Source: a virus | Taxonomy: Duplodnaviria; Heunggongvirae; Uroviricota; Caudoviricetes | DNA: 23,505 nucleotides | Strand: one strand, 5' to 3' | IMG/VR virus record: IMGVR_UViG_2925939204_000004 | Span: 1 to 23,505 of that record | In this document: positions 1-23,505 of the stretch, piece by piece | Numbering within the stretch: position 1 is the stretch's first letter | Layout of the letters: each line of letters starts with the position of its first letter | The notes under the pieces: generated by a model | Database searches by the model: none | What the model was told of the DNA's origin: nothing | Seen by the model: only the letters and a program-made list of their open reading frames with translations | Program-made: the position numbers and the translations under genes

Positions 1-141
1 TTACTGCTTACACTGTAAGAACGCCGCAAACTCCGCTCCCCAGAAGCTCATCCGTATTTCACACAGCGAACCGTGCAACATCCAGATGATGAGGATTGCC
101 GTCACGCAGAACGTGATGGCCGTAAGCGATTTTTGCGACAT
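1..141 (-). CDS. Hok/Gef-family type I toxin (46 aa)
   Basis: Minus-strand ORF, ATG at 139-141, TAA at 1-3. Translation MSQKSLTAITFCVTAILIIWMLHGSLCEIRMSFWGAEFAAFLQCKQ has one hydrophobic helix and the Hok-family C-V-T...S-L-C-E-I-R signature. AAGGAG lies 9 nt upstream. Gene ends at the window edge. Confidence 0.65.
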   Translation of the reverse strand: MSQKSLTAITFCVTAILIIWMLHGSLCEIRMSFWGAEFAAFLQCKQ

Positions 142-271
142 AGCACTTGCTCCTTTTCCGGAGAGGCGCTAACCTTTCACTTGTCAAGGTAATGCGGTTA
201 GGGCCTCGGTTAAACAGAGATGTTTTCCGGGGCCTTTCCACATCTGGCCTTCGGGTATTCCCTCCGACCAT
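59..271 (-). CDS. mok-like overlapping frame (70 codons) covering the hok start
   Basis: A 70-codon ORF with ATG at 269-271 overlaps the hok gene in another frame, as mok does in hok/sok loci. No clear SD and no similarity argument, so this rests on the overlap geometry alone. Confidence 0.3.
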   Translation of the reverse strand: MVGGNTRRPDVERPRKTSLFNRGPNRITLTSERLAPLRKRSKCYVAKIAYGHHVLRDGNPHHLDVARFAV

Positions 272-331
272 CAGCCGAAAGGCACCCGCGCGTAATCTAT
301 CGCTTTTTTGTTACTCCGGCAATTCTGCCTG

Positions 332-592
332 TTAATTCTGAGGTAAAGGCAAGCTCATCTGATTGTTTCCCCTGTGTGAAGCTGGCAGCTCATGCCACGG
401 GATACCTTCTGAAGAGTGGATGCCGGAGGCGTGTTTCGATGTGAATTTATGGAAAGCTTCCAGTGTTGAGAAGCATACGCCGCATTCCAGGTTGTTACAC
501 TGGTAATACTTTTGCCGCACGGTGTTTGAATCATTTTCCGGACGACTGGTGCGGATACGGGCAGATGCGCCACAAAGCGGACAACGGAACAT
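332..592 (-). CDS. ogr: Ogr/Delta-family zinc-finger late transcription activator
   Basis: Translation starts MFRCPLCGASARIRTSR...YYQCNNLECGVCFS, matching the CxxC...CxxC Ogr signature of P2. The ORF is 86 aa against about 72 for P2 Ogr, so the C-terminal end is uncertain. Confidence 0.8.
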   Translation of the reverse strand: MFRCPLCGASARIRTSRPENDSNTVRQKYYQCNNLECGVCFSTLEAFHKFTSKHASGIHSSEGIPWHELPASHRGNNQMSLPLPQN

Positions 593-703
593 AGCGACCT
601 CCCTTAACGTAGTGCTGTCGCTAGTTTAGGCTGAACTTGCTCAGACTCCAACTGATAGTTCGTTTTGTTTACTGATGCCGTAGAAAGGTCTCTTAGCAAG
701 AAT

Positions 704-726
704 AACCCCAGTTTAACACTGGGGTT
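704..726 (-). terminator. Hairpin (8-bp stem AACCCCAG / CTGGGGTT, 7-nt loop) downstream of the 742-1407 gene
   Basis: Perfect inverted repeat 18 nt after the stop of the minus-strand cargo gene, followed on the minus strand by a moderately U-rich stretch (AUUCUU). Confidence 0.4.
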
Positions 727-741
727 GCTTGCAACAGAGCG

Positions 742-1407
742 TCAATTTTTAAGAGCACTGATACAGAAAAATTGCATGACATTTTTCTTTATTGATTTAA
801 ATAAGCTAAACATTGTGACAGGTTCAAAGCTAGTTAACTCGATGAATTCCTCTCTCATTTGAGAAAGTAACAGCTGACGTACTGATTCAATTTCTGCTGT
901 TTGTTTTCTCAAATATCTTGAGAAAACAAGTAGTTCATCAGCTGTTTTGTTTTGGCCATTTATAAACGTAACAGGTTGCCCTGGCTTAGATATGAGAAAA
1001 AATTGGTTAATTTTATCAAGTAATGGTGGAATTATTTTTTTCCATTCAGCCCATTCTTTTTCACGATGAAACTCCAGACTGTGCTGACATGTTCTTAGTT
1101 GCTGTATATCAATCGCCCAGACCTCACTCTCATCGAGGCAATCTTTCCATTTGCTAATTACATTAATGTCAAATTTTTTGTTCGGTAGATAATTATCTTT
1201 GGCGTGCGCTTCCAGTATAGAGGCAAGAGTACCTGTATATTGCATCAAATTGGTAGATGCTCGGTTTACTAGCTCTGATATTCGATCTAGTTGAGTTGTT
1301 CTAATCTCAAGTGCTTTCTTTTTACGTTCATTTCGTAAAGCAAAATATGCAGCAAGGCAGACTGCAGCAACTGTGGCTGCTGGTGCGATAAAAATTTGCA
1401 TATTCAT
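742..1407 (-). CDS. AT-rich hypothetical membrane-anchored protein (cargo between D and ogr)
   Basis: ORF with AAGGA SD 8 nt before ATG at 1405-1407 (the internal Met of the tracked ORF). N-terminal hydrophobic helix MNMQIFIAPAATVAAVCLAAYFAL, then about 200 hydrophilic residues. GC content is visibly lower than in the flanking D and ogr genes. No family recognised. Confidence 0.5.
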   Translation of the reverse strand: MNMQIFIAPAATVAAVCLAAYFALRNERKKKALEIRTTQLDRISELVNRASTNLMQYTGTLASILEAHAKDNYLPNKKFDINVISKWKDCLDESEVWAIDIQQLRTCQHSLEFHREKEWAEWKKIIPPLLDKINQFFLISKPGQPVTFINGQNKTADELLVFSRYLRKQTAEIESVRQLLLSQMREEFIELTSFEPVTMFSLFKSIKKNVMQFFCISALKN

Positions 1408-1601
1408 AACATGGATCCTTTGACATGGCATTTATGGGGGCTATTTCAGCAGTAATCATTTGTGTGTAAATTTGTTTGCTACAAATTAACATATTCTAAT
1501 GTAAGGCTCTTCTGATTTTGACACCGGGTAGGCTGTCAGATTGGTTATGATTCTTGCTGTAAGCGCGTTAGCAAATGTCAGGGCTAATGCATCTAAGTTG
1601 T

Positions 1602-2711
1602 TTACTCTGTTTCTGCTATCCATTCCGGGATTTTGGCTTCAAGCTCAAGCTGCGTGGTAAAGCCACTGTTATCAATGGTGTGCTCGGCTTTTGCAATGAT
1701 CCAGTCCTGATTATCAATCTCGCTTTTAAATCCTGTTACCGTGCCATGCATTTCGGGGTAGAGCTCTGCTCGTCCACGTGCCAGCGTGATGGAAAATGAT
1801 GCGGCTCCGCGTTGTAGCTGCTGCCACTTTGCCGCCGCTGCGCGTCTTGCTGCCTGCTCGTTCTGATAAGTTTTGCGTAACACAAACACATTGCCTTCCG
1901 CGCCTTCCATATAATCACCTTCACGGCTGCTGCTTTTCTCCTTTTTGGGTTTTGGCGGTTTGCGGCGTTTCACGCTGACTTTTTTCTTTTTCCCGTAATT
2001 AAGATCAAGCCAGTAAGCGCGTACCCCCGTATACGCTTCGCGGTCAGCAATGCGGAACTGATGGCGATCGCCACTGCTGCGCGTGATGGCGAACGAGGGC
2101 AACGGCTGGCCCTGCGCGTTCACGCCACCGCCTGGCATGATGAATAACAGATTACCGCTTTTTACCGTGGTGATTGCGCCCAGCATTTCCGCCATGCGCG
2201 TAAGGAAGGACATGTCGCTTTCTTCGGTCTGGTCGGCGTGGTCGATTTCGATATCCATCAGCATTTCGCTGATTTGCGGTTTCAGACCATACCGATGAGC
2301 GATGGCGGATACCACACGCTCAACGGTCACATCATGCCAGGACACCTCACGTTTAACGTTAAATTCATCCCGAAAATCTGCGCTTCTGGCTGAAACAGTC
2401 AGCCTGTCCGGCGGTCCTTCGTGAGCGATTTCATCAACAATGTAAGTGCCTTTTTCTGTCAGCGGTTCTCCTTTCCAGCCAATGAGAACCGTCAGGCGCG
2501 CGCCCCGTGGCGGTAGCTGCAACTGACCATCCGCATCATCCAGCGTGATGGTGAGCTGGTCCGCCTCAAATCCCCGGTTGTCGGTCAGTGACAGGCTCAT
2601 CAGGCGCTCTGCCACGCCTGACAGCGTTTTACCCTCCGCGAGAATATCAAAATCCGGCATTTTCACGGGGTCTGTGCCCTGACTGAGCAATTGCATGGTG
2701 GTGTCGGTCAT
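1602..2711 (-). CDS. D: P2 gpD-family tail protein (late control gene D)
   Basis: Translation contains SLSLTDNRGFEADQLTITLDDADG, SWHD and a basic KKKKVSVKRRKPPKPKKEK linker, as in gpD. Start placed at the internal ATG (2709-2711) preceded by GGGAGGGAG rather than at the upstream extension. Confidence 0.85.
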   Translation of the reverse strand: MTDTTMQLLSQGTDPVKMPDFDILAEGKTLSGVAERLMSLSLTDNRGFEADQLTITLDDADGQLQLPPRGARLTVLIGWKGEPLTEKGTYIVDEIAHEGPPDRLTVSARSADFRDEFNVKREVSWHDVTVERVVSAIAHRYGLKPQISEMLMDIEIDHADQTEESDMSFLTRMAEMLGAITTVKSGNLLFIMPGGGVNAQGQPLPSFAITRSSGDRHQFRIADREAYTGVRAYWLDLNYGKKKKVSVKRRKPPKPKKEKSSSREGDYMEGAEGNVFVLRKTYQNEQAARRAAAAKWQQLQRGAASFSITLARGRAELYPEMHGTVTGFKSEIDNQDWIIAKAEHTIDNSGFTTQLELEAKIPEWIAETE

Positions 2712-2868
2712 CTGCTCCCTCCCTGTGTGGCATGGTCGCATGTGCGTGCGGAGGGGGTTACTGCTTTTTGTTGTCGCCGTGGCGGGAGAATGGCGCAGGG
2801 GTGAGATTACGCGCGTGGTGGGTGATGATTGTTGCCGAATCATTTAACGGATACAAGGGGCTGAAGCT

Positions 2869-4053
2869 ATGAGTGAAACTCGTTTTCATGGTGCCCGTGT
2901 TACGGAAAATACCGACCTGGTAACAGCGATTAACGATGTTGATTCCAGCGTTATCGGTATCGTGGCAACGGCGGATGATGCGGACGCGAAGCTGTTCCCG
3001 CTGAACAAGCCCACACTGCTGACCCGCGTCAATGACGTGCTGGGAAAATGCGGAACAACGGGGACGCTTTATCGTGCGCTTAAGGCCATCGCAGACCAGG
3101 TGAGCACAAAGGTGATCGTCGTTCGCGTGGCTGAACACAAAGAAGAAGACGAAAAGACGCAGGATCAACTGGTTATCGGTGGTTCTGAGGATGACGGCAG
3201 CTATACGGGGATGTATGCGCTGCTTGTTGCAGAGCAGGATGAAAGCATCGGATACCGTCCGCGTATTCTGGCCGCGCCGGAGCTGGACACGGAGGCGGTG
3301 ACAAAATCCCTGTGCGTGATTGCGGGTAAACTGCGCGCATTTGTGTATGCCTCATGTCACGGCTGTAACACGATGGCTGAAGCGATTACCTACCGCCAGA
3401 AATTCAACGAACGTGAAGTGATGCTCTTATGGCCGGACTTCATCGCCTACAACCCGAAAAGTGGCGAAAACGAAACGTTCCCCGCGCCTGCTTATGCGTG
3501 CGGCCTTCGTGCGTACATTGACCATGAGCAGGGCTGGCACAAATCGCTGTCCAACGTTCCGGTTAAAAATGTGCTGGGGATGTCGAGGCATGTGTTCTGG
3601 TCGTTGCAGGCCGAAGACAGCGATGCCAACAGCCTCAACAACAAAGAAATCACGACCATTATTCGTCGCAACGGGTTCCGCTTCTGGGGCAACCGCACAC
3701 CGGAAACGAACGCCTACATTTTTGAGGTGTACACCCGAACCGCACAGGTGCTGGCTGATTCAATTGCGGAAGCGCAGTTTGAAACCATCGACAGTCCACT
3801 GACGCCTGCGAACGTGAAGGATGTTATCAGTGCCATCAGGGCAAAACTGGATTCACTGGTGACTGCCGGGAAACTGATTGGCGCGGAGTGCTGGTATGAC
3901 GTGGTGGATAACAGCACCACGGATTTACGTCAGGGGCGTGTGCGTATTCGCTACAAATATACGCCCGTTCCGCCACTGGAAGACATGGAGCTTTACCAGA
4001 CGTTTACTGATGAATACTTTGAACCCGCATTTGCGGTGCTGGGAGGTGCCTGA
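2869..4053 (+). CDS. FI: Contractile tail sheath protein (P2 gpFI family)
   Basis: 394-aa ORF with a FPLNKP motif near the N-terminus and sheath-like length. Its stop overlaps the FII start (TGATG). Confidence 0.9.
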   Translation: MSETRFHGARVTENTDLVTAINDVDSSVIGIVATADDADAKLFPLNKPTLLTRVNDVLGKCGTTGTLYRALKAIADQVSTKVIVVRVAEHKEEDEKTQDQLVIGGSEDDGSYTGMYALLVAEQDESIGYRPRILAAPELDTEAVTKSLCVIAGKLRAFVYASCHGCNTMAEAITYRQKFNEREVMLLWPDFIAYNPKSGENETFPAPAYACGLRAYIDHEQGWHKSLSNVPVKNVLGMSRHVFWSLQAEDSDANSLNNKEITTIIRRNGFRFWGNRTPETNAYIFEVYTRTAQVLADSIAEAQFETIDSPLTPANVKDVISAIRAKLDSLVTAGKLIGAECWYDVVDNSTTDLRQGRVRIRYKYTPVPPLEDMELYQTFTDEYFEPAFAVLGGA

Positions 4054-4565
4054 TGGCTGTGCCAAAACATCTTCGCTTTTTTACGTTGTTTGTGGATGGT
4101 GAAAACGAAGTGGGTAAGGTGACGTCCGTCACTTTGCCTAAGCTGACGCGCAAAACCGACAGCTACCGGGGTGGTGGCATGATGGGGGCGGTAAGTATTG
4201 ATCTCGGCCTGGACGACTCCGCGCTTGATGCGAGCTTTGTCATGGGGGGCGCAGTTCGTGAGCTGTTCCTTAAGTATGGCGGCACGATTGACGGCACGCT
4301 GCTGCGTTTTGCGGGTGAATACTACACCGATGCAGAAAGCGACCTGTATGAAGTCGAAATGCGCGGACGTGTGACGGAAATTGATATGGGGGAAGCCAAA
4401 CAGGGCGAAGCCACATCACACACTTACGCCATTAAAAACACCTACTACAAGCTGAGTGTTAACGATCGCCCGTTGTGGGAGATTGACCTGCTGAACTTCA
4501 TTTACCGGAAGGACGGCAAGGACATTGTGCCCGATCGCATCCGTTCCGCGCTTGGGCTTGGCTGA
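4053..4565 (+). CDS. FII: Tail tube protein (P2 gpFII family)
   Basis: 170-aa ORF containing VTSVTLPKLTRKTDSYRGGGMMGAVSIDLGLDD, the tube-protein motif. Translationally coupled to FI. Confidence 0.9.
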   Translation: MAVPKHLRFFTLFVDGENEVGKVTSVTLPKLTRKTDSYRGGGMMGAVSIDLGLDDSALDASFVMGGAVRELFLKYGGTIDGTLLRFAGEYYTDAESDLYEVEMRGRVTEIDMGEAKQGEATSHTYAIKNTYYKLSVNDRPLWEIDLLNFIYRKDGKDIVPDRIRSALGLG

Positions 4566-4619
4566 TAAGTAATATGCAGGCGGCGCAGTGCGTCGCCTCT
4601 GACTGAAAGGAGTTTCCTG

Positions 4620-4985
4620 ATGAAAGAGACGAAAAACATCGATACCGAAAACACGGTAGTTGCTGACACTGTGAAAGAAACCAGTGAGCGTGGCGTAAAA
4701 CTTACCCAACCAATTGAGCGAGGCGGCGAAAAAATCACGTATGTGGAGATCACCGGAGCTATTGAGCAGGCTGGATCTCTGCGAGATTTGTCGCTGTCTG
4801 ATGTGCTGAATCTGAAAGCGGAATCCATGTTTACGCTGCTGTCACGCGTGACATCACCGCGACTGGATGAAGTGACGATCAAAAAAATGGCATCCCGTGA
4901 CTTTATTCAGTTATGTGTGGTTGCCGTAAATTTTTTGAGCGGTGCGGACTCTGGCGGGAAGAACGAACAGGCGACGGAAGCCTGA
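4620..4985 (+). CDS. E: Tail assembly chaperone gpE (zero-frame product)
   Basis: AAAGGAG SD 7 nt before ATG at 4620. Sits between tube and tape-measure genes and contains the T6G slippery heptamer. Confidence 0.75.
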   Translation: MKETKNIDTENTVVADTVKETSERGVKLTQPIERGGEKITYVEITGAIEQAGSLRDLSLSDVLNLKAESMFTLLSRVTSPRLDEVTIKKMASRDFIQLCVVAVNFLSGADSGGKNEQATEA

Positions 4986-5149
4986 TCACGGTTGTGTGCT
5001 TTGAGCACATAGAAGACTTTGTGGCAGATATTGCCGTTATTTTTAACTGGTCGCCCGCCGAAATCTTCATGATGACGCCCGGCGAAGTGGTTAGCTGGCG
5101 TGAGCGGGCGGCACTTCGCAGCGGGAATGCAGACAATGAAGACTCTTGA
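4620..5149 (+). CDS. gpE+E' fusion made by a programmed -1 frameshift
   Basis: The -1 frame (ORF 4913-5149) opens exactly at the TTTTTTG site and ends with SWRERAALRSG, overlapping the T start. This is the P2 FETUD arrangement. Confidence 0.6.
4931..4937 (+). other. Programmed -1 ribosomal frameshift slippery site (TTTTTTG)
   Basis: T6G heptamer in the E frame (codons AAT TTT TTG give NFL); the -1 frame continues FERCGLW for 71 more codons. Confidence 0.6.
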
Positions 5150-7943
5150 TATCCGGGTCGCTTTCAGCGCCGTTGACAGGCTGACCCGACCTGCCGAAAA
5201 CGCCCGCCGCCTGATGGGGCAGTTTGGTGACTCCATTCAGCGAACGCAGGGGGCGATCAAAAATCTCGAGCGTCAGGTGCGTTCATTTGAGCGCGCCCGC
5301 GACGCTGTCAGTAAAGCGGATGCGGGCATCGTGAAAGCACGACGCCAGCTTAACGCCCTAAATCAGTTACAACGCACGGGTACAGTGCTCAGCGAAAAGC
5401 AACAAAAGCTGATGCAGCAGTTAAGCACCCGGCTTGAACGCCTGAATGAATCGCGCACACGGGAAATTCAGAAAATGCGGGAGCTTGGCGGAGAGCTGAA
5501 ACGCCACGGCATTTCCCTGACAGGCAGCGATAACACCATCCAGCAGGCCATCAGACGCACCGAACAGTACAACAACCAGCTTGAACGCGAACGGCAGGCT
5601 CTTGCGCGTGTAACGCGGGCGCGTGAGCGGTATTCGCGCGCGCAGGAAACAGCGGGAAAACTGAAAACAGGTGGTGCGCTGGCAATTGGTGCGGCAGCGG
5701 CGGGCGGCTATGCTGCCGGGCGTTTTTTGCAGCCTGCGATCGGGTTCGGGAAAGAGATGTCCCGCGTTCAGGCACTGACGCGAATCGACAAAAACAGCCC
5801 GCAGTTTAAGGCGCTGCGTGAGCAGGCGTTAAAACTTGGCTCTGAAACGCAGTTCACCGCAGGCGATGCCGCCAGTGGGCAGGCATTTCTTGCAATGGCT
5901 GGCTTCACACCACAGGCCATTCAGGCTGCGCTCCCTGGCGTACTGAGCATGGCAACGGCTGGCGGTATGGACCTCGGTGAGACGGCGGATATTGGCTCAA
6001 ATATTCTGACGCAGTTCGGTCTTTCTGCTGACCAGATGGACCGGGTCGGCGACACACTCACCGCAGCGTTTACCCGTACCAACACTGACCTTCGCGCACT
6101 GGGTGAAACCATGAAATATGCAGGTCCGGTGGCGGGTAAGCTGGGAATATCGCTGGAGCAGGCCGCAGCGATGGCGGGCGTGCTGGCGAATATGGGTATC
6201 AGGGGGAGTGATGCCGGGACGGCAATGCGTGCCAGCCTGGCTCGTCTGGCATCACCGCCAAAGGCGGCAGCAGAGGCGCTGAAAGAGCTTGGCGTGTCTG
6301 TCTCGGATGCCGGGGGCAAAATGCGCCCGATGGAGGATGTGCTGGCTGACCTTTATAAAGCTACCCGCAAATACGGGGAAGTTGACCGGGTATCGTTCTT
6401 TAAGGACATTGCCGGAGAAGAGGCTTTCACATCATTTATGGCCCTCGTTGATGCGGCAGGTGACGGCTCCTTACCCAAACTGAGAAAAGAACTTGAAGGC
6501 GCGCGCGGTGAGGCTGAACGCACGGCAAAGGTTATGGCCAACAACCTTGACGGCGATCTGAAATCACTCAGCAGTGCATGGGAAGGGTTGCGCATCCGCA
6601 TTGCAGATCTGATTGACGGTCCGCTGCGTTCTGTCACGCAGTGGCTCACGCGTGTGGTATCAAAGGTGACGGCGCTGGCGCAGGCCCATCCCGCACTGAC
6701 GCGCCAGCTACTGATTGCAGGCGGTGCGTTGCTGGCAATGACTGCAACGGTTGGCTCGTTGTCGCTGGCTATTGGTGTGCTTGCTGGCCCGCTGGCAAAA
6801 CTGCGTCTTGGCTTTTCCCTCCTGACCGGTTCAATGAATGCTGTCAGACTCCTGCCAGCATTATGGGGAATGGTGACGGGTTCCGTTTCGTTACTGGGGG
6901 GCGCTATCGGGGCGTTGTTCAGTCCGGTCGGTCTTATCGTGGCTGCGCTTGCCGGAGCTGCCGTTCTCATCTGGAAATACTGGGATCCCATCAGGGCATT
7001 TTTTGCCGGGGTGTTCAGCGGGATTATGGAAAGGCTGACCCCGTTGCGCGAAACCTTTGAACGGTTTGGTCCTGTTTTTGACGCAATCGGAAGCGGGATC
7101 AGCCAGGTGTTTAACTGGTTTAAATCGCTGTTGTCACCGATGGAGTCCAGCAAGGAAACGCTGGATAAATGTACCAGTGCTGGCGAGATATTCGGTAACG
7201 TTCTTGGCGGTGCGTTACAACTTGTTCTGACACCTGCAAAAATGCTACTGGATACGCTGGCGTGGATACTTGAAAAACTTGGCGTCCTTCCGGATGAAGC
7301 GGAAAGGGCGCGCAAGAAAATCGAAGACGCACAGCGTGCGGCCATTCTTCAGGACAAGGTTGCCTTACTTCAGGGGGACCTGGCGAAAATCAATCCGCCG
7401 AAGCCTGTGGAAAATGGCAATGGCACCGGAGGTGATAAACCCAAAGACAACAAACCGCTCACAGACAGCAATACCGGGACGCTACGCAGACTCAGCAAAA
7501 TTGCTGATAACACAGGTAAGCTGGTTGATGAGACGAAAAAACGCATTGGCCCCGGCGATATTGTCTTTAAGAACCTGCCCCGCGCACTTGCTGTTCGTGG
7601 GGAGTGGCAGGAGCGGAAGATTGCACAGGTCAGTAAGCCTGCCCCCGCAATTAATATCACCCCCGTGGTCCCGGCTCCGCTGCCTCCGGCGCTGGTCCCT
7701 GTTGTTGCGGCCAGCTCCCGCCCGGTGGCGGAGGCCATACGATCTCCAGTGGCATCAGTTCCTGTAACTTCCCGTAACCGGGAGCCTGTTGCCTCCGGAT
7801 TTGGTGGTGAAATTCATGTTCATCTGCATAACGTTGTTACGCAGAATCCCCGCGAACTGGCGAAACTGGTCGGTGAAATGGTCAGGGCAGAAATGGAACG
7901 GCGCGCCCGTGCTGGGCGTGGCAGTTTTTACGATAAAGATTGA
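5136..7943 (+). CDS. T: Tail tape measure protein (P2 gpT family)
   Basis: About 936 aa with an N-terminal coiled-coil region, Gly/Ala-rich hydrophobic segments and a Pro/Ala-rich tract. Follows E/E'. Start chosen at ATG 5136 (GGGA 9 nt upstream), in the same frame as the tracked ORF. Confidence 0.9.
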   Translation: MKTLDIRVAFSAVDRLTRPAENARRLMGQFGDSIQRTQGAIKNLERQVRSFERARDAVSKADAGIVKARRQLNALNQLQRTGTVLSEKQQKLMQQLSTRLERLNESRTREIQKMRELGGELKRHGISLTGSDNTIQQAIRRTEQYNNQLERERQALARVTRARERYSRAQETAGKLKTGGALAIGAAAAGGYAAGRFLQPAIGFGKEMSRVQALTRIDKNSPQFKALREQALKLGSETQFTAGDAASGQAFLAMAGFTPQAIQAALPGVLSMATAGGMDLGETADIGSNILTQFGLSADQMDRVGDTLTAAFTRTNTDLRALGETMKYAGPVAGKLGISLEQAAAMAGVLANMGIRGSDAGTAMRASLARLASPPKAAAEALKELGVSVSDAGGKMRPMEDVLADLYKATRKYGEVDRVSFFKDIAGEEAFTSFMALVDAAGDGSLPKLRKELEGARGEAERTAKVMANNLDGDLKSLSSAWEGLRIRIADLIDGPLRSVTQWLTRVVSKVTALAQAHPALTRQLLIAGGALLAMTATVGSLSLAIGVLAGPLAKLRLGFSLLTGSMNAVRLLPALWGMVTGSVSLLGGAIGALFSPVGLIVAALAGAAVLIWKYWDPIRAFFAGVFSGIMERLTPLRETFERFGPVFDAIGSGISQVFNWFKSLLSPMESSKETLDKCTSAGEIFGNVLGGALQLVLTPAKMLLDTLAWILEKLGVLPDEAERARKKIEDAQRAAILQDKVALLQGDLAKINPPKPVENGNGTGGDKPKDNKPLTDSNTGTLRRLSKIADNTGKLVDETKKRIGPGDIVFKNLPRALAVRGEWQERKIAQVSKPAPAINITPVVPAPLPPALVPVVAASSRPVAEAIRSPVASVPVTSRNREPVASGFGGEIHVHLHNVVTQNPRELAKLVGEMVRAEMERRARAGRGSFYDKD

Positions 7944-7955
7944 GGAGTCATGGCC

Positions 7956-8444
7956 ATGATGATGATCTACGGCATGTTTGTTTTTGAGCTGCGCACATTG
8001 CCGCATCAGCAGTTACAGCAAAACAAAAGCTGGCGGCATGTGAAAAATGAACGCGTTAACCGTTCAGCAAGCTGGCAGTATATCGGCGCAGGTGATGATC
8101 GCATCGTGCTTTCCGGCGTGCTTTATCCTGAAATTACAGGTGGCGAAGTGTCGCTTTCGTTGCTGACCACACAGGCATATACAGGACGCCCCTGGCCTCT
8201 GATTGATGGTGTCGGGCAGATTTACGGCATGTATGTACTGACTGAAACGAATACGACCCGTTCCGAGTTTGATCGCTACGGTAAGGCGAAAAAGATAGAA
8301 TTTTCACTGACCCTTGAACGCTGTGATGAGGATTTGCGGGAGCGTCTGCAATCCTCATCGTTCAGTGATATGCTGTCCGGCTTCAAAGATAAGGTCACAT
8401 CATCCCTTAACAGCGCGGCCAGTTCAGTTAAAGGACTGTTCTGA
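7956..8444 (+). CDS. U: Tail protein gpU
   Basis: Translation MMMIYGMFVFELRTLPHQQLQQNKSWRH...VLSGVLYPEITGG resembles P2 gpU. GGAG sits 8 nt before ATG 7956. Confidence 0.85.
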   Translation: MMMIYGMFVFELRTLPHQQLQQNKSWRHVKNERVNRSASWQYIGAGDDRIVLSGVLYPEITGGEVSLSLLTTQAYTGRPWPLIDGVGQIYGMYVLTETNTTRSEFDRYGKAKKIEFSLTLERCDEDLRERLQSSSFSDMLSGFKDKVTSSLNSAASSVKGLF

Positions 8445-8453
8445 TTTTACATT

Positions 8454-8496
8454 GCCGCTAATACCCTCATATTGGGTAATGGGCGGCTTGTTGTTA
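8454..8496 (+). terminator. Candidate intrinsic terminator after U
   Basis: Imperfect hairpin (GCCGCTAATACCC ... GGGTAATGGGCGGC) followed by CTTGTTGTTATATA, 10 nt after the U stop. Confidence 0.35.
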
Positions 8497-8540
8497 TATA
8501 ATATATCGTAGGTCCTGATAAAACTGTTGAGGTTTCTACT

Positions 8541-9719
8541 TTATAAAGAATTGCTACTTTCTAATTCTGGGTTTCTGGATCTATTTTTACAACCTAAATC
8601 CGAGTGGTAATTCGGTATATCGTTTGTCAAATCTTGTTTGATAGCATTAATTAAGATCATTATGTCGAATTTATGCATATCGTCGCCCCCTTCAGACCTT
8701 AGATGTTCGGATGTGGTGAGTTGAGTCGCTAATTTGCTGTTTGGCCCCCACACAATATTATTTTCGAATTTTCCTTCATGCATTCTGTTATTATATATAC
8801 AGTATTGTCTAATGTTTAATGCACTGGCTAAATGTACAATGGCAGTATCTACAGTTATAACAAAATCAGCATGGCGAACCAATGCAAATGAACATCCGGC
8901 ATCAGAAAATGGAGATAGAGACACATTATCCAATCCATTGTGATTAATCTGTTTTCCCATATTAAAAACTATTGTGTGATATCCCTTAAGGTTATTAAGG
9001 TAAGCTAGTACTTTGTTTATCTGTTCATCAGATAAGGTTCTGCTATTCTGAGAGCCATAAGGGTTAAATATAACTAATTTTTTGTTTTTCTTCCTGAATT
9101 CATTTGCAACAATATTTGCTGGTTCATATATTTTGTTGTCAAAATTAAGCGCTGCAGCATAATTATTATTTTTTATCTTTAGTAAAGATAAAACTTTTTT
9201 CATTCTTTCAGATGTGTGAATGGAACGATTATCGATTATATTTGTATCAAAAATAGTTACGGCAGGATGATTAAAACAGATAGAGTGTTTAGGTCTAAGT
9301 AAATGTAGTGTTTGCAATCTGGTTATCGCTGTGTTATCAAAATTTGAGAAGTCAACAACAAGATCTACATTCAGTTTTTTTATCTTTGCTTTTAGTTCGT
9401 TAAATTTATTTTTCTCGTAAGATATAAAGGCATCCACGCCAACAATATCAGTAAAGAGGAATGATACTCTTGAAGGTGCTATCACATATACCACCATACC
9501 GGATTTTTGAAGTTGTTTAATAAACCCTGAGGTAACGATGCCGTCACCAATGGCTTGCATGTGCATGAAAATGCACACTGTTTTATAACTATCCGGCTGT
9601 AATGATGTTTTCCTTCTGTATCGCATTTTTAGAAATGCCAGTCTGGCCTTCGTCTTTATCTTTTTTGTTTTAATATTTCGCTGTCTGTTAAGCTGTTTTA
9701 ATGATGAAATAACATTCAT
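8541..9719 (-). CDS. GT9-like (heptosyltransferase-fold) glycosyltransferase, AT-rich cargo
   Basis: Very AT-rich ORF. N-terminal VCIFMHMQAIGDGIV...VYVIAPS and C-terminal KKLVIFNPYGSQNSRTLSDEQ and ADFVITVDTAIVHLASALNI resemble GT9 motifs. Start uncertain: the tracked ORF begins at TTG 9779 and the ATG at 9719 has only a weak SD. Confidence 0.5.
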   Translation of the reverse strand: MNVISSLKQLNRQRNIKTKKIKTKARLAFLKMRYRRKTSLQPDSYKTVCIFMHMQAIGDGIVTSGFIKQLQKSGMVVYVIAPSRVSFLFTDIVGVDAFISYEKNKFNELKAKIKKLNVDLVVDFSNFDNTAITRLQTLHLLRPKHSICFNHPAVTIFDTNIIDNRSIHTSERMKKVLSLLKIKNNNYAAALNFDNKIYEPANIVANEFRKKNKKLVIFNPYGSQNSRTLSDEQINKVLAYLNNLKGYHTIVFNMGKQINHNGLDNVSLSPFSDAGCSFALVRHADFVITVDTAIVHLASALNIRQYCIYNNRMHEGKFENNIVWGPNSKLATQLTTSEHLRSEGGDDMHKFDIMILINAIKQDLTNDIPNYHSDLGCKNRSRNPELESSNSL

Positions 9720-9813
9720 AATGGTACCCTGAAATTCCAAATCACACATGTCATCCGAAATGAGCAGGGTACTATACAAAAAACTGGACTACAATGGTTT
9801 GAAATGAAAGCCT

Positions 9814-10413
9814 TTATGCTTGTTTACTCCTTGATTCCACTGGGGAAGCTGGCCACTCAATATCCGGTGCTCTTGATGTATCAACACGGTTCAGCAGCAC
9901 TCGATACTTCTTCCAGGCTTCCAGCAACGAGATTTCTTCCTCCGTTGCGATTTCCAGATCTACAGCATCCTGAAGTGGCGCAATATGCTCACTGGCTACC
10001 TGCATCAGGCTGTTTTTTGTTTCTTCTGCCTCCCGGATCCGGAACAGTTTTTCTGCTTCCGTATCCTTCACCCAGGCTGTGCCGTTCCACTTCTGATATT
10101 CCCCTTCCGGCGACGACCAGGTAACATTTTCCGGTAACGGACCGAGTTCAGAAATAAATAACGCGTCGCCGGAAGCCACGTCATAAACCGTTTTACCACG
10201 ATGATCTTCAACGAGATGCCAAGACGCCCCATCACTGTTGAAAACAGCCACGAAGCCAGCTGGAATATCTGGCGGAGCAATATCAGTACTATTTGCAGGC
10301 AGACCTGTATGAGGTGGAATGTATGCATCACCTTCACCAATAAATTCATTGGTTCCGACCAGCAGATTATAAATTTTTATGGTTCGTGGTTGTTCACTCA
10401 TTCTGAATGCCAT
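9814..10413 (-). CDS. Tail fibre assembly protein (Tfa, P2 gpG-like)
   Basis: 199 aa with conserved C-terminal [26 protein letters not shown]. Its ATG overlaps the stop of the upstream tail fibre ORF (TAATG). Confidence 0.85.
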
Positions 10414-11480
10414 TATGCAAGCCTCACAATATAGTTAAATGCGATGTTTTTTACGGTGTTTTCCGCGTTGCCATAAGCGGCAATGGTAATGGTGTGTGTG
10501 TGCGAACCAATAGCGAGCGTATGTGTATGCGCACCTATTGCTACTGTGTGAGTATGAGCTCCTGCGCTTAATACGCGATTACTTGCTGTCTTGCTTGTGT
10601 TAGTTGCATGCATTCCACCACCGGTACCGGGAGTTTCTGCGTATGCTGAAGTATTGTTGTAAGCAAAGTTGTGTGTATGTGCTCCGGTGTTATTTGTGGA
10701 TTTAGTTCCGTAATCAAACGACGATGTGGTTTTCGTCCCCAAATCCGTACTGGATGCGCTGGCGCTGTGGGTGTGCGATTTAATGCCGTCCTGTTCCTGA
10801 GACAATACGGCCCGACCACTGGCAGGTTTGCCCTTAATCGTCCAGCCACGCATATCAGGGATCACGCCTGACGGATAAGCGACTGCAAGTTTCGGGTAGG
10901 CAGATTTGTCAAAAGTCTGCCCCTGCATCAGGGCATAACCAGACGGAACGGTATCCGATGGCCACGGGATTGGTGCGCCAGGCGGATAAAACTGCTCTGA
11001 TGGCGTATAGAGTGAATAAACTGTACCGTCCGTTAACCCTTCCGGCTTATTAGCAGAATATGCTGGTGACGGATGAATCGTTACGCTGGCATTACTGGTA
11101 TAATCCCATTGAATATTTACACCAGTCGCATAATTTCCGATTGCAACGTAAATATCGTAAGTATCACCAGATGTATTGACCCAGGCAAAATTTGTAAACC
11201 CTGCCGATGTGCGCTGCCATAAAGCACCAGTAATCCCCTTCGGATTACCATTACCTGCACGCAAAACAATTTCAGATATACCTGCCTGTTGAGGTGAACC
11301 GACGTTATATCCAGCGCCACCAATCAACGTAATTGAAACAACAGAACTCGCCTGTGGCATGGTTACCGTTGCTAATTTGAACCAACCAGCACCACCTCTG
11401 AATGACATTGTTGTTGAGTTAAGCGTACCAATATCTTTCGGTGTCAGTGTTATATCCGCTGAAAGCGCCTTACCATTCAC
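10413..11480 (-). CDS. Tail fibre protein, C-terminal receptor-binding region; N-terminally truncated relative to P2 gpH
   Basis: C-terminus carries [24 protein letters not shown] fibre repeats. The ORF opens only with GTG 21 nt after an in-frame stop. An ATG-AGT (Met-Ser) start sits right after the I stop but hits a stop after 6 codons. Confidence 0.55.
10470..10565 (-). repeat. Tandem degenerate coding repeats (about 24 bp, HTHT-x-AIG units) inside the tail fibre gene
   Basis: Three consecutive units visible in both the DNA and the translation. Confidence 0.4.
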
Positions 11481-11504
11481 CTTACGGGCAGAAGGTACTC
11501 ATGC

Positions 11505-12467
11505 TTAATCGTCCGGATAAATGGTAATGACTTCACCGTCGTAAGTTGCTGCCGCCGCGAAAATATCCCCCGGAATTTCCTGAATGATATTCAGCCCTGT
11601 CATGTGGCGGCTGACCGGGCGGGCATCAGCAATCAACCGCTCCATTTCCAGATACATTTCCTCCGTCACGCCACTGTCCAGCGTGCCGACTTCAACGGTA
11701 AATGTTCCCGGTTCTCCGCCGAACTCCCACCACTCAGACACGCGAATGAGGTATCCCAGCGGCTCAATGGCCCGGCGCAGTGCGCTGATGGTTCCTTTGT
11801 GTCGGTGTATCAGCCATGCATCACGAATCACCTGTCGCTTTGTCTCTTCCGGCCAGTTGCGATCCCAGCGGTCAACGGAAAACGCCCAGGCGAGATAAGG
11901 CAGCAGATGCACCGGGCAGGTGTCCGGCGACCACAGCGTGTTGAGGTCTACCGGAATGTCTGTAACGTCCTGAAGCAGCTTGTTGGTGCTGAAGTTGGAC
12001 TCATCTGCGTGAGACGTGCCGTTGAAACCGATCATGATGCGGTCAAGCGCCACCTGCCGGGCAATCTGTGTGCTGACGCGTGACTGAAAATCAGGGTGTG
12101 CCGCCCAGGCATCAAGCTGCGGATACGAAATAAACGTGTCGTAGTTCACCTGTTCGCACTGATATTTACGGTTTTTCAGATCAACCACGTTATTCGGGTT
12201 ACGGCGTTTTGTGCCGTCATAACTGGTATTCGTGCGCGCAATCGGCCCGGTGGTGTCCAGGAGGATTTTTTCGCCTTTCTGGTCGGTCACACCGAACACG
12301 TTAATTTTTTTTGTAAATTCAGTGCTCTCCTTTACTGCGTTTTCAAAACGCTGCTGCACCGAGGGTTCCACGGTAAATCGCGATACCAGTGCAGATACCG
12401 GGATGTTGTTAAGCGACGCCTGCTGCGCCATATAGCAACCCAGCTTGTTGCGGGTAATATCTGACAT
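11505..12467 (-). CDS. Chimeric ORF: N-terminal half of major capsid protein gpN fused in frame to tail protein gpI (deletion remnant)
   Basis: Residues 1 to about 172 resemble gpN (FTVEPSV, RKYQCEQVNYDTFISYPQLDAWA, IMIGFNGT). From about 11965 downstream the protein resembles gpI (LWSPDTCPVHLLPYLAWAFSVDRWDRNWPEE, LGYLIRVSEWWE, MERLIADARPVSRH). Confidence 0.7.
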   Translation of the reverse strand: MSDITRNKLGCYMAQQASLNNIPVSALVSRFTVEPSVQQRFENAVKESTEFTKKINVFGVTDQKGEKILLDTTGPIARTNTSYDGTKRRNPNNVVDLKNRKYQCEQVNYDTFISYPQLDAWAAHPDFQSRVSTQIARQVALDRIMIGFNGTSHADESNFSTNKLLQDVTDIPVDLNTLWSPDTCPVHLLPYLAWAFSVDRWDRNWPEETKRQVIRDAWLIHRHKGTISALRRAIEPLGYLIRVSEWWEFGGEPGTFTVEVGTLDSGVTEEMYLEMERLIADARPVSRHMTGLNIIQEIPGDIFAAAATYDGEVITIYPDD

Positions 12468-12502
12468 CACCAGATTCATAAAAAATTTGCTCCTTTGTCT
12501 TA

Positions 12503-13339
12503 TCAGAAGTCAGCCAGTTGATCGGAGGCTGCGCCCGTTGCGGTGAACCGGTTCTGCGGATCGCCGTCCTGCGTGCGCAGTTTTTCCTTCAGTGCTGTCA
12601 GCTCTGTGGTCAGTAAAGTGATTTTCTGGCTGTCCTGCTGATGGCGGGTTTCCAGCGCATTAAAACGGTCGATAATGTCGGCCTGTGACGTTGCGACACC
12701 TTCCACCGCTTCCTGAATACGGGAGAAACTGGCGTCATCCGCTTTGCGGCCACGGCCAATAATCCCCATAACGCGGTTAAACCACTGGGTGCCTTCTTCC
12801 TGACGTTGTTCGGTGAGTTCGATAAGTTCTGACTCCATAGCGGCGGTAAACATCGCCACGTCTCCCTGCTGACAGTTGAATGTCATCAGTTGCATACGTT
12901 GTTGTGCCGCAAAGACCAGACGTTCCGTGCCCAGGCTGGCAGGGGTGTCGGTCATTGCCAGCCCGCGCAGGTAAGGGCCTCCCGTGATGGTTGACTGTGG
13001 TTCCAGCTCAATACTGGAGTAAATTTTTTTACCATCGTTAAGCAGGGACATCATGCGAGCGGTCGGCTCAATTTCGGCATACAGTGCCGTGCGGCCTGCC
13101 AGCGGGCCATCGGTTATGTCTTCGGTGCTCAACCCCACAACATCGCCCATAGCGGAAAACTCGCTACCGGGGAGTGGTGACAGGATGTGCTCAATATTCA
13201 CACGTGCACCATAAACGGACGGGTTATAACTGGTGGCGGCAGCTTTCAGCATGTCGCCGTTGATTTCGCGCCCGTCTGCCGTTACACCGGAGACAGCCAC
13301 GCGAAACTTTTTGCGGGATGTCTTTTTTTCATTAGCCAT
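12503..13339 (-). CDS. O: Capsid scaffolding protein (P2 gpO family)
   Basis: Translation MANEKKTSRKKFRVAVSGVTADGREI...VYGARVNIEH resembles gpO. GAGGGG SD precedes ATG 13337-13339; the tracked ORF's upstream extension was rejected. Confidence 0.85.
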   Translation of the reverse strand: MANEKKTSRKKFRVAVSGVTADGREINGDMLKAAATSYNPSVYGARVNIEHILSPLPGSEFSAMGDVVGLSTEDITDGPLAGRTALYAEIEPTARMMSLLNDGKKIYSSIELEPQSTITGGPYLRGLAMTDTPASLGTERLVFAAQQRMQLMTFNCQQGDVAMFTAAMESELIELTEQRQEEGTQWFNRVMGIIGRGRKADDASFSRIQEAVEGVATSQADIIDRFNALETRHQQDSQKITLLTTELTALKEKLRTQDGDPQNRFTATGAASDQLADF

Positions 13340-13499
13340 AGTTTTTGCCCCTCTGACTGGTTCTTCAGTCATGATGGCAAAGCGTAACAGGCTGATACAA
13401 AGGGCTTTTGTTGTAAGAAAACGGCCAGAACAGGGGGTTAAGGAGAACGGTTTCGCGCGCGGGTAATCTTCCTGTAGCGATCTTGAATCATGGTGGTAT

Positions 13500-14105
13500 G
13501 TGCAGGATGGCAAGGATGCGTTCCAGTTTCGCCCTGGCAAAGTGTGCCACCTGATGAATCCTGACATTAACCAGGAAATCTACGGCATGCCGGAATATCT
13601 CGGCGCATTACTCTCGGCCAGCCTGTCTCATTCGGCGGACATGTTCAGAAAACTGTATTACGACAACGGATCCCACGCCGGGTGCATCATCTACATCGGT
13701 GCAGCGCAGGTAAACCGCGAAAGCATGGACTCCCTGAAAGAAACGCTACAGGGTGCACGTGGTGGCGGTGCGTTTAAAAACGTGCTCATTCATGCGCCCA
13801 ACGGGGGCAAAGAGGGGGTGCAAATTTTGCCGTTCCAGCAGATCACCGCAAAGGATGAGTTCATGAATGTTAAGGCGGCATCCCGTGATGATGTGCTGGC
13901 TGCGCACCGCGTTCCGCCGCAACTGATGGGGGCGATGCCGGGTGAAAAAAGTGCGTTTGGTGATGTGGAGAAGGCCGCGCGGGTTTACGCAATTAACGAG
14001 CTGATGCCCGTCATGGAGGCCATGAAGCACATCAATGACTGGCTTGGCGAAGAGGTGATCCGCTTTAACCCTTACGCACTGTTAGATACCCAGCCCACAT
14101 CCTGA
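13500..14105 (+). pseudogene. Portal protein (P2 gpQ family), C-terminal fragment of about 200 aa
   Basis: Contains PDINQEIYGMPEYL and RDDVLAAHRVPPQLMG portal motifs but begins with GTG only 160 bp from the divergent O start. There is no room for the N-terminal portal half or for the terminase gene P. Confidence 0.65.
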
Positions 14106-14130
14106 CGCGCTTCGCTTGTCTGCTGCTTCG

Positions 14131-14157
14131 CCGGGGCATAAAAAATTTATGCCCCGG
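14131..14157 (+). terminator. Perfect 12-bp-stem hairpin (CCGGGGCATAAA aaa TTTATGCCCCGG) after the portal fragment
   Basis: 27-nt perfect palindrome 26 nt after the Q stop. No U tract follows, so it may be a structural or recognition element rather than a terminator. Confidence 0.3.
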
Positions 14158-14443
14158 CTCTCCAGCTCCTGTATCAATCAGATAATTTCACGACGCTTTT
14201 CTGCTTATTGCCATCATCGGCGGTCAGACTCTTACGCAATCCCACCGCGTTGACTGCATGTTCTTCGCCGCCTCAGTGCGATTTTGACGGCCTTACCTTT
14301 CACCCCATCAAATCAGAATCCCTCACGTATTTTTCACGCTCAGCGTGAGAAATACAGCCATTCTGTTGTGTCTCTGCGACATCGTTCAGGGAATGCTATT
14401 TACCCCCTGAAACGCGGGCTGTTCCCCCGTCACCTGCGCGCAG

Positions 14444-14487
14444 AAAAAACGCGTTTTTTTGTGCACGCACGGATCCCTGACGGATCC
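14444..14487. repeat. Palindrome cluster: AAAAAACGCGTTTTTT (16-bp perfect), GTGCAC, and CGGATCC-ctga-CGGATCC
   Basis: Read directly from the sequence; non-coding region between the portal fragment and the PIN gene terminator. Confidence 0.45.
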
Positions 14488-14530
14488 AGCCGCCACGCGG
14501 GCCGGAAGGGCAAAAAGTCGTTCAAAAAAA

Positions 14531-14570
14531 TTGTGCAAATTTGTGCACTATTGTGCATTGCGCACTTGTT
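14531..14570. repeat. Three TTGTGCA direct repeats at exact 10-bp phasing, followed by TTGCGCAC
   Basis: TTGTGCAaat / TTGTGCActa / TTGTGCAttg at 14531, 14541, 14551; a fourth TTGTGCA at 14459. Candidate protein-binding array. Confidence 0.45.
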
Positions 14571-14580
14571 ATAAATAAAC

Positions 14581-14605
14581 AAAAAAAGAGCCGCTATTGC
14601 GGCTC
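14581..14605 (-). terminator. Rho-independent terminator of the HTH-peptidase/PIN operon
   Basis: On the minus strand GAGCCGC-AATA-GCGGCTC is followed by a T7 run, 33 nt after the PIN gene stop. Confidence 0.7.
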
Positions 14606-14638
14606 AATATAATCCAATATGGCAAGAGAAATTTGGAT

Positions 14639-15157
14639 TCATTCGAAACTGGCAAGAATCTGTTCTCGAACAGAAGATTTCATCGTTAACCCACGATCTA
14701 GGAAAAATTGGAAATGCATTAAGGCTTGTTGTTTGTGTATAAGTCTCCTGCGCACAGCCTCTTGAAGTAGCCCTCCGTGGCGGGCGGCTTTTACACCGCG
14801 TTCCGCACACGTTTTATAAACCGCATTATCCGCCGAAAGACATGTTGCATCATGTATTCTCGCGTTAACAACGCAGCTTATGTCCGCATACTTCAATGCT
14901 CTCCTGCGATTTTTTATCTCAGCCATTTCAATAAAATGTTCAGGTTCGTAATCATTGGTGAAATTGTATGGAAGTTGCAGGCGTGTAAGCTGTTCCTGAA
15001 CATCAAGATTGTATTTAGCTTTTAGTTCCTCGCAGACATAGGGGTCAATCCACACACCACCCGGGTAAATTTGCCAGATAATATCTAAGCATTTACCTTC
15101 GTAAAAATCAGACAGTACATTCGTATCGATAACACATCTGGGGCATTCAAACGGCAT
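14639..15157 (-). CDS. PIN-like (VapC/DUF4411-like) putative nuclease; toxin or effector candidate
   Basis: Starts at ATG 15155-15157, overlapping the upstream gene's stop by 11 nt. N-terminus CVIDTNVLSDF with downstream acidic residues (CEELK, IHDATCLSADN) spaced as in PIN folds. AT-rich. Confidence 0.6.
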   Translation of the reverse strand: MPFECPRCVIDTNVLSDFYEGKCLDIIWQIYPGGVWIDPYVCEELKAKYNLDVQEQLTRLQLPYNFTNDYEPEHFIEMAEIKNRRRALKYADISCVVNARIHDATCLSADNAVYKTCAERGVKAARHGGLLQEAVRRRLIHKQQALMHFQFFLDRGLTMKSSVREQILASFE

Positions 15158-16292
15158 CCTCTCCGGCCTCCTGTTCGTCGTACCATTCATCCAGAAGATT
15201 GCTGAGAGCTTTTCTGTCTAATTCTAAAAGTTCAGATATGAAGGTTTCCGACGCGGAACCGGCTTCCCATGCTTTACGCGATAAGACGGTTAGGCGACCT
15301 TTATAATTTAGTGCTTCCCTAATGGGATTTGGCTCGTGTCTCTTCCAACCTTTACGATTGGCGGTTGCCCATAGGTATCTAGTGTTTTGTTGATTAATTA
15401 AATTACATTTACTAAGACGATCGATGATGCAAGTGGCTGATACTCTGAAAATGCTTTTTAGTCTAAGGACGGTTTCCTCATACGCCCATCCACCACCTTG
15501 CATGACGAATTGTTTTCGCAATGCGCTTTCTGGTACCAAAAAACAAGCAGCAAAGTGATTAGCAACTTTTTCTTCCGGTGAAATTGCTTTGCCATTAGTT
15601 TTATAGCTTTTAGCAGGGCCATGATACTCATCACGGTGGAAGATAAGATGAGCATATTCATGGCAAATACTGAAGATTTGACGTTCTATTGAAATGCTGT
15701 CGTGAACATTTACATAAATCGCGGTACCGTATTTGTTCGAAAACGCAGAAAATCCGAATACCATCCCTTTATCGGTTTCTTCGCGATTGAACGGGATTAC
15801 TCGAATATCCGATGCTTCCAAAATGGCTACAATGTCACCAACGCAAGTAGCGTTTCCTATACCAAGACGGAAACGTTCTTCCATAGCCTTATCTTCGACT
15901 CTTCGCAAATCTTCTGCTTTGGCGGTAAAAATAGGCATTGAGTTAGGAAGATCTTCTGGCAAATTAGCATCAGCAGCTTCCTCAATTGCATTGATATTTT
16001 TTAACTTTTCAATCAACTCATTGCGAAGTTTGGCATCCAACAAATCCGGACTATCTGCTCGCATTGCAAAACGAAACTCGCCATCATCTTGCTCATAAAA
16101 ATACCCGATAGGCTTATCGAAAATCTTGCAGAGCATGATGAGTTGGGTAACGCTTGGGACGCCTAACGCCTGCTCAAACTTACTGTAGGTTTGACGAACA
16201 ACACCGATCGCATCTGCGACGGCGCTTGCACTCATTCCCGCGTCGTTTCTGGCCTGAACCAAGCGTTCTGCTATACGCTGTTGAATGTTCAT
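15147..16292 (-). CDS. XRE-family HTH fused to an ImmA/IrrE-type (COG2856/M78) zinc metallopeptidase
   Basis: N-terminal HTH (QRIAERLVQARNDAGMSASAVADAIGVVRQTYSKFE) and an intact HEXXH motif in SICHEYAHLIFH. AGGTGA SD precedes the start. AT-rich. Confidence 0.7.
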   Translation of the reverse strand: MNIQQRIAERLVQARNDAGMSASAVADAIGVVRQTYSKFEQALGVPSVTQLIMLCKIFDKPIGYFYEQDDGEFRFAMRADSPDLLDAKLRNELIEKLKNINAIEEAADANLPEDLPNSMPIFTAKAEDLRRVEDKAMEERFRLGIGNATCVGDIVAILEASDIRVIPFNREETDKGMVFGFSAFSNKYGTAIYVNVHDSISIERQIFSICHEYAHLIFHRDEYHGPAKSYKTNGKAISPEEKVANHFAACFLVPESALRKQFVMQGGGWAYEETVLRLKSIFRVSATCIIDRLSKCNLINQQNTRYLWATANRKGWKRHEPNPIREALNYKGRLTVLSRKAWEAGSASETFISELLELDRKALSNLLDEWYDEQEAGEDAV

Positions 16293-16446
16293 ACGTCACC
16301 TGAATTTAACAATGGTGGCTCTTATGGGTTTAGATTGGTTAATTATTACTAACATTATGAATGGAGAGTTGCAAAAATCATAGTTAAATTATGCAAATTT
16401 CATGGAGCGTGATGTGGTGTGGGTTCACACTCTCTGCTGATTACAT

Positions 16447-16467
16447 CCAGGGCGGTTTCCGCCCTGG
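16447..16467 (-). terminator. GC-rich hairpin (CCAGGGCGG ttt CCGCCCTGG) after parR
   Basis: Perfect 9-bp stem 7 nt after the ParR stop; no U tract. Confidence 0.3.
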
Positions 16468-16473
16468 CTCTGC

Positions 16474-16785
16474 TTACTCAGGAAATAGCGCCCGGATATT
16501 TCCGGCCATCTGACTGGTTATCTGTGCGGTTGGTACTGGCTGTGACACGGGGCGTTCTGTCCTGGTTTGTGTCACGGATAACGCCTCATCGTCAGCCCAT
16601 GCAGCCAGTCGGTAAGCCTCTGCCGGATTCATTTTCAGAAGTGCCAGCCCGGCCAGAAAAGCCACGCGTTGGCCGCTTTTGCGGGCTTCTGGTGTAAGGC
16701 TGTCCAGCCAGGCGCATGCTTCGCCTTCGTTCTTGACGGCGGCGGGCTTCAGATAGAAACTTATCCGTCTGGTTGGTGTCGTCAT
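16474..16785 (-). CDS. parR: ParR/StbB-like centromere-binding adaptor
   Basis: Start at ATG 16783-16785 with AAGGAG SD, 4 nt after the parM stop. N-terminus RRISFYLKPAAV...AWLDSLTPEARKSGQRVAFLAGLAL resembles the ParR ribbon-helix-helix region. Confidence 0.65.
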   Translation of the reverse strand: MTTPTRRISFYLKPAAVKNEGEACAWLDSLTPEARKSGQRVAFLAGLALLKMNPAEAYRLAAWADDEALSVTQTRTERPVSQPVPTAQITSQMAGNIRALFPE

Positions 16786-16789
16786 TGGT

Positions 16790-17749
16790 TTACTCCTTGT
16801 CCATTGCGTACAGCCCATTAACCAGAGCAAACTGTGGCACCCCGTCCGCGATGAAAGTCGCATTAACTCCGCAGGCTTCGCGGATAGCGGGTGCCACAAT
16901 CTCCGCCCCGCCACCGACAACCATCACCCGCCCGTAACCCGAAAAATCCGCCAGCGCGCGGATCACGCGTTGTTTCAGTGTTTCTTCCTTTTCACGAATA
17001 ACCGCCATCAGGCTGGCGTAATGCGCGTCATTGTGGATGTGCTGGCGCAGCCAGGCTTCATCATGGCGATGTTCGATAATGGTATTGGCGATGTGGTGAC
17101 TGGTGCGCATACCGTTAGTGGCCATCACCGACAGTACGGCATCGGCCATCAGAGAAACGCCTACGTGTGGATCGCAAAACACCTGGCTGATACCTGCCAG
17201 TTGCCCCTGAACCTTTGCCACATCCAGCGTGGTTCCGCCCAAATCCACAATCAGCAGGGATTCAAACGGACTCATGTCAGCCAGTGCCTTAAAGCCAGCC
17301 GGAATGGATTCAGGCATAACCCGCACGTTACGGATAGTGAATGCCTCACCGTTCTGGTACTCCACCGGGCGCATGACGTTCGCTTTTTTGCGGTTGATGT
17401 TGGCCATGTCCGGCTGTGCGTTTGTGTCGAAATATTCGCTCAGTGGCAGGGTGACAACCACATCCACCTCCTGTGGCGTGATGCCTGATTTGACCAGCGC
17501 GTGATGAATGGCAATGACATTCACATCGCTGTACTGGTATTGCGTGTCGGTCGTCTGGACAAAGCGATCGCTGACCGGATCAAAACCATAGCGCACGCCA
17601 TCAAGCATGTAGTTCGCGGGCTGCGTGCCACCGAACGGCGCAGACCATTCCGACTTGAAGCTGTTCGGGCTGATGGCGTTGCGGCGTTCGCCGTTCTCAG
17701 TCCATGCCAGCTTGATGTTGGTGGAGCCGTCATCGATACAAATTTTCAT
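16790..17749 (-). CDS. parM: ParM/StbA actin-like partition ATPase
   Basis: MKICIDDGSTNIKLAW...ISPNSFK...YQYSDVNVIAIHHAL...VMPESIPAG...LIVDLGGTTLD...VVGGGAE aligns along its length with plasmid R1 ParM from memory. Confidence 0.85.
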   Translation of the reverse strand: MKICIDDGSTNIKLAWTENGERRNAISPNSFKSEWSAPFGGTQPANYMLDGVRYGFDPVSDRFVQTTDTQYQYSDVNVIAIHHALVKSGITPQEVDVVVTLPLSEYFDTNAQPDMANINRKKANVMRPVEYQNGEAFTIRNVRVMPESIPAGFKALADMSPFESLLIVDLGGTTLDVAKVQGQLAGISQVFCDPHVGVSLMADAVLSVMATNGMRTSHHIANTIIEHRHDEAWLRQHIHNDAHYASLMAVIREKEETLKQRVIRALADFSGYGRVMVVGGGAEIVAPAIREACGVNATFIADGVPQFALVNGLYAMDKE

Positions 17750-17780
17750 GTCGCTTTTCCTTATGTTGATTAATTAATCG

Positions 17781-17892
17781 TTTACGGGATTCTGAAATCC
17801 CGTTTTTGCCTGTTTTGTGCGCGCTTCATATATCGCTGCGCGTTTTTTGCTCATTTACGGGATTCGTGAGTCCCGTTTCTGTCTGTTTTTTG
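17781..17892. repeat. Two about 39-bp imperfect direct repeats, each with an internal dyad, upstream of parM (candidate parC)
   Basis: R1 17781-17819 TTTACGGGATTCTGAAATCCCGTTTTTGCCTGTTTTGTG; R2 17854-17892 TTTACGGGATTCGTGAGTCCCGTTTCTGTCTGTTTTTTG (about 31/39 identical). R2 lies inside the last codons of gene A. Confidence 0.4.
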
Positions 17893-20651
17893 TTTCCGCT
17901 GGTCAGGCCACCCCGCAGCAGGTCTGCTTTGCGGCTGGCGCGTTCAGTGGTTTCACTGATTCTCTGTGCGTGCTCTGCGTCGCGGATGGCGCGCAGCATG
18001 TCAGAAAGCACGGTAACGGGTGTTTTCATGGTGTTCTGGTCCTGCTGAAGTGTGGATGCCAGGCGTGCGGCGGCTTCAGGGTCTGATGCCCCTAGTAGTT
18101 CCAGATAGCTGGCGACCGGGTTATGGCGGATTTCCATGCTGTTTACGCCATGATTACGGCTCAGGCGCTGCCAGAGCTGCGTGATTCGGCTGTCCGGGCG
18201 GGTATCCGGTTTGCGTACAATTTCAAATCCCTGCGGTGCAATGATGCTGCCGTCAACGTACAGACTGCCGCCCCGTAACAGGTGCTGCATCTGTTGTTCA
18301 CCGATATGCAGGCCGAGAGATTCAGCAGACTCTCGCCATTCTTTAGCGAGTAATTCGTGGTTATCAGGCAAAGGCCGCTGCTGTTTGCGGCTCTGTGTCC
18401 AGCTCTGCATTTCATCACTGCTGTTTTTTGCCTGTTTGTCACGCAGCGAACGCATCAGCGCCCGGCGTTCGTGCCGTTTCAGTGAGCGCATCCATTCATT
18501 CACTTCAACGCCGTCAGGGAGCTGCGGCCACGGTGCTGGCCGTTCTTCCGGCTGTTCTGTCCCGTTGTTGTTCGTTTCCTGTACACGGGGACAGTTATTG
18601 CCACGAGTCCAAGGGGCGGCTGGGCCGCCCTGAAGGTCAAAACCATTTTCGCGGGCGCTGTCTTCCGCTTCCGGTTTACGTCTTACCAGCTTCCAGTTAT
18701 CCGGATGCGTGCACACACGGGAGGATTCCCCGATGAGTGGTGACCAGATCCCGTAAATCTGTACGCTCTGTTCGCCGTAATCGTTCAGCTCATCTGCGAG
18801 GTCGTAGGCAGTGCGAATCAGGTAGTCTTTGCGTGGAACAAGTACGCCGCCCTGTTTTTCAATGTAGGTGGCAAAACACCCGGCATCGGCGGCAGCGAGT
18901 ACCGCATCCATTGCGTCATCCTTCAGCCGTTGCGGGCCTTCCGGGTTGCGTGCCATCTGGCTGGCAAGGCGGCGCAGTTCACGCCACACCTGACGGGAGG
19001 GGATGCCAAAGAACTGGAACTGGCGGACCCGATGAAGGCGCGCCCAGCCGATGGCGCGCTCCACGCTCTCGGCCATTGATTTTCCGGTTTCGTGGTCAAC
19101 GCGTGGTTTGCCCGTTTTCGGATCGATTCCATCCACGGCGCGGTTGTCCAGGTTTTTTCCGATGTAGGTGGCGATGTAGCTGGTTGGCGTGCCTTTGGAG
19201 CCGTCGACGTACTCCACCTTAAAGCGCGGAGTAATATCATTGCCCAGCTCGTGGCGGTCTTCCTGAATGGCAATATCGCGGGTGATGGCCACGATGCTGT
19301 CGATTTCTTCCGGATGAGCAAAGACCATCATATGCCAGTGCACGGTGCCGTCATGGTGAGGCTCCACCGTGCGGATGCCATACCAGCGCAGGCCGTCGCG
19401 GTTCAGTTTTTTGCGGACCGCCGCAAAAAAGGTGTTAACCAGGTAATCGCTGGAGTCGCGCATGGTGGCCCCGTTCCATTTGGGATTCGGATGACCGTTC
19501 TCTGTTGTGGCGTGGTATTTTGACGGGCAGGTGACAGTCAGAAACACCGCTTTGTCGCCACGGGCTTCGGCCAGAAGTTCCAGTCCCTTCATGGTGGCCA
19601 TCATTTCTGCCTTACGGTGAACCGGGTTACTTACTCCCGCGTAATACACTGTCTCGAGATCAATCGTGAAGCCGTCTTCGTTTTCCAGTTCGAAGCTCTT
19701 CAGGAAGTCGCGGGTTTTCTCGCGCTGTGCGCGAAACTCGCTTAACGCGTCCTGGCTCAGATAGGGTGATGTTTTTCTGGAAACCAGACAGGCGGCGCGG
19801 AGTTGTTCTTCTCTCCACTCACAACGTAACAGCCACAGTTTGCGTTTCCACCAGTCCGCACAGGTCAGGCGAAGGATTGCGCCCGGCAGCAGTTCCGTAT
19901 CCGGTTCGCTCTTGTTCAGGGCTTCGTAATGTGGCGGCATGATGTGCAGGCGTAATGCGATACGAGCCAGCATCCGGTAAGCCTTCAACATTACATCCAT
20001 GGTCAGCTCGCCATCTCTGGCACCAAAGCCATCGCAGAGTGTTTCGAAGGTGCTGCTGAACATCGCCGCGGTCATGGTGGCCAGCGTCTGTATCTGGTGC
20101 TTGTTGAGCTGCGGCAGGTAAAGCAAATCGTCCAGGCGTTCGCGCCCGGCAAGGGAGCGATAACCCGGTGTCAGCCAGCGTCCGTCAGTGCGATCCAGAC
20201 GTTCGAATATTTTGCGCAGGGTTCCGCGTGCATAGCGTTCCGCCTGCCAGCTCTTTTTGCCTTTCTGGCGATCGGCTTCCTGTTTTTTGCGCAGGAAAGA
20301 GAGGTGGCGGCTCAGTGGTTCACGCAGATAAACAGGTAGTGCCTTTAGTGTGGCAAAGGCACGGGCTACCGGGTCTTGTTCTGTTGCCCGGCGCTTACTG
20401 ATGATGCTCTGTGCCAGCTTTTCACGCTGTCCGGCTTCCTCAAGGGATGCCATGAGTTTTTTACCCATGGAGGATTGTGCGAAAAAGGCTTCTTCCTTCG
20501 CTTCCTGTTCTTCCTGTGCCCTTTTGTCCGCCTCAAGGTAGTAACGGATGGCGCGTTGCAGGTCGGTTTCAGTTTCCTGCCTGCGCTCCGTAAATCTGGC
20601 CGGATCAATGGCTGGCCGTGGTTCATTCCAGCTCCATGCAAACTCACTCAT
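17826..20651 (-). CDS. A: Rolling-circle replication initiator (P2 gpA family)
   Basis: HUH motif (VHWHMMVF) and catalytic Tyr region (TPTSYIATYIGKN). Start taken at the ATG overlapping the upstream stop (ATGA at 20648-20651). At 941 aa it is longer than P2 gpA. Confidence 0.85.
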   Translation of the reverse strand: MSEFAWSWNEPRPAIDPARFTERRQETETDLQRAIRYYLEADKRAQEEQEAKEEAFFAQSSMGKKLMASLEEAGQREKLAQSIISKRRATEQDPVARAFATLKALPVYLREPLSRHLSFLRKKQEADRQKGKKSWQAERYARGTLRKIFERLDRTDGRWLTPGYRSLAGRERLDDLLYLPQLNKHQIQTLATMTAAMFSSTFETLCDGFGARDGELTMDVMLKAYRMLARIALRLHIMPPHYEALNKSEPDTELLPGAILRLTCADWWKRKLWLLRCEWREEQLRAACLVSRKTSPYLSQDALSEFRAQREKTRDFLKSFELENEDGFTIDLETVYYAGVSNPVHRKAEMMATMKGLELLAEARGDKAVFLTVTCPSKYHATTENGHPNPKWNGATMRDSSDYLVNTFFAAVRKKLNRDGLRWYGIRTVEPHHDGTVHWHMMVFAHPEEIDSIVAITRDIAIQEDRHELGNDITPRFKVEYVDGSKGTPTSYIATYIGKNLDNRAVDGIDPKTGKPRVDHETGKSMAESVERAIGWARLHRVRQFQFFGIPSRQVWRELRRLASQMARNPEGPQRLKDDAMDAVLAAADAGCFATYIEKQGGVLVPRKDYLIRTAYDLADELNDYGEQSVQIYGIWSPLIGESSRVCTHPDNWKLVRRKPEAEDSARENGFDLQGGPAAPWTRGNNCPRVQETNNNGTEQPEERPAPWPQLPDGVEVNEWMRSLKRHERRALMRSLRDKQAKNSSDEMQSWTQSRKQQRPLPDNHELLAKEWRESAESLGLHIGEQQMQHLLRGGSLYVDGSIIAPQGFEIVRKPDTRPDSRITQLWQRLSRNHGVNSMEIRHNPVASYLELLGASDPEAAARLASTLQQDQNTMKTPVTVLSDMLRAIRDAEHAQRISETTERASRKADLLRGGLTSGNKKQTETGLTNPVNEQKTRSDI

Positions 20652-21037
20652 GGCTGGTATCCCGTCACGCGCTGCCACTCCTGCGAGAAGATGGCGGAAA
20701 GGCGGTTAAATTCAGCGGTGTATTCACTCAGCGAGGCACACCCGCCAGCAGTGCGATGCGCCAGCATTGCCGCAAATACGGAGGCCGGGGAGTCGTAATA
20801 CGCCAGCAGTGATTCGCCGTGTGGTGTCAGGCAGTGCAACGCCAGCCCGTGTGGTGTGAAATCCACGCGGTAGCAGTCGTCTACTGTGAAATAAAGGGTG
20901 TCCGCATTCTCCGGTTTTGTGGTGCGTGCTCTGTTGTCACGACCACGGATGTAGAGATCAAATAATCCCTGAAGAATGGGAGCCAGACGGGTGTCCTGTG
21001 TGCGCACCCATCTTGTGAAGTCATGAGCGTCAATCAT
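20648..21037 (-). CDS. Hypothetical early-operon protein (129 aa), translationally coupled to A
   Basis: ORF with ATGA stop/start overlap with A. Occupies the position of P2 B/orf80-83 but I do not recognise the family. Confidence 0.45.
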   Translation of the reverse strand: MIDAHDFTRWVRTQDTRLAPILQGLFDLYIRGRDNRARTTKPENADTLYFTVDDCYRVDFTPHGLALHCLTPHGESLLAYYDSPASVFAAMLAHRTAGGCASLSEYTAEFNRLSAIFSQEWQRVTGYQP

Positions 21038-21117
21038 GCTGCAATTCTCTCTACTAAGGATGTGCGAAGGCTTCCTGCCAAAAAACTCAGAAGCGGTCGG
21101 TTACAGAAATTGGCGTT

Positions 21118-21276
21118 CTACGAGTAGTTATTGCTGGCTTGAGGTTCATTTCTGTTTAATTCCGTGCATGCTGTAGAAGAAATCAAAAGTGTTAATCCAT
21201 GCTCATCGCGGTATGGGTAGAACGCCGCCAAACGCTCAAAATCCGCTTGCTCGTATGTGTTCAAGAGCTTTGTCAT
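21118..21276 (-). CDS. Small ORF (52 aa) in the cox position; uncertain
   Basis: ATG 21274-21276 to TAG 21118-21120, first ORF divergent from C. Weak SD and no resemblance to Cox. Confidence 0.2.
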   Translation of the reverse strand: MTKLLNTYEQADFERLAAFYPYRDEHGLTLLISSTACTELNRNEPQASNNYS

Positions 21277-21282
21277 GATGTG

Positions 21283-21357
21283 ATAACCTGTTCAGTCTGT
21301 GGTTATTTGTTGCTAAAAGTCGTCTCTAGGCGACTTTTAGGGTTAATTTAGTCGTCT
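21283..21357. promoter_or_regulatory. Candidate immunity switch: divergent promoter region with dyads and direct repeats
   Basis: AAAAGTCG-N8-CGACTTTT perfect dyad (21315-21338); AGTCGTCT repeated 32 bp apart (21318, 21350); GATAACC-N12-GGTTAT dyad (21283-21308). All lie immediately upstream of C. Confidence 0.4.
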
Positions 21358-21367
21358 GGAGACCACC

Positions 21368-21679
21368 ATGTCAAGTGGGTACGAAAAAAAACTGAAAGAG
21401 ATACGGAAAAGTGAAGGGTTAACTCAAGCTGAGTTTGCAGATGTTACTGGGATAAATCTCGGAACTATAAAGAATTATGAGAGCGGTAAAAGAGAGGTTG
21501 GTTTAAGCGTTGTTGATCGCGTAATTAATTCTAAGGATTTCGAAAAATACACTATATGGCTTATGACGGGAAAAACAAATGAGGCTGCTGGGCAGATCAG
21601 TCCCTCTCTCTCCCCTGATGGGCCAGAAAACACATCGTCTTCTCAAAAATCCCGCAAGACTGGTACACAGCCCGGCTAA
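21368..21679 (+). CDS. C: Immunity repressor (P2 C-like, HTH)
   Basis: Translation has LTQAEFADVTGINLGTIKNYESG, TIWLMTGK and GQISPSL, resembling P2 C. GGAGA SD upstream. Confidence 0.8.
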   Translation: MSSGYEKKLKEIRKSEGLTQAEFADVTGINLGTIKNYESGKREVGLSVVDRVINSKDFEKYTIWLMTGKTNEAAGQISPSLSPDGPENTSSSQKSRKTGTQPG

Positions 21680-21728
21680 TCATGGAACGCTGGGGGCATG
21701 GTGGTCTTGTAACGCTGGGGTTTCACGA

Positions 21729-22706
21729 ATGAGCATAAAATCAATTCCGGGAGGGTATCTTCTTGACATGCGCCCTGAGGGGCGTAAAGGCAAACGCATT
21801 CGCAAAAAATTTAAAACGAAATCGGATGCAGTTTTATATGAGCGGTGGGTGCTGGCGCAACAGCATAACAATGAGTGGAAAGGAAACTCCATTGATCGCC
21901 GTCCGCTGTCGGTGCTTATTGACTTGTGGTGGAAATACCACGGCCAGCTAATGAAGTCAGGGCATAACACGCGCCTTAAATTGCTGCGCTTGAGTGAGGC
22001 AATGGATGACCCGTGTGTGCATAAACTTAATACAACGATGCTCACCGAGCTACGTGTGTCCAGGATAGAGCAGGGGATACAGCCCAGCACCATTAATCGA
22101 GAGATTGGGGCGTTAAGCGCGATGTTTACCGCACTCATCTCATCCGGCCATTTTCTTAACGATAACCCCGTTCAAGGCCTTAAAGGAATGAAGGTTAACG
22201 AGCGCGAAATGGGATATCTGAGTAAGTCTGAATGTGTTCAGTTGCTGGATGCACTGGCTGAAAATCCCGATGAACGGCTGGCTGTCGAAATCCTTCTGTC
22301 GACCGGGGCGCGATGGGGCGAGGTAGCGGCACTGGAGCAGCGCCGTGTTCTTCATTGTCGAATCACTTTTTCAAAAACGAAGAACAGCAAAAACCGTACC
22401 GTTCCTATTTCTGAAAGCCTGTTTGAAAAGATCAAAAAACGGGGCGGGAAACTGGTGTTTCCGACGCTGGATTATCCATTGGTTCGCGATGTCATCAAAA
22501 CGGTCGCACCTGATGTTCCTGACGGCCAGGCTGTTCATGCGCTGCGCCACACCTTCGCCAGTCATTTCATGATGAACGGCGGCAATATTCTGACGCTCCA
22601 GAAAATTCTGGGGCACGCAAAGATTCAGACAACGATGATTTATGCCCATCTTGCGCCGGATTACCTGCAGGATGCGGTGAGGTTTAATCCACTAGGAGGT
22701 GCTTAA
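21729..22706 (+). CDS. int: Tyrosine integrase (P2 Int family)
   Basis: Starts MSIKSIPGGYLLDMRPEGRKGKRIRKKF; C-terminal catalytic region LSTGARWGE...HALRHTFASHFMMNGGNILTLQKILGHAKIQTTMIYAHLAP with the catalytic Tyr. Confidence 0.9.
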   Translation: MSIKSIPGGYLLDMRPEGRKGKRIRKKFKTKSDAVLYERWVLAQQHNNEWKGNSIDRRPLSVLIDLWWKYHGQLMKSGHNTRLKLLRLSEAMDDPCVHKLNTTMLTELRVSRIEQGIQPSTINREIGALSAMFTALISSGHFLNDNPVQGLKGMKVNEREMGYLSKSECVQLLDALAENPDERLAVEILLSTGARWGEVAALEQRRVLHCRITFSKTKNSKNRTVPISESLFEKIKKRGGKLVFPTLDYPLVRDVIKTVAPDVPDGQAVHALRHTFASHFMMNGGNILTLQKILGHAKIQTTMIYAHLAPDYLQDAVRFNPLGGA

Positions 22707-22708
22707 GA

Positions 22709-23071
22709 GTGAAGTTTCATTTAGATGAACTTAAAAGAATGGCAACGCTCGATAATTTTGCGCGTTTTCTCAATGAGTCGTCTACGAATGAAAAATGTTT
22801 GTCGTGTGGCGATACGGATATGTACATGTATTTGACGAATATTGTTGAGGTGGGGCCTGAGCCGAAAACTGCTGAGGAGTGTGATTTAGGCACTTTTGTT
22901 ATGCTTGATTACATCGGTCCATTTACTGGGTATCCGGGATATGAGGGACATGATCGGGAAAATATCCATAACTATGAATTCCGACTTACCTGTAACAGAT
23001 GTGGGTTTGTTCATCGTTACTCGGCCCGGGCCTTTATGAACTGGGTAGGCAAGCAGGGCGATGACAAATGA
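22709..23071 (+). CDS. Hypothetical protein with two CxxC pairs (zinc-ribbon-like), coupled to int
   Basis: GTG start 2 nt after the int stop, with AGGAGG 9 nt upstream inside the int 3' end. CLSCGD ... CNRCGF. AT-rich. Confidence 0.5.
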   Translation: MKFHLDELKRMATLDNFARFLNESSTNEKCLSCGDTDMYMYLTNIVEVGPEPKTAEECDLGTFVMLDYIGPFTGYPGYEGHDRENIHNYEFRLTCNRCGFVHRYSARAFMNWVGKQGDDK

Positions 23072-23505
23072 TGCCGGACAGTGCTTCTATTTTACCGTTC
23101 AGAAAAAAGAAAGAGAATGCCTATAATGTATCCAACAACCAAGTAACAGGAAGTGGTAATGATGGAGGTGATGGCATGAATGACGACCTTGAACGGCGGG
23201 TCAGTTGCCTGGAAAGTGATGTGACTGAAATCAAAAACAACCTGATTACTCTCACCACAAGAAGCGAATCCTTTGCTACCAAATCTGATGTACTGGAGAT
23301 TCGCGAAGGGTTGAGGCTTGAGATGGCAGAATCGCGCCAATCCCTGAAGTCTGAGATGGCTGATTTACGCCAGTCTCTGAAAGTTGAGATGGCTGAGCAT
23401 CGTACTGAACTTCAGAAATCATTTGCAAATCAGACTTGGTTACTCACAGGTATTGTCCTGTCTGCGATGGCCGTGCTTGTGGCTGTGGTTACTGTTATTA
23501 AGTAA
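23068..23505 (+). CDS. Hypothetical coiled-coil protein with C-terminal transmembrane anchor
   Basis: ATGA overlap with the upstream ORF. Repeated LR.SLK.EMAE heptad-like units, then WLLTGIVLSAMAVLVAVVTVIK at the C-terminus. Ends at the window edge. Confidence 0.5.
   Translation: MMPDSASILPFRKKKENAYNVSNNQVTGSGNDGGDGMNDDLERRVSCLESDVTEIKNNLITLTTRSESFATKSDVLEIREGLRLEMAESRQSLKSEMADLRQSLKVEMAEHRTELQKSFANQTWLLTGIVLSAMAVLVAVVTVIK

What the first reader, a model, noticed from the sequence alone, without database searches (positions are those of the whole stretch)
1..331. Hok-family toxin with a mok-like frame next to ogr; second plasmid-type stability module
Seen in sequence: a 46-aa Hok-signature peptide with strong SD and a 70-codon overlapping frame, directly beyond the 3' end of ogr. 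Established knowledge: hok/sok loci are type I toxin-antitoxin systems in which a plus-strand antisense RNA targets the mok leader; plasmid R1 carries both hok/sok and parMR. Inference: together with ParMR this points to plasmid-like ancestry or residence. The extended ogr ORF (86 aa) may overlap the hok leader region.
Basis: partly seen in the sequence, partly recalled or inferred. Interest (0 to 1): 0.5.

Follow-up and report, generated by a model that had tools for sequence, protein, structure and literature searches.

The report
Hok/Sok-type toxin cassette in P2-like prophage
The first 330 bases hold a small membrane-toxin gene of the well-known Hok family with its RNA control region, a common, already annotated passenger of P88-type (P2-like) prophages of E. 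coli, so it is ordinary apart from lacking a conserved "mok" helper frame.

Summary
Window 1-141(-) encodes a 46-aa Hok/Gef peptide (Pfam above threshold), with an AAGGAG ribosome site, a 70-codon overlapping frame at 59-271(-), and ogr at 332-592(-).

It is a self-contained hok/sok-type type I toxin-antitoxin cassette:
- a hok promoter conserved in five unrelated contexts;
- a leader that matches the Rfam hok/sok model, though below its threshold;
- a 5' end that pairs either with a 3' element lying just outside the window or with an internal box;
- a hairpin that locks the hok ribosome site;
- on the plus strand, a Sok-like promoter (TTGCTC-17-TAACCT, the same -10 hexamer as the annotated sokW) followed by a hairpin.

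The 70-codon frame is not conserved: only 28 of 64 distinct intact alleles keep a read-through frame.

The cassette is not the studied hokW-sokW. It is a second, uncharacterised hok sub-family, also found beside lom in Stx phages and on an IncI1 plasmid.

This copy sits in a defective P88-like prophage integrated between ihfA and btuC. ParMR and hok are standard equipment of that integrating phage genus. Plasmid residence is therefore not supported here. ogr does not overlap the hok leader. Interest is low to moderate.

The parts
1..141 (-). hok coding sequence (46 aa, stop codon at 1-3)
   Evidence: ORF list. Pfam HOK_GEF 29.9 bits, above the cut-off of 22. PHROG 251, 80.6 bits. RefSeq WP_000078916.1 'Hok/Gef family protein'. 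dN/dS 0.17-0.44.
150..155 (-). hok Shine-Dalgarno sequence AAGGAG, 8 nt before the ATG
   Evidence: Read directly from the sequence.
141..171 (-). Hairpin UAGCGCCUCUCC-GGAAAA-GGAGCAAGUGCUA that sequesters the hok ribosome site and reaches the start codon
   Evidence: Minimum-free-energy fold. Helix 8 is 95% paired across 15 alleles.
142..287 (-). hok mRNA 5' leader
   Evidence: Rfam RF01794 matches 287-128(-) at 48.4 bits, E 2e-9, full model length but below the gathering score of 59. It is the most conserved part of the 15-allele alignment.
273..287 (-). tac-like 5' end GGGUGCCUUUCGGCU. It pairs either with the 3' fbi element (outside the window) or with the internal box at 227-241.
   Evidence: 15-bp 5'-3' helix in the fold, 92% paired across alleles with wobble-preserving changes. 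The alternative 5' hairpin appears in the consensus fold.
227..241 (-). ucb-like box GUGGAAAGGCCCCGG, the alternative partner of tac. In the closed fold it pairs with CCGAGGCC.
   Evidence: RNAalifold pairs columns 24-38 with 71-84, nearly invariant. Fold.
202..209 (-). CCGAGGCC, a GAGG box at the place of the mok ribosome site. It is conserved but not followed by a conserved start codon.
   Evidence: Alignment A1. Frame analysis. Rfam alignments of the window and of hokW.
59..271 (-). 70-codon frame overlapping hok ('mok-like'). It is open in this allele but not conserved.
   Evidence: ORF list. No family match in Pfam, NCBIfam or PHROGs. Broken in close relatives. Only 28 of 64 distinct alleles read through. 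dN/dS 0.7-2.2 in this frame.
185..193 (-). AUU (193-191) and UUG (187-185), both in the read-through frame. AUU sits at the position that aligns with the mokW AUG. These are the only plausible leader starts in this allele.
   Evidence: Start list. Rfam alignments. L258 annotation. UUG is replaced by UAA in many alleles.
294..322 (-). hok promoter: -35 TTGCCG (322-317), 17-nt spacer, -10 TAGATT (299-294), start at G287
   Evidence: Phylogenetic footprint: both hexamers and their spacing are kept in five unrelated upstream contexts while the spacer sequence diverges. The promoter falls below the 9-of-12 threshold of the consensus scanner.
147..175 (+). Sok-like antisense promoter: -35 TTGCTC (147-152), 17-nt spacer, -10 TAACCT (170-175)
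   Evidence: Conserved in 14 of 15 alleles. It has the same -10 hexamer, spacing and position as the promoter of the annotated sokW of phage 933W, TTGCCT-17-TAACCT. Mutating the -10 region of sokW abolished antitoxin activity (PMC8621323).
182..238 (+). Predicted Sok-like antisense RNA of about 57 nt: a variable 5' tail (182-200), a conserved hairpin (201-234), then UUU
   Evidence: Fold z-score -4.3. The lower stem is invariant and the upper stem and tail vary across 12 alleles. The ends are placed by homology with the sokW annotation. No expression data are available.
332..592 (-). ogr (late-gene activator, 86 aa), immediately upstream of the hok promoter with no terminator between them
   Evidence: Pfam Ogr_Delta 52.4 bits. 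RefSeq annotation. The terminator scan finds nothing between ogr and hok. An ogr-like ORF lies upstream of 85 of 120 viral-contig cassettes.

Best explanation
This is a complete hok/sok-type type I toxin-antitoxin cassette of about 430 bp, from promoter to terminator. It is carried as an accessory gene at the ogr end of a P88-like (Peduoviridae) prophage.

Shown by sequence and comparison:
- hok has its own promoter, with the transcript starting at 287.
- The roughly 400-nt hok mRNA folds into a closed form. Its 5' end (tac, 273-287) pairs with a 3' element (AAGGCACCC, 56-64 nt beyond the window start).
- The hok ribosome site and the base of the start codon are locked in an 11-bp hairpin.
- The same 5' end can instead pair with an internal box at 227-241.
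- On the plus strand, a promoter identical in its -10 hexamer and spacing to that of sokW would give an antisense RNA of about 57 nt (182-238). This RNA is complementary to the leader.

Inferred from the R1 hok/sok and hokW-sokW models:
- The stable hok mRNA is made continuously but stays inert.
- Slow 3' trimming removes the fold-back element and the 5' end switches partner, making the leader accessible.
- Short-lived Sok binds the leader and the duplex is destroyed.
- If Sok synthesis stops, Hok is translated and the 46-aa peptide depolarises the inner membrane. Sok synthesis could stop through loss of the element, or through transcription shut-off during phage attack or prophage induction.

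This sub-family differs from R1 in having no conserved mok reading frame. Any coupling must therefore rest on ribosomes entering the leader at weak or variable starts, or on RNA refolding alone.

The likely benefits are retention of the prophage, lysis help on induction, or exclusion of other phages. The data do not say which.
For: Toxin:
- Pfam HOK_GEF is above threshold and PHROG 251 matches.
- hok is under purifying selection and intact in 64 of 65 cassettes.

RNA:
- Rfam RF01794 matches over its full length at E 2e-9.
- The predicted full-length mRNA folds at -173.9 kcal/mol, z-score -6.6, with a 15-bp 5'-3' helix.
- On 15 alleles, 86% of cells are paired against 36-43% for the slid controls. 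25 pairs change on both sides, and 0 of 500 shuffles reach that number.
- The consensus fold contains the alternative tac-ucb hairpin.

Promoters:
- The hok promoter hexamers are conserved in five unrelated contexts.
- The Sok promoter and hairpin are conserved and correspond to the annotated sokW, which was shown experimentally to be an antitoxin (PMC8621323).

Cassette behaviour:
- The same unit occurs in P2-like phages, beside lom in Stx phages, on an IncI1 plasmid and at chromosomal sites. Homology ends at the promoter on one side and just past the fold-back element on the other.
Against: - No expression or toxicity data exist for this sub-family. I found no paper on it.
- The Rfam score is below the gathering threshold: 48.4 against 59, and 35.6-50.5 in sister alleles. 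The genuine hokW leader scores 113.5.
- Both promoters are weak by consensus (6 and 8 matches of 12) and the scanner missed them.
- The Sok promoter overlaps structural elements of the hok mRNA, so its conservation is not independent evidence.
- Sok has no canonical terminator.
- mok translation is essential in R1 (PMC9841398), but the frame is not conserved here. Either regulation differs or many alleles are translationally silent.
Confidence: 0.85

Rival explanations
1. The locus is a silent relic. The hok gene and its RNA scaffold persist but are no longer translated, as reported for the five hok loci of E. coli K-12. It is carried passively by the prophage.
For: No conserved mok frame or start codon: 22 of 64 distinct alleles have no upstream ORF reaching the hok hairpin. 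The Rfam score is sub-threshold. This copy sits in a degraded prophage with a capsid-gpI fusion ORF and a truncated portal gene.
Against: hok is intact in 64 of 65 distinct cassettes and under purifying selection. Both promoters, the 5'-3' helix and the ribosome-site hairpin are conserved across four kinds of genetic context. No IS or rearrangement disrupts it here. The cassette is present in plaque-forming phages such as P88, Chuche and phiSM.
Confidence: 0.1
2. The cassette is mainly a phage lysis or late-function accessory rather than an addiction module. Read-through from ogr, or loss of Sok on induction, releases Hok and speeds host killing and phage release, as shown for hokW-sokW of Sp5.
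For: There is no terminator between ogr and the hok promoter, so transcripts of the late-gene activator can run into hok. ogr-hok synteny is conserved in 85 of 120 viral-contig cassettes and in at least 1157 E. coli genomes. For the related hokW-sokW, deletion halves phage release and delays growth arrest (PMC8621323).
Against: hok keeps its own promoter in every context, including non-phage ones. The same cassette works equally as a unit on an IncI1 plasmid and at chromosomal sites. The copy here is in a prophage that can no longer make particles.
Confidence: 0.3
3. One reading: hok/sok together with ParMR marks a plasmid-like ancestry, or an extrachromosomal (plasmid-prophage) way of life, for this element.
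For: ParM (275 and 232 bits to the two ParM domains) and a ParR-like gene lie beside replication gene A. The hok cassette has an 86%-identical copy on an IncI1 plasmid. A complete P88-like genome is deposited as a 34.5-kb circular 'plasmid'.
Against: The window is integrated between ihfA and btuC on the chromosome, and it is identical in several chromosomes. All P88-like phages with ParM and hok also carry an integrase, a C repressor and cox. P88 was induced from a chromosome and phiSM integrates into a chromosomal gene. The closest hok relatives are mostly in phages and chromosomes. The circular record may simply be an excised replicating form.
Confidence: 0.12

Closest known systems
Unnamed hok cassette beside lom in Stx phages (933W AF125520 45491-45865; VT2-Sakai/Sp5 44532-44906)
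   Same: Same sub-family: 80.6% nucleotide identity from promoter to fold-back element. It has a 46-aa Hok (MSQKSLITVT...), the same 5' end GGGTGCCTTTCGG, the same ribosome-site hairpin and the same TAACCT antisense -10 hexamer.
   Different: It lies in lambdoid phages downstream of lom, not next to ogr. The Sok 5' tail and upper hairpin differ, which suggests a different antisense specificity. A 1-nt insertion gives a better -35 (TTGACT) and shifts the leader frames. It is unannotated in AF125520 and uncharacterised.
hokW-mokW-sokW of phage 933W/Sp5 (experimentally a type I TA system; PMC8621323)
   Same: A prophage-borne hok/sok locus with the same leader architecture, matched by the same Rfam model in the same orientation. 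The antisense promoter has the same -10 hexamer TAACCT and a 17-nt spacer at the homologous place.
   Different: It is a different locus and a different toxin: 51 aa, MKQQKAM...DYESEK, of the RelF/HokD type. It scores 113.5 bits with Rfam against 48.4 here. It has an AUG-initiated mok of 70 codons, in frame with hok. The window has AUU at that position and no conserved frame.
hok/sok (parB) of plasmid R1
   Same: The toxin family (39% identity over the core). The same elements are present: a tac-fbi 5'-3' closure, an alternative tac-ucb pairing, a sequestered ribosome site, and a cis-antisense RNA made of a single-stranded tail plus a hairpin. The R1 model is as summarised in PMC9841398.
   Different: R1 needs translation of a 70-codon mok that starts at an AUG. 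Here no such frame is conserved. The leader is about 27 nt shorter and Hok is 46 rather than 52 aa. The host element is an integrating phage, not a plasmid.
Chromosomal hok loci of E. coli (hokA-E, hokX)
   Same: The Hok/Gef family. The best NCBIfam match is HokA. Copies of the window's sub-family also occur at chromosomal sites, for example next to ykgM and serS.
   Different: The score is far below the HokA equivalog cut-off (34 against 89 bits), so it is not an orthologue of any named K-12 locus. It is not interrupted by IS elements.

Membership tests
Hok/Gef toxin family (Pfam PF01848) | Profile match above the curated threshold | tested here: met
   29.9 bits against a cut-off of 22, residues 7-44 on profile positions 5-42 of 42. 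PHROG 251 gives 80.6 bits.
Hok/Gef toxin family (Pfam PF01848) | A peptide of about 50 aa with a hydrophobic N-terminal helix, a conserved (S/D)LCE(I/V/F)R motif and a C-terminal E(V/F)AAF motif | tested here: met
   The sequence reads ...ILIIWMLHGSLCEIRMSFWGAEFAAFL... and aligns to R1 Hok over these motifs. The motifs are conserved in 12 alleles.
Hok/Gef toxin family (Pfam PF01848) | Kills or arrests cells by damaging the inner membrane | not testable with these tools
   No experiment on this sub-family was found.
hok/sok-type type I toxin-antitoxin locus (R1 parB type) | Long-range pairing of the mRNA 5' end (tac) with a 3' fold-back element (fbi) | tested here: met
   A 15-bp helix forms between 273-287 and AAGGCACCC..GGUCGA, 56-71 nt beyond the window start. 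It is 92% paired in 15 alleles, with G-U/G-C and U-G/U-A changes that keep pairing.
hok/sok-type type I toxin-antitoxin locus (R1 parB type) | An alternative pairing of the 5' end with an internal box (tac-ucb), which gives a refolding switch | tested here: met
   The consensus fold pairs columns 24-38 with 71-84 (window 273-287 with 227-241), nearly invariant. There is almost no covariation because both sides are invariant.
hok/sok-type type I toxin-antitoxin locus (R1 parB type) | A cis-encoded antisense RNA (Sok) with its own promoter inside the leader | tested here: inconclusive
   TTGCTC-17-TAACCT and a conserved hairpin sit at the position homologous to the annotated sokW. Against this, the promoter matches only 6 of 12 consensus positions, the scanner missed it, it overlaps structural RNA elements, and no transcript data exist.
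hok/sok-type type I toxin-antitoxin locus (R1 parB type) | [quoted passage not shown] | tested here: not met
   The frame is open in this allele (59-271), but only 28 of 64 distinct alleles have a read-through ORF. Close relatives have stops and no start codon. The position of the mokW AUG is AUU here.
Rfam RF01794 ('sok', in fact the hok leader in mRNA sense) | Score at or above the gathering threshold of 59 bits | tested here: not met
   48.4 bits, E 2e-9, over the full model length. Sister alleles score 35.6-50.5. The genuine hokW leader scores 113.5.
NCBIfam HokA equivalog / Hok subfamily | Score above the curated cut-off | tested here: not met
   HokA scores 34 bits against 89. The Hok subfamily model scores 21.6 bits against 73.
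hokW-sokW of Sp5/933W (orthologue) | Same locus and same toxin as the characterised system | tested here: not met
   The primers in PMC8621323 define a 51-aa toxin, MKQQKAM...DYESEK. That locus is at 933W 58460-58734, whereas the window's relative is at 45491-45865.

The most novel reading that the evidence does not exclude
P88-like Peduoviridae may be facultative phage-plasmids. On this reading, the constant pairing of ParMR with a hok/sok cassette exists to segregate and enforce an episomal prophage state alongside integration. A related, milder novelty is that this hok sub-family may work without any mok frame, so that Sok and RNA refolding alone gate the hok ribosome site.
Probability: 0.15. 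Interest if true: 0.6.

Novelty: new member of a known kind. Interest (0 to 1): 0.27.

Why it matters
The toxin gene is already annotated ('Hok/Gef family protein', 'MokW-like host killing'), so its presence is no surprise.

Three modest points are new:
- The ogr-hok pair is carried by about a fifth of complete E. coli genomes, yet this 46-aa sub-family has never been studied. Phage annotation names conflate it with hokW.
- It keeps every RNA hallmark of hok/sok except a conserved mok frame. That makes it a natural test case for whether leader translation is really obligatory in the family.
- The current Rfam and NCBIfam thresholds miss it.

Practically, prophage boundaries drawn on gene calls, as in this window, cut off the fold-back element and the terminator of the cassette.

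Tried and rejected
1. I first took the cassette for the characterised hokW-sokW, because of the 'MokW-like' annotation and 83% identity to Stx phages. The paper's primers and the map position showed that hokW is a different locus, so I dropped this.
2. The consensus promoter scan found no promoter in the region. I replaced it with phylogenetic footprints.
I used a 25-nt degenerate pattern on viral contigs instead.
4. I considered the ATG at 271 as the mok start and rejected it. It is 17 nt from the 5' end, lies inside tac, has no ribosome site, and is ACG in two alleles.
5. I looked for a conserved leader ORF starting at GAUGUGG (238-244). The motif is invariant, but indels shuffle the downstream frame. 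It is also the pairing partner of tac, so it is not convincing as a start.
6. Literature searches for hok in P2-like or P88 phages found nothing.
7. PADLOC has no model that matches Hok.

Full report
**Observation**

Window 1-141 on the minus strand is a 46-codon ORF whose stop codon is bases 1-3. Its product, MSQKSLTAITFCVTAILIIWMLHGSLCEIRMSFWGAEFAAFLQCKQ, matches Pfam HOK_GEF at 29.9 bits (cut-off 22) and PHROG 251 at 80.6 bits. It falls below the NCBIfam HokA and Hok cut-offs. AAGGAG lies 8 nt before the ATG. A 70-codon ATG frame spans 59-271(-) and has no family match. The 86-aa Ogr/Delta zinc-finger gene is at 332-592(-).

**Where it comes from**

- The first 700 bp are 100% identical to many E. 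coli chromosomes, and at least 1157 of 5426 complete genomes hold 80% or more of it.
- The whole window is a P2-like prophage lying between ihfA and btuC.
- In all E. coli, conservation stops about 42 nt after ihfA, so hok is on the prophage side of the junction.
- Related complete phages (P88, Chuche, phiSM, PhiR44_2; genus Xuanwuvirus) have the order D - ogr - hok - (com/methylase) - int - C - cox.
- The prophage in the window is defective. It has a capsid-N::gpI fusion ORF at 11505-12479 and a truncated portal gene.
- The window starts exactly at the hok stop codon, so the hok 3' UTR is missing. I read it from the identical strain 165 (L001).

**The hok mRNA**

- Rfam RF01794 ('sok') matches 287-128(-) over its whole length at 48.4 bits, E 2e-9, below the gathering score of 59. 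The model lies in the hok-mRNA sense and ends at the hok AUG, so it describes the leader rather than Sok itself.
- As a control, the genuine hokW leader of 933W scores 113.5 bits on the hok-sense strand, with sokW annotated opposite it. Sister alleles of the window's cassette score 35.6-50.5 bits.
- The predicted 404-nt transcript (window 287 to 113 nt before base 1) folds at -173.9 kcal/mol, z-score -6.6. A 15-bp helix joins the 5' end, GGGUGCCUUUCGGCU, to GGUCGAUAAGGCACCC in the 3' UTR, and a terminator follows.

I aligned 15 alleles from P2-like phages, Stx phages, an IncI1 plasmid and chromosomal sites.
- 86% of cells are paired, against 36-43% when partners are slid.
- 25 pairs change on both sides, and 0 of 500 shuffles reach that number.
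- The 5'-3' helix is 92% paired.
- The hairpin enclosing the hok ribosome site is 95% paired.
- RNAalifold also finds the alternative hairpin, in which the same 5' end pairs with GUGGAAAGGCCCC (227-241).

Two competing partners for the 5' end, together with a locked ribosome site, are the core of the R1 refolding model (PMC9841398).

**Promoters**

The consensus scanner found none. However, TTGCCG-17-TAGATT-6-G(287) recurs as TTGCC/TTGCG/TTGAA-17-TA(A/C/G)A(T/A)T in five unrelated upstream contexts, while the spacer sequence diverges.

On the plus strand, TTGCTC(147-152)-17-TAACCT(170-175) is conserved. In Stx-phage alleles it is TTGACT with an 18-nt spacer. In 933W, the annotated 71-nt sokW is preceded by TTGCCT-17-TAACCT, with the start 7 nt after the hexamer. 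Mutating that -10 region abolished antitoxin activity (PMC8621323).

By homology, Sok here would run from 182 to about 238:
- a 5' tail that varies between alleles;
- a hairpin with an invariant lower stem (201-234);
- then UUU.

There are no transcript data, and the promoter overlaps structural RNA elements. I therefore rate Sok as likely but unproven.

**The mok-like frame**

The frame is open here, but it is closed in alleles 92-96% identical to this one. Chuche, pZ1323 and STEC411 have stops and no start codon, and indels in the Sok-target region reshuffle the frames.

| Class, among 64 distinct intact cassettes from viral contigs | Number |
|---|---|
| An ORF reads through the hok start | 28 |
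| An ORF stops at the foot of the ribosome-site hairpin | 14 |
| Neither | 22 |

- hok itself is intact in 64 of 65 cassettes.
- dN/dS is 0.17-0.44 in the hok frame and 0.7-2.2 in the overlapping frame.
- The ATG at 271 sits inside tac and has no ribosome site.
- The position that aligns with the mokW AUG is AUU (193-191), and UUG (187-185) is also in frame. In many alleles UAA replaces the UUG.

A conserved mok, which is essential in R1, is therefore not a feature of this sub-family.

**Identity**

Phage pipelines call the protein 'MokW-like'. The primers in Takada et al. define hokW as a 51-aa toxin, MKQQKAM...DYESEK, with a different leader. That locus is at 933W 58460-58734, whereas the window's relative lies beside lom at 45491-45865 and is unannotated. 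The window's cassette thus belongs to a second, uncharacterised 46-aa sub-family, found in E. coli, Shigella, Salmonella and Klebsiella. I found no paper on it.

**The cassette as a unit**

Homology between contexts runs from the hok promoter to just past the fold-back element. An IncI1 plasmid carries it at 86% identity upstream of trbA. Other copies lie next to ykgM and serS, and some are tandem.

- ParM is 99% identical in every P88-like phage, and these phages also carry an integrase, C and cox. P88 was induced from a chromosome and phiSM integrates. This copy is chromosomal. So hok plus ParMR is standard equipment of the genus, not evidence that this element lives as a plasmid.
- One complete P88-like genome is deposited as a 34.5-kb circular 'plasmid'. 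A facultative episomal state is therefore not excluded.
- ogr ends at 332, 9 nt before the hok -35 hexamer and 44 nt before the transcript start. It does not overlap the leader. No terminator separates the two genes, so ogr transcripts may read into hok.

**Mechanism and role**

Most likely (0.85) this is a working hok/sok-type module, as set out in the best explanation. Its benefit cannot be decided from sequence. The candidates are prophage retention, lysis help on induction (as for hokW-sokW), or exclusion of other phages.

**Verdict**

This is a correct identification of an already annotated gene family. It is a new, divergent member with one real deviation, the lack of a conserved mok frame. 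Interest is low to moderate.

Noticed in passing
window 11505-12479 (-), with 13500-14105: One ORF joins the N-terminal half of the P2 major capsid protein to the C-terminal part of tail protein gpI, and the portal gene is truncated. An internal deletion has removed the head-completion, lysis and baseplate genes, so the prophage is defective.
   Followed up: partly
window 14639-15190 (-) and 15147-16292 (-): A PIN-domain protein overlaps an HTH + M78 peptidase protein that matches PADLOC RmrA at 119.6 bits. This is a RosmerTA-like anti-phage pair lying between the truncated portal gene and parMR/gene A.
   Followed up: partly
window 742-1431 (-): A 229-aa AT-rich ORF between ogr and gpD has no match in Pfam, NCBIfam, PHROGs or PADLOC. 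In other strains an IS element is inserted at this ORF (IS3 family in strain 165, IS1 in AR_0128). It is absent from Chuche and P88, where D directly precedes ogr.
   Followed up: partly
window 8541-9779 (-): A glycosyltransferase family 9 (heptosyltransferase-like) gene lies between gpU and the tail-fibre assembly gene. It may be an LPS-modifying accessory gene.
   Followed up: no
window 16474-17749 (-): ParM and a ParR-like gene lie next to replication gene A. ParM is 99% identical in all P88-like (Xuanwuvirus) phages and 48% identical to StbA of the 91-kb phage D6.
   Followed up: partly
L004 1501-1875 and L258 653-927 (phage 933W): Stx phages carry two unrelated hok loci: the annotated hokW/mokW/sokW and an unannotated 46-aa hok beside lom. 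Phage pipelines label the second one 'MokW-like host killing', which invites confusion.
   Followed up: yes
window 128-287 (-); L258 603-777: Rfam RF01794, named 'sok antitoxin', matches the hok-mRNA sense strand and ends at the hok AUG. Its hits therefore mark the hok leader, and the Sok gene is on the opposite strand inside the hit.
   Followed up: yes
L014 89-229 and 563-703; L153, L223, L252: Some chromosomes and viral contigs carry two copies of this hok cassette in tandem, about 470-720 bp apart, with different Hok sequences.
   Followed up: no
L143, L151, L167, L184, L191, L199, L208, L212, L213 (match at 263-287): Many IMG/VR provirus contigs begin exactly at the hok stop codon, as this window does. 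Gene-call-based prophage boundaries therefore systematically cut off the fold-back element and the terminator of the cassette.
   Followed up: no
A1 columns 405-420; L001 5925-5910: Just after the fold-back element, the P2-like cassettes keep ATGAACAACAAA. This resembles the start of gene L0129 (ATGAACGATAAA), which follows the cassette in Stx phages. It hints that the cassette moved together with a stub of its neighbour.
   Followed up: no
L257 (NZ_CP148288.1, whole record): A complete P88-like phage genome, with hok, parMR, gene A and integrase, is deposited as a 34,461-bp circular non-mobilizable 'plasmid'. It could be an excised replicative form or an episomal prophage.
   Followed up: no

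Follow-up and report, generated by a model that had tools for sequence, protein, structure and literature searches.

A single-gene cassette between D and ogr of a P88-like Escherichia coli prophage encodes a predicted membrane-anchored protein of a previously unclassified family

One group of superinfection-exclusion genes is small, prophage-borne, stand-alone and dispensable for the phage, with products that are located in the cytoplasmic membrane. HK97 gp15, Imm and Sp of T4, SieA of P22 and the lactococcal Sie2009 are such membrane-located superinfection-exclusion proteins, found in temperate as well as virulent phages. In P2, the cargo gene fun(Z) lies between G and FI, and its product is annotated as excluding T5. 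According to a one-sentence summary in a review (PMC8987985), which credits Nilsson et al. [quoted passage not shown] Not all cargo of P2-like hotspots serves defence, as toxins and partition systems are carried there too (Rousset 2022, PMC9122126), and the mechanism by which defence genes are exchanged between unrelated mobile elements has been left open (PMC13586616).

Here we analyse a stretch of 23,505 nucleotides from a tailed-phage genome (IMG/VR virus record IMGVR_UViG_2925939204_000004), hereafter called the window, in which a cargo gene separates tail gene D from the late-gene activator gene ogr. Like fun(Z), this gene is low-GC, non-essential cargo at a fixed site past the last gene of the late tail operon, and in both cases the stop codon of the upstream gene is followed by the same boundary element of about 100 nt (E=2e-27 in P2 and 7e-10 in the window). 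Unlike fun(Z), it occupies the D-ogr and not the G-FI site, only its left repeat passes the profile while the right end keeps the outer part, and its product is an unrelated protein of 221 aa, against 528 aa for Fun(Z), with a predicted membrane anchor. Like the genes of the membrane-located superinfection-exclusion proteins, it is a small, prophage-borne, stand-alone gene that the phage can do without, and its product has a cytoplasmic-membrane location, predicted from residues 5-24 and conserved across the family; compared by sequence alone, through PHROG and Pfam profiles, the protein shows no similarity to them.

The prophage and its additional gene

The backbone of the window is a P88-like (Xuanwuvirus) E. 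coli prophage, and its nearest named phages are P88, 520873 and 500465-2. The original prediction for this DNA, which had been made without database searches, used P2 as the reference. The P2 family was correct, but the window represents Xuanwuvirus and not P2 proper. In Xuanwuvirus the D-ogr transcription is divergent from that of the FI-U genes, and the sheath, tube, E, tape-measure and U genes are found on the opposite strand beyond D. In E. coli chromosomes, ihfA adjoins DNA that is identical to the window. The prophage contains a capsid::tail-I fusion ORF and is therefore defective, with no particle formation possible, which implies that the head-completion, lysis and baseplate genes have mostly been deleted. 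The features relevant to the cargo gene are the following.

1-141, minus strand: Hok-like ORF that opens the window, part of a hok/sok module
128-287: sok match in Rfam, at 48 bits under the Rfam threshold of 59
332..592, minus strand: ogr, late-gene activator (Pfam Ogr_Delta E=5e-14; RefSeq annotation), a conserved flank of the hotspot
623..651, minus strand: candidate sigma-70-like ogr promoter, -35 TTGGAG (651..646), 17-nt spacer, -10 TAAACT (628..623)
625..633: ogr-side degenerate copy TTTAGGCTG of the 9-bp direct repeat TCTAAGTTG, from alignments of filled and empty junctions
704..726, minus strand: terminator-like hairpin, 16 nt past the cargo stop codon
742..1407, minus strand: cargo gene, 221 aa by the RefSeq start, WP_001057121.1
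1408..1508, minus strand: 5' region of the cargo gene, with the ribosome-binding site AAGGA
1509..1599, minus strand: degenerate left copy of the Z/fun-type boundary repeat, an inverted repeat (nhmmer E=7e-10)
1592..1600: D-side copy of the 9-bp direct repeat, immediately past the D stop codon
1602..2711, minus strand: tail gene D (Pfam Phage_GPD E=4e-17, PHROG 52 E=3e-167), the other conserved flank of the hotspot

The D protein comprises 369 aa when counted from M45 of the long ORF, and the RefSeq length of the gene in relatives is 1110 bp. In P2, the stop of D and the start of ogr are only 81 nt apart and the annotated ogr promoter lies inside this gap, which agrees with the original statement that ogr comes directly after D in that phage. 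The longest frame of the cargo gene is 742..1431 on the minus strand and would encode 229 aa. We adopted the RefSeq start, an ATG at 1407 with AAGGA 9 nt upstream; the ORF that had been described as a 222-aa gene is real, but its length by this start is 221 aa.

GC content is 0.34-0.42 over 700-1500 compared with about 0.50-0.60 in D and beyond, in line with the AT-rich upstream region noticed earlier, whose outer half is the boundary repeat at 1509-1599. The downstream hairpin of the first description was found at 726..704 on the minus strand. It consists of AACCCCAGTGTTAAACTGGGGTT then ATTCTTGC, forming nine base pairs (five of them G-C) around a loop of 5 with a weak T tract, and it is 100% conserved in an E. 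coli variant of the gene that is 92% identical. The 194 nt from the D stop to the cargo ATG (1408-1601) are 95% conserved between the variants. The best candidate for a promoter of the cargo gene, read from the sequence, is TCAAAA-17-TAGAAT with its -10 at 1498..1493, and a palindrome AATTTGT-N5-ACAAATT is present at 1465-1491 in the same 5' region, where we found no sigma-70 consensus match of at least 9/12. Rfam holds no family for the 5' region or for the boundary element. The gene may be expressed in the lysogen; its 5' region is conserved and the hairpin is present, but a good consensus promoter was not found.

The cargo gene is under purifying selection, with a dN/dS of 0.33 against the 92%-identical E. 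coli variant and 0.24 against a copy in Kluyvera. Because of these values, and because homologues of conserved length are found at 19-40% identity, the ORF is not a product of chance. In several genomes the gene is broken by IS1 or IS3, and in phage 520873 it is frameshifted, so this selection is not universal. We also considered a toxin-antitoxin pair and rejected it: there is no conserved small partner ORF, and the upstream ORFs of 45-54 aa overlap D or the start of the gene and stay behind when it moves.

A cargo hotspot and its boundary repeat

In the empty junctions of relatives, the D stop and the ogr ATG are separated by 42 nt that contain a single TCTAAGTTG. Compared with these sites in junction alignments, the window has gained positions 636-1601, an insert of 966 bp with a GC content of 0.374. 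We matched the D and ogr flanks in 1201 of 5426 complete E. coli genomes, and only 56-57 of them, about 5%, carry the insert. It is always chromosomal in these genomes, which include E2348/69 and O55:H7 CB9615. Our IMG/VR sample comprised 80 loci with an ogr that is 98-100% identical. The junction is empty (42 nt) in 33 of them and holds the insert of the window in six, and 39 have other inserts of 1.1-2.8 kb, which are of at least 14 types and have a GC content of 0.33-0.43; the remaining two could not be scored. Like most phages of the genus, P88 lacks the cargo gene of the window. In annotated E. coli loci the cargo is found on either strand.

The D-ogr junction is thus a cargo hotspot, since it is mostly empty, contains the cassette of the window in about 5% of cases and accommodates at least 14 other inserts at the same site. 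It is also rich in defence-like genes. Besides several cargos with no recognisable family, we found the following.

PifA-like KAP NTPase (E=2.6e-64, locus L023)
DUF2971/PDC-S31 (5.6e-27)
PsyrT-like phosphoribosyltransferase with a partner gene
GmrSD_N plus HNH
PIN_12 and PIN_4
DUF3800
SEC-C-motif protein
RiboL-PSP HEPN, a weak match
alpha/beta hydrolase, not obviously defensive

For comparison, relatives of PifA of the F plasmid and other single-protein abortive-infection genes are alternative cargo of D-ogr in sister prophages, in the form of a single-gene cassette of similar GC content. In contrast to our protein, in which NTPase and nuclease motifs are absent, PifA-like proteins are KAP P-loop NTPases of about 720 aa. 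The literature we searched does not name D-ogr as a hotspot; the sites it names are A-Q (old/tin), Z/fun, near int and 'within the tail genes'.

The survey of the junction across related phages, which had been proposed as a check, shows that most of them lack the gene. The description as a cargo gene is strongly supported by presence/absence and replacement polymorphism, low GC content, a copy in a lambdoid prophage and the boundary repeat. That the insert is a mobile, horizontally acquired single-gene cassette is therefore well supported.

Most cassettes have about 100 nt in common at the D-side end, with the core ...CACAGAG-N20-CTGACAGTCCGCTCTGTGCCAGAAGCGGAC. For its detection we used an nhmmer profile of 56 IMG/VR copies, seven D-side cassette ends and the Kluyvera copy. 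A BLAST search with one copy of the element gave 981 places in 874 E. coli genomes, all of them unannotated and intergenic, and those that we sampled lie in the Z/fun hotspot of P2-like prophages and in variable regions by YeeP-like GTPase and Ag43 genes. An exact-pattern scan of IMG/VR found the element in 95 stretches. In most of the 56 distinct aligned copies the element abuts the stop of one conserved gene, with unrelated sequence right beyond. We take this gene to be a tail-fibre assembly gene because of the annotated examples, locus L111 and gene G of P2. Where a locus has two copies, these are nearly always an inverted pair (47 of 51), bracketing 0.66-5.4 kb. In P2 itself the same profile matches one copy behind gene G (E=2e-27) and another, which is partial and inverted, beyond fun(Z) (E=1e-5).

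The repeat at 1509-1599 is the same element as the inverted pair around fun(Z) of P2, which places the cassette of the window among the known Z/fun-type cassettes. The boundary element is likely identical to the repeat credited to Nilsson et al. 2004, judging from the single sentence of the review (PMC8987985) and from the profile scan of P2. We did not find the core sequence of the element in our literature search, which covered work other than Nilsson et al. 2004 and Odegrip et al. 2006. In the element, two hairpins that overlap are largely preserved, with a few double changes, and the support for a structure is modest.

A second inverted copy was not detected in the window, where nhmmer gave one match only, and on the ogr side the alignment of this cassette with the right ends of others is limited to their outer part. 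A transposon-like insertion with long terminal inverted repeats is not supported for this cassette, in which no significant terminal inverted repeat was found (z of 0.7). Some sister cassettes do have such repeats, for example L038 at D-ogr with a z of 9.9. The ogr-side ends of the cassettes are conserved, and the counterpart of the candidate ogr promoter in other cassettes reads TTGGAa/g-17-TAGAAT. From this conservation, the sequence itself and the matching position of the annotated ogr promoter in P2, we infer that the ogr-side end of the cassette probably carries the ogr promoter.

Protein family, predicted structure and genomic contexts

The only hydrophobic segment of the protein is residues 5-24, with a Kyte-Doolittle mean of 2.1, and it is directly followed by RNERKKK. 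This matches the single N-terminal transmembrane helix of the original prediction, and both are predictions. The protein is predicted to be anchored in the inner membrane with its N-terminus out, an orientation that follows from the positive-inside rule, and with the remaining ~195 residues in the cytoplasm. A lipoprotein or secreted protein was rejected, as there is no lipobox, the cysteine is not conserved (it is W in most homologues) and the hydrophobic stretch of 20 residues is followed by a basic cluster.

Searches with sequence profiles gave no meaningful match in Pfam, PHROGs, PADLOC or PDB sequences, just as no family had been recognised before. In PADLOC-DB 2.0 the best E-value was 0.02, to an unrelated REase model, and none of 24 family members matched consistently. 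For PHROG and Pfam nothing fell below E=0.003 for any family member, and PHROGs includes exclusion families. Neither housekeeping proteins nor structural proteins were found to be homologous.

A word-indexed search of 5.8 billion proteins returned close relatives only, and an exhaustive profile search of 1.84 billion cluster representatives returned 23 clusters with full-length members of 214-235 aa. Members with a source name are all 'hypothetical proteins' of Enterobacteriaceae without Pfam domains. The protein family is previously unclassified. In the family alignments, length and features are kept at 19-40% identity. The conserved positions are P9, T12, A20 and L24 in the transmembrane helix, followed by a juxtamembrane LRN(D/E)xRKK, LEFHR (H114, R115), W122 and P128-L129. 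The best-conserved stretch is residues 1-40, which is the transmembrane helix with the juxtamembrane segment. This peak of conservation in and just past the helix suggests that the helix may do more than anchor the protein.

An earlier structure model from five close homologues had a pLDDT of 41 and was unusable. We therefore used an alignment of 24 sequences, with which AlphaFold reached a pLDDT of 80.5 and a pTM of 0.66. In this model the transmembrane helix continues into a helix of 69 residues, which forms a four-helix bundle together with helices 81-137, 156-192 and 199-219. The predicted fold is hence a membrane anchor plus a generic four-helix bundle. It differs from the four-helix-bundle sensor domains that chemoreceptors and histidine kinases have (Tar/Tsr, NarX/NarQ and TorS): a periplasmic bundle between two transmembrane helices with a match to Pfam 4HB_MCP was not found.

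The homologues are found in at least six kinds of genomic context. The copy in Kluyvera is 74% identical and belongs to an unrelated lambdoid prophage, where it lies between the replication genes and rusA/Q, beside a gene with a pore-forming colicin domain. It shares only positions 735-1549 of the window, that is the ORF and about 140 nt of 5' region, so that 1408..1508 has travelled together with the gene. The cargo gene moves between phage families, as this copy shows. The more distant homologues are found in the following places.

Pseudescherichia: chromosomal island adjoining cysH, upstream of SMODS+S_4TM and an nSTAND ATPase
Klebsiella plasmid: between KAP NTPase/TIR and SMODS+S_4TM/RES
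Klebsiella: ssrA island with a KAP NTPase
Citrobacter: lambdoid prophage
ICEs: one homologue adjoining HipA, and one in a transfer operon between TraC and TraU
Other plasmids: directly after Rep3 or ParA
A further homologue: between DUF4238 and DUF4145 genes

All the homologues we examined are stand-alone genes with intergenic gaps on both sides. Two of them are found about 520-575 nt upstream of SMODS+S_4TM. As the other nine contexts we examined are without such a neighbour, we rejected a fixed CBASS partner and regard the proximity as a matter of shared island DNA. The boundary element was found 100-280 nt upstream of homologues in three other places, which are the lambdoid prophages of Kluyvera (1e-22) and Citrobacter (9e-9) and the ssrA island of Klebsiella (3e-4).

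Proposed role and meaning

Our preferred reading, to which we give nearly an even chance, is that the protein would be made in the lysogen and would protect it at the inner membrane against other phages or mobile elements. An exclusion or abortive-infection factor, as the original prediction had proposed, is plausible from the context, since the neighbours at D-ogr are largely defence-like and the distant homologues occur in defence islands and mobile elements. For any single gene, guilt by association is weak evidence, and in our searches the protein had no similarity in sequence or fold to known defence or exclusion proteins. If the protein is protective, the cytoplasmic bundle might sense a cue of infection, whereupon the conserved membrane helix could self-associate or engage a partner in the membrane. 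The outcome would be either that entry of the genome is blocked or that membrane function collapses and the infection is aborted. Contact with the invader would fall to the variable bundle.

The protein might instead be a lysogenic-conversion or fitness factor unrelated to defence, with a role in envelope or stress functions, tolerance of colicins or toxins, entry exclusion or the maintenance of elements. We regard this as unlikely, but as the strongest of the alternatives. It would suit the homologue in the ICE transfer operon between TraC and TraU, those directly after plasmid Rep3 or ParA and those beside the pore-forming colicin gene and beside HipA, and also the toxins and partition systems that P2-like hotspots are known to carry (PMC9122126). 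On the other hand, the sampled D-ogr cargos are dominated by defence-type nucleases and NTPases, and we found no similarity to known exclusion, immunity or stress proteins.

According to a third reading, the phage itself would benefit from the protein, in lytic growth or when it establishes itself, for instance through counter-defence, the timing of lysis or an action on the host membrane, and the gene would be transcribed together with D in the late operon. The gene is indeed co-oriented with D and ogr, a strong promoter of its own was not found and its start codon is only 194 nt from the D stop; counter-defence genes are also known from variable regions of phages (PMC9122126). We nevertheless consider it improbable, as most phages of the genus including P88 lack the gene, homologues exist on plasmids, ICEs and chromosomal islands, which have no lytic cycle, and the gene persists in a prophage that the capsid::tail-I fusion ORF makes unable to form particles. 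Furthermore, the cargos at D-ogr can be on either strand, and the boundary element separates D from the gene.

More improbable again is a selfish or near-neutral passenger, either a membrane toxin-like addiction gene or a cassette-borne gene without current benefit: the disruptions by IS elements or frameshift in several genomes and the very small family (23 clusters among 1.84 billion representatives) would fit, but a dN/dS of 0.24-0.33, the length and motifs kept at 19-40% identity, the occurrence in at least six kinds of context and the absence of an adjacent antitoxin-like ORF speak against it.

Hotspot cargo in a Z/fun-type cassette is a known kind of element, and what is new is the unclassified protein family. 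It would be a bold and rather doubtful step to claim that the gene represents the first of a new type of anti-phage system, which consists of a single protein and acts at the membrane, and that the repeat at the boundary serves as a recombination site of a cassette system which shuttles defence genes among the Z/fun and D-ogr hotspots of P2-like phages, lambdoid prophages and islands. If true, the cassette system would be the missing mechanism of exchange that was left open (PMC13586616). If the cargo gene is inert, it is one further uncharacterised moron.

The search for new defence systems has profited greatly from P2-like hotspots, and D-ogr of P88-like phages is a new candidate hotspot. 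Its at least 15 single- or two-gene cassettes form a compact list of candidates, with several genes that can be recognised as defence genes and several of unknown kind, and the cargo gene described here is one candidate. The boundary repeat is common to fun(Z), the D-ogr cassettes and the homologues in lambdoid prophages and the Klebsiella island, and thereby provides a sequence handle on the movement of these genes.

Integrity and upstream region of the cargo gene

In several E. coli genomes (the complete-genome matches H1-H6 and H18), IS1 or IS3 interrupts the membrane-protein gene or the cassette in which it lies, and in phage 520873 the gene is frameshifted (L002 5920-6318). These interruptions and the frameshift lead us to conclude that the gene is dispensable and sometimes lost. 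Variants share 95% of the 194-nt region between the D stop codon and the ATG, a higher conservation than that of the coding region. This region surrounds the following feature, which is possibly an operator:

1465-1491, palindrome AATTTGT-N5-ACAAATT, a short way downstream of the cargo gene's best -10 candidate

Two divergent homologues, one chromosomal and one plasmid-borne (L009 8001-11199 and L016 8001-11233), are found 520-575 nt upstream of a SMODS and S_4TM gene pair, which is CBASS-like; this pair was absent from all other homologue contexts examined. In a Kluyvera lambdoid prophage (L108 3077-4652) the neighbour of the homologue is a 408-aa gene with a pore-forming colicin domain, and a 100-aa gene on the strand opposite to the latter may encode its immunity protein.

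Other modules and defects of the prophage

Further modules are found elsewhere in the window:

1-141, Hok-like ORF
8541-9779, gene resembling glycosyltransferase family 9 (E=4e-6), with U on one side and the tail-fibre assembly gene on the other
within 14639-17749, HTH and Peptidase_M78 gene overlapping a 183-aa gene
within 14639-17749, ParM-type partition system

The Hok-like ORF is part of a hok/sok-type toxin-antitoxin module (1-287) at the prophage end adjoining ogr, in which the sok RNA match, at 48 bits, falls short of the 59 bits that Rfam sets as its threshold. The glycosyltransferase-like gene occupies a position equivalent to another cargo slot, and no boundary element was detected at this slot. 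The stretch from the replication gene to the head genes (14639-17749) is equivalent to the old/tin hotspot, and its 183-aa gene carries a PIN domain according to the annotation of the related locus L001. From the feature at 11505-12479 it follows that most head-completion, lysis and baseplate genes have been lost and that the prophage is defective; matching pseudogenes are annotated in L001.

The D-ogr hotspot and its boundary element

The D-ogr junction of P88-like prophages (593-1601 in the window) is a cargo hotspot. Across the window and loci L003-L008 and L022-L101 it holds at least 15 types of cassette, which are 0.9-2.8 kb long with a GC content of 0.33-0.43, and many carry defence-type genes (PifA-like, GmrSD/HNH, PIN, DUF2971, PRTase and DUF3800). 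The repeat found at cassette ends is represented by:

1509-1599, boundary element, about 100 nt with two overlapping hairpins
P2 (L210) 1266-1367 and 3425-3484, boundary element copies

Inverted pairs bracket cargo in 47 of the 51 two-copy loci. We count about 981 places with the element across 874 E. coli genomes, located in the P2-like Z/fun and D-ogr hotspots, in lambdoid prophages and in DNA adjoining YeeP-like GTPase/Ag43 genes; loci L111-L208 also underlie these observations. The element is probably the inverted repeat described around fun(Z) in 2004, and it may act as a recombination site or a terminator.

What the first reader, a model, noticed from the sequence alone, without database searches (positions are those of the whole stretch)
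8541..9779. AT-rich GT9-like glycosyltransferase immediately after the tail fibre genes
Seen in sequence: a strongly AT-rich gene follows the tail fibre assembly gene on the same strand after a 34-bp gap. The protein has GT9-like N- and C-terminal motifs, with DTAIVH in place of the usual DSGxMH. Established knowledge: GT9 enzymes are LPS heptosyltransferases; P2-like phages adsorb to the LPS core; the slot between G and FI holds Z/fun in P2 and is a cargo hotspot. Inference: a lysogenic-conversion enzyme that alters LPS and so excludes superinfecting phages.
Basis: partly seen in the sequence, partly recalled or inferred. Interest (0 to 1): 0.65.

Follow-up and report, generated by a model that had tools for sequence, protein, structure and literature searches.

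The report
Prophage-borne WaaU-like LPS core glycosyltransferase
A defective P88-like (P2-family) prophage of E. coli carries, right after its tail-fibre genes, an intact AT-rich gene for a family-9 glycosyltransferase most like the outer-core heptosyltransferase WaaU, so it probably remodels the host's LPS core; this is a plausible but untested lysogenic-conversion gene.

Summary
An intact 392-aa ORF (8541-9719, minus strand; ATG start rather than the TTG at 9779) with 33% GC sits in a ~51% GC prophage, 94 bp downstream of the tail-fibre assembly gene.

It is a GT9 enzyme. It passes the Pfam PF01075 threshold. The AlphaFold model (pLDDT 89.7) matches GT9 structures 3TOV, WaaC and WaaF best. 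The catalytic Asp (D59) and the DTAIVH donor motif are invariant in the family.

Its closest E. coli paralogue is WaaU, the HepIV transferase. Chromosomal homologues sit inside waa core clusters of Serratia, Gilliamella, Brenneria and Vibrio.

Close homologues in Providencia lie right after tail-fibre genes in two other myovirus types. The gene is therefore a recurrent phage moron.

The prophage is a Xuanwuvirus (P88-like). Its FI-U block is natively inverted, so the cargo slot is the G|U junction, not G|FI.

All seven carrier genomes checked have the R3 core type, against a 25% background.

The gene stays intact under purifying selection in decaying prophages. LPS modification and phage exclusion are inferred, not shown. 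PGAP already names the protein a GT9.

The parts
8541..9719 (-). WaaU-like GT9 glycosyltransferase CDS (392 aa, ATG start; the ORF could extend to a TTG at 9779). An N-terminal basic helix (aa 3-33) precedes two Rossmann-like domains. The C-terminal tail (aa 369-392) is disordered in the model.
9720..9813 (-). 94-bp G-GT intergenic region. No consensus sigma-70 promoter and no terminator are predicted. A weak hairpin overlaps the putative ribosome-binding site.
9814..10413 (-). Tail-fibre assembly protein (gpG/Tfa type), immediately upstream and on the same strand.
10413..11480 (-). C-terminal 355 aa of tail fibre gpH (Stf-type tip with a collar domain and His-rich repeats). It is N-terminally truncated compared with the 703-aa H of strain 165.
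7950..8444 (+). gpU tail protein, the last gene of the FI-FII-E-T-U block. It converges on the GT gene and marks the other edge of the cargo slot.
8454..8487 (.). GC-rich hairpin in the 96-bp U|GT convergent spacer. It is followed by a T-rich run on the plus strand and is probably the terminator of the FI-U operon. Homology to P88-like phages ends at about 8451.

Best explanation
The gene encodes an active inverting GT-B glycosyltransferase of family GT9, in the WaaU-like subfamily. It is carried as dispensable cargo (a moron) in the slot after the tail-fibre assembly gene of a P88-like (Xuanwuvirus, Peduoviridae) temperate phage.

Inferred mechanism:
1. The protein sits at the inner face of the cytoplasmic membrane, held by its basic N-terminal helix.
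2. It uses D59 as catalytic base and the DTAIVH motif to hold a nucleotide sugar, most likely ADP-L-glycero-D-manno-heptose, which every E. coli makes.
3. It adds a side-branch sugar to the outer core of lipid A-core before export. In these hosts that core is the R3 type, which has no WaaU of its own.
4. The altered core would change what core-binding phages see, including phages of its own kind. It might also change the acceptor seen by the O-antigen ligase.

Shown: fold, conserved catalytic motifs, cargo status, homologues in waa clusters, purifying selection, and the R3 host association.

Inferred: donor, acceptor, expression in lysogens, and any exclusion phenotype.
For: Enzyme family:
- Pfam PF01075 scores 26.7 bits against a cut-off of 22.
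- The family profile hits PDB 3TOV over its full length, E 8e-12.
- The AF2 model has pLDDT 89.7 and pTM 0.86.
- Foldseek top hits are 3TOV, WaaC (6DFE, 2H1H) and WaaF (1PSW), E 1e-11 to 1e-13.
- G58, D59, D291 and H296 are invariant and align with WaaC D13, D261 and H266.

Subfamily:
- BLASTP to K-12 WaaU gives E 3e-17 over 334 aa and includes the N-terminal extension.
- hhalign gives 99.7% probability and E 4e-25 for WaaU, against 6e-11 for WaaQ and 7e-6 for WaaC.
- WaaU attaches HepIV to GlcIII of the K-12 core (PMC13293308).

Chromosomal homologues in LPS loci:
- The 54-55% identical homologues in Serratia sit in waaL-waaQ-G-P-B-O-J-[GT]-waaA-coaD.
- Copies in Gilliamella, Brenneria, Vibrio and Photobacterium also lie in waa clusters.
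- In Providencia rettgeri the prophage copy is paired with a GT2 gene, and one other metagenomic homologue (P0017) sits in an island next to a GT25 gene.

Recurrent phage cargo:
- The gene lies directly after the tail fibre or its assembly gene in an E217-like prophage and in a Mu-baseplate prophage of Providencia.
- It is absent from the sibling phages P88 and PhiR44_2, which share the same slot.
- It is present in an apparently complete prophage in strain 94-3024.

Retention:
- 49 of 5426 E. coli genomes carry it, at four or more integration sites.
- dN/dS is 0.1-0.3 among intact alleles.
- In strain L6-21 it is the only P2-like gene not flagged as a pseudogene or fragment in the remnant.

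Host link:
- 7 of 7 carriers checked have R3-type waa clusters.
- The R3 marker is in 1364 of 5426 genomes, 25%.
- The P88-like phage phiSM adsorbs to outer-core GlcIII (PMC6456863).
Against: - There is no biochemical or phenotypic data, and I found no paper on this protein.
- Identity to WaaU is only 23%, so donor and acceptor cannot be read from homology.
- No sigma-70 promoter is predicted upstream, and 33% GC DNA is a typical H-NS target. The gene may be silent in lysogens, or expressed only with the late H-G transcript.
- The fibre tip and Tfa next to it are a common E. coli type, at about 94% identity in 1293 genomes that mostly lack the GT. The GT is therefore not tied to a particular receptor-binding module.
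- The R3 association rests on seven genomes that are not phylogenetically independent.
Confidence: 0.6

Rival explanations
1. The enzyme is as described, but it serves the lytic cycle rather than the lysogen. It would be co-transcribed with H and G from the Ogr-dependent late promoter. It would mask the LPS receptor on the dying cell and its debris, so that released progeny are not wasted by re-adsorption.
For: The gene is on the same strand as H-G, only 94 bp downstream. No terminator or sigma-70 promoter is predicted between them. The same fibre-then-GT, same-strand order is seen in three phage lineages.
Against: Newly made core must be exported and must dilute the existing LPS, which is slow compared with a late-gene window. 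The gene is kept intact under purifying selection in remnants that can no longer make virions, for example L6-21 and this window with its N'-'I fusion. That pattern points to a benefit in the prophage state.
Confidence: 0.15
2. The enzyme modifies LPS, but the benefit selected for goes to the bacterium and is unrelated to phages. Examples are serum or antimicrobial-peptide resistance, gut colonisation, or altered O-antigen ligation on R3 cores. The gene would be a domesticated remnant.
For: The gene stays intact in heavily decayed prophages at several loci. dN/dS is 0.1-0.3. Lone chromosomal copies and waa-cluster copies exist in other genera. WaaU's HepIV is the O-antigen attachment site in K-12 (PMC13293308).
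Against: The strong, repeated association with tail-fibre genes in three phage types suggests selection at the level of the phage. Only about 1% of E. coli genomes carry it.
Confidence: 0.15
3. It is a protein heptosyltransferase of the TibC/Aah kind. It would glycosylate an autotransporter adhesin or the adjacent tail fibre rather than LPS.
For: TibC is a GT-B heptosyltransferase and appears among the fold matches (rank 36). A phage protein named Aah/TibC appears in the viral fold search (rank 17). The gene sits next to the tail fibre.
Against: TibC matches far worse (TM 0.47) than WaaC, WaaF and 3TOV. There is no sequence hit to TibC. The five cysteines are scattered, with no CxxC-type pair that could form TibC's iron-binding site (knowledge of the TibC iron site is mine). 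Homologues sit in waa clusters, not next to autotransporters.
Confidence: 0.05
4. It is an inactive relic or a silent passenger with no current function.
For: The prophage in the window is defective. No promoter is predicted. One carrier has an IS insertion in the gene and one has a frameshift.
Against: Of 49 copies, 48 are annotated without a pseudogene flag; one is IS-disrupted, and one of the 48 (ECZP248) is called short because of a frameshift, so about 47 are intact. The catalytic residues are invariant. dN/dS is well below 1.
Confidence: 0.05

Closest known systems
E. coli K-12 WaaU (RfaK), ADP-heptose:LPS heptosyltransferase IV, GT9
   Same: It is the best-matching characterised paralogue (hhalign 99.7%, E 4e-25; BLASTP E 3e-17 over 334 aa). 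Both share the N-terminal basic extension, the GD catalytic motif and a near-identical donor motif (DTALVH versus DTAIVH). Chromosomal homologues of the query occupy the equivalent place at the end of outer-core operons.
   Different: Identity is only 23%. The query is encoded on a prophage rather than in the waa operon. Its hosts have the R3 core, which lacks WaaU's K-12 acceptor context. It also has an extra 20-25 aa disordered C-terminal tail.
WaaC / WaaF / WaaQ inner-core heptosyltransferases (GT9; PDB 2H1H, 6DFE, 1PSW)
   Same: The GT-B fold and the catalytic Asp and D..H motifs are shared.
   Different: Sequence similarity is confined mostly to the C-terminal motif. NCBIfam equivalog scores are 21-23 bits against cut-offs of 185-467. 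These enzymes lack the N-terminal helix.
P2 fun(Z) and the post-G cargo slot of P2-like phages
   Same: Both are non-essential cargo immediately after the tail-fibre assembly gene G. P2's record describes fun(Z) as a lysogenic-conversion gene that blocks T5.
   Different: The proteins are unrelated. fun(Z) converges on G, whereas this gene is co-directional with G. In this lineage the slot is bounded by gpU, not gpFI.
Phage seroconversion genes (gtrABC of P22 and the Shigella Sf phages, oac of Sf6); from my own knowledge
   Same: These are temperate-phage genes near the tail-fibre or att end that alter LPS and thereby block adsorption of the same phage type.
   Different: They act on O-antigen, through periplasmic Und-P-glucose transfer or through acetylation. 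This gene would be a cytoplasmic nucleotide-sugar GT9 acting on the core.
PHROG 36326
   Same: It is essentially the same protein (E 7e-243 over aa 52-392).
   Different: The PHROG carries no functional annotation ('unknown function').

Membership tests
CAZy GT9 / Pfam PF01075 (Glyco_transf_9) | Sequence match to the family HMM above the curated threshold | tested here: met
   26.7 bits against a gathering score of 22, E 4e-6, covering aa 228-332 only. PGAP names it a GT9 family protein.
CAZy GT9 / Pfam PF01075 (Glyco_transf_9) | GT-B fold of two Rossmann-like domains, closest to solved GT9 structures | tested here: met
   The AF2 model has pLDDT 89.7. Foldseek ranks 3TOV, WaaC and WaaF at 1-10, except rank 7, a chloroplast NDH-PSI complex chain. 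The profile hit to 3TOV covers aa 44-350.
CAZy GT9 / Pfam PF01075 (Glyco_transf_9) | Catalytic Asp in the N-terminal G-D motif (WaaC D13) and the C-terminal D-x-x-x-x-H donor motif (WaaC D261/H266) | tested here: met
   G58, D59, D291 and H296 are invariant across 35 family members and across WaaU, WaaQ, WaaC and WaaF. The roles of the WaaC residues are from my knowledge of the WaaC literature.
CAZy GT9 / Pfam PF01075 (Glyco_transf_9) | Uses ADP-heptose as donor on an LPS acceptor | not testable with these tools
   Needs an enzyme assay or LPS mass spectrometry.
WaaU (HepIV transferase) orthologue | Closer to WaaU than to other GT9 paralogues, over the full length | tested here: met
   hhalign E is 4e-25 for WaaU, 6e-11 for WaaQ and 7e-6 for WaaC. 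The alignment includes the N-terminal extension.
WaaU (HepIV transferase) orthologue | Orthology-level identity and a place in the waa outer-core operon of a K-12-type core | tested here: not met
   Identity is 23%. The gene is in a prophage, and the hosts have R3 cores. It is best called WaaU-like, not WaaU.
WaaC / WaaQ equivalogs (NCBIfam TIGR02193, NF007742) | Score above the equivalog cut-off | tested here: not met
   22.7 bits against 185.3, and 21.2 bits against 467.
TibC/Aah protein heptosyltransferases | Fold and sequence closest to TibC, with a Cys-based iron site | tested here: not met
   TibC is rank 36 with TM 0.47. There is no sequence hit. The cysteines lie at positions 49, 148, 276, 307 and 377, with no CxxC-type pair.
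Phage lysogenic-conversion / superinfection-exclusion cargo | Dispensable gene in a variable slot of a temperate phage | tested here: met
   The slot is empty in PhiR44_2 and holds an invertase cassette in P88. The gene is present in the complete prophage of 94-3024. The GC content is foreign to the phage.
Phage lysogenic-conversion / superinfection-exclusion cargo | Expressed from the repressed prophage | tested here: inconclusive
   No consensus sigma-70 promoter is found in the 94-bp upstream gap. The scan is crude, and no transcript data are available.
Phage lysogenic-conversion / superinfection-exclusion cargo | Changes the receptor and blocks adsorption | not testable with these tools
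   Only indirect support exists: carriers are restricted to R3 hosts, and the P88-like phage phiSM uses the outer core as receptor.

The most novel reading that the evidence does not exclude
P88-like phages would carry a HepIV-type transferase that rewrites the R3 outer core. This would create an unrecognised 'R3 plus side-branch' core chemotype in about 1% of E. coli. The same WaaU-like cassette would shuttle between waa clusters and the tail-fibre-adjacent slots of at least three unrelated myovirus lineages in Enterobacterales. Phages would then be vectors of LPS core-type diversification, not only of O-antigen seroconversion.
Probability: 0.3. Interest if true: 0.65.

Novelty: new member of a known kind. 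Interest (0 to 1): 0.45.

Why it matters
Known phage seroconversion systems act on O-antigen. A phage-borne enzyme that edits the LPS core would widen that picture. It would also matter for core typing of E. coli, because R3 hosts carrying it might not display a plain R3 core. It would bear on the host range of core-binding therapeutic phages, and possibly on O-antigen ligation. Two observations make this directly testable with one cloning experiment in an R3 strain: the recurrent placement next to tail-fibre genes in three phage lineages, and the restriction of carriers to R3 hosts.

Tried and rejected
1. I first read the plus-strand FI-U block and PGAP's short gpD call as a degenerative inversion with a truncated D. 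This is rejected. P2 D residues 15-384 match 2657..1605. The same divergent D|FI and convergent U|G layout is native to the viable phages P88, PhiR44_2, 500465-2 and phiSM.

2. I tested whether the fibre tip, Tfa and GT arrived together as one low-GC module from Providencia. This is rejected. The H tip and G are a common E. coli Stf/Tfa type, about 94% identical in 1293 genomes. They are only 32% and 43% identical to the Providencia proteins.

3. I looked for a known defence system. The GT has no PADLOC hit.

4. I looked for a sequenced phage carrying the gene. There is none. The only hits are 23% identical genes in Campylobacter phages A11a and A18a. There is also no plasmid copy.

5. Promoter and terminator scans and RNA folds of both flanks gave nothing significant upstream. 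The downstream hairpin is probably gpU's terminator.

6. Six literature searches found no study of this protein.

7. The afdb50 fold library was unavailable.

8. The neighbour-joining tree of the family is star-like, with prophage and chromosomal copies interleaved. It has no bootstrap support, so I treat it as weak evidence only.

Full report
**What is there.** The window is an E. coli chromosomal segment. It is identical to several complete genomes, including AR_0119, AR_0118, AR_0128 and MS6193. It holds a defective P2-family prophage next to ihfA.
- On the minus strand an ORF runs 8541..9779.
- The TTG at 9779 is probably not the start. All 34 homologues align from the Met at 9719, and PGAP annotates that 392-aa product as WP_001100987.1, 'glycosyltransferase family 9 protein'.
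- The gene is 33.1% GC (GC3 29.5%), against 51.3% for the rest of the window.
- It lies 94 bp downstream of the tail-fibre assembly gene (9814-10413), on the same strand.

**What the protein is.**
- It passes Pfam's GT9 threshold: 26.7 bits against 22, although only aa 228-332 match.
- A profile of 35 family members hits the GT9 crystal structure 3TOV across aa 44-350 (E 8e-12), and hits WaaC and WaaF at the donor motif.
- An AlphaFold model built on that alignment is confident (pLDDT 89.7, pTM 0.86). Only the last 24 residues are disordered.
- Foldseek against the PDB ranks 3TOV, four WaaC entries and WaaF on top (E 1e-11 to 1e-13). TibC appears only at rank 36.
- G58-D59 and D291...H296 are invariant in the family. 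They align with WaaC G12-D13 and D261...H266, and with the corresponding residues of WaaF, WaaQ and WaaU.
- NCBIfam equivalogs for HepI and WaaQ are missed by an order of magnitude, so this is not a WaaC or WaaQ orthologue.
- Among K-12 GT9 enzymes the nearest is WaaU. BLASTP gives E 3e-17 over 334 aa. hhalign gives 99.7% and E 4e-25, against 6e-11 for WaaQ and 7e-6 for WaaC.
- The WaaU match includes a long basic N-terminal helix that WaaC, WaaF and WaaQ lack.
- WaaU adds HepIV to GlcIII of the K-12 outer core, which is the O-antigen attachment site (PMC13293308).

**Where relatives live.** The large protein search found only 35 relatives. The nearest outside E. coli are about 50-57% identical, and those that carry a source name are from Providencia. 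Their contexts fall into two groups.
- LPS loci:
  - A 55% identical homologue, and the Serratia marcescens copy, sit in waaL-waaQ-waaG-waaP-waaB-waaO-waaJ-[GT]-waaA-coaD.
  - Copies in Gilliamella, Brenneria, Vibrio and Photobacterium are also in waa clusters.
  - A metagenomic homologue (P0030) sits between asmA and an O-antigen cluster.
- Prophages:
  - In Providencia stuartii, P. alcalifaciens and Providencia sp. the gene directly follows the tail fibre, with or without an assembly gene, at the end of an E217-like myovirus prophage.
  - In P. rettgeri it follows the fibre and assembly genes of a prophage with a Mu-type baseplate, and is paired with a GT2 gene next to the integrase.
  - Other copies follow fibre or assembly-gene remnants, or sit in an integrase island next to a GT25 gene.
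- The same fibre-then-GT arrangement therefore recurs in three unrelated tail lineages. The family's chromosomal members are core-oligosaccharide genes.

**The phage and the slot.**
- Protein matches to P2 and DNA matches to phage records place the prophage in Xuanwuvirus (P88-like Peduoviridae).
- I first took the plus-strand FI-FII-E-T-U block and PGAP's 266-aa gpD call for an inversion with a truncation. In fact gpD is full length.
- The layout 'H G (minus), then FI..U on the plus strand converging on G, then D ogr (minus)' is native to the viable phages P88, PhiR44_2, 500465-2 and phiSM.
- The cargo slot is therefore the convergent G|U junction. It is empty in PhiR44_2, holds a DNA invertase with alternative fibre genes in P88, and holds the GT here.
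- It is positionally equivalent to P2's post-G slot that holds fun(Z). However, the gene is co-directional with G and unrelated to fun(Z).
- No record among 50,697 phage genomes and no plasmid carries the gene. PHROG 36326 is the same protein, labelled 'unknown function'.

**Distribution and selection in E. coli.**
- 49 of 5426 complete genomes carry the gene, always on the chromosome.
- The prophages sit at four or more integration sites: ihfA, yfhH/yfhL, flk, and tRNA-Leu/yecA.
- Strain 94-3024 has an apparently complete prophage. Most others are decayed.
- The window's copy has a capsid-N'/'tail-I fusion ORF (11505-12479), a truncated H, a partial portal gene and no large terminase gene.
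- Even so, 48 of 49 GT copies are annotated without a pseudogene flag; one is IS-disrupted, and one of the 48 (ECZP248) carries a frameshift and is called short, so about 47 are intact.
- In L6-21 the GT is the only P2-like gene of the remnant not flagged as a pseudogene or fragment.
- dN/dS among intact alleles is 0.1-0.3.

**A host association.**
- I located the waa cluster in seven carriers chosen from different sites and alleles: 94-3024, strain 165, L6-21, MB06101, NCTC11121, PapRG-04-4 and XJ34.
- All seven have the R3 gene set (waaQ-G-P-I-Y-J-D-L) and no waaU.
- The R3 marker waaD is in 1364 of 5426 genomes, or 25%.
- Seven of seven has a naive probability of about 6e-5. Counting only the four independent integration sites gives about 0.004. 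The genomes are not phylogenetically independent.
- Either these phages lysogenise only R3 strains, or the gene is useful only on an R3 core. Both readings tie it to the LPS core.
- A P88-like relative, phiSM, needs outer-core GlcIII for adsorption to K-12 (PMC6456863).

**Mechanism and limits.**
- The best reading is an active WaaU-like GT9 that adds a side-branch sugar, most likely heptose, to the outer core of the lysogen's LPS. This would change the surface seen by core-binding phages and possibly by the O-antigen ligase.
- Fold, motifs, cargo status, context, selection and host association are shown. Donor, acceptor, expression and phenotype are inferred.
- No sigma-70 promoter or terminator is predicted between G and the GT. 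Late co-transcription with H-G is therefore a live alternative.
- The adjacent fibre tip and Tfa are a common E. coli type found in 1293 genomes without the GT. The gene is not tied to one receptor-binding module.
- A TibC-like role in protein glycosylation is unlikely.

**Novelty.**
- The GT9 assignment is already in RefSeq annotation.
- The WaaU-like placement, the recurrent fibre-adjacent position in three phage types, the G|U slot, the retention in decaying prophages and the R3 restriction were not found in the papers searched.
- I rate it a new member of a known kind (phage-borne LPS-modifying conversion genes), of moderate interest.

Noticed in passing
window 11505-12479 (-), 10413-11480 (-), 13491-14081 (+): The prophage is defective. 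One ORF fuses the N-terminal half of the P2-type major capsid protein to the C-terminal part of tail protein I (Pfam Phage_cap_P2 plus Tail_P2_I), which implies loss of M, L, X, the lysis genes, R, S, V, W and J. The tail fibre H lacks its N-terminal half. The portal gene is partial and the large terminase gene is absent.
   Followed up: partly
window 14639-16292 (-): A gene pair sits in the portal-to-replication hotspot, where P2 keeps old and tin. One gene encodes an HTH plus M78/IrrE peptidase protein matching PADLOC RmrA models (E 3e-35). The other encodes a PIN-domain protein. This may be a toxin-antitoxin-type anti-phage system; from my own knowledge, RmrA is the antitoxin component of RosmerTA.
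   Followed up: partly
window 742-1431 (-): A second low-GC island (about 38% GC) between ogr and gpD holds a 229-aa ORF with no Pfam, PHROG or PADLOC match. The same slot holds other cargo in relatives: a ComF-family gene plus a hypothetical gene in STEC409, a 1023-nt ORF in 94-3024, and an IS3 element in strain 165.
   Followed up: partly
window 1602-2843 (-): PGAP calls gpD as an 801-nt 'VgrG/Pvc8 family' gene in all relatives. However, the ORF is 413 aa, and P2 gpD residues 15-384 align to 2657..1605, so D is probably full length and the annotated start is too far downstream.
   Followed up: yes
host chromosomes of carriers (L111, L113, L114, L115, L117, L118, L120): All seven GT-carrying E. 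coli genomes examined have the R3-type LPS core gene cluster, against a background of 25% in the collection.
   Followed up: partly
L101 6001-8118; L108 2383-4309: In a Providencia rettgeri prophage (L101) the GT9 homologue is followed by a convergent GT2 gene. In a metagenome-derived integrase island (L108) the homologue is followed by a GT25 gene. This hints at two-step glycan extension cassettes.
   Followed up: no
phage records MG065691.1 142249-143205 and MG065686.1 30918-31874: The large Campylobacter phages A11a and A18a encode a protein 23% identical to the GT over 80% of its length. These records are unannotated. They are the only hits among 50,697 phage genomes.
   Followed up: no
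window 1-141 (-) and 16790-17749 (-): A Hok/Gef toxin gene lies at the attR-side end of the prophage. ParM and a partition-protein gene lie inside it, so plasmid-like maintenance functions are present in a P2-family prophage.
   Followed up: no

Follow-up and report, generated by a model that had tools for sequence, protein, structure and literature searches.

The tail-fibre gene in the window (the whole stretch of 23,505 nucleotides that was analysed) is very probably a pseudogene made by a 1,022-bp deletion in a dead P88-like prophage, with the right endpoint of the deletion at a recurrent hotspot, site S. Taken alone, the truncated fibre gene is routine prophage decay. Comparison of the junctions showed, at the level of sequence, that the endpoint of this deletion is not random.

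The fibre remnant (10413-11504) is on the minus strand, and the ORF upstream of it ends with ...YPDD-TAA at 11505. The original prediction described an ATG-AGT start following the stop of gene I and terminating after six codons, then a GTG ORF of about 355 aa with an HxH-type ending and an intact overlapping tfa gene. The six-codon start, the ORF, its ending and tfa were all present. The ATG does follow an upstream ORF, but this ORF is an N'::I' fusion and not intact I. The residual start of the tail-fibre gene H (MSTFCP*, 11482-11502, minus strand) reads ATG AGT ACC TTC TGC CCG TAA (11502-11482, with the ATG at 11502-11500). Over 9 nt it matches the beginning of the intact L001 gene, and it is out of frame beyond codon 3. 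The 355-aa ORF extends from the GTG at 11480-11478, one base past the six-codon TAA, to 10413. The GTG with which it was said to resume is, by alignment, codon Val349 of the intact fibre gene, and it is a candidate start only. From Val349 onward the remnant is 100% identical to the C-terminus of the WP_069067388.1-type H of strain 165. In the H frame, comparison with the strain 165 allele places residues 343-703 of the intact fibre at 10413-11495 (minus strand).

The receptor-binding part and its chaperone were retained, as had been predicted. The remnant contains a Phage Tail Collar domain (PF07484, ORF residues 168-215, 10836-10979, minus strand, E = 1e-11), five HxH (HTH) motifs of an Stf/gp37-type distal tip (10494-10775, minus strand) and, after these motifs, the conserved C-terminal end. 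All parts of an Stf/gp37-type receptor-binding C-terminus are thus present, and PF03335 was matched too. The intact tail-fibre assembly (chaperone) gene tfa (199 aa, 9814-10413, minus strand, Caudo_TAP PF02413, E = 1e-43) lies directly downstream and overlaps the fibre stop by one base (TAATG); its protein accession is identical in the annotation of the intact and the deleted alleles. The AT-rich glycosyltransferase family 9 moron located 3' of tfa (8541-9719, minus strand, 30-35% GC) is context, outside the fibre.

An intact fibre gene of 2,112 nt (703 aa) is present in sister E. coli genomes whose flanks are 100% identical. Compared with the intact allele of strain 165, the window lacks exactly 1,022 bp, which is not a multiple of 3. 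The deletion spans codon 3 to codon 343, between GTACC pentamers at H nt 5-9 and 1027-1031, and left the 5-bp microhomology GTACC as its junction (11494-11498, minus strand). The TA within this junction (11497-11496) is the dinucleotide at which crossovers recur in site S. The N-terminal domain Phage_tail_fib (PF12571), at aa 6-153 in the strain 165 allele, is absent from the window ORF, as are the four Phage_fiber_2 shaft repeats (PF03406) of the intact allele, all of which lie inside the deletion. The Collar domain, the HxH region and Tfa survive it, and the I-H-G gene order is preserved. The proposed internal deletion with frame loss and the loss of the N-terminal anchor were therefore both borne out: alignment of the two alleles showed that the deletion took away the baseplate-anchor domain together with the four shaft repeats and put the rest of the gene out of frame, so that translation from the native ATG after gene I would halt after six codons. 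The same junction was found in 4 of 5,426 complete genomes. Because these four were sequenced independently, the truncation is real, and an assembly artefact is excluded.

We also checked whether short fibres of this kind are complete in functional phages and searched phages for similar fibre C-termini. In sequenced phages the 355-aa segment was found only as the C-terminus of long fibres, with 703 aa in P88-like prophages, 774 aa in lambda and 1,006 aa in the P1-like JL22. A complete short fibre is excluded, since the segment is the C-terminus of a 703-1,006-aa protein in every sequenced phage that carries it. It is very unlikely that the truncated ORF is functional, with reinitiation at the GTG giving an anchor-less Tfa-folded fragment that masks the receptor and blocks phages. 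The single base between the six-codon stop and the GTG, the intact tfa and the many remnants that keep RBD-plus-tfa cassettes would be in line with such a function, and a cryptic-prophage Stf fragment (StfE2 of e14), reported to block T2 adsorption (PMC12529663), offers a precedent. Against it, no sigma-70-like promoter was found upstream on the minus strand and no usably spaced Shine-Dalgarno at the remnant GTG, transcription would depend on the Ogr-dependent late promoter of a repressed prophage, and junction frames are random across the events at S. The allele is also of recent origin and rare (4 genomes), which gives no indication that the truncated ORF is under selection. The remnant itself is most likely functionally inert: it lacks an anchor, a ribosome-binding site of its own and a promoter in the vicinity. 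As a substrate for recombination it could nevertheless be of use.

The region is an inactive gene H remnant in a P88-like (P2-related, Xuanwuvirus) E. coli prophage located between ihfA and btuC. The P2-type fibre of the original prediction holds in that the phage is P2-related, but it is P88-like and not P2 proper. The backbone is 99% identical to P88 over 701 nt across the D-FI junction (13 phage records), and D and FI are divergent in the prophage, the characteristic gene order of Xuanwuvirus. A rearranged P2 with an inverted FI-U block was excluded, since this order is native to P88-like phages. The related prophage of strain M19 has the same gene order, with all expected genes annotated and no pseudogene marked.

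In the window's prophage the morphogenesis set is incomplete: N and I are fused, P is deleted, Q and H are truncated and IS1 is inserted. The N'::I' fusion ORF (11505-12479, minus strand, junction TTA at 11963-11965) joins the capsid N-terminus to the C-terminus of baseplate protein I. It results from the loss of 6,420 bp covering M, L, X, the lysis genes, R, S, V, W and J together with the 5' end of I, and its junction is present in 15 complete genomes. A 2,186-bp deletion with a GTA junction (13474-13476, plus strand) took out terminase P and the 5' portion of portal Q; this junction was found in 5 genomes, plus 1 further-truncated genome. Genome comparison showed the order of events, with the N'::I' fusion followed by the P-Q deletion and the H deletion the latest. 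Judged by its gene content, the prophage was already unable to make capsids or baseplates before the H deletion. As it was already dead from the N'::I' fusion, the fibre gene is a pseudogene within a nested deletion series. Five of the 6 junctions in this prophage lineage contain TA, and one deletion has TG.

The right end of the 1,022-bp deletion, GGG-TA-CCTTCTGCC, is site S. Alignment of independent junctions showed that breakpoints in Stf-type fibre genes, in lambdoid as well as P88-like prophages, recur with nucleotide precision at the TA of S. Some 23 distinct left partners join at this TA, through 22 deletions and one inversion with both reciprocal junctions; one additional deletion at S goes in the opposite direction. 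EC7518 has an independent 599-bp deletion that begins at the same TACC, and the complete genomes I4, B-1109 and 100416 have truncated DUF1441, terminase-small and tail genes joined to S. When IMG/VR was scanned, the sequence upstream of S was canonical in 99 of 127 loci, and the remaining loci had about 20 unrelated upstream contexts, every one breaking at TACC. Further new contexts joined at S were found in an independent metagenome scan; GTDB representative genomes had no non-canonical junction at S. The partners include Nu1, A, W, protease, tape measure, K, J, lom, the stf N-terminus and ynaK, in all three frames, and some natural fusions are in frame (stf N-terminus-S, J-S and tape measure-S). 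In the left-hand scan 111 of 113 contexts at S were canonical, which excludes an integrated element at this site.

Ordinary random illegitimate recombination would explain the window's deletion as a chance slip between GTACC repeats, with the shared endpoint a coincidence or sampling bias. The 5 bp of identity at both ends of the 1,022-bp deletion and the mere 2-5 bp of microhomology in this prophage's deletions, typical of RecA-independent deletions, would agree with it, and no hairpin, cruciform or other structure was predicted at S (folding z-scores -0.06 to -0.74). But one endpoint was fixed across more than 20 events. About 23 left flanks meet at one dinucleotide, against about 5 breaks elsewhere in the adjacent 380 nt (P << 1e-20); with the anchor set 380 nt downstream of S, about 18 events were at S and about 5 elsewhere. 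No event at S lost a single base of TACC, and S was struck twice independently within a clonal prophage lineage of 15 genomes. From these junction counts, random recombination is strongly disfavoured and hardly credible.

Simple sources of breakage at S were also considered. IS ends were absent from every S junction examined. Restriction of the KpnI/GTAC type is disfavoured, since GTAC was present in just 3 of 19 partners. E. coli has deletion hot spots at replication-arrest sites (terB) and undergoes microhomology-mediated illegitimate recombination. These resemble S in having one fixed and one variable endpoint and a few bp of microhomology. S differs in its nucleotide precision over more than 20 events and its reciprocal inversion, and neither a Ter-like sequence nor a structure is present there. 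No relevant description of a hotspot at S turned up in searches of the literature, and we know of no mechanism that accounts for breakage at this site.

The sequences at the crossover give more detail. TA was present at the partner sites in 15 of 19 cases versus a background of 3.7% (P ~ 1e-18), where the pre-event partner sequences were deduced from related loci and are not true ancestors. The partner sites resemble S on both flanks. The switch between the two sequences is at the TA in all events, several of which confine it to the dinucleotide itself, and partners with a CA core yield either TA or CA in the product. Two contigs from one metagenome (L042 and L132) carry the two reciprocal inversion junctions, with no base lost or gained; neither junction was found in the complete genomes, and the inversion rests on these two contigs. 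The dyad symmetry of S is limited to GGTACC. A 4-bp (gyrase-type) stagger was rejected, as it did not fit the inheritance of positions -1 and +3.

We propose that some activity may break or exchange DNA at the fixed site S and join it to (C)GGG-TA-(Y)C-like sites. Exchange at S would mostly delete the upstream structural genes and leave an orphan cassette of the receptor-binding end and its chaperone. Our tentative preference, at somewhat less than even probability, is a putative conservative exchange, mediated by a protein and having TA as its 2-bp overlap, of the kind that serine recombinases carry out at quasi-sites. We give a similarly cautious estimate that GGG-TA-CCTTCTGCC may be the preferred target of a putative new site-specific breakage-and-rejoining activity in E. 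coli, disarming prophages or generating fibre cassettes. The 22 deletions against one inversion argue against a recombinase: with a palindromic TA core both outcomes would be about equally expected, unless selection purges inversions.

This imbalance speaks for a site-specific nick or double-strand break at S, which is nearly as likely as the conservative exchange. The fixed end, which a nuclease, an HUH-type nickase or replication-fork arrest could produce, would be joined or primed at upstream TA(CC) microhomologies and give one-sided deletions. The TA requirement is strongest beside the junction, where a 3' end would be expected to need pairing, and S_R-retaining events are far commoner than S_L-retaining ones, an excess that fits the 20-40 kb of dispensable DNA upstream versus just 2-3 kb downstream. 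However, free ends in E. coli are normally resected and no event lost a base, the partners resemble S on the discarded left flank as well (positions -4 to -1), the reciprocal inversion would take two breaks with zero loss at four ends, and no nuclease is known for the S sequence.

Events at S have a close likeness in recombination at the quasi-sites of Din-family invertases (Cin cixQ; Pin, Gin and Hin). There too a single constant site is joined to numerous partners of slight similarity, strands switch within a 2-bp core with mismatched cores resolving either way, and deletions and inversions arise in a tail-fibre gene setting. S differs from Din-family sites in that its sequence is unrelated to pix, gix and cix, its core is TA and not AA, TT or GA, and deletions dominate. 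It is unlikely that S is itself a quasi-site for Pin-family DNA invertases, which are encoded beside many stf-tfa modules and would act in trans. PinQ, PinR and PinE do act in trans on another prophage, Cin recombines at quasi-sites with 'localized conversion' of mismatched core dinucleotides, and 7 of 15 junction loci versus 9 of 48 canonical loci have pin downstream of S, at a distance of about 1.9 kb (P = 0.04, a weak difference). Yet S has neither the 12-2-12 dyad nor the AAACC-NN-GGTTT core found in pix, gix and cix, pix has AA/TT and not TA at its core, there is no inverted second copy of S, and the window's prophage has no pin. The pix site of e14, by comparison, differs from S. No Din-type site (12-bp inverted half-sites, AAACC NN GGTTT) was found in 138 loci over the interval from -3 to +6 kb around S. 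An invertible segment or Din-type site at S was rejected, as an inverted repeat, a AAACCnnGGTTT core and a second S-like site were all absent.

If true, the activity at S would be a prophage-disarming or fibre-cassette-generating mechanism instead of random decay. The S breakpoint suggests that prophage "domestication" in E. coli may be partly driven by a specific activity at a conserved fibre-gene site, and random deletion would then not be the sole driver of prophage decay. It would also explain the abundance of orphan stf'-tfa cassettes and the shared start base of many of the truncated copies sampled. Host-range exchange, and possibly defence by receptor masking, would draw on such cassettes as raw material. 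As a natural junction point, S may help to engineer chimeric fibres. Annotators would gain a rule by which fragments starting at S are recognisable as remnants, and the string TTCTGCCCGTAAGGTGAATGG can be used to search E. coli/Shigella assemblies for S-type junctions.

The window's fibre shares its position after gene I with the P2-like gpH and gpG of the inducible P88 (Xuanwuvirus). The N-terminal half of the intact sister allele is about 91% identical in nucleotides to P88-type fibres and has their Phage_tail_fib domain and Phage_fiber_2 repeats, which are deleted in the window. In contrast, the C-terminal 355 aa are unlike P88/P2 fibres and of the lambdoid/P1 Stf type, 61% identical in amino acids to the C-terminus of lambda Stf and 74% to that of JL22 Stf. 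The Collar domain, the HxH tip, the C-terminal end and the Caudo_TAP chaperone are common to the window and lambda Stf-Tfa. More than 1,000 genomes have lambdoid stf/tfa that are 91-95% identical in nucleotides to the remnant region, and lambda recombines with stf/tfa of Rac and Qin (PMC3945230). Both observations favour the suggested role of the remnant as a donor cassette for fibre exchange, which is plausible. Related remnants in cryptic prophages are Qin stfQ'-tfaQ, Rac stfR-tfaR and e14 stfE'; that of Qin is, like the window's, an orphan C-terminal fragment with an intact tfa. Unlike the lambdoid stf'-tfa remnants, the window copy is in a myovirus (P88-like) backbone. Qin of K-12 breaks at another position (matches span query 35-1180 only), and Qin-like remnants of other strains break exactly at S.

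The remnant of the tail-fibre gene H, the counterpart of P2 gpH, was read on the minus strand. From 11520 to 11470, in gene orientation, the sequence is ...TAT CCG GAC GAT TAA GC ATG AGT ACC TTC TGC CCG TAA G GTG AAT GGT AAG.... The first TAA (11505-11507) is the stop of the upstream ORF (11505-12479, minus strand). The ATG (11502-11500) opens a six-codon ORF, MSTFCP, which stops at 11484-11482, and the ORF listing gives a 355-aa ORF from the GTG at 11480 to 10413. This ORF carries a Phage Tail Collar domain at residues 168-215 by domain search, five HxH motifs and the conserved Stf-type C-terminal end. Its stop is overlapped by one base by the fibre assembly gene tfa (10413-9814, minus strand; 199 aa, Caudo_TAP tail-fibre assembly protein). 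The original prediction of a six-codon ATG-AGT ORF, a GTG-started ORF of about 355 aa and an overlapping Tfa gene agreed with this layout throughout. Its account of the locus needed correction in the strand, which is minus, and in the upstream ORF, which is not a plain gene I: its 324 aa combine the N-terminal part of the capsid protein (PF05125) with the C-terminal part of baseplate protein I (PF09684).

A megablast search with 9700-12600 as the query, run on 5,426 complete E. coli genomes, located this locus with 100% identity in 14 of them, ten with about 1 kb of extra DNA. Strain 165 has an intact 2,112-nt gene between I' and tfa (703 aa, annotated "phage tail protein"), and AR_0128, whose sequence equals that of the window, has only a C-terminal pseudogene fragment in the NCBI annotation. 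Alignment showed that the window is short of exactly 1,022 bp relative to the intact allele. GTACC bounds the deleted segment at H nt 5-9 and 1027-1031, and a single copy is left at 11498-11494. As this length is not divisible by three, the frame is shifted. The GTG "start" is Val349 of the intact protein, and from there to the stop both alleles are identical. By domain search, the deletion took away the N-terminal Phage_tail_fib domain (aa 6-153) and each of the four Phage_fiber_2 repeats. The internal deletion with frame loss that had been proposed is thus demonstrated and its missing segment defined; this exact junction occurs in only 4 of the 5,426 genomes. The four 132-nt Phage_fiber_2 units (7302-7829 of L001, a locus with intact H; intact H nt 529-1011) are about 84-85% identical to one another, and their number differs among loci (anchor-scan offsets of -223, -355 and -492 nt).

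The N-terminal half of intact H has about 91% nucleotide identity to P88-type fibres. More than 1,000 E. coli genomes carry lambdoid stf/tfa with 91-95% identity to the DNA of the remnant and tfa, as do lambda, HK629, mEp and related phages. The H fibre is a mosaic. At the protein level, the 355-aa remnant has 74% identity to the C-terminus of Stf (1,006 aa) from the P1-like phage JL22, and the last 190 aa of the remnant have 61% identity to lambda Stf. A complete short fibre was ruled out, since every sequenced phage with a matching segment has these 355 aa at the C-terminal end of a long fibre. The fragment is unlikely to be expressed, because no sigma-70-like promoter was found upstream of the remnant on the minus strand and GTG 11480 has no usable Shine-Dalgarno spacing; its expression by termination-reinitiation at TAA-G-GTG has a low probability. 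The remnant with tfa is a plausible candidate donor cassette or recombination substrate, as lambda acquires DNA from the Rac and Qin stf/tfa regions via Red-dependent relaxed homologous recombination (PMC3945230).

Truncated H alone is ordinary, a pseudogene in a decaying prophage. This prophage is inserted between ihfA and btuC. Its D and FI genes are divergent, which resembles an inversion relative to P2. The D/FI junction is 99% identical to P88, described as an inducible phage (PMC5285337), and to other Xuanwuvirus genomes, and a related prophage in strain M19 has the same gene order with every expected gene annotated and none marked as a pseudogene. These matches rule out an inversion of the P2 order and show that the divergent arrangement is native to the genus.

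The capsid-baseplate fusion N'::I' (the first 170 or so aa of a P2-family major capsid protein and the last 150 or so aa of protein I; junction at 11963-11965, minus strand, TTA microhomology) arose when 6,420 bp were deleted, which comprised M, L, X, the lysis genes, R, S, V, W and J as well as the 5' end of I. Terminase P and the 5' portion of portal Q were lost in a second deletion, of 2,186 bp with GTA microhomology (13474-13476 and 13476-14105, plus strand). The N'::I' junction was present in 15 complete genomes, the P-Q junction in five plus one further truncated, and the H junction in four. Two sister strains have the P-Q deletion yet keep H intact, which places the P-Q deletion before that of H. 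The three junctions are nested; therefore, the H anchor was lost in an already dead phage, unable to build heads or baseplates. Strain EC7518 has a separate, independent 599-bp deletion in H, and the isolate of NZ_CM151386.1 has two more in the same prophage, of 444 bp with TG microhomology (window 13501-13944) and of about 3.0 kb with TA microhomology (14089-17117). The flanks in this isolate are still 100% identical, and decay is ongoing. TA lies within five of the six deletion junctions of the ihfA-btuC lineage (TTA, GTA, GTACC, TACC and TA), the remaining one being TG.

The interest of truncated H lies in its breakpoint, the site GGG|TA|... in Stf-type fibre genes (hereafter S), which sits at the 3' edge of the Phage_fiber_2 tandem array. 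The EC7518 deletion starts at TACC, H nt 1028-1031, the end point of the window's deletion, but extends the opposite way. Three unrelated complete genomes have lambdoid remnants in which stf is joined exactly at S to another gene that is itself truncated: a DUF1441 gene, a terminase small-subunit gene and a tail gene, respectively. A scan of IMG/VR with the 27-mer immediately right of S gave 119 loci; adding the window and loci from E. coli genomes brought the total to 127 occurrences. The canonical, undeleted upstream sequence ...AATGGTCGGG was found in 99 of them. The other 28 showed about 20 unrelated upstream contexts, all with TACC (one CACC) directly before TTCTGCC. The left partners, the sites joined to S, are fragments of Nu1 (three kinds), terminase A, W, prohead protease, tape measure, K, J (twice), lom, the stf N-terminus, an stf repeat, ynaK (twice) and regions near recE and int. 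Since the partners differ, fall in all three frames and share the orientation of stf, the junctions are independent cis deletions of 0.1 to about 40 kb. The IMG/VR enumeration is nearly complete for non-canonical contexts, to which the scans were limited, and an independent metagenome collection gave further contexts at S.

In a control scan anchored 380 nt downstream of S, about 18 distinct events fell at S versus about five anywhere else in the interval. From the left side, 111 of 113 contexts were canonical, the exceptions being EC7518 and the metagenomic locus L132. Pure chance as the origin of the shared end point is highly improbable. About one third of the events at S are in frame, which is the chance expectation. 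The in-frame deletions include L117 (S at 4821), L029 (S at 8268), L102 and L015, and the predicted fusions are a mini-Stf, in which the N-terminal 118 aa precede the receptor-binding end, and fusions of J, tape measure and Nu1 to Stf. Within the fibre gene, 265 nt downstream of S, a second junction recurs: GGAT|TA|CTGG was used twice (L142, L152). The J-gene partner GCATG|TA|CCGG was used in two different events (L029, L142). These suggest a family of preferred TA sites rather than S alone. We found no description of the S breakpoint in the literature.

For 19 events, related loci showed the partner sequence in its undeleted form. The two bases after the retained left flank were TA in 15, TG in two and CA in two, against a background of 3.7% TA among the dinucleotides of these regions (P ~ 1e-18 for the enrichment). 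The exchange is confined to the TA dinucleotide, as TA is the sole identity between partner and S in several events. Compared with other TA sites, the partners resemble S on both sides of the switch, at -4 to -1 (CGGG), +2 and +5. The two CA partners gave one TA and one CA product, as expected from a 2-bp heteroduplex. L132 consists of the left flank of S, TA and AGTGCCGTTATAG..., and L042 of ...GGGCGCTG, TA and the right flank of S. Their foreign halves are the two sides of one portal-gene site in inverted orientation, and both contigs come from one and the same metagenome; they represent the two reciprocal junctions of a single inversion, in which bases were neither lost nor gained.

At S the position is constant to the nucleotide, the partners have TA and flanking similarity in common, and one inversion is reciprocal; from this we infer a putative activity that breaks or exchanges DNA at S. 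Our tentative preference is a conservative exchange with a 2-bp overlap, as by serine recombinases at quasi-sites. Such an exchange would account for how precise the events are, for the similarity on both sides, for the inversion and for the fact that mismatched cores resolved either way. A nick or break fixed at S, whose 3' end pairs at TA(CC) microhomologies, is possible with slightly less confidence, and the two are close in likelihood. The excess of deletions over inversions (22:1) fits better with such a break, but it does not readily explain the inversion, the similarity on the left flank or the lack of resection in every event. At S, neither dyad symmetry beyond GGTACC nor an AAACC-NN-GGTTT core or inverted second copy of S was found. 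The e14 pix sites, used by PinE, PinQ and PinR alike (PMC12529663), look different, and S was rejected as a site of this type. No stable hairpin was predicted at S, and no IS end or integrated element was found at any junction. Of the 15 junction loci, 7 have a pin gene downstream of tfa, versus 9 of 48 canonical loci (P = 0.04), a linkage that is suggestive at most.

Several other features of the prophage were observed. An IS1A lies between ogr and gene D, near D (676-1373, minus strand), and the D ORF (1602-2843, minus strand) has 413 aa in the window versus 266 aa in the NCBI annotation. Between tfa and U, a glycosyltransferase family 9 (heptosyltransferase-like) gene of 30-35% GC (8541-9719, minus strand) occupies the Z/fun moron position of P2 and is kept in M19-type relatives; it is possibly an LPS-modifying lysogenic-conversion gene. 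Just past portal Q, a PIN-domain protein and an overlapping 381-aa helix-turn-helix protein (14639-16292, minus strand) stand at the variable old/tin position of P2-like phages, where M19 has a different gene; the pair may be a defence or addiction module. A ParM-type segregation ATPase and a partition/stability gene (16474-17749, minus strand) adjoin replication endonuclease A, which is intact (950 aa, 17826-20651), and represent plasmid-like partition equipment in an integrated P88-like prophage.

What the first reader, a model, noticed from the sequence alone, without database searches (positions are those of the whole stretch)
11505..12479. In-frame capsid gene N / tail gene I chimera marks a large internal deletion
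Seen in sequence: one ORF whose first 170 or so residues resemble major capsid protein gpN and whose remaining 150 or so resemble tail protein gpI, with the junction near 11965. Established knowledge: in P2 the genes M, L, X, the lysis genes, R, S, V, W and J lie between N and I. Inference: a deletion of roughly 8-9 kb removed small terminase, head completion, lysis and baseplate genes, so the element cannot make virions or baseplates. The sheath, tube, tape-measure, U and D genes nonetheless look intact.
Basis: partly seen in the sequence, partly recalled or inferred. Interest (0 to 1): 0.55.

Follow-up and report, generated by a model that had tools for sequence, protein, structure and literature searches.

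The report
Capsid–tail fusion scar in dead prophage
The odd gene is a real in-frame fusion of half a capsid gene to most of a baseplate gene, left by a 6.4-kb deletion in a decaying P2-like prophage of E. coli; this is ordinary prophage decay that public annotation already marks as two pseudogenes.

Summary
ORF 11505-12479 (-) encodes 324 aa. Residues 1-172 are residues 1-172 of a 350-aa P2-family major capsid protein (gpN). Residues 172-324 are residues 24-176 of the 176-aa baseplate protein gpI. The joint lies at window 11963-11965, on a 3-bp microhomology.

Two intact relatives at about 96-99.9% identity show that 6,420-6,422 bp are missing, not 8-9 kb. The lost stretch holds the rest of N, then M, L, X, holin, endolysin, two spanin genes, R, S, V, W, J and the start of I.

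The window is a P2-like prophage between ihfA and btuC of E. coli. The identical joint occurs in 15 of 5,426 complete genomes. RefSeq calls both halves pseudogenes, and GenBank lists the fusion as 'phage tail protein I'. The deleted DNA is absent from the chromosome in 13 of those 15 genomes.

This window also lost terminase P with the portal N-terminus, the N-terminal half of tail fibre H, and early genes. Sheath, tube, E/E', tape measure, U and D are intact.

One side observation is unexplained. Eight of ten independent deletions in this prophage lineage join at TA-containing microhomology, and three share one GGTACC endpoint.

Verdict: a real feature, correctly read, of low interest.

The parts
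11505..12479 (-). In-frame N'-'I fusion ORF, 324 aa
   Evidence: It is deposited in GenBank as 'phage tail protein I' (AQV20368.1 and others). RefSeq splits it into two pseudogenes.
11966..12479 (-). N' segment: codons 1-172 of the P2-family major capsid gene (350 codons when intact)
   Evidence: DNA is 99.93% identical to the intact N region of AH21F008.
11963..11965 (.). Deletion joint. The 3-bp microhomology is TAA on the + strand (TTA on the coding strand). 6,420-6,422 bp are missing here.
11505..11962 (-). 'I segment: codons 24-176 of baseplate gene I, with its stop codon
12503..13339 (-). Intact gpO capsid scaffold/protease gene, upstream of the fusion in the same operon. About 135 bp of the O-P intergenic late-promoter region is retained.
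   Evidence: The position of the promoter is inferred by analogy with P2.
13476..14105 (+). Portal gene Q remnant, C-terminal about 209 codons. The second deletion joint is at 13474-13476 (GTA). 2,186 bp are missing: all of terminase gene P and the first 139 codons of Q.
10413..11502 (-). Tail-fibre gene H remnant. The start codon is at 11500-11502. The third deletion joint is at 11494-11498 (GGTAC). 1,022 bp are missing and the frame is shifted, giving a stop after 6 codons. The C-terminal 355 codons remain only as an internal ORF.
9814..10413 (-). Intact tail-fibre assembly gene (G-like)
1602..8444 (.). Intact tail module: D (1602-2711 or 1602-2843, -), FI sheath (2869-4053, +), FII tube (4053-4565, +), E (4620-4985, +), E' (4994-5149, +), T tape measure (5136-7943, +), U (7956-8444, +)
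21193..21194 (.). Fourth deletion joint (TA). 1,660 bp of the early operon are missing, including most of the cox-like first early gene.

Best explanation
The ORF is a deletion scar, not a gene with a function of its own.

A P2-like temperate phage was integrated between ihfA and btuC of an E. coli clone. It belongs to the Peduoviridae, and its closest deposited record is the Gemsvirus 'Escherichia phage 500465-2'. It suffered one RecA-independent (illegitimate) deletion of about 6.42 kb. One end lay after codon 172 of capsid gene N and the other at codon 24 of baseplate gene I, and the ends joined on 3 bp of shared sequence.

The deletion removed the C-terminal half of N, the small terminase M, head completion L, X, holin, endolysin, both spanins, tail completion R and S, the baseplate genes V, W and J, and the first 23 codons of I. 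The two reading frames happened to match, which has a prior chance of about one in three, so an open 324-codon fusion results.

The fusion sits behind an intact gpO gene and a retained late-promoter region. It could therefore be transcribed only if Ogr were made, and its product is expected to be non-functional. The prophage was then locked in and kept decaying. In this window it also lost P and the N-terminus of Q, the N-terminal half of H, and early genes.

Shown: the identity of the two halves, the breakpoints, the missing gene set and the shared ancestry of the joint. Inferred: the deletion mechanism, the lack of function of the fusion, and the inability to form particles.
For: - Domain and pairwise matches identify both halves.
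- Colinear alignment to two intact sister prophages places the same joint with the same 3-bp overlap, with 6,422 bp missing (STEC409) and 6,420 bp missing (AH21F008).
- The identical joint at 100% identity is present in 15 independently assembled complete genomes. The fusion protein is recorded on 109 contigs and is indexed in 198 blocks of the contig collection. An assembly artefact is therefore excluded.
- Sister copies carry the N-I joint but still have intact P, Q, H and early genes (TH9F11, strain 165). The N-I deletion therefore came first and the other losses are nested later events.
- DNA of M, the C-terminal part of N, W and J is absent elsewhere in 13 of 15 carrier chromosomes (one place per record).
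- PGAP independently calls the two halves pseudogenes.
Against: - No expression or particle data exist.
- All copies are identical, so selection on the fusion cannot be tested.
The closest intact relatives are 97.5-99.9% identical at the two flanks, so the microhomology could be a base longer or shorter than 3 bp.
- Plasmid records of the carrier genomes were not individually inspected for the deleted genes.
- The junction sequences in this lineage are not random (see the items noticed in passing). 'Generic' slippage may therefore not be the full mechanism.
Confidence: 0.93

Rival explanations
1. The fusion is an exapted gene. A truncated capsid/baseplate hybrid would be kept because it interferes with assembly of superinfecting P2-like phages, or serves some other host purpose, and this would explain why it is in frame.
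For: - The frame is open over 324 codons.
- The gpO gene and the late-promoter region upstream are retained.
- ogr is intact.
- The ORF is unchanged in 15 complete genomes.
Against: - An in-frame result has a chance of about 1 in 3.
- All carriers are near-identical, with 0-3 substitutions in 28 kb, so conservation carries no information.
- One sister lineage (ET791) has deleted the whole fusion together with O.
- The N part stops in the middle of the capsid domain, at profile position 160 of 327.
Confidence: 0.03
2. The joint arose by recombination between two different P2-like prophages, or between sister chromosomes, rather than by deletion within a single copy.
For: The two flanks differ in their identity to AH21F008: 99.93% on the O-N' side and 97.5% on the 'I side. 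This is compatible with mosaic ancestry.
Against: - Both flanks are equally close to the STEC409 prophage (97.9% and 97.5%), which is colinear and sits at the same attachment site.
- Only 3 bp are shared at the joint, so no homologous exchange is involved.
- Most carrier genomes have no second P2-like prophage.
- The outcome would be the same in either case.
Confidence: 0.04
3. The joint is an assembly or sequencing artefact that falsely brings N and I together.
For: None found.
Against: The same joint is present in 15 complete genomes from different laboratories and countries, and the fusion protein is recorded on 109 contigs.
Confidence: 0

Closest known systems
Defective (cryptic, 'grounded') prophages of Enterobacteria, in particular P2-like remnants in E. 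coli
   Same: - An integrated temperate phage inactivated by internal deletions and IS insertions.
- Cargo genes, the immunity repressor and the integrase are retained.
- Pseudogene fragments are left at the deletion edges.
- Decay by deletion is the described norm (review PMC6379469).
   Different: Nothing in kind. The particular N'-'I joint is specific to one E. coli clone. It happens to be in frame, so older GenBank annotation lists it as one protein.
Escherichia phage 500465-2 (NC_049343, Gemsvirus) and the intact prophages of STEC409 and AH21F008
   Same: - The same gene order on the structural side, including the native opposite orientation of FI-U relative to H-G and the divergent D gene.
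- 95-99.9% DNA identity over shared parts.
   Different: - These relatives carry complete N, M, L, X, lysis genes, R, S, V, W, J and I.
- 500465-2 has a DNA invertase with an invertible fibre segment where this element has a family-9 glycosyltransferase gene.
Phage P2 (NC_001895)
   Same: The same protein families and operon logic: Q-P divergent from O-N-M-L-X-lysis-R-S, then V-W-J-I-H-G, then the F operon, ogr, int, C and A.
   Different: - Only 43% (gpN) and 62% (gpI) protein identity.
- In P2 the F operon runs in the same direction as H-G.
- P2 carries old/tin and fun(Z) where this element carries PIN + HTH-ImmA/IrrE + ParMR and a glycosyltransferase.
R-type tailocins (phage-tail-like bacteriocins derived from P2-like tails)
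   Same: Sheath, tube, tape measure, U and D genes are retained without head genes.
   Different: A tailocin needs a baseplate (V, W, J, I), tail completion, a fibre and a lysis cassette. Here V, W, J, R, S, X and the lysis genes are deleted, and I and H are truncated. It cannot work as a tailocin.

Membership tests
P2-like (Peduoviridae) prophage | Hallmark protein families: gpO, gpN, gpI, FI, FII, T, U, D, Ogr, gpA, portal | tested here: met
   Pfam hits above the gathering scores: PF05929, PF05125, PF09684, PF04984, PF04985, PF10145, PF06995, PF05954, PF04606, PF05840, PF04860.
P2-like (Peduoviridae) prophage | P2-type synteny and high DNA identity to deposited Peduoviridae genomes | tested here: met
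   92-98% identity to Gemsvirus and Xuanwuvirus records over O-N' and Q'. Colinear with NC_049343 and with the intact sister prophages apart from the deletions.
P2-like (Peduoviridae) prophage | Chromosomal integration flanked by a duplicated att core | tested here: met
   The element lies between ihfA and btuC in all carriers. A 25-bp direct repeat, GGCCGCTCTGCGGCCTTTTTTCTTT, flanks it in L005. The window itself ends inside the prophage.
Functional (plaque-forming) P2-like phage | A complete set of essential late genes: Q, P, O, N, M, L, X, R, S, V, W, J, I, H, G, FI, FII, E, T, U, D | tested here: not met
   M, L, X, R, S, V, W, J and P are absent. N, I, Q and H are truncated.
P2-family major capsid protein (PF05125) | A full-length capsid domain of about 327 profile positions | tested here: not met
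   Only profile positions 4-160 are present. 172 of 350 residues remain.
gpI baseplate protein (PF09684) | A complete gpI of 176 aa | tested here: inconclusive
   Profile positions 13-138 of 139 are present. The first 23 residues are replaced by 172 residues of gpN. The effect on function is unknown, and its partners J, W and V are absent in any case.
R-type tailocin | Sheath and tube together with baseplate, fibre and lysis genes, in the absence of head genes | tested here: not met
   Baseplate and lysis genes are deleted and the fibre gene is frameshifted.

The most novel reading that the evidence does not exclude
The N-I fusion may be the founding event of an unusually fast series of deletions in one prophage lineage. 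These would be produced by a sequence-biased breakage and joining activity rather than by random slippage.

Ten independent deletions were scored against at most 3 substitutions in 28 kb. Joining occurs at TA dinucleotides. The endpoints are enriched for GGTACC-like flanks, and one perfect GGTACC site was used three times.

A candidate is a nuclease, restriction enzyme or transposase that leaves TA-compatible ends. None was identified here.
Probability: 0.15. Interest if true: 0.5.

Novelty: already known. Interest (0 to 1): 0.13.

Why it matters
For annotation, it means the 324-aa 'phage tail protein I' entries in GenBank are a capsid/baseplate deletion scar. It also means this prophage should be scored as defective: no heads, no baseplate, no lysis, no packaging.

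For biology, the 16 near-identical copies form a tidy, dated example of stepwise prophage decay within a globally sampled, largely clinical E. coli clone. The killing functions are lost first, while cargo genes, the tail-tube module, the repressor and the integrase persist.

Nothing here changes current understanding. The only lead worth a further look is the TA-biased junction signature.

Tried and rejected
**Inversion of FI-U relative to H-G as part of the damage.** Rejected. The same arrangement is present in the deposited phage 500465-2 and in the intact sister prophages.

**IS-mediated deletion at the N-I joint.** Rejected. No IS sequence or IS end remains at any of the four joints in the window.

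**Tailocin remnant.** Rejected because the baseplate and lysis genes are absent.

**Explanations tried for the shared deletion endpoint at 11494-11498:**
- Hairpin: no significant structure (z = -0.74).
- DNA-invertase crossover site: no matching inverted repeat in 500465-2.
- Phage att core: unrelated sequence.
- gpA nick site: the P2 nick site has no TA.
- The site lies 5-9 bp outside a 3 x 132-bp tandem repeat array in intact H, which may or may not matter.

**Type IIA topoisomerase cleavage as the source of the TA joints.** I used the determinants -4G, -2A, -1T, +5A, +6T, +8C and quinolone +1G/+4C, taken from PMC10117906 and PMC6379681. The endpoints are not enriched over other TA sites (p = 0.69).

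**Candidates considered from memory that did not fit the flanks:** IS630 (TA), IS5 (YTAR), IS608 (TTAC), integron GTT secondary sites, the RuvC consensus, XerCD/dif and the colibactin motif.

**Other dead ends:**
- A search for an Ogr-type TGT-N12-ACA site upstream of O found none in the retained region. The promoter statement therefore rests on positional analogy only.
- The look-up of encoding contigs gave no further deletion variants, only loss of two 132-bp repeats in one assembly.
- The PIN/ImmA cargo in CFSAN029787 turned out to sit in a different, intact P2-like phage, so it was no use for junction analysis.

Full report
**1. The observation**

The window has a single 975-nt ORF at 11505-12479 on the minus strand, encoding 324 aa. 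Its N-terminal half matches Pfam Phage_cap_P2: residues 15-173, profile positions 4-160 of 327, E = 5e-56. Its C-terminal half matches Tail_P2_I: residues 166-289, profile positions 13-138 of 139, E = 7e-47. PHROGs gives the same split, with major head protein phrog_70 on residues 5-173 and tail protein phrog_48 on residues 173-322.

Against an intact sister prophage, residues 1-172 align to gpN 1-172 of 350 at 97% identity, and residues 172-324 align to gpI 24-176 of 176 at 99%. Against phage P2 itself the values are 43% to gpN (E = 1e-44) and 62% to gpI (E = 1e-78). The C-terminal half shows no capsid similarity.

**2. What the window is**

The whole window is 100% identical to a prophage between ihfA and btuC in a set of complete E. 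coli genomes, including AR_0128, AR_0118, MS6193, strain 165 and TH9F11. An assembly with exactly this form is GCA_015285385.1.

The element is P2-like. It encodes gpO, the N'-'I fusion, an H remnant, a fibre assembly protein, sheath FI, tube FII, E/E', tape measure T, U, D, Ogr, replication protein gpA, a C-type repressor and an integrase. Its cargo is a hok/gef gene, a family-9 glycosyltransferase at the position of P2 fun(Z), and ParM/ParR plus an HTH-ImmA/IrrE protein and a PIN protein at the position of P2 old/tin.

The closest deposited phage record is Escherichia phage 500465-2 (Peduoviridae, Gemsvirus). In that record and in intact sister prophages, FI-U runs opposite to H-G and D is divergent from FI. 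That orientation is therefore native and not part of the damage.

**3. The deletion**

Alignment to the intact prophage of STEC409 (same attachment site, 95-98% identity) breaks at window 11963-11965. The two alignment blocks overlap by 3 bp and 6,422 bp are absent. A second intact relative, AH21F008, is 99.93% identical over O-N'. It gives the same joint, the same 3-bp overlap and 6,420 bp absent.

The missing stretch contains:
- codons 173-350 of N
- gpM, the small terminase
- the head completion gene (L)
- X
- holin
- the M15 endolysin
- the LysB-like and LysC spanin genes
- R and S
- V, W and J
- codons 1-23 of I

The size estimate of 8-9 kb is too high. The same span in P2 would be about 7.7 kb, because P2 has orf30 and lysA. 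No IS remnant lies at the joint.

**4. The joint is real and inherited**

A 300-bp probe across the joint matches end to end at 100% in 15 of 5,426 complete genomes. In the other matching genomes listed it matches only one half. The exact 324-aa protein is recorded on 109 contigs, indexed in 198 blocks of the contig collection, and named 'phage tail protein I' in GenBank. RefSeq/PGAP annotates two pseudogenes: 'P2 family phage major capsid protein, missing C-terminus' and 'phage tail protein I, missing N-terminus'.

It joined 3.5 kb of lineage-specific cargo to 2.1 kb of deleted DNA (J with part of W, and M with the C-terminal part of N). In 13 of the 15 lineage chromosomes listed, 12 of which carry the joint, only the cargo place matched. 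So the deleted genes are not elsewhere in those chromosomes at megablast sensitivity. The two exceptions, CH468 and CREC-591, have further P2-like prophages. Plasmid records were not inspected one by one.

**5. A decay series**

I used the least damaged copy (TH9F11, 28,373 bp, already carrying the N-I joint) as the reference. The sister copies differ from it by at most 3 substitutions but by many structural events.

This window, and AR_0128, CH468 and others, additionally lack three stretches:
- 2,186 bp: all of terminase gene P and the first 139 codons of Q. Joint at 13474-13476.
- 1,660 bp of the early operon, including most of the cox-like first gene. Joint at 21193-21194.
- 1,022 bp of H. 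Joint at 11494-11498. This leaves ATG AGT ACC followed by a frameshift and a stop.

MS6193 and Ecol_224 have the first two of these deletions but an intact H, which gives the order of events.

Other lineages have their own deletions:
- EC7518: 599 bp and 4,511 bp.
- ET791: 5,331 bp and 4,242 bp. The first removes the fusion itself.
- CM151386: 444 bp and 3,029 bp.

Five different IS elements have inserted in different copies: IS1, an IS3-family element, ISApl1, ISKpn26 and ISEcp1 with blaCTX-M-15.

The N-I deletion is shared by all copies in which the region survives, so it is the oldest event. It would by itself have abolished particle formation and lysis.

**6. Mechanism and function**

What is shown is a clean deletion joined on 3 bp. 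What I infer is an illegitimate, RecA-independent joining event in a single prophage copy.

The frame match is most simply chance, with a prior of about one in three. The fusion lies directly behind an intact gpO gene. About 135 bp of the O-P intergenic region survive the P-Q deletion. In P2 the activator site and the start of O-operon transcription lie 40-110 bp upstream of O. By positional analogy, the late promoter is probably still there and ogr is intact. I found no canonical TGT-N12-ACA site in the retained stretch.

Any expression would need Ogr, which by established P2 biology is not made in a lysogen. The product carries only the first half of the capsid domain, and its baseplate partners are absent. 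I therefore expect it to be inert. No test of selection is possible because all copies are identical. One sister lineage has lost the fusion altogether.

**7. Comparison with what is known**

This is a textbook defective prophage. Decay of 'grounded' prophages by deletion, with retention of cargo, is well described (PMC6379469). The cargo positions match the known P2 hotspots: the gpA-to-gpQ region next to cos, where more than a quarter of P2-like phages carry partition genes, and the Z/fun locus (bioRxiv 10.1101/2021.01.21.427644).

It is not a tailocin. Sheath, tube, tape measure, U and D remain, but V, W, J, R, S, X and the lysis genes are gone, and I and H are truncated.

**8. A side observation I could not explain**

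The ten independent deletion joints have these microhomologies: TTA, GTA, TA, GGTAC, GGTA, TA, none, GTA, TG, TA. Eight of ten contain TA. For random deletions in the same sequence the expectation is 0.6% overall, and 2-11% given the observed microhomology lengths. No simulation reached 8 of 10. The two exceptions have a TA directly beside a breakpoint.

Three independent deletions share an endpoint within 11494-11498, the only endpoint that is a perfect GGTACC. The probability under uniform placement is about 3e-5. Among TA sites, the endpoints are enriched for G-G upstream and C-C downstream (p = 7e-4, a post hoc test).

Explanations tested and not supported were a hairpin, an invertase site, the att core, the gpA nick site and the type IIA topoisomerase determinants. 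I record this as unexplained.

No deletion touches the hok-ogr-D-FI...U-glycosyltransferase-tfa arm, window 1-10413 (p about 0.025 for seven events). This is weak evidence, and four of the five IS insertions do land in that arm, three between ogr and D and one in the glycosyltransferase gene.

**9. Verdict**

The finding is real and was interpreted correctly apart from the deletion size. It is an ordinary deletion scar in a decaying P2-like prophage and is already flagged as pseudogenes in RefSeq. Interest is low. The only element that might repay further work is the TA-biased, GGTACC-centred junction signature of the decay series.

Noticed in passing
window 11494-11498, 11963-11965, 13474-13476, 21193-21194; sister loci L008, L009, L010: Eight of ten independent deletion joints in this prophage lineage use TA-containing microhomology (TTA, GTA, TA, GGTAC, GGTA, TA, GTA, TA). 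The expectation for random deletions is 0.6%. The endpoints are enriched for GGTACC-like flanks (p = 7e-4, post hoc). No mechanism was identified.
   Followed up: partly
window 11494-11498 (GGTACC in intact H; L005 12994-12999): Three independent deletions share an endpoint within 5 bp: the window-type 1,022-bp deletion, the EC7518 599-bp deletion and the ET791 5,331-bp deletion. The probability under uniform placement is about 3e-5. The site lies 5-9 bp outside a 3 x 132-bp tandem repeat array of the fibre shaft. No hairpin is predicted.
   Followed up: partly
whole window compared with L001, L005, L007-L014: Structural decay far outpaces point mutation. Across 16 copies there are at least 10 deletions and 5 IS insertions against 0-3 substitutions in 28 kb. 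No deletion touches window 1-10413 (hok, ogr, D, FI-U, glycosyltransferase, tfa); p is about 0.025.
   Followed up: partly
window 14639-16292 (-): There is a cargo pair at the P2 old/tin hotspot next to cos. The HTH + ImmA/IrrE (Peptidase_M78) protein matches PADLOC RmrA models (E = 3e-35). The overlapping PIN/DUF3368 protein matches PDC-S70 only weakly (E = 3e-4). This is a candidate anti-phage or toxin-antitoxin module. It is retained in all copies examined except CM151386.
   Followed up: partly
window 16474-17749 (-): A ParM (StbA_N) gene and a Plasmid_stab_B partition gene lie between gpA and the cos side. This fits the published report that more than a quarter of P2-like phages carry a partition system at this hotspot.
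   Followed up: no
window 8541-9719 (-): A family-9 glycosyltransferase (heptosyltransferase-like, weak Pfam hit) sits at the fun(Z) position between the fibre-assembly gene and U. It is a possible LPS-modifying conversion gene. In phage 500465-2 this slot holds a DNA invertase and an invertible fibre segment. ISKpn26 interrupts the gene in CH468.
   Followed up: no
window about 1130-1505 (between ogr and D); L001, L010, L012: Three different IS elements inserted independently within about 370 bp: IS1 in AR_0128, an IS3-family element in strain 165, and ISEcp1-blaCTX-M-15 in CM151386. The prophage remnant has thus become a chromosomal landing site for an ESBL gene.
   Followed up: no
window 1602-2843 (-): The start of gene D is annotated inconsistently. 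Older PGAP runs give 801 nt as 'VgrG/Pvc8 family'. Newer runs give 1,110 nt as 'late control D'. The ORF and the phage record 500465-2 give 1,242 nt.
   Followed up: no
window 12503-13567 (-): The longest ORF for gpO has a 76-codon N-terminal extension that overlaps the portal remnant on the other strand. The extension is spurious: the Pfam match and the annotation both start at the Met at 13339.
   Followed up: yes
PHROGs library, phrog_8979: The best PHROG hit to the N' half is phrog_8979, a 180-position family of 'unknown function' (E = 2e-86). It corresponds to the N-terminal half of the P2-family capsid protein. The family may be built from split or truncated capsid genes.
   Followed up: no

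Follow-up and report, generated by a model that had tools for sequence, protein, structure and literature searches.

A 2,186-bp deletion across the terminase and portal genes of a defective P88-like prophage in Escherichia coli

Why does a P2-like prophage carry the end of a portal gene and no terminase gene next to an intact gene O, and what is the short reading frame that precedes this portal fragment in the same frame? The question is raised by positions 13340-14105 of the 23,505-nt stretch of DNA analysed here (the window, by which the whole stretch is meant). A preliminary description, made from the sequence alone, proposed that a second deletion in the element had removed gene P and part of gene Q. 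Its reference was the gene order of P2, and the P2 record indeed has Q and P divergent from O. The distance that had drawn attention to the locus is likewise correct, since exactly 160 bp (13340-13499) lie between the start of O and the plus-strand ORF at 13500-14105. Gene O itself (12503-13339, minus strand) is an intact capsid scaffold/protease gene encoding a gpO of 278 aa, which RefSeq labels GPO family capsid scaffolding protein and which matches Phage_GPO over positions 2-267 of 268 in a Pfam profile search (E 6.8e-85). The gpO start codon (13337-13339) marks one edge of the divergent O/P late-promoter spacer.

The deletion and its junction

A tblastn search of the whole window with the terminase large subunit of Escherichia phage P88 (gp24) as query found no terminase large subunit, in agreement with the proposed absence of P; no gpP-like sequence, as defined by Terminase_5, Terminase_6N and Terminase_6C together, is present in the window. 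The extent of the loss was determined from relatives. When the segment 12400-15200 was compared by megablast with 5,426 complete E. coli genomes, the matches broke at query positions ~1075-1077 in all genomes except five. Strain 165 (NZ_CP020509.1) has this degraded prophage too, likewise inserted between ihfA and btuC, but neither P (1,752 bp) nor Q (1,047 bp) is damaged there, and the order is O, 154-bp spacer, P, Q. Around the break, window and strain 165 agree without a mismatch over the 1,077 bp to its left and the 1,727 bp to its right; the left match ends at 13476 and the right match begins at 13474. The deletion junction (13474-13476, no strand), identified by this flank comparison, is a 3-bp GTA microhomology of the P leader on the left and Q codons 139/140 on the right.

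Relative to strain 165 and to P88, the deletion measures 2,186 bp and comprises 17 bp of the P leader with its Shine-Dalgarno sequence, all 583 codons of P and Q codons 1-139. What is left of Q is a portal (gpQ) pseudogene of codons 140-348 and the stop codon (13476-14105, plus strand), delimited by alignment to the portals of P88, P2 and strain 165. Because P88 has the same O/spacer/P/Q dimensions and a spacer identical through 13476, the intact state is ancestral. An orthologous locus with identical flanks thus has intact genes, and the junction can be defined, as is the case for a pseudogene formed by deletion. A directly visible consequence is the loss of the terminase ATPase/nuclease together with the portal N-terminus, its start codon and its ribosome-binding site. 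The proposed second deletion, taking P and a 5' part of Q, is therefore real, and it is the estimate of half of Q that has to be corrected, to 40%.

Most likely, a single illegitimate or slipped-strand recombination event across the 3-bp GTA would have linked Q codon 139/140 to a position 17 bp ahead of the P start codon. As support for a microhomology-mediated mechanism the 3-bp overlap is weak evidence, overlaps of at least 3 bp being expected, by a rough estimate, in ~5% of random junctions. Other deletions in the element also have short junction overlaps, namely GGTAC (5 bp) and TA (2 bp). We consider it very probable that one 2,186-bp deletion in an already defective P88-like prophage left a portal pseudogene devoid of a start, and that clonal, neutral erosion accounts for its present state. 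The process is nothing beyond ordinary deletional prophage decay.

The retained spacer and a possible decoy role of the remnant

The divergent O-P intergenic spacer, the late-promoter region, is kept over 137 of its 154 bp (13340-13476, no strand), as judged by its identity to intact phages. Through position 13476 it is 100% identical in P88, Chuche, 503458 and Shae_phiSM, and a base-by-base comparison with strain 165 places the loss at the last 17 bp ahead of the P ATG, the Shine-Dalgarno sequence GGGGGAG among them. In the P2 record, transcription of P begins 23 nt before its ATG, and a terminator stands directly after Q; judged by this distance, the late P promoter probably survives the deletion. 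In an alignment made to locate the late promoters and the Ogr site, the O-P spacer matched its P2 counterpart poorly. The spacer lacks the motif TGT-N12-ACA, which is no more frequent in the window than chance would have it, and a sigma-70 scan gave no promoter in the O-P region. With no promoter motif placed and the P2 spacer poorly alignable, the argument for promoter survival is solely one of analogy with P2 distances. A hairpin with a perfect 13-bp stem and a 3-nt loop, recognized as an inverted repeat, lies 25 nt past the Q stop codon (14130-14158, plus strand), and by its position is probably the counterpart of the P2 terminator tQ of the P-Q operon, at which transcription would be expected to end. 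The ogr gene is kept in the window at 332-592 and, by the same analogy with P2, the portal fragment may still be transcribed when Ogr is present.

In the region around the spacer, gpO shares only 80.6% identity with its P88 counterpart and, at the DNA level, is 98.8% identical to the Gemsvirus phage 500465-2, whereas the N fragment (11964-12479) and the O-P spacer (13340-13476) that flank it are both 100% identical to P88. Judged by sequence identity, this difference between gpO and its P88-identical flanks indicates mosaicism.

Retention of ogr, of the spacer to within 17 bp of the P ATG, of the terminator hairpin and of a frame that is open from 13467 to 14105 is what one would expect if the remnant had been domesticated as a decoy. 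The Ogr-dependent late promoter would then express the truncated portal upon infection by a P2-like phage and the product would poison the portal ring of the invader, a form of superinfection interference. However, no start codon is accompanied by a good Shine-Dalgarno sequence, the in-frame GTG at 13500 being preceded by a weak GGTGG. The junction is moreover rare, with six occurrences in the 5,426 genomes, and clonal; the same element has several other random-looking deletions; and the 100% identity to the ancestor gives no sign of selection either way. The fragment has since been deleted in one member of the lineage, for which reason the remnant appears to be dispensable. We therefore regard domestication as very improbable. 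A variant in which a GTG- or ATG-initiated portal piece of ~180-200 aa co-assembles with the portal rings of superinfecting P2/P88-like phages, and so turns the remnant by accident into a dominant-negative gene of defence, is just as improbable, and nothing positive speaks for it. Neutral erosion of a portal pseudogene remains the preferred reading.

Identity of the portal remnant and of the 31-codon ORF

The ORF at 13500-14105 (plus strand) had been described as a 201-aa ORF with C-terminal portal motifs, and both the reading frame, which opens with a GTG, and its portal identity are confirmed. Its limits are those of a mechanical ORF call, as it aligns from residue 1 to 201 with portal residues 148-348 and the GTG, far from being a true start, encodes the internal Val148 of the portal. 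The portal-derived sequence begins at 13476/13477 and not at 13500, so that 209 of 348 codons (60% of the gene) are kept. The remnant matches Pfam Phage_portal (PF04860) over profile positions 97-294 of 321 (E 2.5e-13) and NCBIfam portal_PBSX (TIGR01540) over positions 113-318 of 320 (E 2.2e-47, 161.9 bits), just below the TIGR01540 equivalog cut-off of 166.05 bits, and the intact portal of strain 165 matches TIGR01540 over positions 1-318 with 216.9 bits. Significant matches to both profiles place the sequence in the portal family, and the window copy has neither the full coverage nor the above-cut-off score of a complete portal. Its amino-acid sequence agrees fully with P88 portal residues 140-348 (100% identity) and is 45-49% identical to P2 gpQ over residues ~138-344.

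In P2-like phages, the start of Q is translationally coupled to the end of P. Both the Q start and the overlap of the P stop codon with the Q start lie inside the deleted 2,186 bp, and the window copy has no start codon and ribosome-binding site of its own. The window copy is hence a pseudogene derived from a member of the portal family and not a functional member, and its product, if made, would presumably have no portal function. The feature itself was already known, as RefSeq annotates the remnant as a portal pseudogene under the PGAP label 'phage portal protein, incomplete, missing N-terminus'.

Could the ORF nevertheless be a complete, free-standing small protein with a family of its own? 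The unbroken run of 201 codons with a GTG start is compatible with this, but the ORF is 100% identical, end to end, to residues 148-348 of the 348-aa portal of P88 and strain 165, and aligns with P2 gpQ over residues 155-339 (48.6% identity). It covers TIGR01540 only from 113 to 318 of 320 with a score under the cut-off, and its GTG is an internal Val codon. In addition, the full gene occupies the orthologous locus in nine genomes with the N::I deletion described below, and the ORF is deleted in the sixth genome of the lineage. The alignment to gpQ that had been suggested as a check thus returns the C-terminal part of a portal, and we consider the reading as a complete small protein exceedingly unlikely.

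The second feature of the locus is a 31-codon ORF followed by TAA (13371-13466, plus strand). As the preliminary description stated, 13371-14105 can be read in one frame, as MMAKRNRLIQRAFVVRKRPEQGVKENGFARG, a single TAA at 13464-13466 and then SSCSDLESWWYVQDGK with its continuation, the frame being open from 13467 onwards. It was suggested on this basis that an in-frame fusion of P to Q had later been hit by a nonsense mutation, with a one-in-three coincidence as the alternative. In such a fusion, the 31-codon ORF would supply the N-terminus of P and the in-frame remnant the C-terminal part of Q, the TAA having arisen later by mutation; the single frame with one stop codon in between is what speaks for it. 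However, the 31-codon ORF with its TAA recurs without a single change in the O-P spacer of P88, Chuche, 503458 and strain 165, all of which have P intact; there it lies upstream of the P ATG and shares the frame of P. The only possible P start in these intact genomes is the ATG located 10 codons past that TAA, with no ATG, GTG or TTG between the TAA and the annotated P ATG, and the Pfam Terminase_5 match begins at residue 6 of the annotated P protein. In the window, the deletion breakpoint (13476/13477) lies 3' of the TAA and no P codons are kept. The ORF and its stop codon are therefore ancestral intergenic sequence, seen 5' of intact P in strain 165 and in four phages, and not a fragment of P.

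The peptide itself agrees with this assignment. It has no Pfam or NCBIfam match and, in the alignments proposed as a check, no significant similarity to gpP or gpQ, the best blastp-short hit being to gpP with E 0.35 in a four-sequence database. ORF residues 8-18 (LIQRAFVVRKR; window 13392-13424) weakly resemble the first 10 residues of gpP (MIQDAFVRQR; L002 5835-5864), a resemblance that is present in intact phages as well and is probably due to chance. Among slightly diverged phages, seven of the eight substitutions in the 31-codon ORF are non-synonymous, a 1-bp deletion shifts the end of the ORF in 500465-2, and among the phage annotations only that of Chuche has a gene call on it. Most likely, the 31-codon ORF is not a gene and consists of ordinary intergenic (late-promoter) sequence. 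The suggested fusion is thus refuted, its probability being minimal, and the frame shared with the portal remnant is a coincidence. For similar cases, in which a short ORF stands in frame with a neighbouring gene fragment, intact relatives should be checked before a fusion is called.

The lineage, its other deletions and the known relatives

The P-Q junction occurs in six of the 5,426 complete E. coli genomes. Five show it in full; in the sixth, NZ_CM151386.1, the same junction was followed by a further deletion from ~13500 into parM. The six carriers originate from India, Viet Nam, Pakistan, Canada and a reference isolate bank. Nothing specific favours an assembly or sequencing artefact such as a collapsed region, and since six complete genomes, sequenced independently of one another and coming from different countries and laboratories, agree exactly in the junction, this explanation can be dismissed. 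The distribution of the carriers fits clonal inheritance in a small lineage that includes strain MS6193, which belongs to ST101 (bioRxiv 10.1101/860726).

The P-Q deletion is one of several. The N::I deletion (junction 11964-11966), which took M, L, X, the lysis genes, R, S, V, W and J, fused codons 1-172 of the capsid gene N to codons 11-163 of the baseplate gene I in one 324-codon N'-'I ORF (11505-12479, minus strand). This junction is present in 15 of the 5,426 complete genomes, and all six carriers of the P-Q junction are among the 15; this nesting shows that the P-Q deletion is the later of the two. The prophage was consequently already dead when P and Q were lost, with its capsid, small terminase, lysis and baseplate genes gone. 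In comparison with strain 165, the window further lacks 1,022 bp in the tail-fibre gene H, in an out-of-frame deletion with the 5-bp GGTAC overlap (11494-11498), and 1,660 bp in the early region, with the 2-bp TA overlap (21193-21194). The latter deletion took, among others, the gene of a DNA-binding protein next to C and the DUF4761 and DUF4754 genes. In MS6193 and Ecol_224, H is intact alongside the P-Q and early-region deletions, and as there are thus P-Q carriers with full-length H, the H deletion is later. The early-region deletion accompanies the P-Q deletion in all six genomes. The order of events is therefore the N::I deletion, the P-Q deletion, the H deletion and, in one genome, loss of the remnant itself. 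The P-Q junction can be used as a lineage marker, and the series of deletions provides data on junction microhomology. The value of the locus is modest and lies in being a clean, base-resolved case of stepwise prophage erosion in one E. coli lineage; the rest is bookkeeping.

In NZ_CM151386.1, positions 6001-6260 of the extracted locus (L005) correspond to window ~13500 to ~17100, and this genome has lost the portal remnant, the expected cos region, the PIN/HTH pair described below, parR and the 3' part of parM; its feature list shows ISEcp1 at the same locus. A search of the window for the 19-nt P2 cos sequence with up to three mismatches gave no match. The P88_4B11 record, which is linear, has its end at the counterpart of window position 14512.

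By gene content and order, the element is a P88-type prophage (Peduoviridae, Xuanwuvirus) and a defective member of this type. The window reads hok, D, FI-FII-E-E'-T-U on the opposite strand, G/H, then N-O / P-Q, parMR, A, C and int. Identities to P88 proteins are 97-100% for D, FI, FII, E, T, U, N', I', Q', ParM and ParR. Measured against the P88 protein inventory, the window retains hok, D, FI, FII, E, E', T, U and the tail-fibre assembly gene, residues 11-163 of I, 1-172 of N, O, residues 140-348 of Q, ParM, ParR, A, C and int. From the same inventory, M, L, X, the holin, the endolysin, R, S, V, W, J, the early cox-side genes and P are absent from the window. For H, nothing in the window can be aligned with P88 gp39, and a divergent H remnant is present. 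Two further candidate rearrangements were rejected. The FI-U block is not an inversion, as its opposite-strand arrangement is native to P88, and D is not truncated, its ORF being complete and 99% identical to P88 D over residues 1-366. For the gpD ORF (1602-2711, minus strand), PGAP gives the full 1,110-bp gene in CH468 alone and in most related genomes calls no more than 801 bp, as a 'VgrG/Pvc8 family' CDS, which is an inconsistency of annotation and not a truncation.

Several further features of the window were noted. Between the portal end and parMR (14639-16292, minus strand), where P88 has gp19-gp20, the window has a cargo pair composed of a PIN-domain protein of 172 aa and an overlapping 381-aa HTH protein, the latter with a weak match to the spr1629 repressor/antitoxin family (E 2.5e-24, far under the cut-off). 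The two may form a toxin-antitoxin or defence module. At 8541-9719 (minus strand) lies a family 9 glycosyltransferase gene, a moron-like cargo gene at the place where P88 has an invertible tail-fibre segment and a DNA invertase; in CH468 the gene is broken by ISKpn26. A full-length Rfam IS009 match (RF02111; 218.5 bits, gathering score 117) is located at 9872-10070 (minus strand) inside the tail-fibre assembly gene. The hypothetical ORF at 742-1431 (minus strand), between ogr and D, is a repeated IS target at ~1131-1135 in relatives, with IS3 inserted in strain 165 and IS1A in AR_0128/AR_0118, and is uninterrupted in the window. No listed complete genome matches the window as a single collinear block.

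Among the known relatives, P88 (Xuanwuvirus P88, NC_026014), with gp23 as portal and gp24 as terminase large subunit, has the same gene order and sizes as the intact state, namely O, a 154-bp spacer, P of 1,752 bp and Q of 1,047 bp. Whereas P (583 aa) and Q (348 aa) are complete in P88, the window retains only 209 codons of Q and nothing of P. The prophage of strain 165 resembles the window in its site and its N::I deletion and is identical or 99.97-99.98% identical over the shared blocks (4 differences in 23.5 kb). In contrast to the window, it has kept P, Q, full-length H and the 1.66 kb of early genes, and it carries the IS3 insertion. It represents the stage just before the P-Q deletion. 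P2 has the same divergent O / P-Q organization and a terminator after Q, but belongs to another genus (Peduovirus) and its spacer cannot be aligned with that of the window. Cryptic remnants of the P2 family arise by deletional decay, as exemplified by the ogrK/yegZ P2 remnant of E. coli K-12. The window element is similar to remnants of this type in that morphogenetic genes were lost stepwise and truncated genes were left behind. However, at ~23 kb and with the tail sheath/tube/tape-measure block, A, C, int and ogr intact, it is far less eroded.

Follow-up and report, generated by a model that had tools for sequence, protein, structure and literature searches.

A conserved module beside the portal gene of a degraded P88-like prophage is very probably the cos site of P88-type phages

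The closest described counterparts of the locus reported here are the cos sites of P2, P4 and 186, whose 19-nt 5' cohesive ends have been defined experimentally, whereas the ends of P88-type phages are predicted from sequence. In 1990, Ziermann and Calendar reportedly delineated a 55-bp core of the P2, P4 and 186 cos sites. Alignment of the circularised P2, P4 and 186 cos regions resolved this core into GCGCGC, the 19-nt cohesive segment, a 19-nt hairpin and TTTTAATGCA, with ATGCA boxes about 57 nt past it at 10- and 12–13-bp spacing. In the P2 record, cos lies 187 bp past the stop codon of Q, with the terminator tQ in between. A P2-family cos core of 55 bp is cited in PMC5694545, P2 and P4 are known to share essentially just their cos site (PMC9122126), and P2-like phages have a published hotspot for cargo next to cos, in the interval between gpA and gpQ (Rousset et al. 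2022, PMC9122126). That hotspot is delimited by the flanking gpA and gpQ, and the P88-type cos sequence is not described there. The P88 genome paper makes no mention of cos, and no description of the P88-type cos sequence, its box architecture or its satellites was found in the literature searched; a P88-type cos is an expected feature at an expected place, the exact sequence of which is apparently undescribed.

The window analysed here, meaning the whole 23,505-nucleotide stretch of DNA, is 100% identical over its full length to a chromosomal segment that several E. coli genomes carry between ihfA and btuC and that is annotated as a P2-family prophage. By sequence comparison, it is a degraded P88-like prophage (Xuanwuvirus, Peduoviridae, P2-family), which lacks the large terminase gene along with the 5' part of the portal gene and has fused or partial genes for capsid and tail; its sister copy in strain 165 has kept the portal and terminase genes, yet is damaged too. 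What remains of the Q-type portal gene is its 3' part (13500–14105, plus strand, stop codon 14103–14105; Pfam Phage_portal, 2.7e-12), labelled 'phage portal protein, incomplete' by RefSeq in strain AR_0128, with an intact 348-aa gene in strain 165. Among phages, P88 and other members of Xuanwuvirus come closest; they show ~95% identity to the window from the portal gene to ~14557–14560 and diverge beyond that point. Past the portal gene, the order is a conserved module, cargo, ParMR and gpA, and the region we report is the interval from the portal stop (14105) to the stop of a convergent PIN-domain gene (14639).

A conservation profile built from 120 sequences delimits the module, which has no strand of its own, at 14398–14560, and the same module is shared with satellites. 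We consider it highly likely, on sequence grounds, that this segment is the cos site of a P88-type P2-family phage, preserved intact in a prophage without a TerL gene. Of 5426 complete E. coli genomes, 1147 (~21%) carry a 127-bp core of the module (14436–14562), mostly at 93–100% identity, and the alignments of this core end abruptly at 14557–14560. By comparison, the whole 14050–14700 stretch was matched in 26 genomes only, because the sequence past 14560 is variable cargo. The earlier note had proposed that a palindrome- and repeat-dense region of about 530 bp following the portal gene contains a 'packaging-site remnant'. Our analysis retains the packaging site but confines it to the right ~160 bp of that region, the 29-nt hairpin on its left being tQ-like, and reverses the second half of the proposal, in that the site appears intact and the surrounding prophage is the remnant.

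The module occurs in two settings, namely P88-like phages, in which it lies between the portal gene and variable cargo followed by gpA, and small satellites organised like P4. The weakest matches of the core in E. coli (76–80% identity) proved to be small P4-like islands rather than phages, in which a late-type gene block with an Ogr/Delta zinc-finger gene at its end is followed by the module and, past the module, by an integrase, a Toprim primase and Icd-like genes. The satellite copies are 75–81% identical to the window, with boundaries at 14392 or 14413 on the left and at 14557 or 14561 on the right. Sequence searches of the P4-organised islands for portal, large terminase (TerL) and Psu found nothing, and the module is the only DNA that the islands share with the window, besides integrase homology and, at a single locus (L010), short hok/gef- and gpA-related pieces. 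The module is thus carried by satellites in which no terminase was found, and sharing between helper-type phages and terminase-less satellites is, by analogy with P2 and P4, a hallmark of a cos site; mobilisation of these satellites by a helper is putative and is suggested by the shared module. The earlier note had recommended looking for the TTGTGCA array in other genomes and noting its flanks, and a pattern search with one genome per species recovered the module across Enterobacterales, in phage and satellite settings alike. A genome-wide search for three TTGTGCA copies also returned many unrelated matches, for example in Bryobacterales MAGs, which were set aside.

Within the module, invariant DNA blocks of 27–36 nt alternate with hypervariable ones. 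Block A (14413–14442) is at least 95% conserved in the profile of 120 sequences, as is the segment comprising a T-run and the first TTGTGCA box (14454–14465, plus strand; box 1 at 14459–14465). Block B, GGGCCGGAAGGGCAAAAA (14499–14516, plus strand), is 85–95% conserved, occurs in phages and satellites and is without a counterpart in P2, P4 or 186; it could be an alternative cosN candidate or a site for an accessory protein. The right end of the module is formed by an A-tract, TCAAAAAAA (14522–14530, plus strand), which is identical in 81 of 102 unique modules and abuts three TTGTGCA boxes with exact 10-bp phasing (14531–14557, plus strand; copies at 14531, 14541 and 14551), this whole segment (14522–14557) being 85–100% conserved in the 120-sequence profile. 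The A-tract might speculatively act as a bend or as a weak IHF-like site; in the window, this tract departs from the IHF consensus at 2 positions, and matches of this quality are as frequent as expected by chance.

The exact 10-bp phasing of TTGTGCA reported in the earlier note was confirmed, and a fourth copy that it had missed lies at 14459–14465. These four copies are the only ones on either strand of all 23,505 bases. Their total is not above chance (6.25 expected), but the grouping of all four on a single strand, within 99 bp, exceeds it, and the three-copy phased pattern, with up to 3 mismatches allowed, arose in 0 of 100 shuffles. The 102 unique modules were fetched from IMG/VR through block A alone, so that conservation of the array is not built into the sample; GTGCA was exact at box positions 1 to 4 in 96, 87, 84 and 77 of them, and most of the exceptions were one-base variants. 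Conversely, block A was nearly invariant in modules retrieved through the array alone.

All five motifs listed in the earlier note are present in the sequence, with small coordinate corrections, and two of them belong to the variable stretches of the module. The perfect 16-bp palindrome AAAAAACGCGTTTTTT (14444–14459) was confirmed; it lies within an imperfect dyad (14435–14469) with arms at 14435–14449 and 14455–14469 that are 87% complementary, and is only weakly unusual as a fold (z = -2.25). The left arm of this dyad and the palindrome are lineage-specific, and family relatives show GACATTTGCTTCG there instead. Likewise present is the (A)CGGATCC direct repeat, ACGGATCC (14469–14487, plus strand; copies at 14469–14476 and 14480–14487), which contains two GATC sites and lies between box 1 and block B. 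Its structure is not unusual (z = -1.8), unrelated sequence replaces it in satellites and other lineages, and the first GATCC alone is partly conserved. As parts of the site, the palindrome, the repeat and a further dyad at 14327–14355 therefore have to be given up, being lineage-specific and not conserved.

This alternation of conserved and variable blocks fits a multi-part protein-recognition site rather than a gene or a structured RNA. That the conserved segment instead encodes a small protein or a structured RNA is, in our estimate, extremely improbable, even though annotators have called ORFs over the module (P88 gp21 and gp22, and a 90-aa ORF in strain KD602), tblastn with the KD602 ORF matches every module, and strong hairpins are present in the region. 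The called ORFs vary in extent between records, and the versions in the window are TTG-started or broken: the longest ORF of the region (96 aa, 14284–14574, plus strand) runs across the module from a TTG, the small ORF annotated at this place in P88 is broken, and the only ATG-started ORF (48 aa, 14619–14765) lies at the right edge, outside the conserved part. Furthermore, the conserved blocks are interrupted by hypervariable stretches with 1- and 5-nt indels, among them the A-rich palindrome half and the CGGATCC repeat, and the strongest hairpins (at 14130 and 14327) fall outside the conserved module. The non-coding RNA search that the earlier note had advised gave no support for an RNA, since an Rfam search of 13900–14900 returned chance-level matches only.

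The array and dyads might also be read as operator or promoter elements for the cargo or late genes, bound by an Ogr-type activator, a repressor or the HTH protein of the cargo. Operators typically have phased short repeats, an HTH protein is encoded next to the array, and the third ATGCA box of P2 overlaps the -35 element of the old promoter. We nevertheless rate this reading as very unlikely. The neighbouring genes encode a PIN-domain protein (14639–15157, minus strand; Pfam PIN, 2.7e-5) and an HTH_3/Peptidase_M78 protein (15147–16292, minus strand; Peptidase_M78 1.3e-11, HTH_3 3e-8; PADLOC RmrA 3.4e-35), which together (14639–16292) are, by their domain matches, a Rosmer-like pair of defence type in the cos-adjacent hotspot. 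The cargo operon runs toward the array and ends short of it, at a terminator of its own, so the suggestion in the earlier note of a regulatory region for neighbouring cargo is not supported. This terminator (14588–14605, minus strand; GAGCCGC-AATA-GCGGCTC followed by T7; fold z -3.8) was called in the terminator scan, meets the definition of an intrinsic terminator (a GC-rich hairpin with a U-tract) and sits beyond the conserved module, in the variable cargo. A promoter scan found no sigma-70-like promoter in 14106–14640, and the array is kept beside hundreds of different cargoes and, in satellites, beside an integrase or delta gene; in P4, the boxes lie downstream of psu. An Ogr-type late promoter of the form TGT-N12-ACA was inspected by eye and gave no fit.

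A second functional reading of the phased repeats, as a parC-like centromere for the ParM/StbB genes of the prophage or as replication iterons, is likewise exceedingly improbable. Centromeres are repeat arrays phased by about one helical turn, and the genes for ParM and for a ParR-type protein (Plasmid_stab_B) lie 2 kb from the array. However, the array lies 1.9 kb downstream of the par genes, with cargo between, and not directly upstream of parM as a ParR-dependent centromere would, and it is kept in relatives and satellites without any ParM match. The replication origin of P2-family phages lies inside gene A, which counts against iterons.

In contrast to these readings, a diverged packaging site accounts for how the module compares with the cos sites of P2, P4 and 186. 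Like the cos of P2 and 186, it lies just past the 3' end of the portal gene, beside a cargo hotspot and after a hairpin that follows Q, with the portal stop at 14105 and the module at 14398–14560, before the cargo on the gpA side. Like all three, it presents a CCCC-containing 19-mer, about 19 nt of spacing, a T-run with a TGCA box, CAGACCGCGCC and, on the side away from Q, three boxes about one helical turn apart. It is also common to helper phages and satellites, and the packaging proteins are homologous: the P88 small terminase subunit (TerS, YP_009113070.1, the gpM homologue) shares 37% identity with P2 gpM, and the intact P88 portal shares 47% with gpQ of P2, values that are consistent with a homologous but diverged recognition site. 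The counterpart of the 55-bp core in the module runs CGCGG, 19-mer, 19–20 nt and then TTTTTTTGTGCA, strongly diverged and with a hairpin that is not conserved family-wide. An nhmmer comparison of the module profile with P4 aligned TTTTAATGCA to the T-run and GTGCA box, and ATGCAAAgccATGCACC to TTGTGCAAATTTGTGCAC, in the same order, and CAGACCGCGCC, in common with P4, follows 15 nt after the T-run/GTGCA box; this profile alignment is of marginal significance, with an E-value of 0.68 for a nominal 1 Mb and of ~0.02 for the 30 kb covered by the search.

By this sequence comparison, the module is collinear with the P2, P4 and 186 cos sites (19-mer, 19–20 nt, T-run/TGCA, CAGACCGCGCC, three phased TGCA-core boxes), and we consider it a diverged homologue of the P2-family cos. 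The expectation of the earlier note that cos should lie just beyond the 3' end of Q thus finds support in the P2 record, in the published hotspot (PMC9122126), in the sharing with satellites and in this collinearity, and the alignment to known P2-family cos regions that it had called for yields a collinear counterpart, albeit through a marginal profile alignment. The differences are nevertheless considerable. The DNA of the module is too diverged for BLAST, with only 13/19 agreement in the 19-mer; the boxes are GTGCA and phased at exactly 10 bp, whereas those of P2, P4 and 186 are ATGCA; the distance from Q to cos is ~310 bp here compared to ~190 bp in P2; block B and the A-tract are additional conserved elements before the array; and the 19-bp hairpin of the 55-bp core is replaced by the lineage-specific dyad at 14435–14469. 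Position, conservation, sharp boundaries, sharing with satellites and collinearity with P2, P4 and 186, taken together, make the module very probably a cos site.

Within it, we judge block A, at 14416–14434, to be the most likely place of the cut, with reasonable though not strong confidence. The candidate cosN, GGGCTGTTCCCCCGTCACC (14416–14434, minus strand, inside block A; minus-strand reading GGTGACGGGGGAACAGCCC, compared to GGCGAGGCGGGGAAAGCAC in P2), matches P2 cosN better, without gaps, than any other stretch of the region, at 13/19 and in the same orientation toward Q as in P2. A best match of at least 13/19 to P2 cosN has P = 0.08 in shuffles and is not significant alone, so that the loose resemblance to the P2 cohesive end mentioned in the earlier note was fairly described; 186 gives 11/19 only. 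The candidate sits 19–20 nt before the T-run/TGCA box, as in P2, P4 and 186, is at least 95% conserved, and is kept in the set of modules ascertained through the array.

The main competitor places the cut, still within a cos site, in block B (~14494–14512, CACGCGGGCCGGAAGGGCA), with block A as an accessory element for termination or terminase binding, which we regard as unlikely but worth weighing. Block B is conserved in phages and satellites and is loosely similar to P2 cosN (GGCGGGGAAAGCAC compared to GGGCGGAAAGGGCA, 9–11 of 19 bases), and the linear P88_4B11 record starts exactly past it, at 14512|14513. This start is not a measured end, because the authors chose base 1 relative to reference genomes, after trimming of contig-end repeats (PMC6969025); the ends of the record were therefore rejected as physical termini. 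The likeness of block B to P2 cosN is weaker than that of block A and in the opposite orientation, its conservation is lower, and a cut there breaks the collinearity with P2, P4 and 186, in which both the direction of the T-run ahead of the box and the side taken by the array fit block A. A search for other phage records that start or end within the module found none, and the contig ends that fall in it in IMG/VR and metagenomes (14394, 14400, 14422, 14442, 14478, 14480 and 14495) look like assembly breaks, because they are scattered without a pile-up.

For the position of the cut, the length of the overhang and the protein bound to the boxes, we infer a scheme by analogy with other cos phages. 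The P88-type small terminase subunit would recognise the GTGCA boxes, one at 14459–14465 and three at 14531–14557, the latter, one helical turn apart, forming a proposed cosB-like TerS recognition array. The bound small subunit would then position the large subunit for staggered nicks in block A, with 14416–14434 as our best guess for the cohesive segment, giving ends analogous to the 19-nt ends of P2. This layout also resembles lambda cos (cosQ-cosN-cosB, with gpNu1 R sites and an IHF site) in having a nick site, short TerS repeats on one side and a possible bend between, but differs from it in orientation, repeat sequence and spacing, and the IHF-like match here is at chance; no relationship in sequence or protein family is claimed. 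The site goes unused by its own phage, because the prophage is without a terminase. In this strain, it would be an intact relic that could act only with the enzyme of a related phage, and an intact site in a dead prophage could matter only upon superinfection by such a phage.

A known P88-type cos would allow the true genome ends to be marked for a prophage group found in about one-fifth of complete E. coli genomes. It would also provide the exact left edge of the defence-gene hotspot (PMC9122126): the module ends exactly where the variable cargo starts, which here consists of the RmrA-like HTH/M78 and PIN genes. The module may further serve as a sequence tag by which satellites dependent on P88-type phages can be recognised. 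The use of GTGCA boxes here and ATGCA boxes in P2, P4 and 186 suggests how the small terminase of the P2 family picks its DNA, and the choice of box would decide which satellites a helper can mobilise. More tentatively, as a reading that we hold to be possible but less probable than its opposite, P88-type phages may form a packaging-specificity group apart from P2 and 186, with a GTGCA-read cos and their own undescribed, Enterobacterales-wide, P4-organised satellites. As part of this joint reading, the satellites would carry, in place of sid and psu, a homologue of the P2-family major capsid protein with a 120-aa N-terminal extension, which could redirect capsid size. The Ccm protein of SaPIbov5 redirects capsid size and is offered as a model for such a homologue.

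The left part of the region, between the portal gene and the module, holds the strongest structures. Directly after the portal stop lies a perfect hairpin of 29 nt (14130–14158, plus strand), with a 13-bp stem and a 3-nt loop, which the earlier note had recognised but placed at 14131–14157, as 27 nt. Its predicted RNA fold (-29.3 kcal/mol, z = -7.1) was equalled in 0 of 200 shuffles. The hairpin is without a U-tract: no T-run follows, the consensus terminator scan made no call, and the definition of an intrinsic terminator does not apply to it. By position, it is read as an analogue of tQ and tW, because the P2 and 186 records annotate a terminator (tQ and tW, respectively) at the equivalent spot, just past Q. 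Between the hairpin and the module is a Xuanwuvirus-specific spacer (14159–14397, no strand) without an intact ORF, ~95% identical among P88-like phages, absent from satellites and not alignable in relatives from Pantoea, Mixta, Enterobacter, Citrobacter and Symbiopectobacterium. The spacer holds the imperfect dyad that had been noted at about 14331–14355, which is present and extends over 14327–14355 (14-nt arms, 93% complementary; -16.9 kcal/mol, z = -7.0) and is not conserved beyond the genus. At the post-portal position itself, the same distant relatives carry another GC-rich hairpin (CCGCCGC...GCGGCGG).

The P88-type cos module is also carried by P4-organised islands, one of which was delimited in E. 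coli KD602 (locus L009, 3119–12116), with further examples in loci L010, L029 (Kluyvera), L045 (Erwinia dacicola), L075 (Apirhabdus), L094 and L125. These islands code for a homologue of the P2-family major capsid protein (423 aa; Pfam PF05125, 2e-72) with an N-terminal extension of ~120 aa, as well as for a 236-aa protein and an Ogr/Delta protein, and no match to portal, TerL or Psu was found in them. They may be satellites of P88-like phages in which the capsid homologue redirects capsid size, the role that Ccm plays in SaPIbov5. The prophage carries a hok/gef-type toxin gene at its ogr end (window 1–141), and a copy 75% identical to it borders the satellite of 2013C-3033 (L010, 2056–2380).

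Within the cos module, two GATC (Dam) sites were located at 14472–14475 and 14483–14486, and the first GATCC is kept in roughly 70–95% of family members. The P1 pac site is controlled by methylation, a mode of control of which the GATC pair is reminiscent, the link being speculative. One IMG/VR module (...GCGCGTTTTTTGTGCACTATTGTGCAGCAGGG...) has lost all the DNA separating box 1 from a box of the three-box array, block B included, apparently through recombination between the GTGCAC repeats. At the right end of P2 (L007, 2958–2990), the old-tin promoter has a -35 hexamer, TTGAAT, that overlaps with ATGCA box number three; in P2, cos boxes thus share DNA with a cargo promoter.

Beside cos, the prophage cargo consists of an HTH_3/Peptidase_M78 protein, matched by PADLOC to RmrA (3.4e-35), and, after it, a protein with a PIN domain (14639–16292, minus strand), which together form a Rosmer-like pair within the known P2 hotspot. 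Between this cargo and gpA, also on the minus strand, lie ParM and a Plasmid_stab_B (ParR-type) gene (16474–17749), a plasmid-style partition pair carried by an integrating phage; phage P88 has a ParM/ParR-type pair in the same interval.

Decay of the prophage was evident at 10400–12500 and 12503–14105: the 5′ part of the portal gene is gone, the large terminase gene is absent, and the capsid and tail-protein-I pseudogenes directly adjoin. Portal and terminase are retained in the strain 165 copy, and the copy in strain AR_0128 has an additional IS1 close to the ogr end.

Three TTGTGCA boxes at 10-bp phasing also recur within MAGs of Bryobacterales (L014, L106 and numerous further loci), with several occurrences in each genome. 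The DNA around them is GC-rich and bears no relation to the phage cos module; these occurrences are a repeat family.

Follow-up and report, generated by a model that had tools for sequence, protein, structure and literature searches.

The window, the whole 23,505-nucleotide stretch analysed here, is a degraded P2-like (P88-type) prophage integrated in an E. coli chromosome. At the locus under study, gene A, parM and parR follow one another on the minus strand, and two repeats lie upstream of parM (Table 1).

Table 1. Features of the A-parM-parR region, numbered from the first letter of the window.
Feature	Positions	Strand	Description
parR	16474-16785	minus	Ribbon-helix-helix-family adaptor (predicted), 103 aa; Pfam and profile match
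parM	16790-17749	minus	Actin-like segregation ATPase, 319 aa; Pfam, R1 ParM and PHROG matches
AAGGA Shine-Dalgarno	17758-17762	minus	Between proximal dyad and parM ATG
AT-rich ATTAATTAATCAA block	17766-17778	minus	Between proximal dyad and parM ATG
Proximal repeat	17778-17819	minus	42 nt; candidate ParR box, centromere half and/or operator
Proximal palindrome	17785-17802		CGGGATT-N4-AATCCCG, 18 bp; centre about 44 nt upstream of parM ATG
Gene A	17826-20651	minus	P2-type rolling-circle replication endonuclease; Pfam Phage_GPA, 433 bits
Distal repeat	17851-17892	minus	42 nt; candidate second ParR box
Distal palindrome	17858-17875		73 bp (about 7 helical turns) upstream of the proximal palindrome

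Both proteins belong to the R1/pB171 family, and the ParM and ParR homologues, Shine-Dalgarno sequences and tight spacing that an earlier note had described from this DNA were all borne out. ParM matches the Pfam StbA_N and ParM C-terminal domains (275 and 232 bits), the PHROG family phrog_691 'partition protein' (306 bits) and R1 ParM (PDB 1mwk; 316 bits, E = 2.7e-93), to which it is about 57% identical over its full length. The nucleotide-binding motifs IDDGSTNIKL, PESIPAG, DLGGTTLD and GGGAE align with those of R1 ParM and are kept, as found in actin-fold ATPases with intact nucleotide-binding and hydrolysis motifs. Its Shine-Dalgarno sequence stands at -13 to -9. The prophage ParM forms a distinct lineage, no plasmid ParM in PLSDB being more than 53% identical to it; its next-closest relatives (54-62% identical) occupy the same slot in P2-like prophages of Hafnia, Plesiomonas, Serratia and Enterobacter. 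A Dickeya ICE also carries a ParM relative, 49% identical to the prophage protein.

Directly downstream, parR starts 4 nt past the parM stop, with an AAGGAG Shine-Dalgarno sequence in front. Its product matches Pfam Plasmid_stab_B (PF10784, 86 bits), the family that also holds pB171 ParR/StbB, and a profile built from seven ParRs matches the structure of that protein (PDB 2jd3, E = 1.8e-14, residues 4-92). The N-terminal ribbon-helix-helix assignment is a sequence-based prediction, the AlphaFold monomer model having been set aside for its low confidence (pLDDT 55). The N-terminal strand, RRISFYLKP, is the putative DNA reader and the C-terminal tail, NIxxLFPE, the putative ParM-binding peptide. 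The strand is invariant in the prophage ParRs, unlike the hypervariable linker (residues ~65-95), and none of 20 prophage ParRs departs from N-x-x-x-L-F-P at the extreme C-terminus. Both the strand and the N..LFP motif are conserved with ParRs of plasmids, phage D6 and other prophages.

Of 5426 complete E. coli genomes, 1307 contain the parMR locus. The 14 P88-like phage records all have it between gene A and the variable hotspot; variable cargo starts downstream of parR, and the module itself is constant. The gene order A-parM-parR-variable region-portal is that of P88 and of a complete 34-kb P88-like genome, and it recurs in the P2-like prophages of Hafnia, Plesiomonas, Serratia and Enterobacter. 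The phage records with a P88-type A (at least 84% identity) are exactly the 14 with parMR. That P2 phages are not known to need partition, as the earlier note stated, is true of the remaining 364 Peduoviridae records in which gene A is matched; the P88-like lineage has nonetheless long been a carrier of parMR. The same note had offered cargo as one reading. Neither cargo nor a separately inserted mobile element is supported: the locus keeps one position in all P88-like phages and in four P2-like prophage lineages further removed, its identity to plasmid ParMs is low, and parM is under strong purifying selection (pN/pS 0.051 versus 0.24 for the adjacent end of gene A). Nucleotide diversity falls to its minimum across parM. 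In the window, the P2-type hotspot bordering parMR holds a RosmerTA-like pair. A hok/gef gene and a sok-like RNA, homologous to the second of the stability loci of plasmid R1, are likewise present in P88-like genomes, the window included. No paper found in the literature searched addresses the P88-type parMR locus.

The two direct repeats are 34/42 identical (81%) and 73 nt apart, and each contains a dyad with 8-bp arms; in 500 dinucleotide shuffles the best 42-nt pair reached 23.2 +/- 1.1 matches, with a maximum of 28. Both share the palindrome pattern CGGGAT-N6-ATCCCG. The GGGATT/AATCCC dyad reported earlier for both repeats is present in the proximal one; the distal dyad is imperfect in the window (GGGACT...AATCCC on the coding strand), the perfect form GGGATT-CACA-AATCCC being the population consensus. 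Since gene A stops at 17826-17828, the distal repeat falls within its last 22 codons, an overlap that had been seen correctly. Only two such dyads occur in the whole P88 genome, both upstream of parM. Both Hafnia (GGGTTCATTAAATCCC at -55) and Plesiomonas have a counterpart of the proximal dyad equally far from the ATG, and the spacing of the two dyads (73 bp in Hafnia, 72 bp in Plesiomonas) is kept over about 40% ParM divergence, whatever the upstream gene. One natural variant (n = 1) has lost exactly one repeat unit. These comparisons make the upstream repeats the strongest candidates for ParR sites, as had been proposed, and the layout is shared with diverged relatives.

As a centromere, this two-site candidate is unusually small and atypical. 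The order repeats-parM-parR is that of plasmid R1 ParMRC (parA/stb), and in R1, too, the repeats upstream of parM form two blocks (PMC5016525). R1 parC, however, consists of 10 direct 11-bp iterons over ~160 bp, arranged 2 x 5, and the pSK41 centromere of contiguous 20-bp repeats (PMC5016525), whereas the P88 candidate comprises two lone palindromes of 18-20 bp, separated by 73 bp and lying partly within the upstream gene. Each of its blocks is a single palindrome, giving only two boxes in total, an architecture unlike every characterised parC in PMC5016525. A ParR ring or helix capable of capping a ParM filament might not form on two separated palindromes, and the dyads might be only an autoregulatory operator. 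Characterised parC sites overlap the par promoter, whereas the P88 intergenic region is 76 nt long and has no recognisable promoter of its own. The conserved AT-rich block could act as a weak element of the -10 type, and the TTAATCAA-(n)-AAGG arrangement is likewise present in the Hafnia and Plesiomonas loci; no sigma-70 promoter upstream of parM passes a consensus scan, so a promoter function for the block is conjectural. The minus strand of the A-parM gap contains no terminator-like and no promoter-like site. Given this gap, parMR is probably co-transcribed with gene A and probably active with the early (lytic/establishment) operon rather than in the repressed lysogen.

Taken together, we consider it somewhat probable that parMR, which has a constant place in the replication/early region of P88-like (Xuanwuvirus) phages and also in related Enterobacterales P2-like prophages, is a functional type II (ParMRC-type) segregation cassette for extrachromosomal circles. 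ParR dimers would bind both palindromes on the same face of the helix, their conserved C-terminal tails would capture the ends of ParM-ATP filaments, and filament growth would push phage DNA circles apart. The system would act on the circular genome, either after infection and before integration or after excision during A-driven rolling-circle replication, and its benefit would lie in distributing or positioning phage circles in a growing cell rather than in the upkeep of a plasmid prophage. Several points weigh against it. P2-type lytic replication yields many circles, for which partition has no obvious benefit; the two-palindrome centromere is atypical; at the nucleotide level the dyad region is no better conserved than neighbouring coding DNA (pi 0.03-0.09); and the Serratia and Enterobacter relatives have a differing upstream layout, with 20-bp inverted arms.

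The closest precedents are srpMRC and AlpAC, on integrating elements that use an actin-type partition or positioning system only in their excised, replicating state. The type II actin-type partition locus srpMRC lies on the normally integrated SXT/R391 ICEs, whose excised form is replicated by a rolling-circle enzyme; it is expressed only with the excision/replication programme and was shown to stabilise the excised form (PMC4489591). It is the best functional parallel to the role proposed here, on an ICE rather than a tailed phage. The relationship of SrpM and SrpR to R1 ParMR is only a distant one, SrpR having no recognisable ParR homology (PMC4489591), whereas the P88 proteins are close members of the R1/pB171 family. 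In the Corynebacterium glutamicum prophage CGP3, AlpAC/alpS comprises an actin-like protein, a co-transcribed adaptor and upstream binding sites (PMC4446434, PMC5539076); it is expressed early on induction and is needed for efficient phage DNA replication (PMC4446434). AlpC and AlpA come from other families of actin-like proteins and adaptors, and the phage is of another type in a host of another phylum; the likeness would be one of function only. Tentatively, and with less confidence than in the segregation of phage circles described above, P88-like and related P2-like phages could go through an actively partitioned plasmid-like phase, before integration or after excision, or else need an actin-like cytoskeleton that organises rolling-circle replication, the centromere being a minimal two-palindrome one either way.

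We consider it unlikely that the repeats are an A-dependent replication element (an origin or nick site) or RNA or terminator hairpins rather than ParR sites. The P2 origin lies within A, and so does the distal repeat; in Hafnia, however, the distal dyad keeps the spacing but sits inside a separate 167-aa ORF, distinct from gene A and located between it and parM, which indicates that the repeats belong to parMR and speaks against the tie to A-dependent replication that the earlier note had entertained. On the plus strand both dyads register as intrinsic-terminator-like hairpins with T-rich tracts behind them, but such terminators would have no transcript to end because the annotated neighbours are all on the minus strand. 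The mRNA-sense strand does fold better than shuffles (z = -3.8), yet it has no U-tract after the hairpins, and for neither strand do the common polymorphisms consistently keep pairing: -54 A/G and -37 C/T are compatible with the mRNA strand, -121 C/T and -108 T/C with the other. Protein-bound palindromes typically have conserved arms and a variable centre, and in 68 distinct P88-like sequences the dyad arms are near-invariant and the centre variable.

Slightly less credible still is an action in trans, by which ParMR would serve exclusion, incompatibility or defence against plasmids, phage-plasmids or superinfecting P88-like phages instead of the phage's own segregation. The neighbouring hotspot with its RosmerTA-like pair would suit such a role, and incompatibility is known for R1 parC, going by the title of Dam and Gerdes (1994) as PMC5016525 cites it. 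The unusually high allelic diversity of ParR (95% down to 52% identity, ParM staying at or above 95%) points the same way, but it resides in the linker, the putative DNA-reading strand and ParM-binding tail being invariant, and ParR type is not associated with dyad variant. Neither ParM nor ParR has a PADLOC match, and parMR does not vary among the 14 P88-like phage records. Cross-talk with plasmids is made unlikely by the low ParM identity to plasmid ParMs.

Persistence as an episome, also raised in the earlier note, would make parMR and hok/sok the plasmid-maintenance kit of a phage-plasmid whose prophage is, perhaps alternately, a stable episome. We regard this as very improbable. One complete P88-like genome is indeed deposited as a circular plasmid record of 34,461 bp in PLSDB (n = 1), though this could be an excised replicative form caught by assembly, and the hok/gef and sok-like homologues fit a maintenance role. 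Among the 50,697 records of the phage collection, the sole other phage with the ParM family is D6, a P1-like phage-plasmid maintained as a plasmid; its StbA is 48% identical, and a similarity to 'phage P88 StbA' is already recorded in its GenBank annotation. The D6 upstream region is ~265 bp long with several TCTCA-type short repeats, unlike the two palindromes of the P88 type. In the 5426 complete E. coli genomes the locus occupies 1453 chromosomal versus 2 plasmid places, so that its carrier, unlike that of R1 ParMRC, is not a low-copy extrachromosomal replicon. The window's own copy is chromosomal, adjoining btuC. The prophage has integrase and C repressor genes and, as its sole replication gene, the rolling-circle protein A with no plasmid replication module. 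P88 itself comes from lysogenic strains whose chromosomal prophages were induced with mitomycin C (PMC5285337). Least credible of all is that the locus lost its function after an ancestral fusion of plasmid and phage and is now a relic, passively carried: the window's own prophage is heavily degraded, but parM is constrained as described above and remains an intact 319-aa frame in 85 of 85 related loci, its catalytic motifs are conserved, and the module is kept in five diverged prophage lineages.

If either tentative reading held, the actively partitioned plasmid-like phase or the cytoskeleton for rolling-circle replication, parMR would be the first case of a type II segregation machine taking part in the life cycle of an integrating coliphage. 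About a quarter of complete E. coli genomes contain it, paired with a killer locus of the hok/sok type in the same genome.

The ParM and ParR proteins encoded in the window are, judged by their sequences, clear members of the R1/pB171 ParM and ParR families. Window ParM aligned end to end with plasmid R1 ParM (PDB 1mwk; 316 bits, E = 2.7e-93), and the nucleotide-binding motifs IDDGSTNIKL, PESIPAG, DLGGTTLD and GGGAE were all kept in this alignment. A ParR profile built from the window protein and six relatives matched the solved pB171 ParR/StbB (2jd3) among PDB sequences (E = 1.8e-14); the AlphaFold model of ParR reached a pLDDT of only 55. Searches of NCBIfam with ParM, ParR and A returned no family over cut-off, and PHROGs holds families for both ParM and ParR. 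The gap between A and parM measures 76 nt, and parR starts 4 nt past the parM stop, with an AAGGAG Shine-Dalgarno sequence ahead of it. We lean slightly towards reading the locus as a working ParMRC-type machine that moves extrachromosomal phage circles, with ParR acting on two palindromes.

Features of the parMR cassette and of other prophage genes in the window
Feature	Position	Strand	Description
Hok/Gef-family toxin ORF and sok-like antisense RNA	1-141 and 128-287	minus	toxin ORF of 46 aa
Glycosyltransferase family 9 gene	8541-9779	minus	adjoins tail-fibre assembly gene
Tail-fibre assembly gene	9814-10413
Rfam IS009 match	9872-10070		RF02111, 218 bits; inside tail-fibre assembly gene
Region with prophage defects	11494-14105
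Capsid-tail fusion ORF	11505-12479		N-terminal half of P2-type major capsid protein fused to tail protein I
Portal remnant	13500-14105		C-terminal 201 codons only
Two-gene cassette	14639-16292	minus	variable hotspot between parR and portal
Hairpin just past parR stop	16447-16467		perfect 9-bp arms
parR	16474-16785	minus	103-aa ORF; Pfam Plasmid_stab_B (PF10784), 86 bits
parM	16790-17749	minus	319-aa ORF; Pfam StbA_N (275 bits) and ParM C-terminal domain (232 bits)
Proximal direct repeat	17778-17819	minus	42 nt, upstream of parM
Gene A, end	17826-17828	minus	Pfam Phage_GPA, 433 bits
C-terminal extension of A	17826-18260		about 140 residues
Distal direct repeat	17851-17892	minus	42 nt, in the last 22 codons of A

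The two 42-nt repeats share 81% identity at a spacing of 73 nt. This best ungapped 42-nt pair has 34 matches, against a mean of 23.2 +/- 1.1 and a maximum of 28 in 500 dinucleotide shuffles. Each repeat contains a palindrome of 18-20 bp with the form CGGGATT-N4-AATCCCG, which the complete P88 genome has nowhere else. The palindrome arms (CGGGA...TCC) were near-invariant among 68 distinct P88-like sequences, and variation gathered at the centre and the outermost positions; constant arms around a variable centre are typical of a protein-bound palindrome. Conservation of the repeat region overall was no higher than in flanking coding DNA, and exactly one repeat unit is missing in one natural variant. 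Together with the Pfam, 1mwk and 2jd3 matches, the repeat pair bears out the earlier note's claim of ParM and ParR homologues preceded by dyad repeats, the second of which does overlap the last codons of A.

The repeats might instead belong to A and its origin, as the same note had suggested in relating them to A-dependent replication, or serve as RNA or terminator hairpins; we consider these readings unlikely. In Plesiomonas, two GCGGGACAAC-N-CCC repeats stand at a spacing of 72 bp, and here too the distal one lies over the end of A. In Hafnia, GGGATTGAGGAAACCC at -128 and GGGTTCATTAAATCCC at -55 keep a spacing of 73 bp, and the distal dyad sits in an inserted ORF of 167 aa that separates A from parM. 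This arrangement shows the repeats going with parMR rather than with gene A, contradicting a role in A-dependent replication. The hairpin readings are contradicted by strand logic and by the pattern of polymorphism. Although each dyad has a terminator-like score on the plus strand, we rejected plus-strand intrinsic terminators as the primary reading: every neighbouring gene is encoded on the minus strand, and the mRNA-strand hairpins have no U-tract behind them. An RNA-structure reading was also rejected, as the polymorphisms keep pairing consistently on neither strand; the favourable fold energy of the dyad region is a trivial outcome of two copies of one palindrome. A lineage of Serratia and Enterobacter has another layout, with 20-bp inverted arms beginning GGGAAC, 26-30 bp apart, and the N-terminal strand of Serratia ParR is slightly different (NRKISFYLKP). 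Among P88-like phages, ParR allele type and dyad variant showed no association, a comparison that had no power and whose outcome is expected because the DNA-reading strand of ParR does not vary.

We also assessed how the locus is distributed among phages and plasmids. In the phage collection it occurred in 14 records, all P88-like Peduoviridae (genus Xuanwuvirus), and the order A, parM, parR, variable genes, portal was shared by P88, a complete 34-kb P88-like genome and vB_EcoM-569R5. A tblastn search of 50,697 phage records with ParM found only these 14 and, at 48% identity, the plasmid prophage D6. In a tblastn search with A, P88-type A (at least 84% identity) was present in all 14 of these records and in no others; none of the remaining 364 Peduoviridae matches exceeded 45% identity. 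Genuine plasmid ParMs in PLSDB were all at most 53% identical, and the few matches of at least 99% were P88-like prophages within large records, or phage-sized records. A viral-contig scan with ParM returned only 99-100% identical copies and was thus uninformative on divergence. Intermediates at 54-62% ParM identity came from a protein search, and all four relatives that we looked up (Hafnia and Plesiomonas, 62% each; Serratia, 58%; Enterobacter, 54%) carry ParM and a PF10784 ParR within a P2-like prophage, flanked by a Phage_GPA gene on one side and portal/terminase genes on the other. A Dickeya relative (49% ParM identity) lies within an ICE. That the nearest known relatives occupy one slot in P2-like prophages argues for a long-standing phage-borne ParM clade. 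Given this distribution and the fixed position, the locus is neither a recent capture from a known plasmid nor variable cargo, and the suggestion in the earlier note that it might be cargo finds no support here.

A trans-acting role in exclusion or defence is improbable, given that the parMR module is constant and has no PADLOC match. Homology between phages ends at or within the 3' part of parR, indicating that the variable P2-type hotspot begins just past parMR or in the linker-coding part of parR. In the window, this hotspot holds a gene for a 381-aa HTH and M78-peptidase protein with a PADLOC match to RmrA (RosmerTA antitoxin; 120 bits), overlapping the gene of a 183-aa PIN-domain protein with a weak PDC-S70 match. 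From these matches, the two genes likely form a RosmerTA-like pair for defence or of toxin-antitoxin type, in which the PIN protein is the toxin; at this position P88 and other relatives have different genes. The perfect hairpin CCAGGGCGG-TTT-CCGCCCTGG just past parR has no U-tract behind it on the coding strand and lies where conservation is lowest (pi 0.43); it is therefore probably part of the variable cargo and not of the parMR module. Elsewhere (window 8541-10413, minus strand), the glycosyltransferase family 9 gene occupies the position at which P88 has an invertase region.

The 1.55-kb segment was present in 1307 of 5426 complete E. coli genomes (~24%), in 1453 chromosomal places vs 2 on plasmids. 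A true phage-plasmid lifestyle has only one circular 34-kb record and the co-occurrence of hok/sok and parMR in its favour. It is contradicted by the 1453:2 distribution, and we regard it as very improbable; the same counts weigh against the idea, raised on first reading, that the element may persist as an episome. This record, NZ_CP148288.1 in PLSDB, comes from a feline E. coli isolate and was deposited as a circular plasmid. It is a complete 34,461-bp P88-like genome with an integrase, and may represent either a true episome or a replicative form that has excised. The Hok/Gef-family ORF (MSQKSLTAITFCVTAILIIWMLHG...) lies in a segment 96% identical to a P88 region annotated as a hok/gef gene, and the sok-like match (Rfam RF01794) scored 48 bits, under the gathering score of 59, with E = 1e-9. 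One prophage therefore holds homologues of both plasmid R1 stability loci, parMRC and hok/sok.

The 1.55-kb segment was 100% identical to a degraded prophage that adjoins btuC in strain 165 and in ten further strains. The window prophage is defective: set against strain 165 and P88, it has neither the large terminase gene nor a block of early genes, the portal gene is missing its 5' part, and the tail-fibre gene is incomplete. Additional deletions, judged against strain 165, are found at ~11494 and ~21200. Within this defective copy, parM, parR and the repeats remained 100% identical to those of other strains. The ParM ORF was intact at 319 aa in all 85 related loci compared, pooled pairwise pN/pS was 0.051 for parM, 0.242 for the last 600 nt of gene A and 0.21 for the commonest parR allele type, and nucleotide diversity reached its minimum across parM (~0.02 vs ~0.04 in A). 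These selection data contradict a passive relic, the least credible of the explanations. The C-terminal extension of P88-type A (941-950 aa) has no alignment to the 364 other Peduoviridae A proteins, whose alignments stop at about residue 800; it evolves faster than parM (pN/pS 0.24) and has the distal dyad at its end.

ParR alleles within Escherichia ranged from 95% down to 52% identity, while the adjacent ParM stayed at 95% or above. Divergence was confined to residues ~15-35 and, chiefly, the linker (65-95); the N-terminal RRISFYLKP strand and the C-terminal N-I-x-x-[LF]-F-P tail were invariant and are common to plasmid and D6 ParRs. Conserved ends around a variable linker are the pattern expected if a disordered linker joins a ribbon-helix-helix DNA reader to a ParM-binding tail in ParR, an architecture described in PMC5016525. 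DNA homology among the phages breaks near parR codon 18, so the boundary of the recombination hotspot seems to be intragenic, leaving the N-terminal strand and the final ~8 codons unaffected.

A consensus scan between A and parM found no sigma-70 promoter and no minus-strand terminator. P88, Hafnia and Plesiomonas share a conserved AT-rich block, ATTAATCAA, with the proximal dyad on one side and the Shine-Dalgarno sequence on the other; by analogy with R1, this block might serve as a weak -10 element that a ParR operator overlaps. The simplest reading would be co-transcription of parMR with A from the early promoter, in which case parMR would be expressed when the phage is not repressed.

Under our preferred interpretation of a machine for phage circles, ParR would bind both upstream palindromes, and ParM filaments would move the circles either ahead of integration or following excision, while rolling-circle replication is under way. 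Its main weakness is the centromere, since two isolated palindromes may be an operator only. A partition system is usually taken as the mark of a plasmid or plasmid prophage. The P88-type cassette differs from a plasmid par locus in residing outside low-copy plasmids, and its two isolated palindromes may not amount to an iteron-array parC. This layout is far from the parC arrays of R1, with ten iterons, and of pSK41, where the repeats are contiguous (PMC5016525). Two systems already studied by experiment support a role of this kind. srpMRC of SXT/R391 ICEs, whose expression is confined to the excision/replication programme, stabilises the excised, rolling-circle-replicating form (PMC4489591). 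AlpAC of prophage CGP3, an early-induced actin-like protein with an adaptor binding its own upstream region, is needed for efficient phage replication (PMC4446434). The cassette is thus a known machine whose host element is unusual and whose cis site is reduced to an unusual degree.

The idea itself has precedents, and the genes are already annotated: public records label them as ParM and partition protein, and the D6 GenBank record remarks on similarity to 'P88 StbA'. The P88 description paper is silent on the locus (PMC5285337), and our literature search, with many subscription journals outside its reach, found no paper on parMR, its repeats or its role in P2-like phages.

These results present an R1-family ParMR cassette as a stable, selected component of an integrating phage lineage. 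The locus is common and selected, and it is experimentally tractable because P88 is inducible and plaque-forming. If functional, it would offer a very compact natural centromere (two 18-bp boxes) for testing the minimal number of ParR sites, and would call for caution in using ParM/ParR matches as plasmid markers in contig classification. It would also mean that integrating temperate phages, like SXT-type ICEs, invest in segregating or positioning their transient circular form.

Follow-up and report, generated by a model that had tools for sequence, protein, structure and literature searches.

The stretch of DNA analyzed here, which we refer to as the window (23,505 nt), ends with the immunity repressor gene C, the integrase gene int and two small genes, ORF1 and ORF2 (Table 1). 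C is also labeled as a helix-turn-helix protein in identical genomes. A sequence-only reading had proposed that ORF1 starts at a GTG 2 nt past the int stop codon, with its AGGAGG inside int, and that ORF2 is coupled to it through an ATGA. Both proposals hold: the int TAA occupies 22704-22706 and the GTG begins at 22709, while the ATGA at 23068-23071 forms the overlap of the ORF1 stop and the ORF2 start. The two CxxC pairs it saw in ORF1 are C30-L-S-C33 and C95-N-R-C98, and its coiled coil with a C-terminal membrane anchor in ORF2 agrees with the helix of an AF2 model and with hydropathy. Its description of both genes as AT-rich was right to a moderate degree, with 41-46% GC versus 48-53% for int and 55% for btuC.

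Table 1. Features at the right-hand end of the window (positions in the window).
Feature	Position	Strand	Basis
Truncated cox-like gene	21118..21276	-	Alignment with strain 165
C immunity repressor (HTH_3), first gene of the lysogenic operon	21368..21679	+	Pfam HTH_3, 2e-10
int, P2-type tyrosine integrase; last codons form the left edge of the variable cassette	21729..22706	+	Pfam Int_N, 1.5e-28; Phage_integrase, 8e-20
AGGAGG Shine-Dalgarno sequence for ORF1, within the int coding sequence, 9 nt 5' of the GTG	22694..22699	+	Sequence reading
ORF1, soluble 120-aa putative zinc-ribbon protein, C30xxC33 ... C95xxC98 plus W112	22709..23071	+	phrog_4293, 3e-30
ORF2, 145-aa tail-anchored coiled-coil membrane protein	23068..23505	+	phrog_9415, 4e-39
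ORF2 N-terminal tail, 36 aa, variable, disordered, ending in the Gly/Asp/Asn run GSGNDGGDG	23068..23175	+	pLDDT < 50; dN/dS 0.15-0.17
GGAGGT, 6 nt, then internal ATG (Met37; possible second start, 109-aa form)	23164..23178	+	Sequence
ORF2 beta-layer motif S-F-A-T-K-S-D-V, aa 68-75	23269..23292	+	Consensus from PMC4786415
ORF2 hendecad (11-residue) repeats LRLEMAESRQS / LKSEMADLRQS / LKVEMAEHRTE	23293..23430	+	Lag-11 self-identity
ORF2 C-terminal transmembrane anchor, aa 126-144, LTGIVLSAMAVLVAVVTVI, then one Lys	23443..23499	+	Hydropathy

The PHROG matches of the two proteins, both to families without functional annotation, together with homologues in several genera and the dN/dS values (0.02 for the ORF2 core and 0.28-0.63 for ORF1), argue that ORF1 and ORF2 are genuine genes and not chance open reading frames. 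As judged from these comparisons, ORF1 evolves much faster than the strongly conserved ORF2. A consensus scan for terminators found no such site in the 2-nt gap between int and ORF1 or in the ORF1/ORF2 overlap. Its two weak matches were both intragenic, one on the minus strand of int and one in the transmembrane region of ORF2, and the sole strong terminator downstream of ORF2 was the att core. A search of Rfam around the locus gave no family at threshold. The uninterrupted arrangement, free of terminators or gaps, the conserved start/stop coupling and the linkage to repressor and integrase in two gene orders (see below) strongly suggest that ORF1 and ORF2 are co-expressed with C and int. Compared with strain 165, the window carries a 1.64-kb deletion (junction 21193/21194) that removed the 3' part of the cox-like gene and early genes. 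This deletion, whose junction string occurs once in the window and whose identical configuration is found in at least six genomes, spared the Pe/Pc region and the C-int-ORF1-ORF2 operon.

The sequence-only reading had left two origins for the genes: non-canonical cargo between int and the attachment site, or host genes if the attachment site lay within 22690-22710. Alignment with the empty site of K-12 bore out the former and refuted the latter, since host homology restarts at the core in the ihfA terminator, about 125 bp 3' of ORF2; both genes are therefore phage cargo. That this cargo lies within a decayed P2-like E. coli prophage is near certain. The prophage occupies the ihfA terminator, upstream of btuC; the 25-bp core is the terminator itself, and a second copy lies at the ihfA end of the prophage. 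To our knowledge, P2 itself has no genes between int and att.

We then compared the interval between int and attP among related prophages. The int 3' end is common to 299 E. coli genomes; 85 of them have the ORF1-ORF2 pair of the window, and in the other 214 similarity ends at window positions 22680-22705. The stretch 22690-22706, within the range suggested for an attachment site, is a recombination boundary; it is the left edge of a cassette and not att. The right edge is a conserved attP arm, 16 nt past ORF2. In a census of 60 evenly spaced rows from 298 E. coli genomes with this integrase, 29 carried an allele of the pair and 31 one unrelated single gene. Identical int ends and attP arms flank six alleles, five of them diverged versions of the pair and one the unrelated gene, so that the content varies between conserved flanks in related elements. 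By these alignments, the int-attP interval is a sharply bounded cassette exchanged among otherwise near-identical prophages, and the window pair is one allele of a recurrent module and not a one-off acquisition. The int-att interval of P2-like phages has been described as a minor defense hotspot holding 3% of P2 defense systems, and argued to be mobilized with the phage (PMC13586616, NAR 2026). Our pair shares this position and phage group; however, the systems listed in that study are recognizable by DefenseFinder or PADLOC, whereas the pair has no PADLOC match and is not named there.

Wherever the locus extends far enough downstream, ORF1 is followed by an ORF2-type gene, and we regard it as near certain that the two form an obligate two-gene module and are inherited together. 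The divergence of ORF1 parallels that of ORF2 with a Mantel r of 0.86 (reached by 0 of 2000 permutations), a correlation that may stem from linkage only. In P2-like phages the pair is found after int or between repressor and int, and its linkage to both is kept despite the changed gene order. It is also found in immI-like accessory islands of Salmonella and Klebsiella siphoviruses, far from any integrase. The module recurs in many temperate enterobacterial phages. When window-type and siphovirus-type ORF2 were compared with hhalign, only the C-terminal 30 columns aligned (93.7% probability), so the homology of the siphovirus ORF2 is argued chiefly from its architecture and from its synteny with unambiguous ORF1 homologues. 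Searches of a phage collection gave no match for the DNA of the window pair, none for window ORF2 by tblastn and only four weak ones, in Klebsiella, for window ORF1 by tblastn; a plasmid search with the window pair gave no match, and a scan of genome contigs with a narrower alignment found only two species representatives. In heavily decayed prophages the pair is still intact at 100% identity, and it is present even where C and int have been deleted. Such retention could reflect hitch-hiking beside att. E. coli AR_0128, SE11 and strain 165 are natural carriers.

Across 89 members of the ORF1 family, both CxxC knuckles (C30, C33, C95 and C98) are conserved, and these four cysteines and W112 are the only invariant residues. 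The loop between the knuckles, approximately aa 40-88, is variable. In one allele dN in the loop (0.217) exceeds dS (0.112), a value that comes from a single allele pair and for which a recombination patch is possible instead of positive selection. No hydrophobic segment was found in ORF1 by hydropathy. An exhaustive HMM search with an ORF1 profile returned 204 clusters, all of small stand-alone proteins, with no informative fusions among them. Pfam matches of family members were weak and to generic zinc ribbons only, one of them to Zn_ribbon_Com. ORF1 is, from its sequence, a family-specific putative zinc ribbon.

In the AF2 model of ORF2, residues 36-144 form a single helix and residues 1-32 are disordered. 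The N-terminal tails of the homologues share a weak hydrophobic-x-[FY]-P-basic motif, as judged by eye, and a G-rich run lies directly 5' of a Met in 23 of 24 unique homologues. Many annotators place the start of ORF2 at this Met37 (23176), and the 109-aa annotation is the commonest cluster. Met37 is nearly invariant among the homologues, although one allele lacks any internal Met. We favor the 145-aa form because in every diverged homologue the long frame is uninterrupted and reaches to the ORF1 stop, because dN/dS over the first 36 codons is 0.15-0.17 and because of the allele without an internal Met. Since the Gly codons make every stretch before Met37 resemble a Shine-Dalgarno sequence, signal and codon composition are inseparable here. 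Both starts may be in use, and by analogy with holin/antiholin pairs the coupled start and the one after the Gly run might yield two isoforms of ORF2.

The helical part of ORF2 contains a beta-layer motif and hendecad repeats. The beta-layer, with consensus [aliphatic]-A-T-K-[polar]-[DE], is diagnostic of trimeric alpha/beta coiled coils and is found in DUF1640 membrane proteins (PMC4786415; Hartmann et al., 2016). ORF2 combines this motif (F-A-T-K-S-D, aa 69-74, where Phe occupies the aliphatic position) with a C-terminal transmembrane helix, and the motif is kept in its homologues. In one homologue six [FT]ATKADLQx nonads stand in tandem, preceded by a seventh, near-identical copy, FATKSDLQN. 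Self-identity of ORF2 reaches 49% at a lag of 11 residues and is at most 13% at other lags; the number of hendecads differs between alleles, and indels among homologues are multiples of 11 residues. The segment aa 126-144 is strongly hydrophobic, with a mean Kyte-Doolittle value of 2.65 over 19 residues, and every ORF2 homologue retains a hydrophobic segment at its C-terminus.

Neither window protein scored above threshold in Pfam, NCBIfam or PADLOC. PADLOC-DB 2.0 gave no significant match for these proteins and three sister alleles; its matches were coiled-coil noise (E ~2e-5 or weaker) to unrelated long coiled-coil proteins. Pfam at E<=1 gave no Rex family, no PADLOC Rex model matched, and the toxin and antitoxin families of Pfam and NCBIfam matched neither ORF1 nor ORF2. 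The sole toxin-antitoxin name in the outputs, a sub-threshold MqsA_antitoxin match, belongs to the HTH region of the C repressor. Profile searches of the PDB returned zinc-knuckle and coiled-coil noise only, the best ORF2 match being an engineered coiled-coil construct (E 0.024), and a viral fold search with the ORF2 model was empty. A literature search found no paper on the accession numbers of the pair and none tying DUF1640 or XhlA to prophage defense.

Two families came close to ORF2. NCBI names sister alleles at the same locus DUF1640, and ORF2 scored 10.8 bits (E 0.44) against the corresponding Pfam family (PF07798), below its 33.5-bit gathering cut-off, while the best sister allele scored 26.5 bits; sub-threshold CCDC90-like/DUF1640 matches were seen in 7 of 24 ORF2-family members. 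ORF2 resembles DUF1640/CCDC90-like proteins in its coiled-coil stalk with an A-T-K-x-D motif followed by a C-terminal transmembrane helix, but its family differs in having the Gly run and Met, a variable N-terminal tail and a zinc-ribbon gene that always precedes it. We know of no function for bacterial DUF1640 proteins. Against XhlA (PF10779) the window ORF2 itself had no hit at E<=1; five of the 24 family members had sub-threshold matches, the best at 28.3 bits and 1.6e-6 (cut-off 34.7). By these scores ORF2 appears close to both DUF1640 and XhlA, below the thresholds of both. XhlA is a membrane protein of PBSX that is needed together with the holin for lysis (PMC5589764). Like ORF2, it is small and phage-encoded, with a coiled coil at the N-terminus and a transmembrane helix at the C-terminus, but its gene lies in a late Bacillus lysis cassette upstream of the holin, whereas ORF2 and its zinc-ribbon partner are encoded in accessory islands or the lysogenic operon.

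We tentatively favor the reading that this accessory pair would be a lysogen-expressed exclusion module similar to RexAB or to toxin-antitoxin systems; taken as a whole, mechanism included, we hold this statement with somewhat less than even confidence, and the defense mechanism is our best guess. A Pc transcript through C, int, ORF1 and ORF2, ending at the terminator in the att core, would supply both proteins in the lysogen, ORF1 being translated from its own AGGAGG and ORF2 through the ATGA coupling and possibly also from Met37. ORF2 would assemble into a homotrimeric alpha/beta coiled coil, anchored in the inner membrane by three C-terminal helices, with the stalk and flexible N-terminal tail in the cytoplasm. 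Its binding partner there would be the putative zinc ribbon ORF1, whose fast-evolving loop would serve as the specificity surface. A component of a superinfecting phage would be sensed by ORF1, or would titrate it, and the XhlA/DUF1640-like ORF2 would thereby be released or activated, to abort the infection by perturbing the inner membrane or to block genome entry. A more specific claim, that the pair is an undescribed anti-phage system of temperate enterobacterial phages in which a trimeric, tail-anchored alpha/beta coiled-coil effector related to XhlA/DUF1640 is under the control of a zinc-ribbon sensor of hypervariable sequence, seems to us possible but rather doubtful. Besides the cassette behavior, the obligate pairing and the operon structure, we count in favor of the exclusion reading the architecture of ORF2, the contrast in selection between the two genes, the retention of the pair in decayed prophages and the reported hotspot. 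Against it we count that PADLOC gave nothing beyond coiled-coil noise, that one C-terminal helix makes for a minimal membrane effector, and that half of the prophages at the ihfA site lack the pair.

One close precedent is lambda RexA/RexB, a cytoplasmic and inner-membrane protein pair, accessory to the life cycle of the phage, whose two genes share a transcript with the immunity repressor in lysogens. The likeness lies in the two-gene, repressor-linked layout, with co-transcription suggested for our pair by operon structure, and in the putative cytoplasmic and membrane partners. There is no sequence relationship, however, and in contrast to the polytopic RexB, ORF2 has a long predicted trimeric coiled coil and a single helix at its C-terminus. 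The mycobacteriophage Butters proteins gp30 and gp31, a cytoplasmic and a polytopic membrane protein encoded beside the integrase/repressor region and expressed from the prophage, reportedly also mediate prophage defense. They resemble our pair, by analogy only, as soluble and membrane partners near integrase and repressor, but hosts and sequences are unrelated and gp31, unlike ORF2, is polytopic.

The defense-hotspot status of the P2-like int-att interval has been proposed only recently, and five of the six cargo alleles at this one E. coli site are versions of a single uncharacterized module that also occurs in unrelated siphoviruses. If phage exclusion is indeed its role, the pair would be a new compact system, would give bacterial DUF1640/XhlA-like tail-anchored coiled-coil proteins their first function and would link a holin-accessory fold to abortive infection expressed by lysogens. 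If it has no such activity, it would be an ordinary pair of prophage morons. The pair measures 0.8 kb and comes with a natural allelic series and with carriers and non-carriers at the same site, which makes it simple to test.

The exclusion reading has to be weighed against four others. The pair could be an addiction or stabilization module of the toxin-antitoxin type that plays no part in phage defense, with ORF2 as membrane toxin and ORF1 as coupled antidote. Two small overlapping genes, the soluble partner first and the membrane protein second, would suit such a module, as would the intact pair in decayed prophages, also after loss of C and int, and the hok/gef toxin gene that strain 165 carries at the opposite end of this prophage. 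We nevertheless think it unlikely: ORF1 and ORF2 have no similarity to known toxin or antitoxin families, an integrated prophage locked by the cox deletion has no need for addiction, and both the rapid swapping of alleles and the fast evolution of the ORF1 loop are more in keeping with an arms race than with simple addiction. Addiction and exclusion need not be alternatives, since many toxin-antitoxin pairs work by abortive infection.

It also seems improbable that the pair is a lysogenic-conversion factor for the host envelope, in which the tail-anchored trimer would scaffold or inhibit an inner-membrane machine (for transport, division or stress signaling) with ORF1 as adaptor. The architecture recalls that of tail-anchored coiled coils, DUF1640/CCDC90 membrane scaffolds among them, the pair is probably expressed from the lysogenic operon, and further host-modifying morons, such as a family 9 glycosyltransferase, are present in this degraded prophage. 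However, no search pointed to a host partner, and the cassette-like exchange among five very divergent alleles and one unrelated gene at a reported defense hotspot is more typical of conflict systems.

The analogy with XhlA raises a third possibility, that the pair has a lysis-timing or holin-accessory role in the phage's own lytic cycle. XhlA is needed with XhlB and XlyA for lysis (PMC5589764), and its profile gave the sub-threshold matches to five of the 24 family members (best 1.6e-6) but none to the window ORF2. Such a role is nonetheless very unlikely: the pair never adjoins lysis genes, all of its contexts being repressor-int operons or immI-like accessory islands; half of the sister prophages lack it, as P2 lacks genes here; and it persists in prophages no longer able to lyse. 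Least probable of all is a regulator of integration or lysogeny, with ORF1 as a zinc-ribbon nucleic-acid binder like Com or Ogr acting on int, att or ORF2 translation, for although the pair is tightly linked to int, on either side of it, and ORF1-family members weakly match generic nucleic-acid-binding zinc ribbons (one Zn_ribbon_Com), no DNA-binding family reached threshold, the obligate membrane partner would be left unexplained, the same pair lies far from any integrase in the siphovirus islands, and the same int functions in prophages that carry an unrelated gene at this position.

The two small genes downstream of int, encoding a zinc-ribbon protein (ORF1) and a membrane-anchored coiled-coil protein (ORF2), lie in a 906-nt region that 19 complete E. 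coli genomes carry with 100% identity, always on the chromosome; in strain 165 it sits between a P2-like prophage and btuC. Both lysogen junctions were aligned to K-12, in which the ihfA-btuC interval is uninterrupted. In these alignments host sequence restarts only at GGCCGCTCTGCGGCCTTTTTTCTTT, the ihfA intrinsic terminator, ~125 bp past the ORF2 stop; this 25-bp core has a second copy at the prophage end next to ihfA. Because host homology resumes so late and the core is duplicated, both genes are inside the element. This bears out the sequence-only reading of the pair as prophage cargo and refutes its alternative of host genes with an attachment site at 22690-22710, since the core lies beyond ORF2. 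The att core is itself the ihfA terminator, so its duplication on integration leaves ihfA with a terminator and gives the prophage operon one just upstream of btuC. At the other prophage end in strain 165, between attL and ogr, a hok/gef family toxin gene forms a second small membrane-toxin cargo adjoining the attachment site.

Positions of features in the window and in fetched comparison loci (L numbers)
Feature	Locus	Position	Strand	Details
int	window	21729-22706	+	Pfam Int_N + Phage_integrase; stop TAA 22704-22706
AGGAGG	window	22694-22699	+	within int coding sequence
ORF1	window	22709-23071	+	GTG start; 120 aa; CLSC aa 30-33, CNRC aa 95-98
ORF2	window	23068-23505	+	145 aa; ATGA 23068-23071 couples it to ORF1; terminus is the window's last nt
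Promoter-like TTCAGA-18 nt-TATAAT	window	23098-23127		inside ORF2 N-tail coding region, 5' of Met37
IS1A insertion	window	676-1373		decay site
D/VgrG fragment	window	1602-2402		decay site
Deletion-fused tail I/capsid N	window	~11964-11966		decay site
Portal remnant	window	13476-14105		decay site
cox-like gene	window	21118-21276		1.64-kb deletion junction at 21193/21194
Glycosyltransferase gene, family 9	window	8541-9719	-	inserted amid tail genes
PIN-domain protein, large HTH protein	window	14639-16292	-	
ParM-like, partition/stability genes	window	16474-17749	-	
att core	L001	9032-9056		just beyond window
att core	L007 (strain 165)	~10475-10500		just beyond window
hok/gef gene	L007 (strain 165)	10761-10901		
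131-aa cargo gene	L003 (O104:H4 C227-11)	4115-4510		
ORF2 homologue with nonads	L040	4293-4982		
ORF1-ORF2, C and int deleted	L006 (O39:NM F8704-2)	3990-4812		
Pair between repressor and int	L033 (another P2-like group)	2403-5726		

ORF1 and ORF2 are genuine genes: both match PHROG families of unknown function (3e-30 and 4e-39, respectively), have homologues in Escherichia, Shigella, Salmonella, Klebsiella, Citrobacter and Providencia, and show dN/dS ratios indicating purifying selection. The layout first read from the sequence (AGGAGG within int, GTG start, two CxxC pairs, ATGA coupling and both lengths) holds, as does the AT-richness (41-46% GC vs 48-53% in int and ~55% in the adjoining host gene). 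Neither the 2-nt gap between int and ORF1 nor the overlap of ORF1 with ORF2 contains a terminator-like site; a consensus scan gave two weak matches, both intragenic (int, minus strand, and the ORF2 transmembrane region), and the sole strong terminator downstream of ORF2 is the att core. C (the immunity repressor gene), int, ORF1 and ORF2 are probably co-transcribed in the lysogen. A promoter-like sequence lies within ORF2, although the six such matches in the region are not a clear excess over the 3.6 found in shuffles.

Most database entries start ORF2 at Met37, giving 109 aa. Variation at this residue is rare, and a Gly/Asp/Asn run encoded by Shine-Dalgarno-like codons always precedes it. 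Nevertheless, the long form is genuine: its frame is open in every diverged homologue, starting at or across the ORF1 stop, its first 36 codons have a dN/dS of 0.15-0.17, a weak hydrophobic-x-[FY]-P-basic motif recurs in the N-tails, as judged by eye, and one allele has no internal Met. A shorter isoform may be made in addition.

In the AF2 model of ORF2, a disordered N-tail (aa 1-32) precedes one long helix (aa 36-144), which ends in a predicted transmembrane segment (aa 126-144) followed by a single Lys. Residues 76-121 form 11-residue repeats that differ in copy number among alleles, and SFATKSDV (aa 68-75) fits the motif [aliphatic]-A-T-K-[polar]-[DE], which makes beta-layers in trimeric coiled coils and is present in DUF1640 membrane proteins (Hartmann et al., PMC4786415). 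These features make a homotrimeric, tail-anchored alpha/beta coiled coil the most likely form of ORF2; it is predicted to face the cytoplasm, since it has no signal peptide and only one residue follows the membrane segment. In one homologue, six [FT]ATKADLQx nonads stand in tandem behind a near-identical seventh copy, FATKSDLQN, a natural beta-layer run like those engineered by Hartmann et al. Window ORF2 scored 10.8 bits against the 33.5-bit cut-off for the CCDC90-like/DUF1640 family and had no XhlA match in the Pfam search; among 24 family members, sub-threshold matches occurred to DUF1640 in seven and to XhlA in five. PBSX lysis requires the membrane protein XhlA together with the holin XhlB and the endolysin XlyA (PMC5589764). 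Window-type and siphovirus-type partners aligned in hhalign only over the C-terminal 30 columns.

ORF1 is soluble (hydropathy maximum 0.57). An exhaustive profile search gave 204 clusters at 50% identity, all stand-alone proteins of ~50-180 aa. No residues other than the four Cys and W112 are invariant in the family, and the only Pfam matches of its members are to generic zinc ribbons. AF2 modelled ORF1 with mediocre confidence (pLDDT 62). Remote-homology and structure searches, proposed in the sequence-only reading, yielded the PHROG families, with no significant fold match for ORF1 and no named family for ORF2. ORF1 evolves much faster than the ORF2 core (dN/dS 0.28-0.63 vs 0.02, at similar dS). 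In one allele, dN exceeds dS in the loop between the zinc knuckles (0.217 and 0.112), which suggests diversifying selection or a recombination patch.

The slot between int and attP holds a bounded, exchangeable cassette. The int 3' end is common to 299 genomes, only 85 of which have the window's pair; in the remainder similarity ends at window 22680-22705, near the final int codons. All variants are identical again 16 nt past the ORF2 stop, at ATGATCCACAAAGTGACCAC, and stay so across the ~110-bp attP arm up to the core. Six alleles occupy the slot in all. In a concatenated-query census of an evenly stepped sample (60 of 298 genomes), an unrelated single 131-aa gene (O104:H4 type) took 31 rows and the window type 17, followed by types named after loci L005 (5), L045 (4), L004 (2) and L047 (1); the latter five each consist of a zinc-ribbon gene and then a tail-anchored coiled-coil gene. 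The 131-aa protein, the commonest allele (~half of the 298 genomes, including O104:H4, O111 and O55:H7 strains), is soluble and has no Pfam or PADLOC match. Among the defence hotspots of P2-like phages, a 2026 survey counts the int-att interval as a minor one, with 3% of their recognisable systems (PMC13586616).

The two genes form an obligate pair with linkage to the lysogenic operon. Across 48 fetched loci an ORF2-type gene directly follows the ORF1 homologue, overlapping or abutting it, except in one prematurely ending contig and one allele whose partner, of the same architecture, is too diverged for the HMM. The order is C-int-ORF1-ORF2-attP in E. coli and Klebsiella P2-like elements and cI-X-Y-ORF1-ORF2-int in another P2-like group; the pair also occurs in an Arc/Ant/KilA-N accessory island amid tail genes (Salmonella SPN3UB gp24/gp25, phage 29485, Klebsiella ST101-KPC2phi6.1). 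Pairwise identities of ORF1 and ORF2 co-vary (Mantel r 0.86; 0 of 2000 permutations as high), a pattern that shows co-inheritance and possibly reflects co-evolution. In L033 the pair follows genes for two proteins, one of 209 aa that has a hydrophobic segment at its C-terminus and one of 81 aa that is very acidic; a repeated GNxxRxxGRDxNEN motif is common to the C-terminal end of the repressor and the beginning of the next protein.

Along its whole length the window matches AR_0128-type genomes; it is a decayed prophage, with an IS1 insertion, truncated D and tail-fibre genes, a fusion of I to N and a remnant of the portal gene. Relative to strain 165 it has lost 1.64 kb, in a deletion common to at least six complete genomes that took most of cox and the early genes, including DUF4761 and DUF4754; given the loss of Cox, the prophage should be unable to leave the lysogenic state, and the C promoter Pc should be unopposed. 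Despite this decay, the C-int-ORF1-ORF2 block is undamaged and identical across strains. In F8704-2 a deletion that took C and int has brought a baseplate W fragment up to the midpoint of the AGGAGG 5' of ORF1; the pair is still undamaged there, adjoining attR. Such retention fits a host-beneficial or addictive function, or could be hitch-hiking.

We propose that the pair is a RexAB-like or toxin-antitoxin-like exclusion module, in which ORF1 would serve as sensor or restraint for a membrane effector, ORF2; the two proteins probably interact. A pure addiction module would also suit the retention of the pair; a host-envelope conversion factor, a lysis accessory and an integration regulator are further rivals. 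The first reading of the genes as prophage cargo was largely right. The pair matched no known defence model in PADLOC, and our literature search found no paper on it. It is a recurrent, uncharacterised two-gene module newly recognised at a recently described minor hotspot.

The PIN and HTH genes could form a toxin-antitoxin or defence pair, and the ParM-like and partition/stability genes that follow them could be a segregation system of plasmid type within a P2-like phage. All of these lie in the classical P2 defence hotspot, which here runs from replication gene A to the portal remnant. The family 9 glycosyltransferase is likely an LPS-modifying moron.
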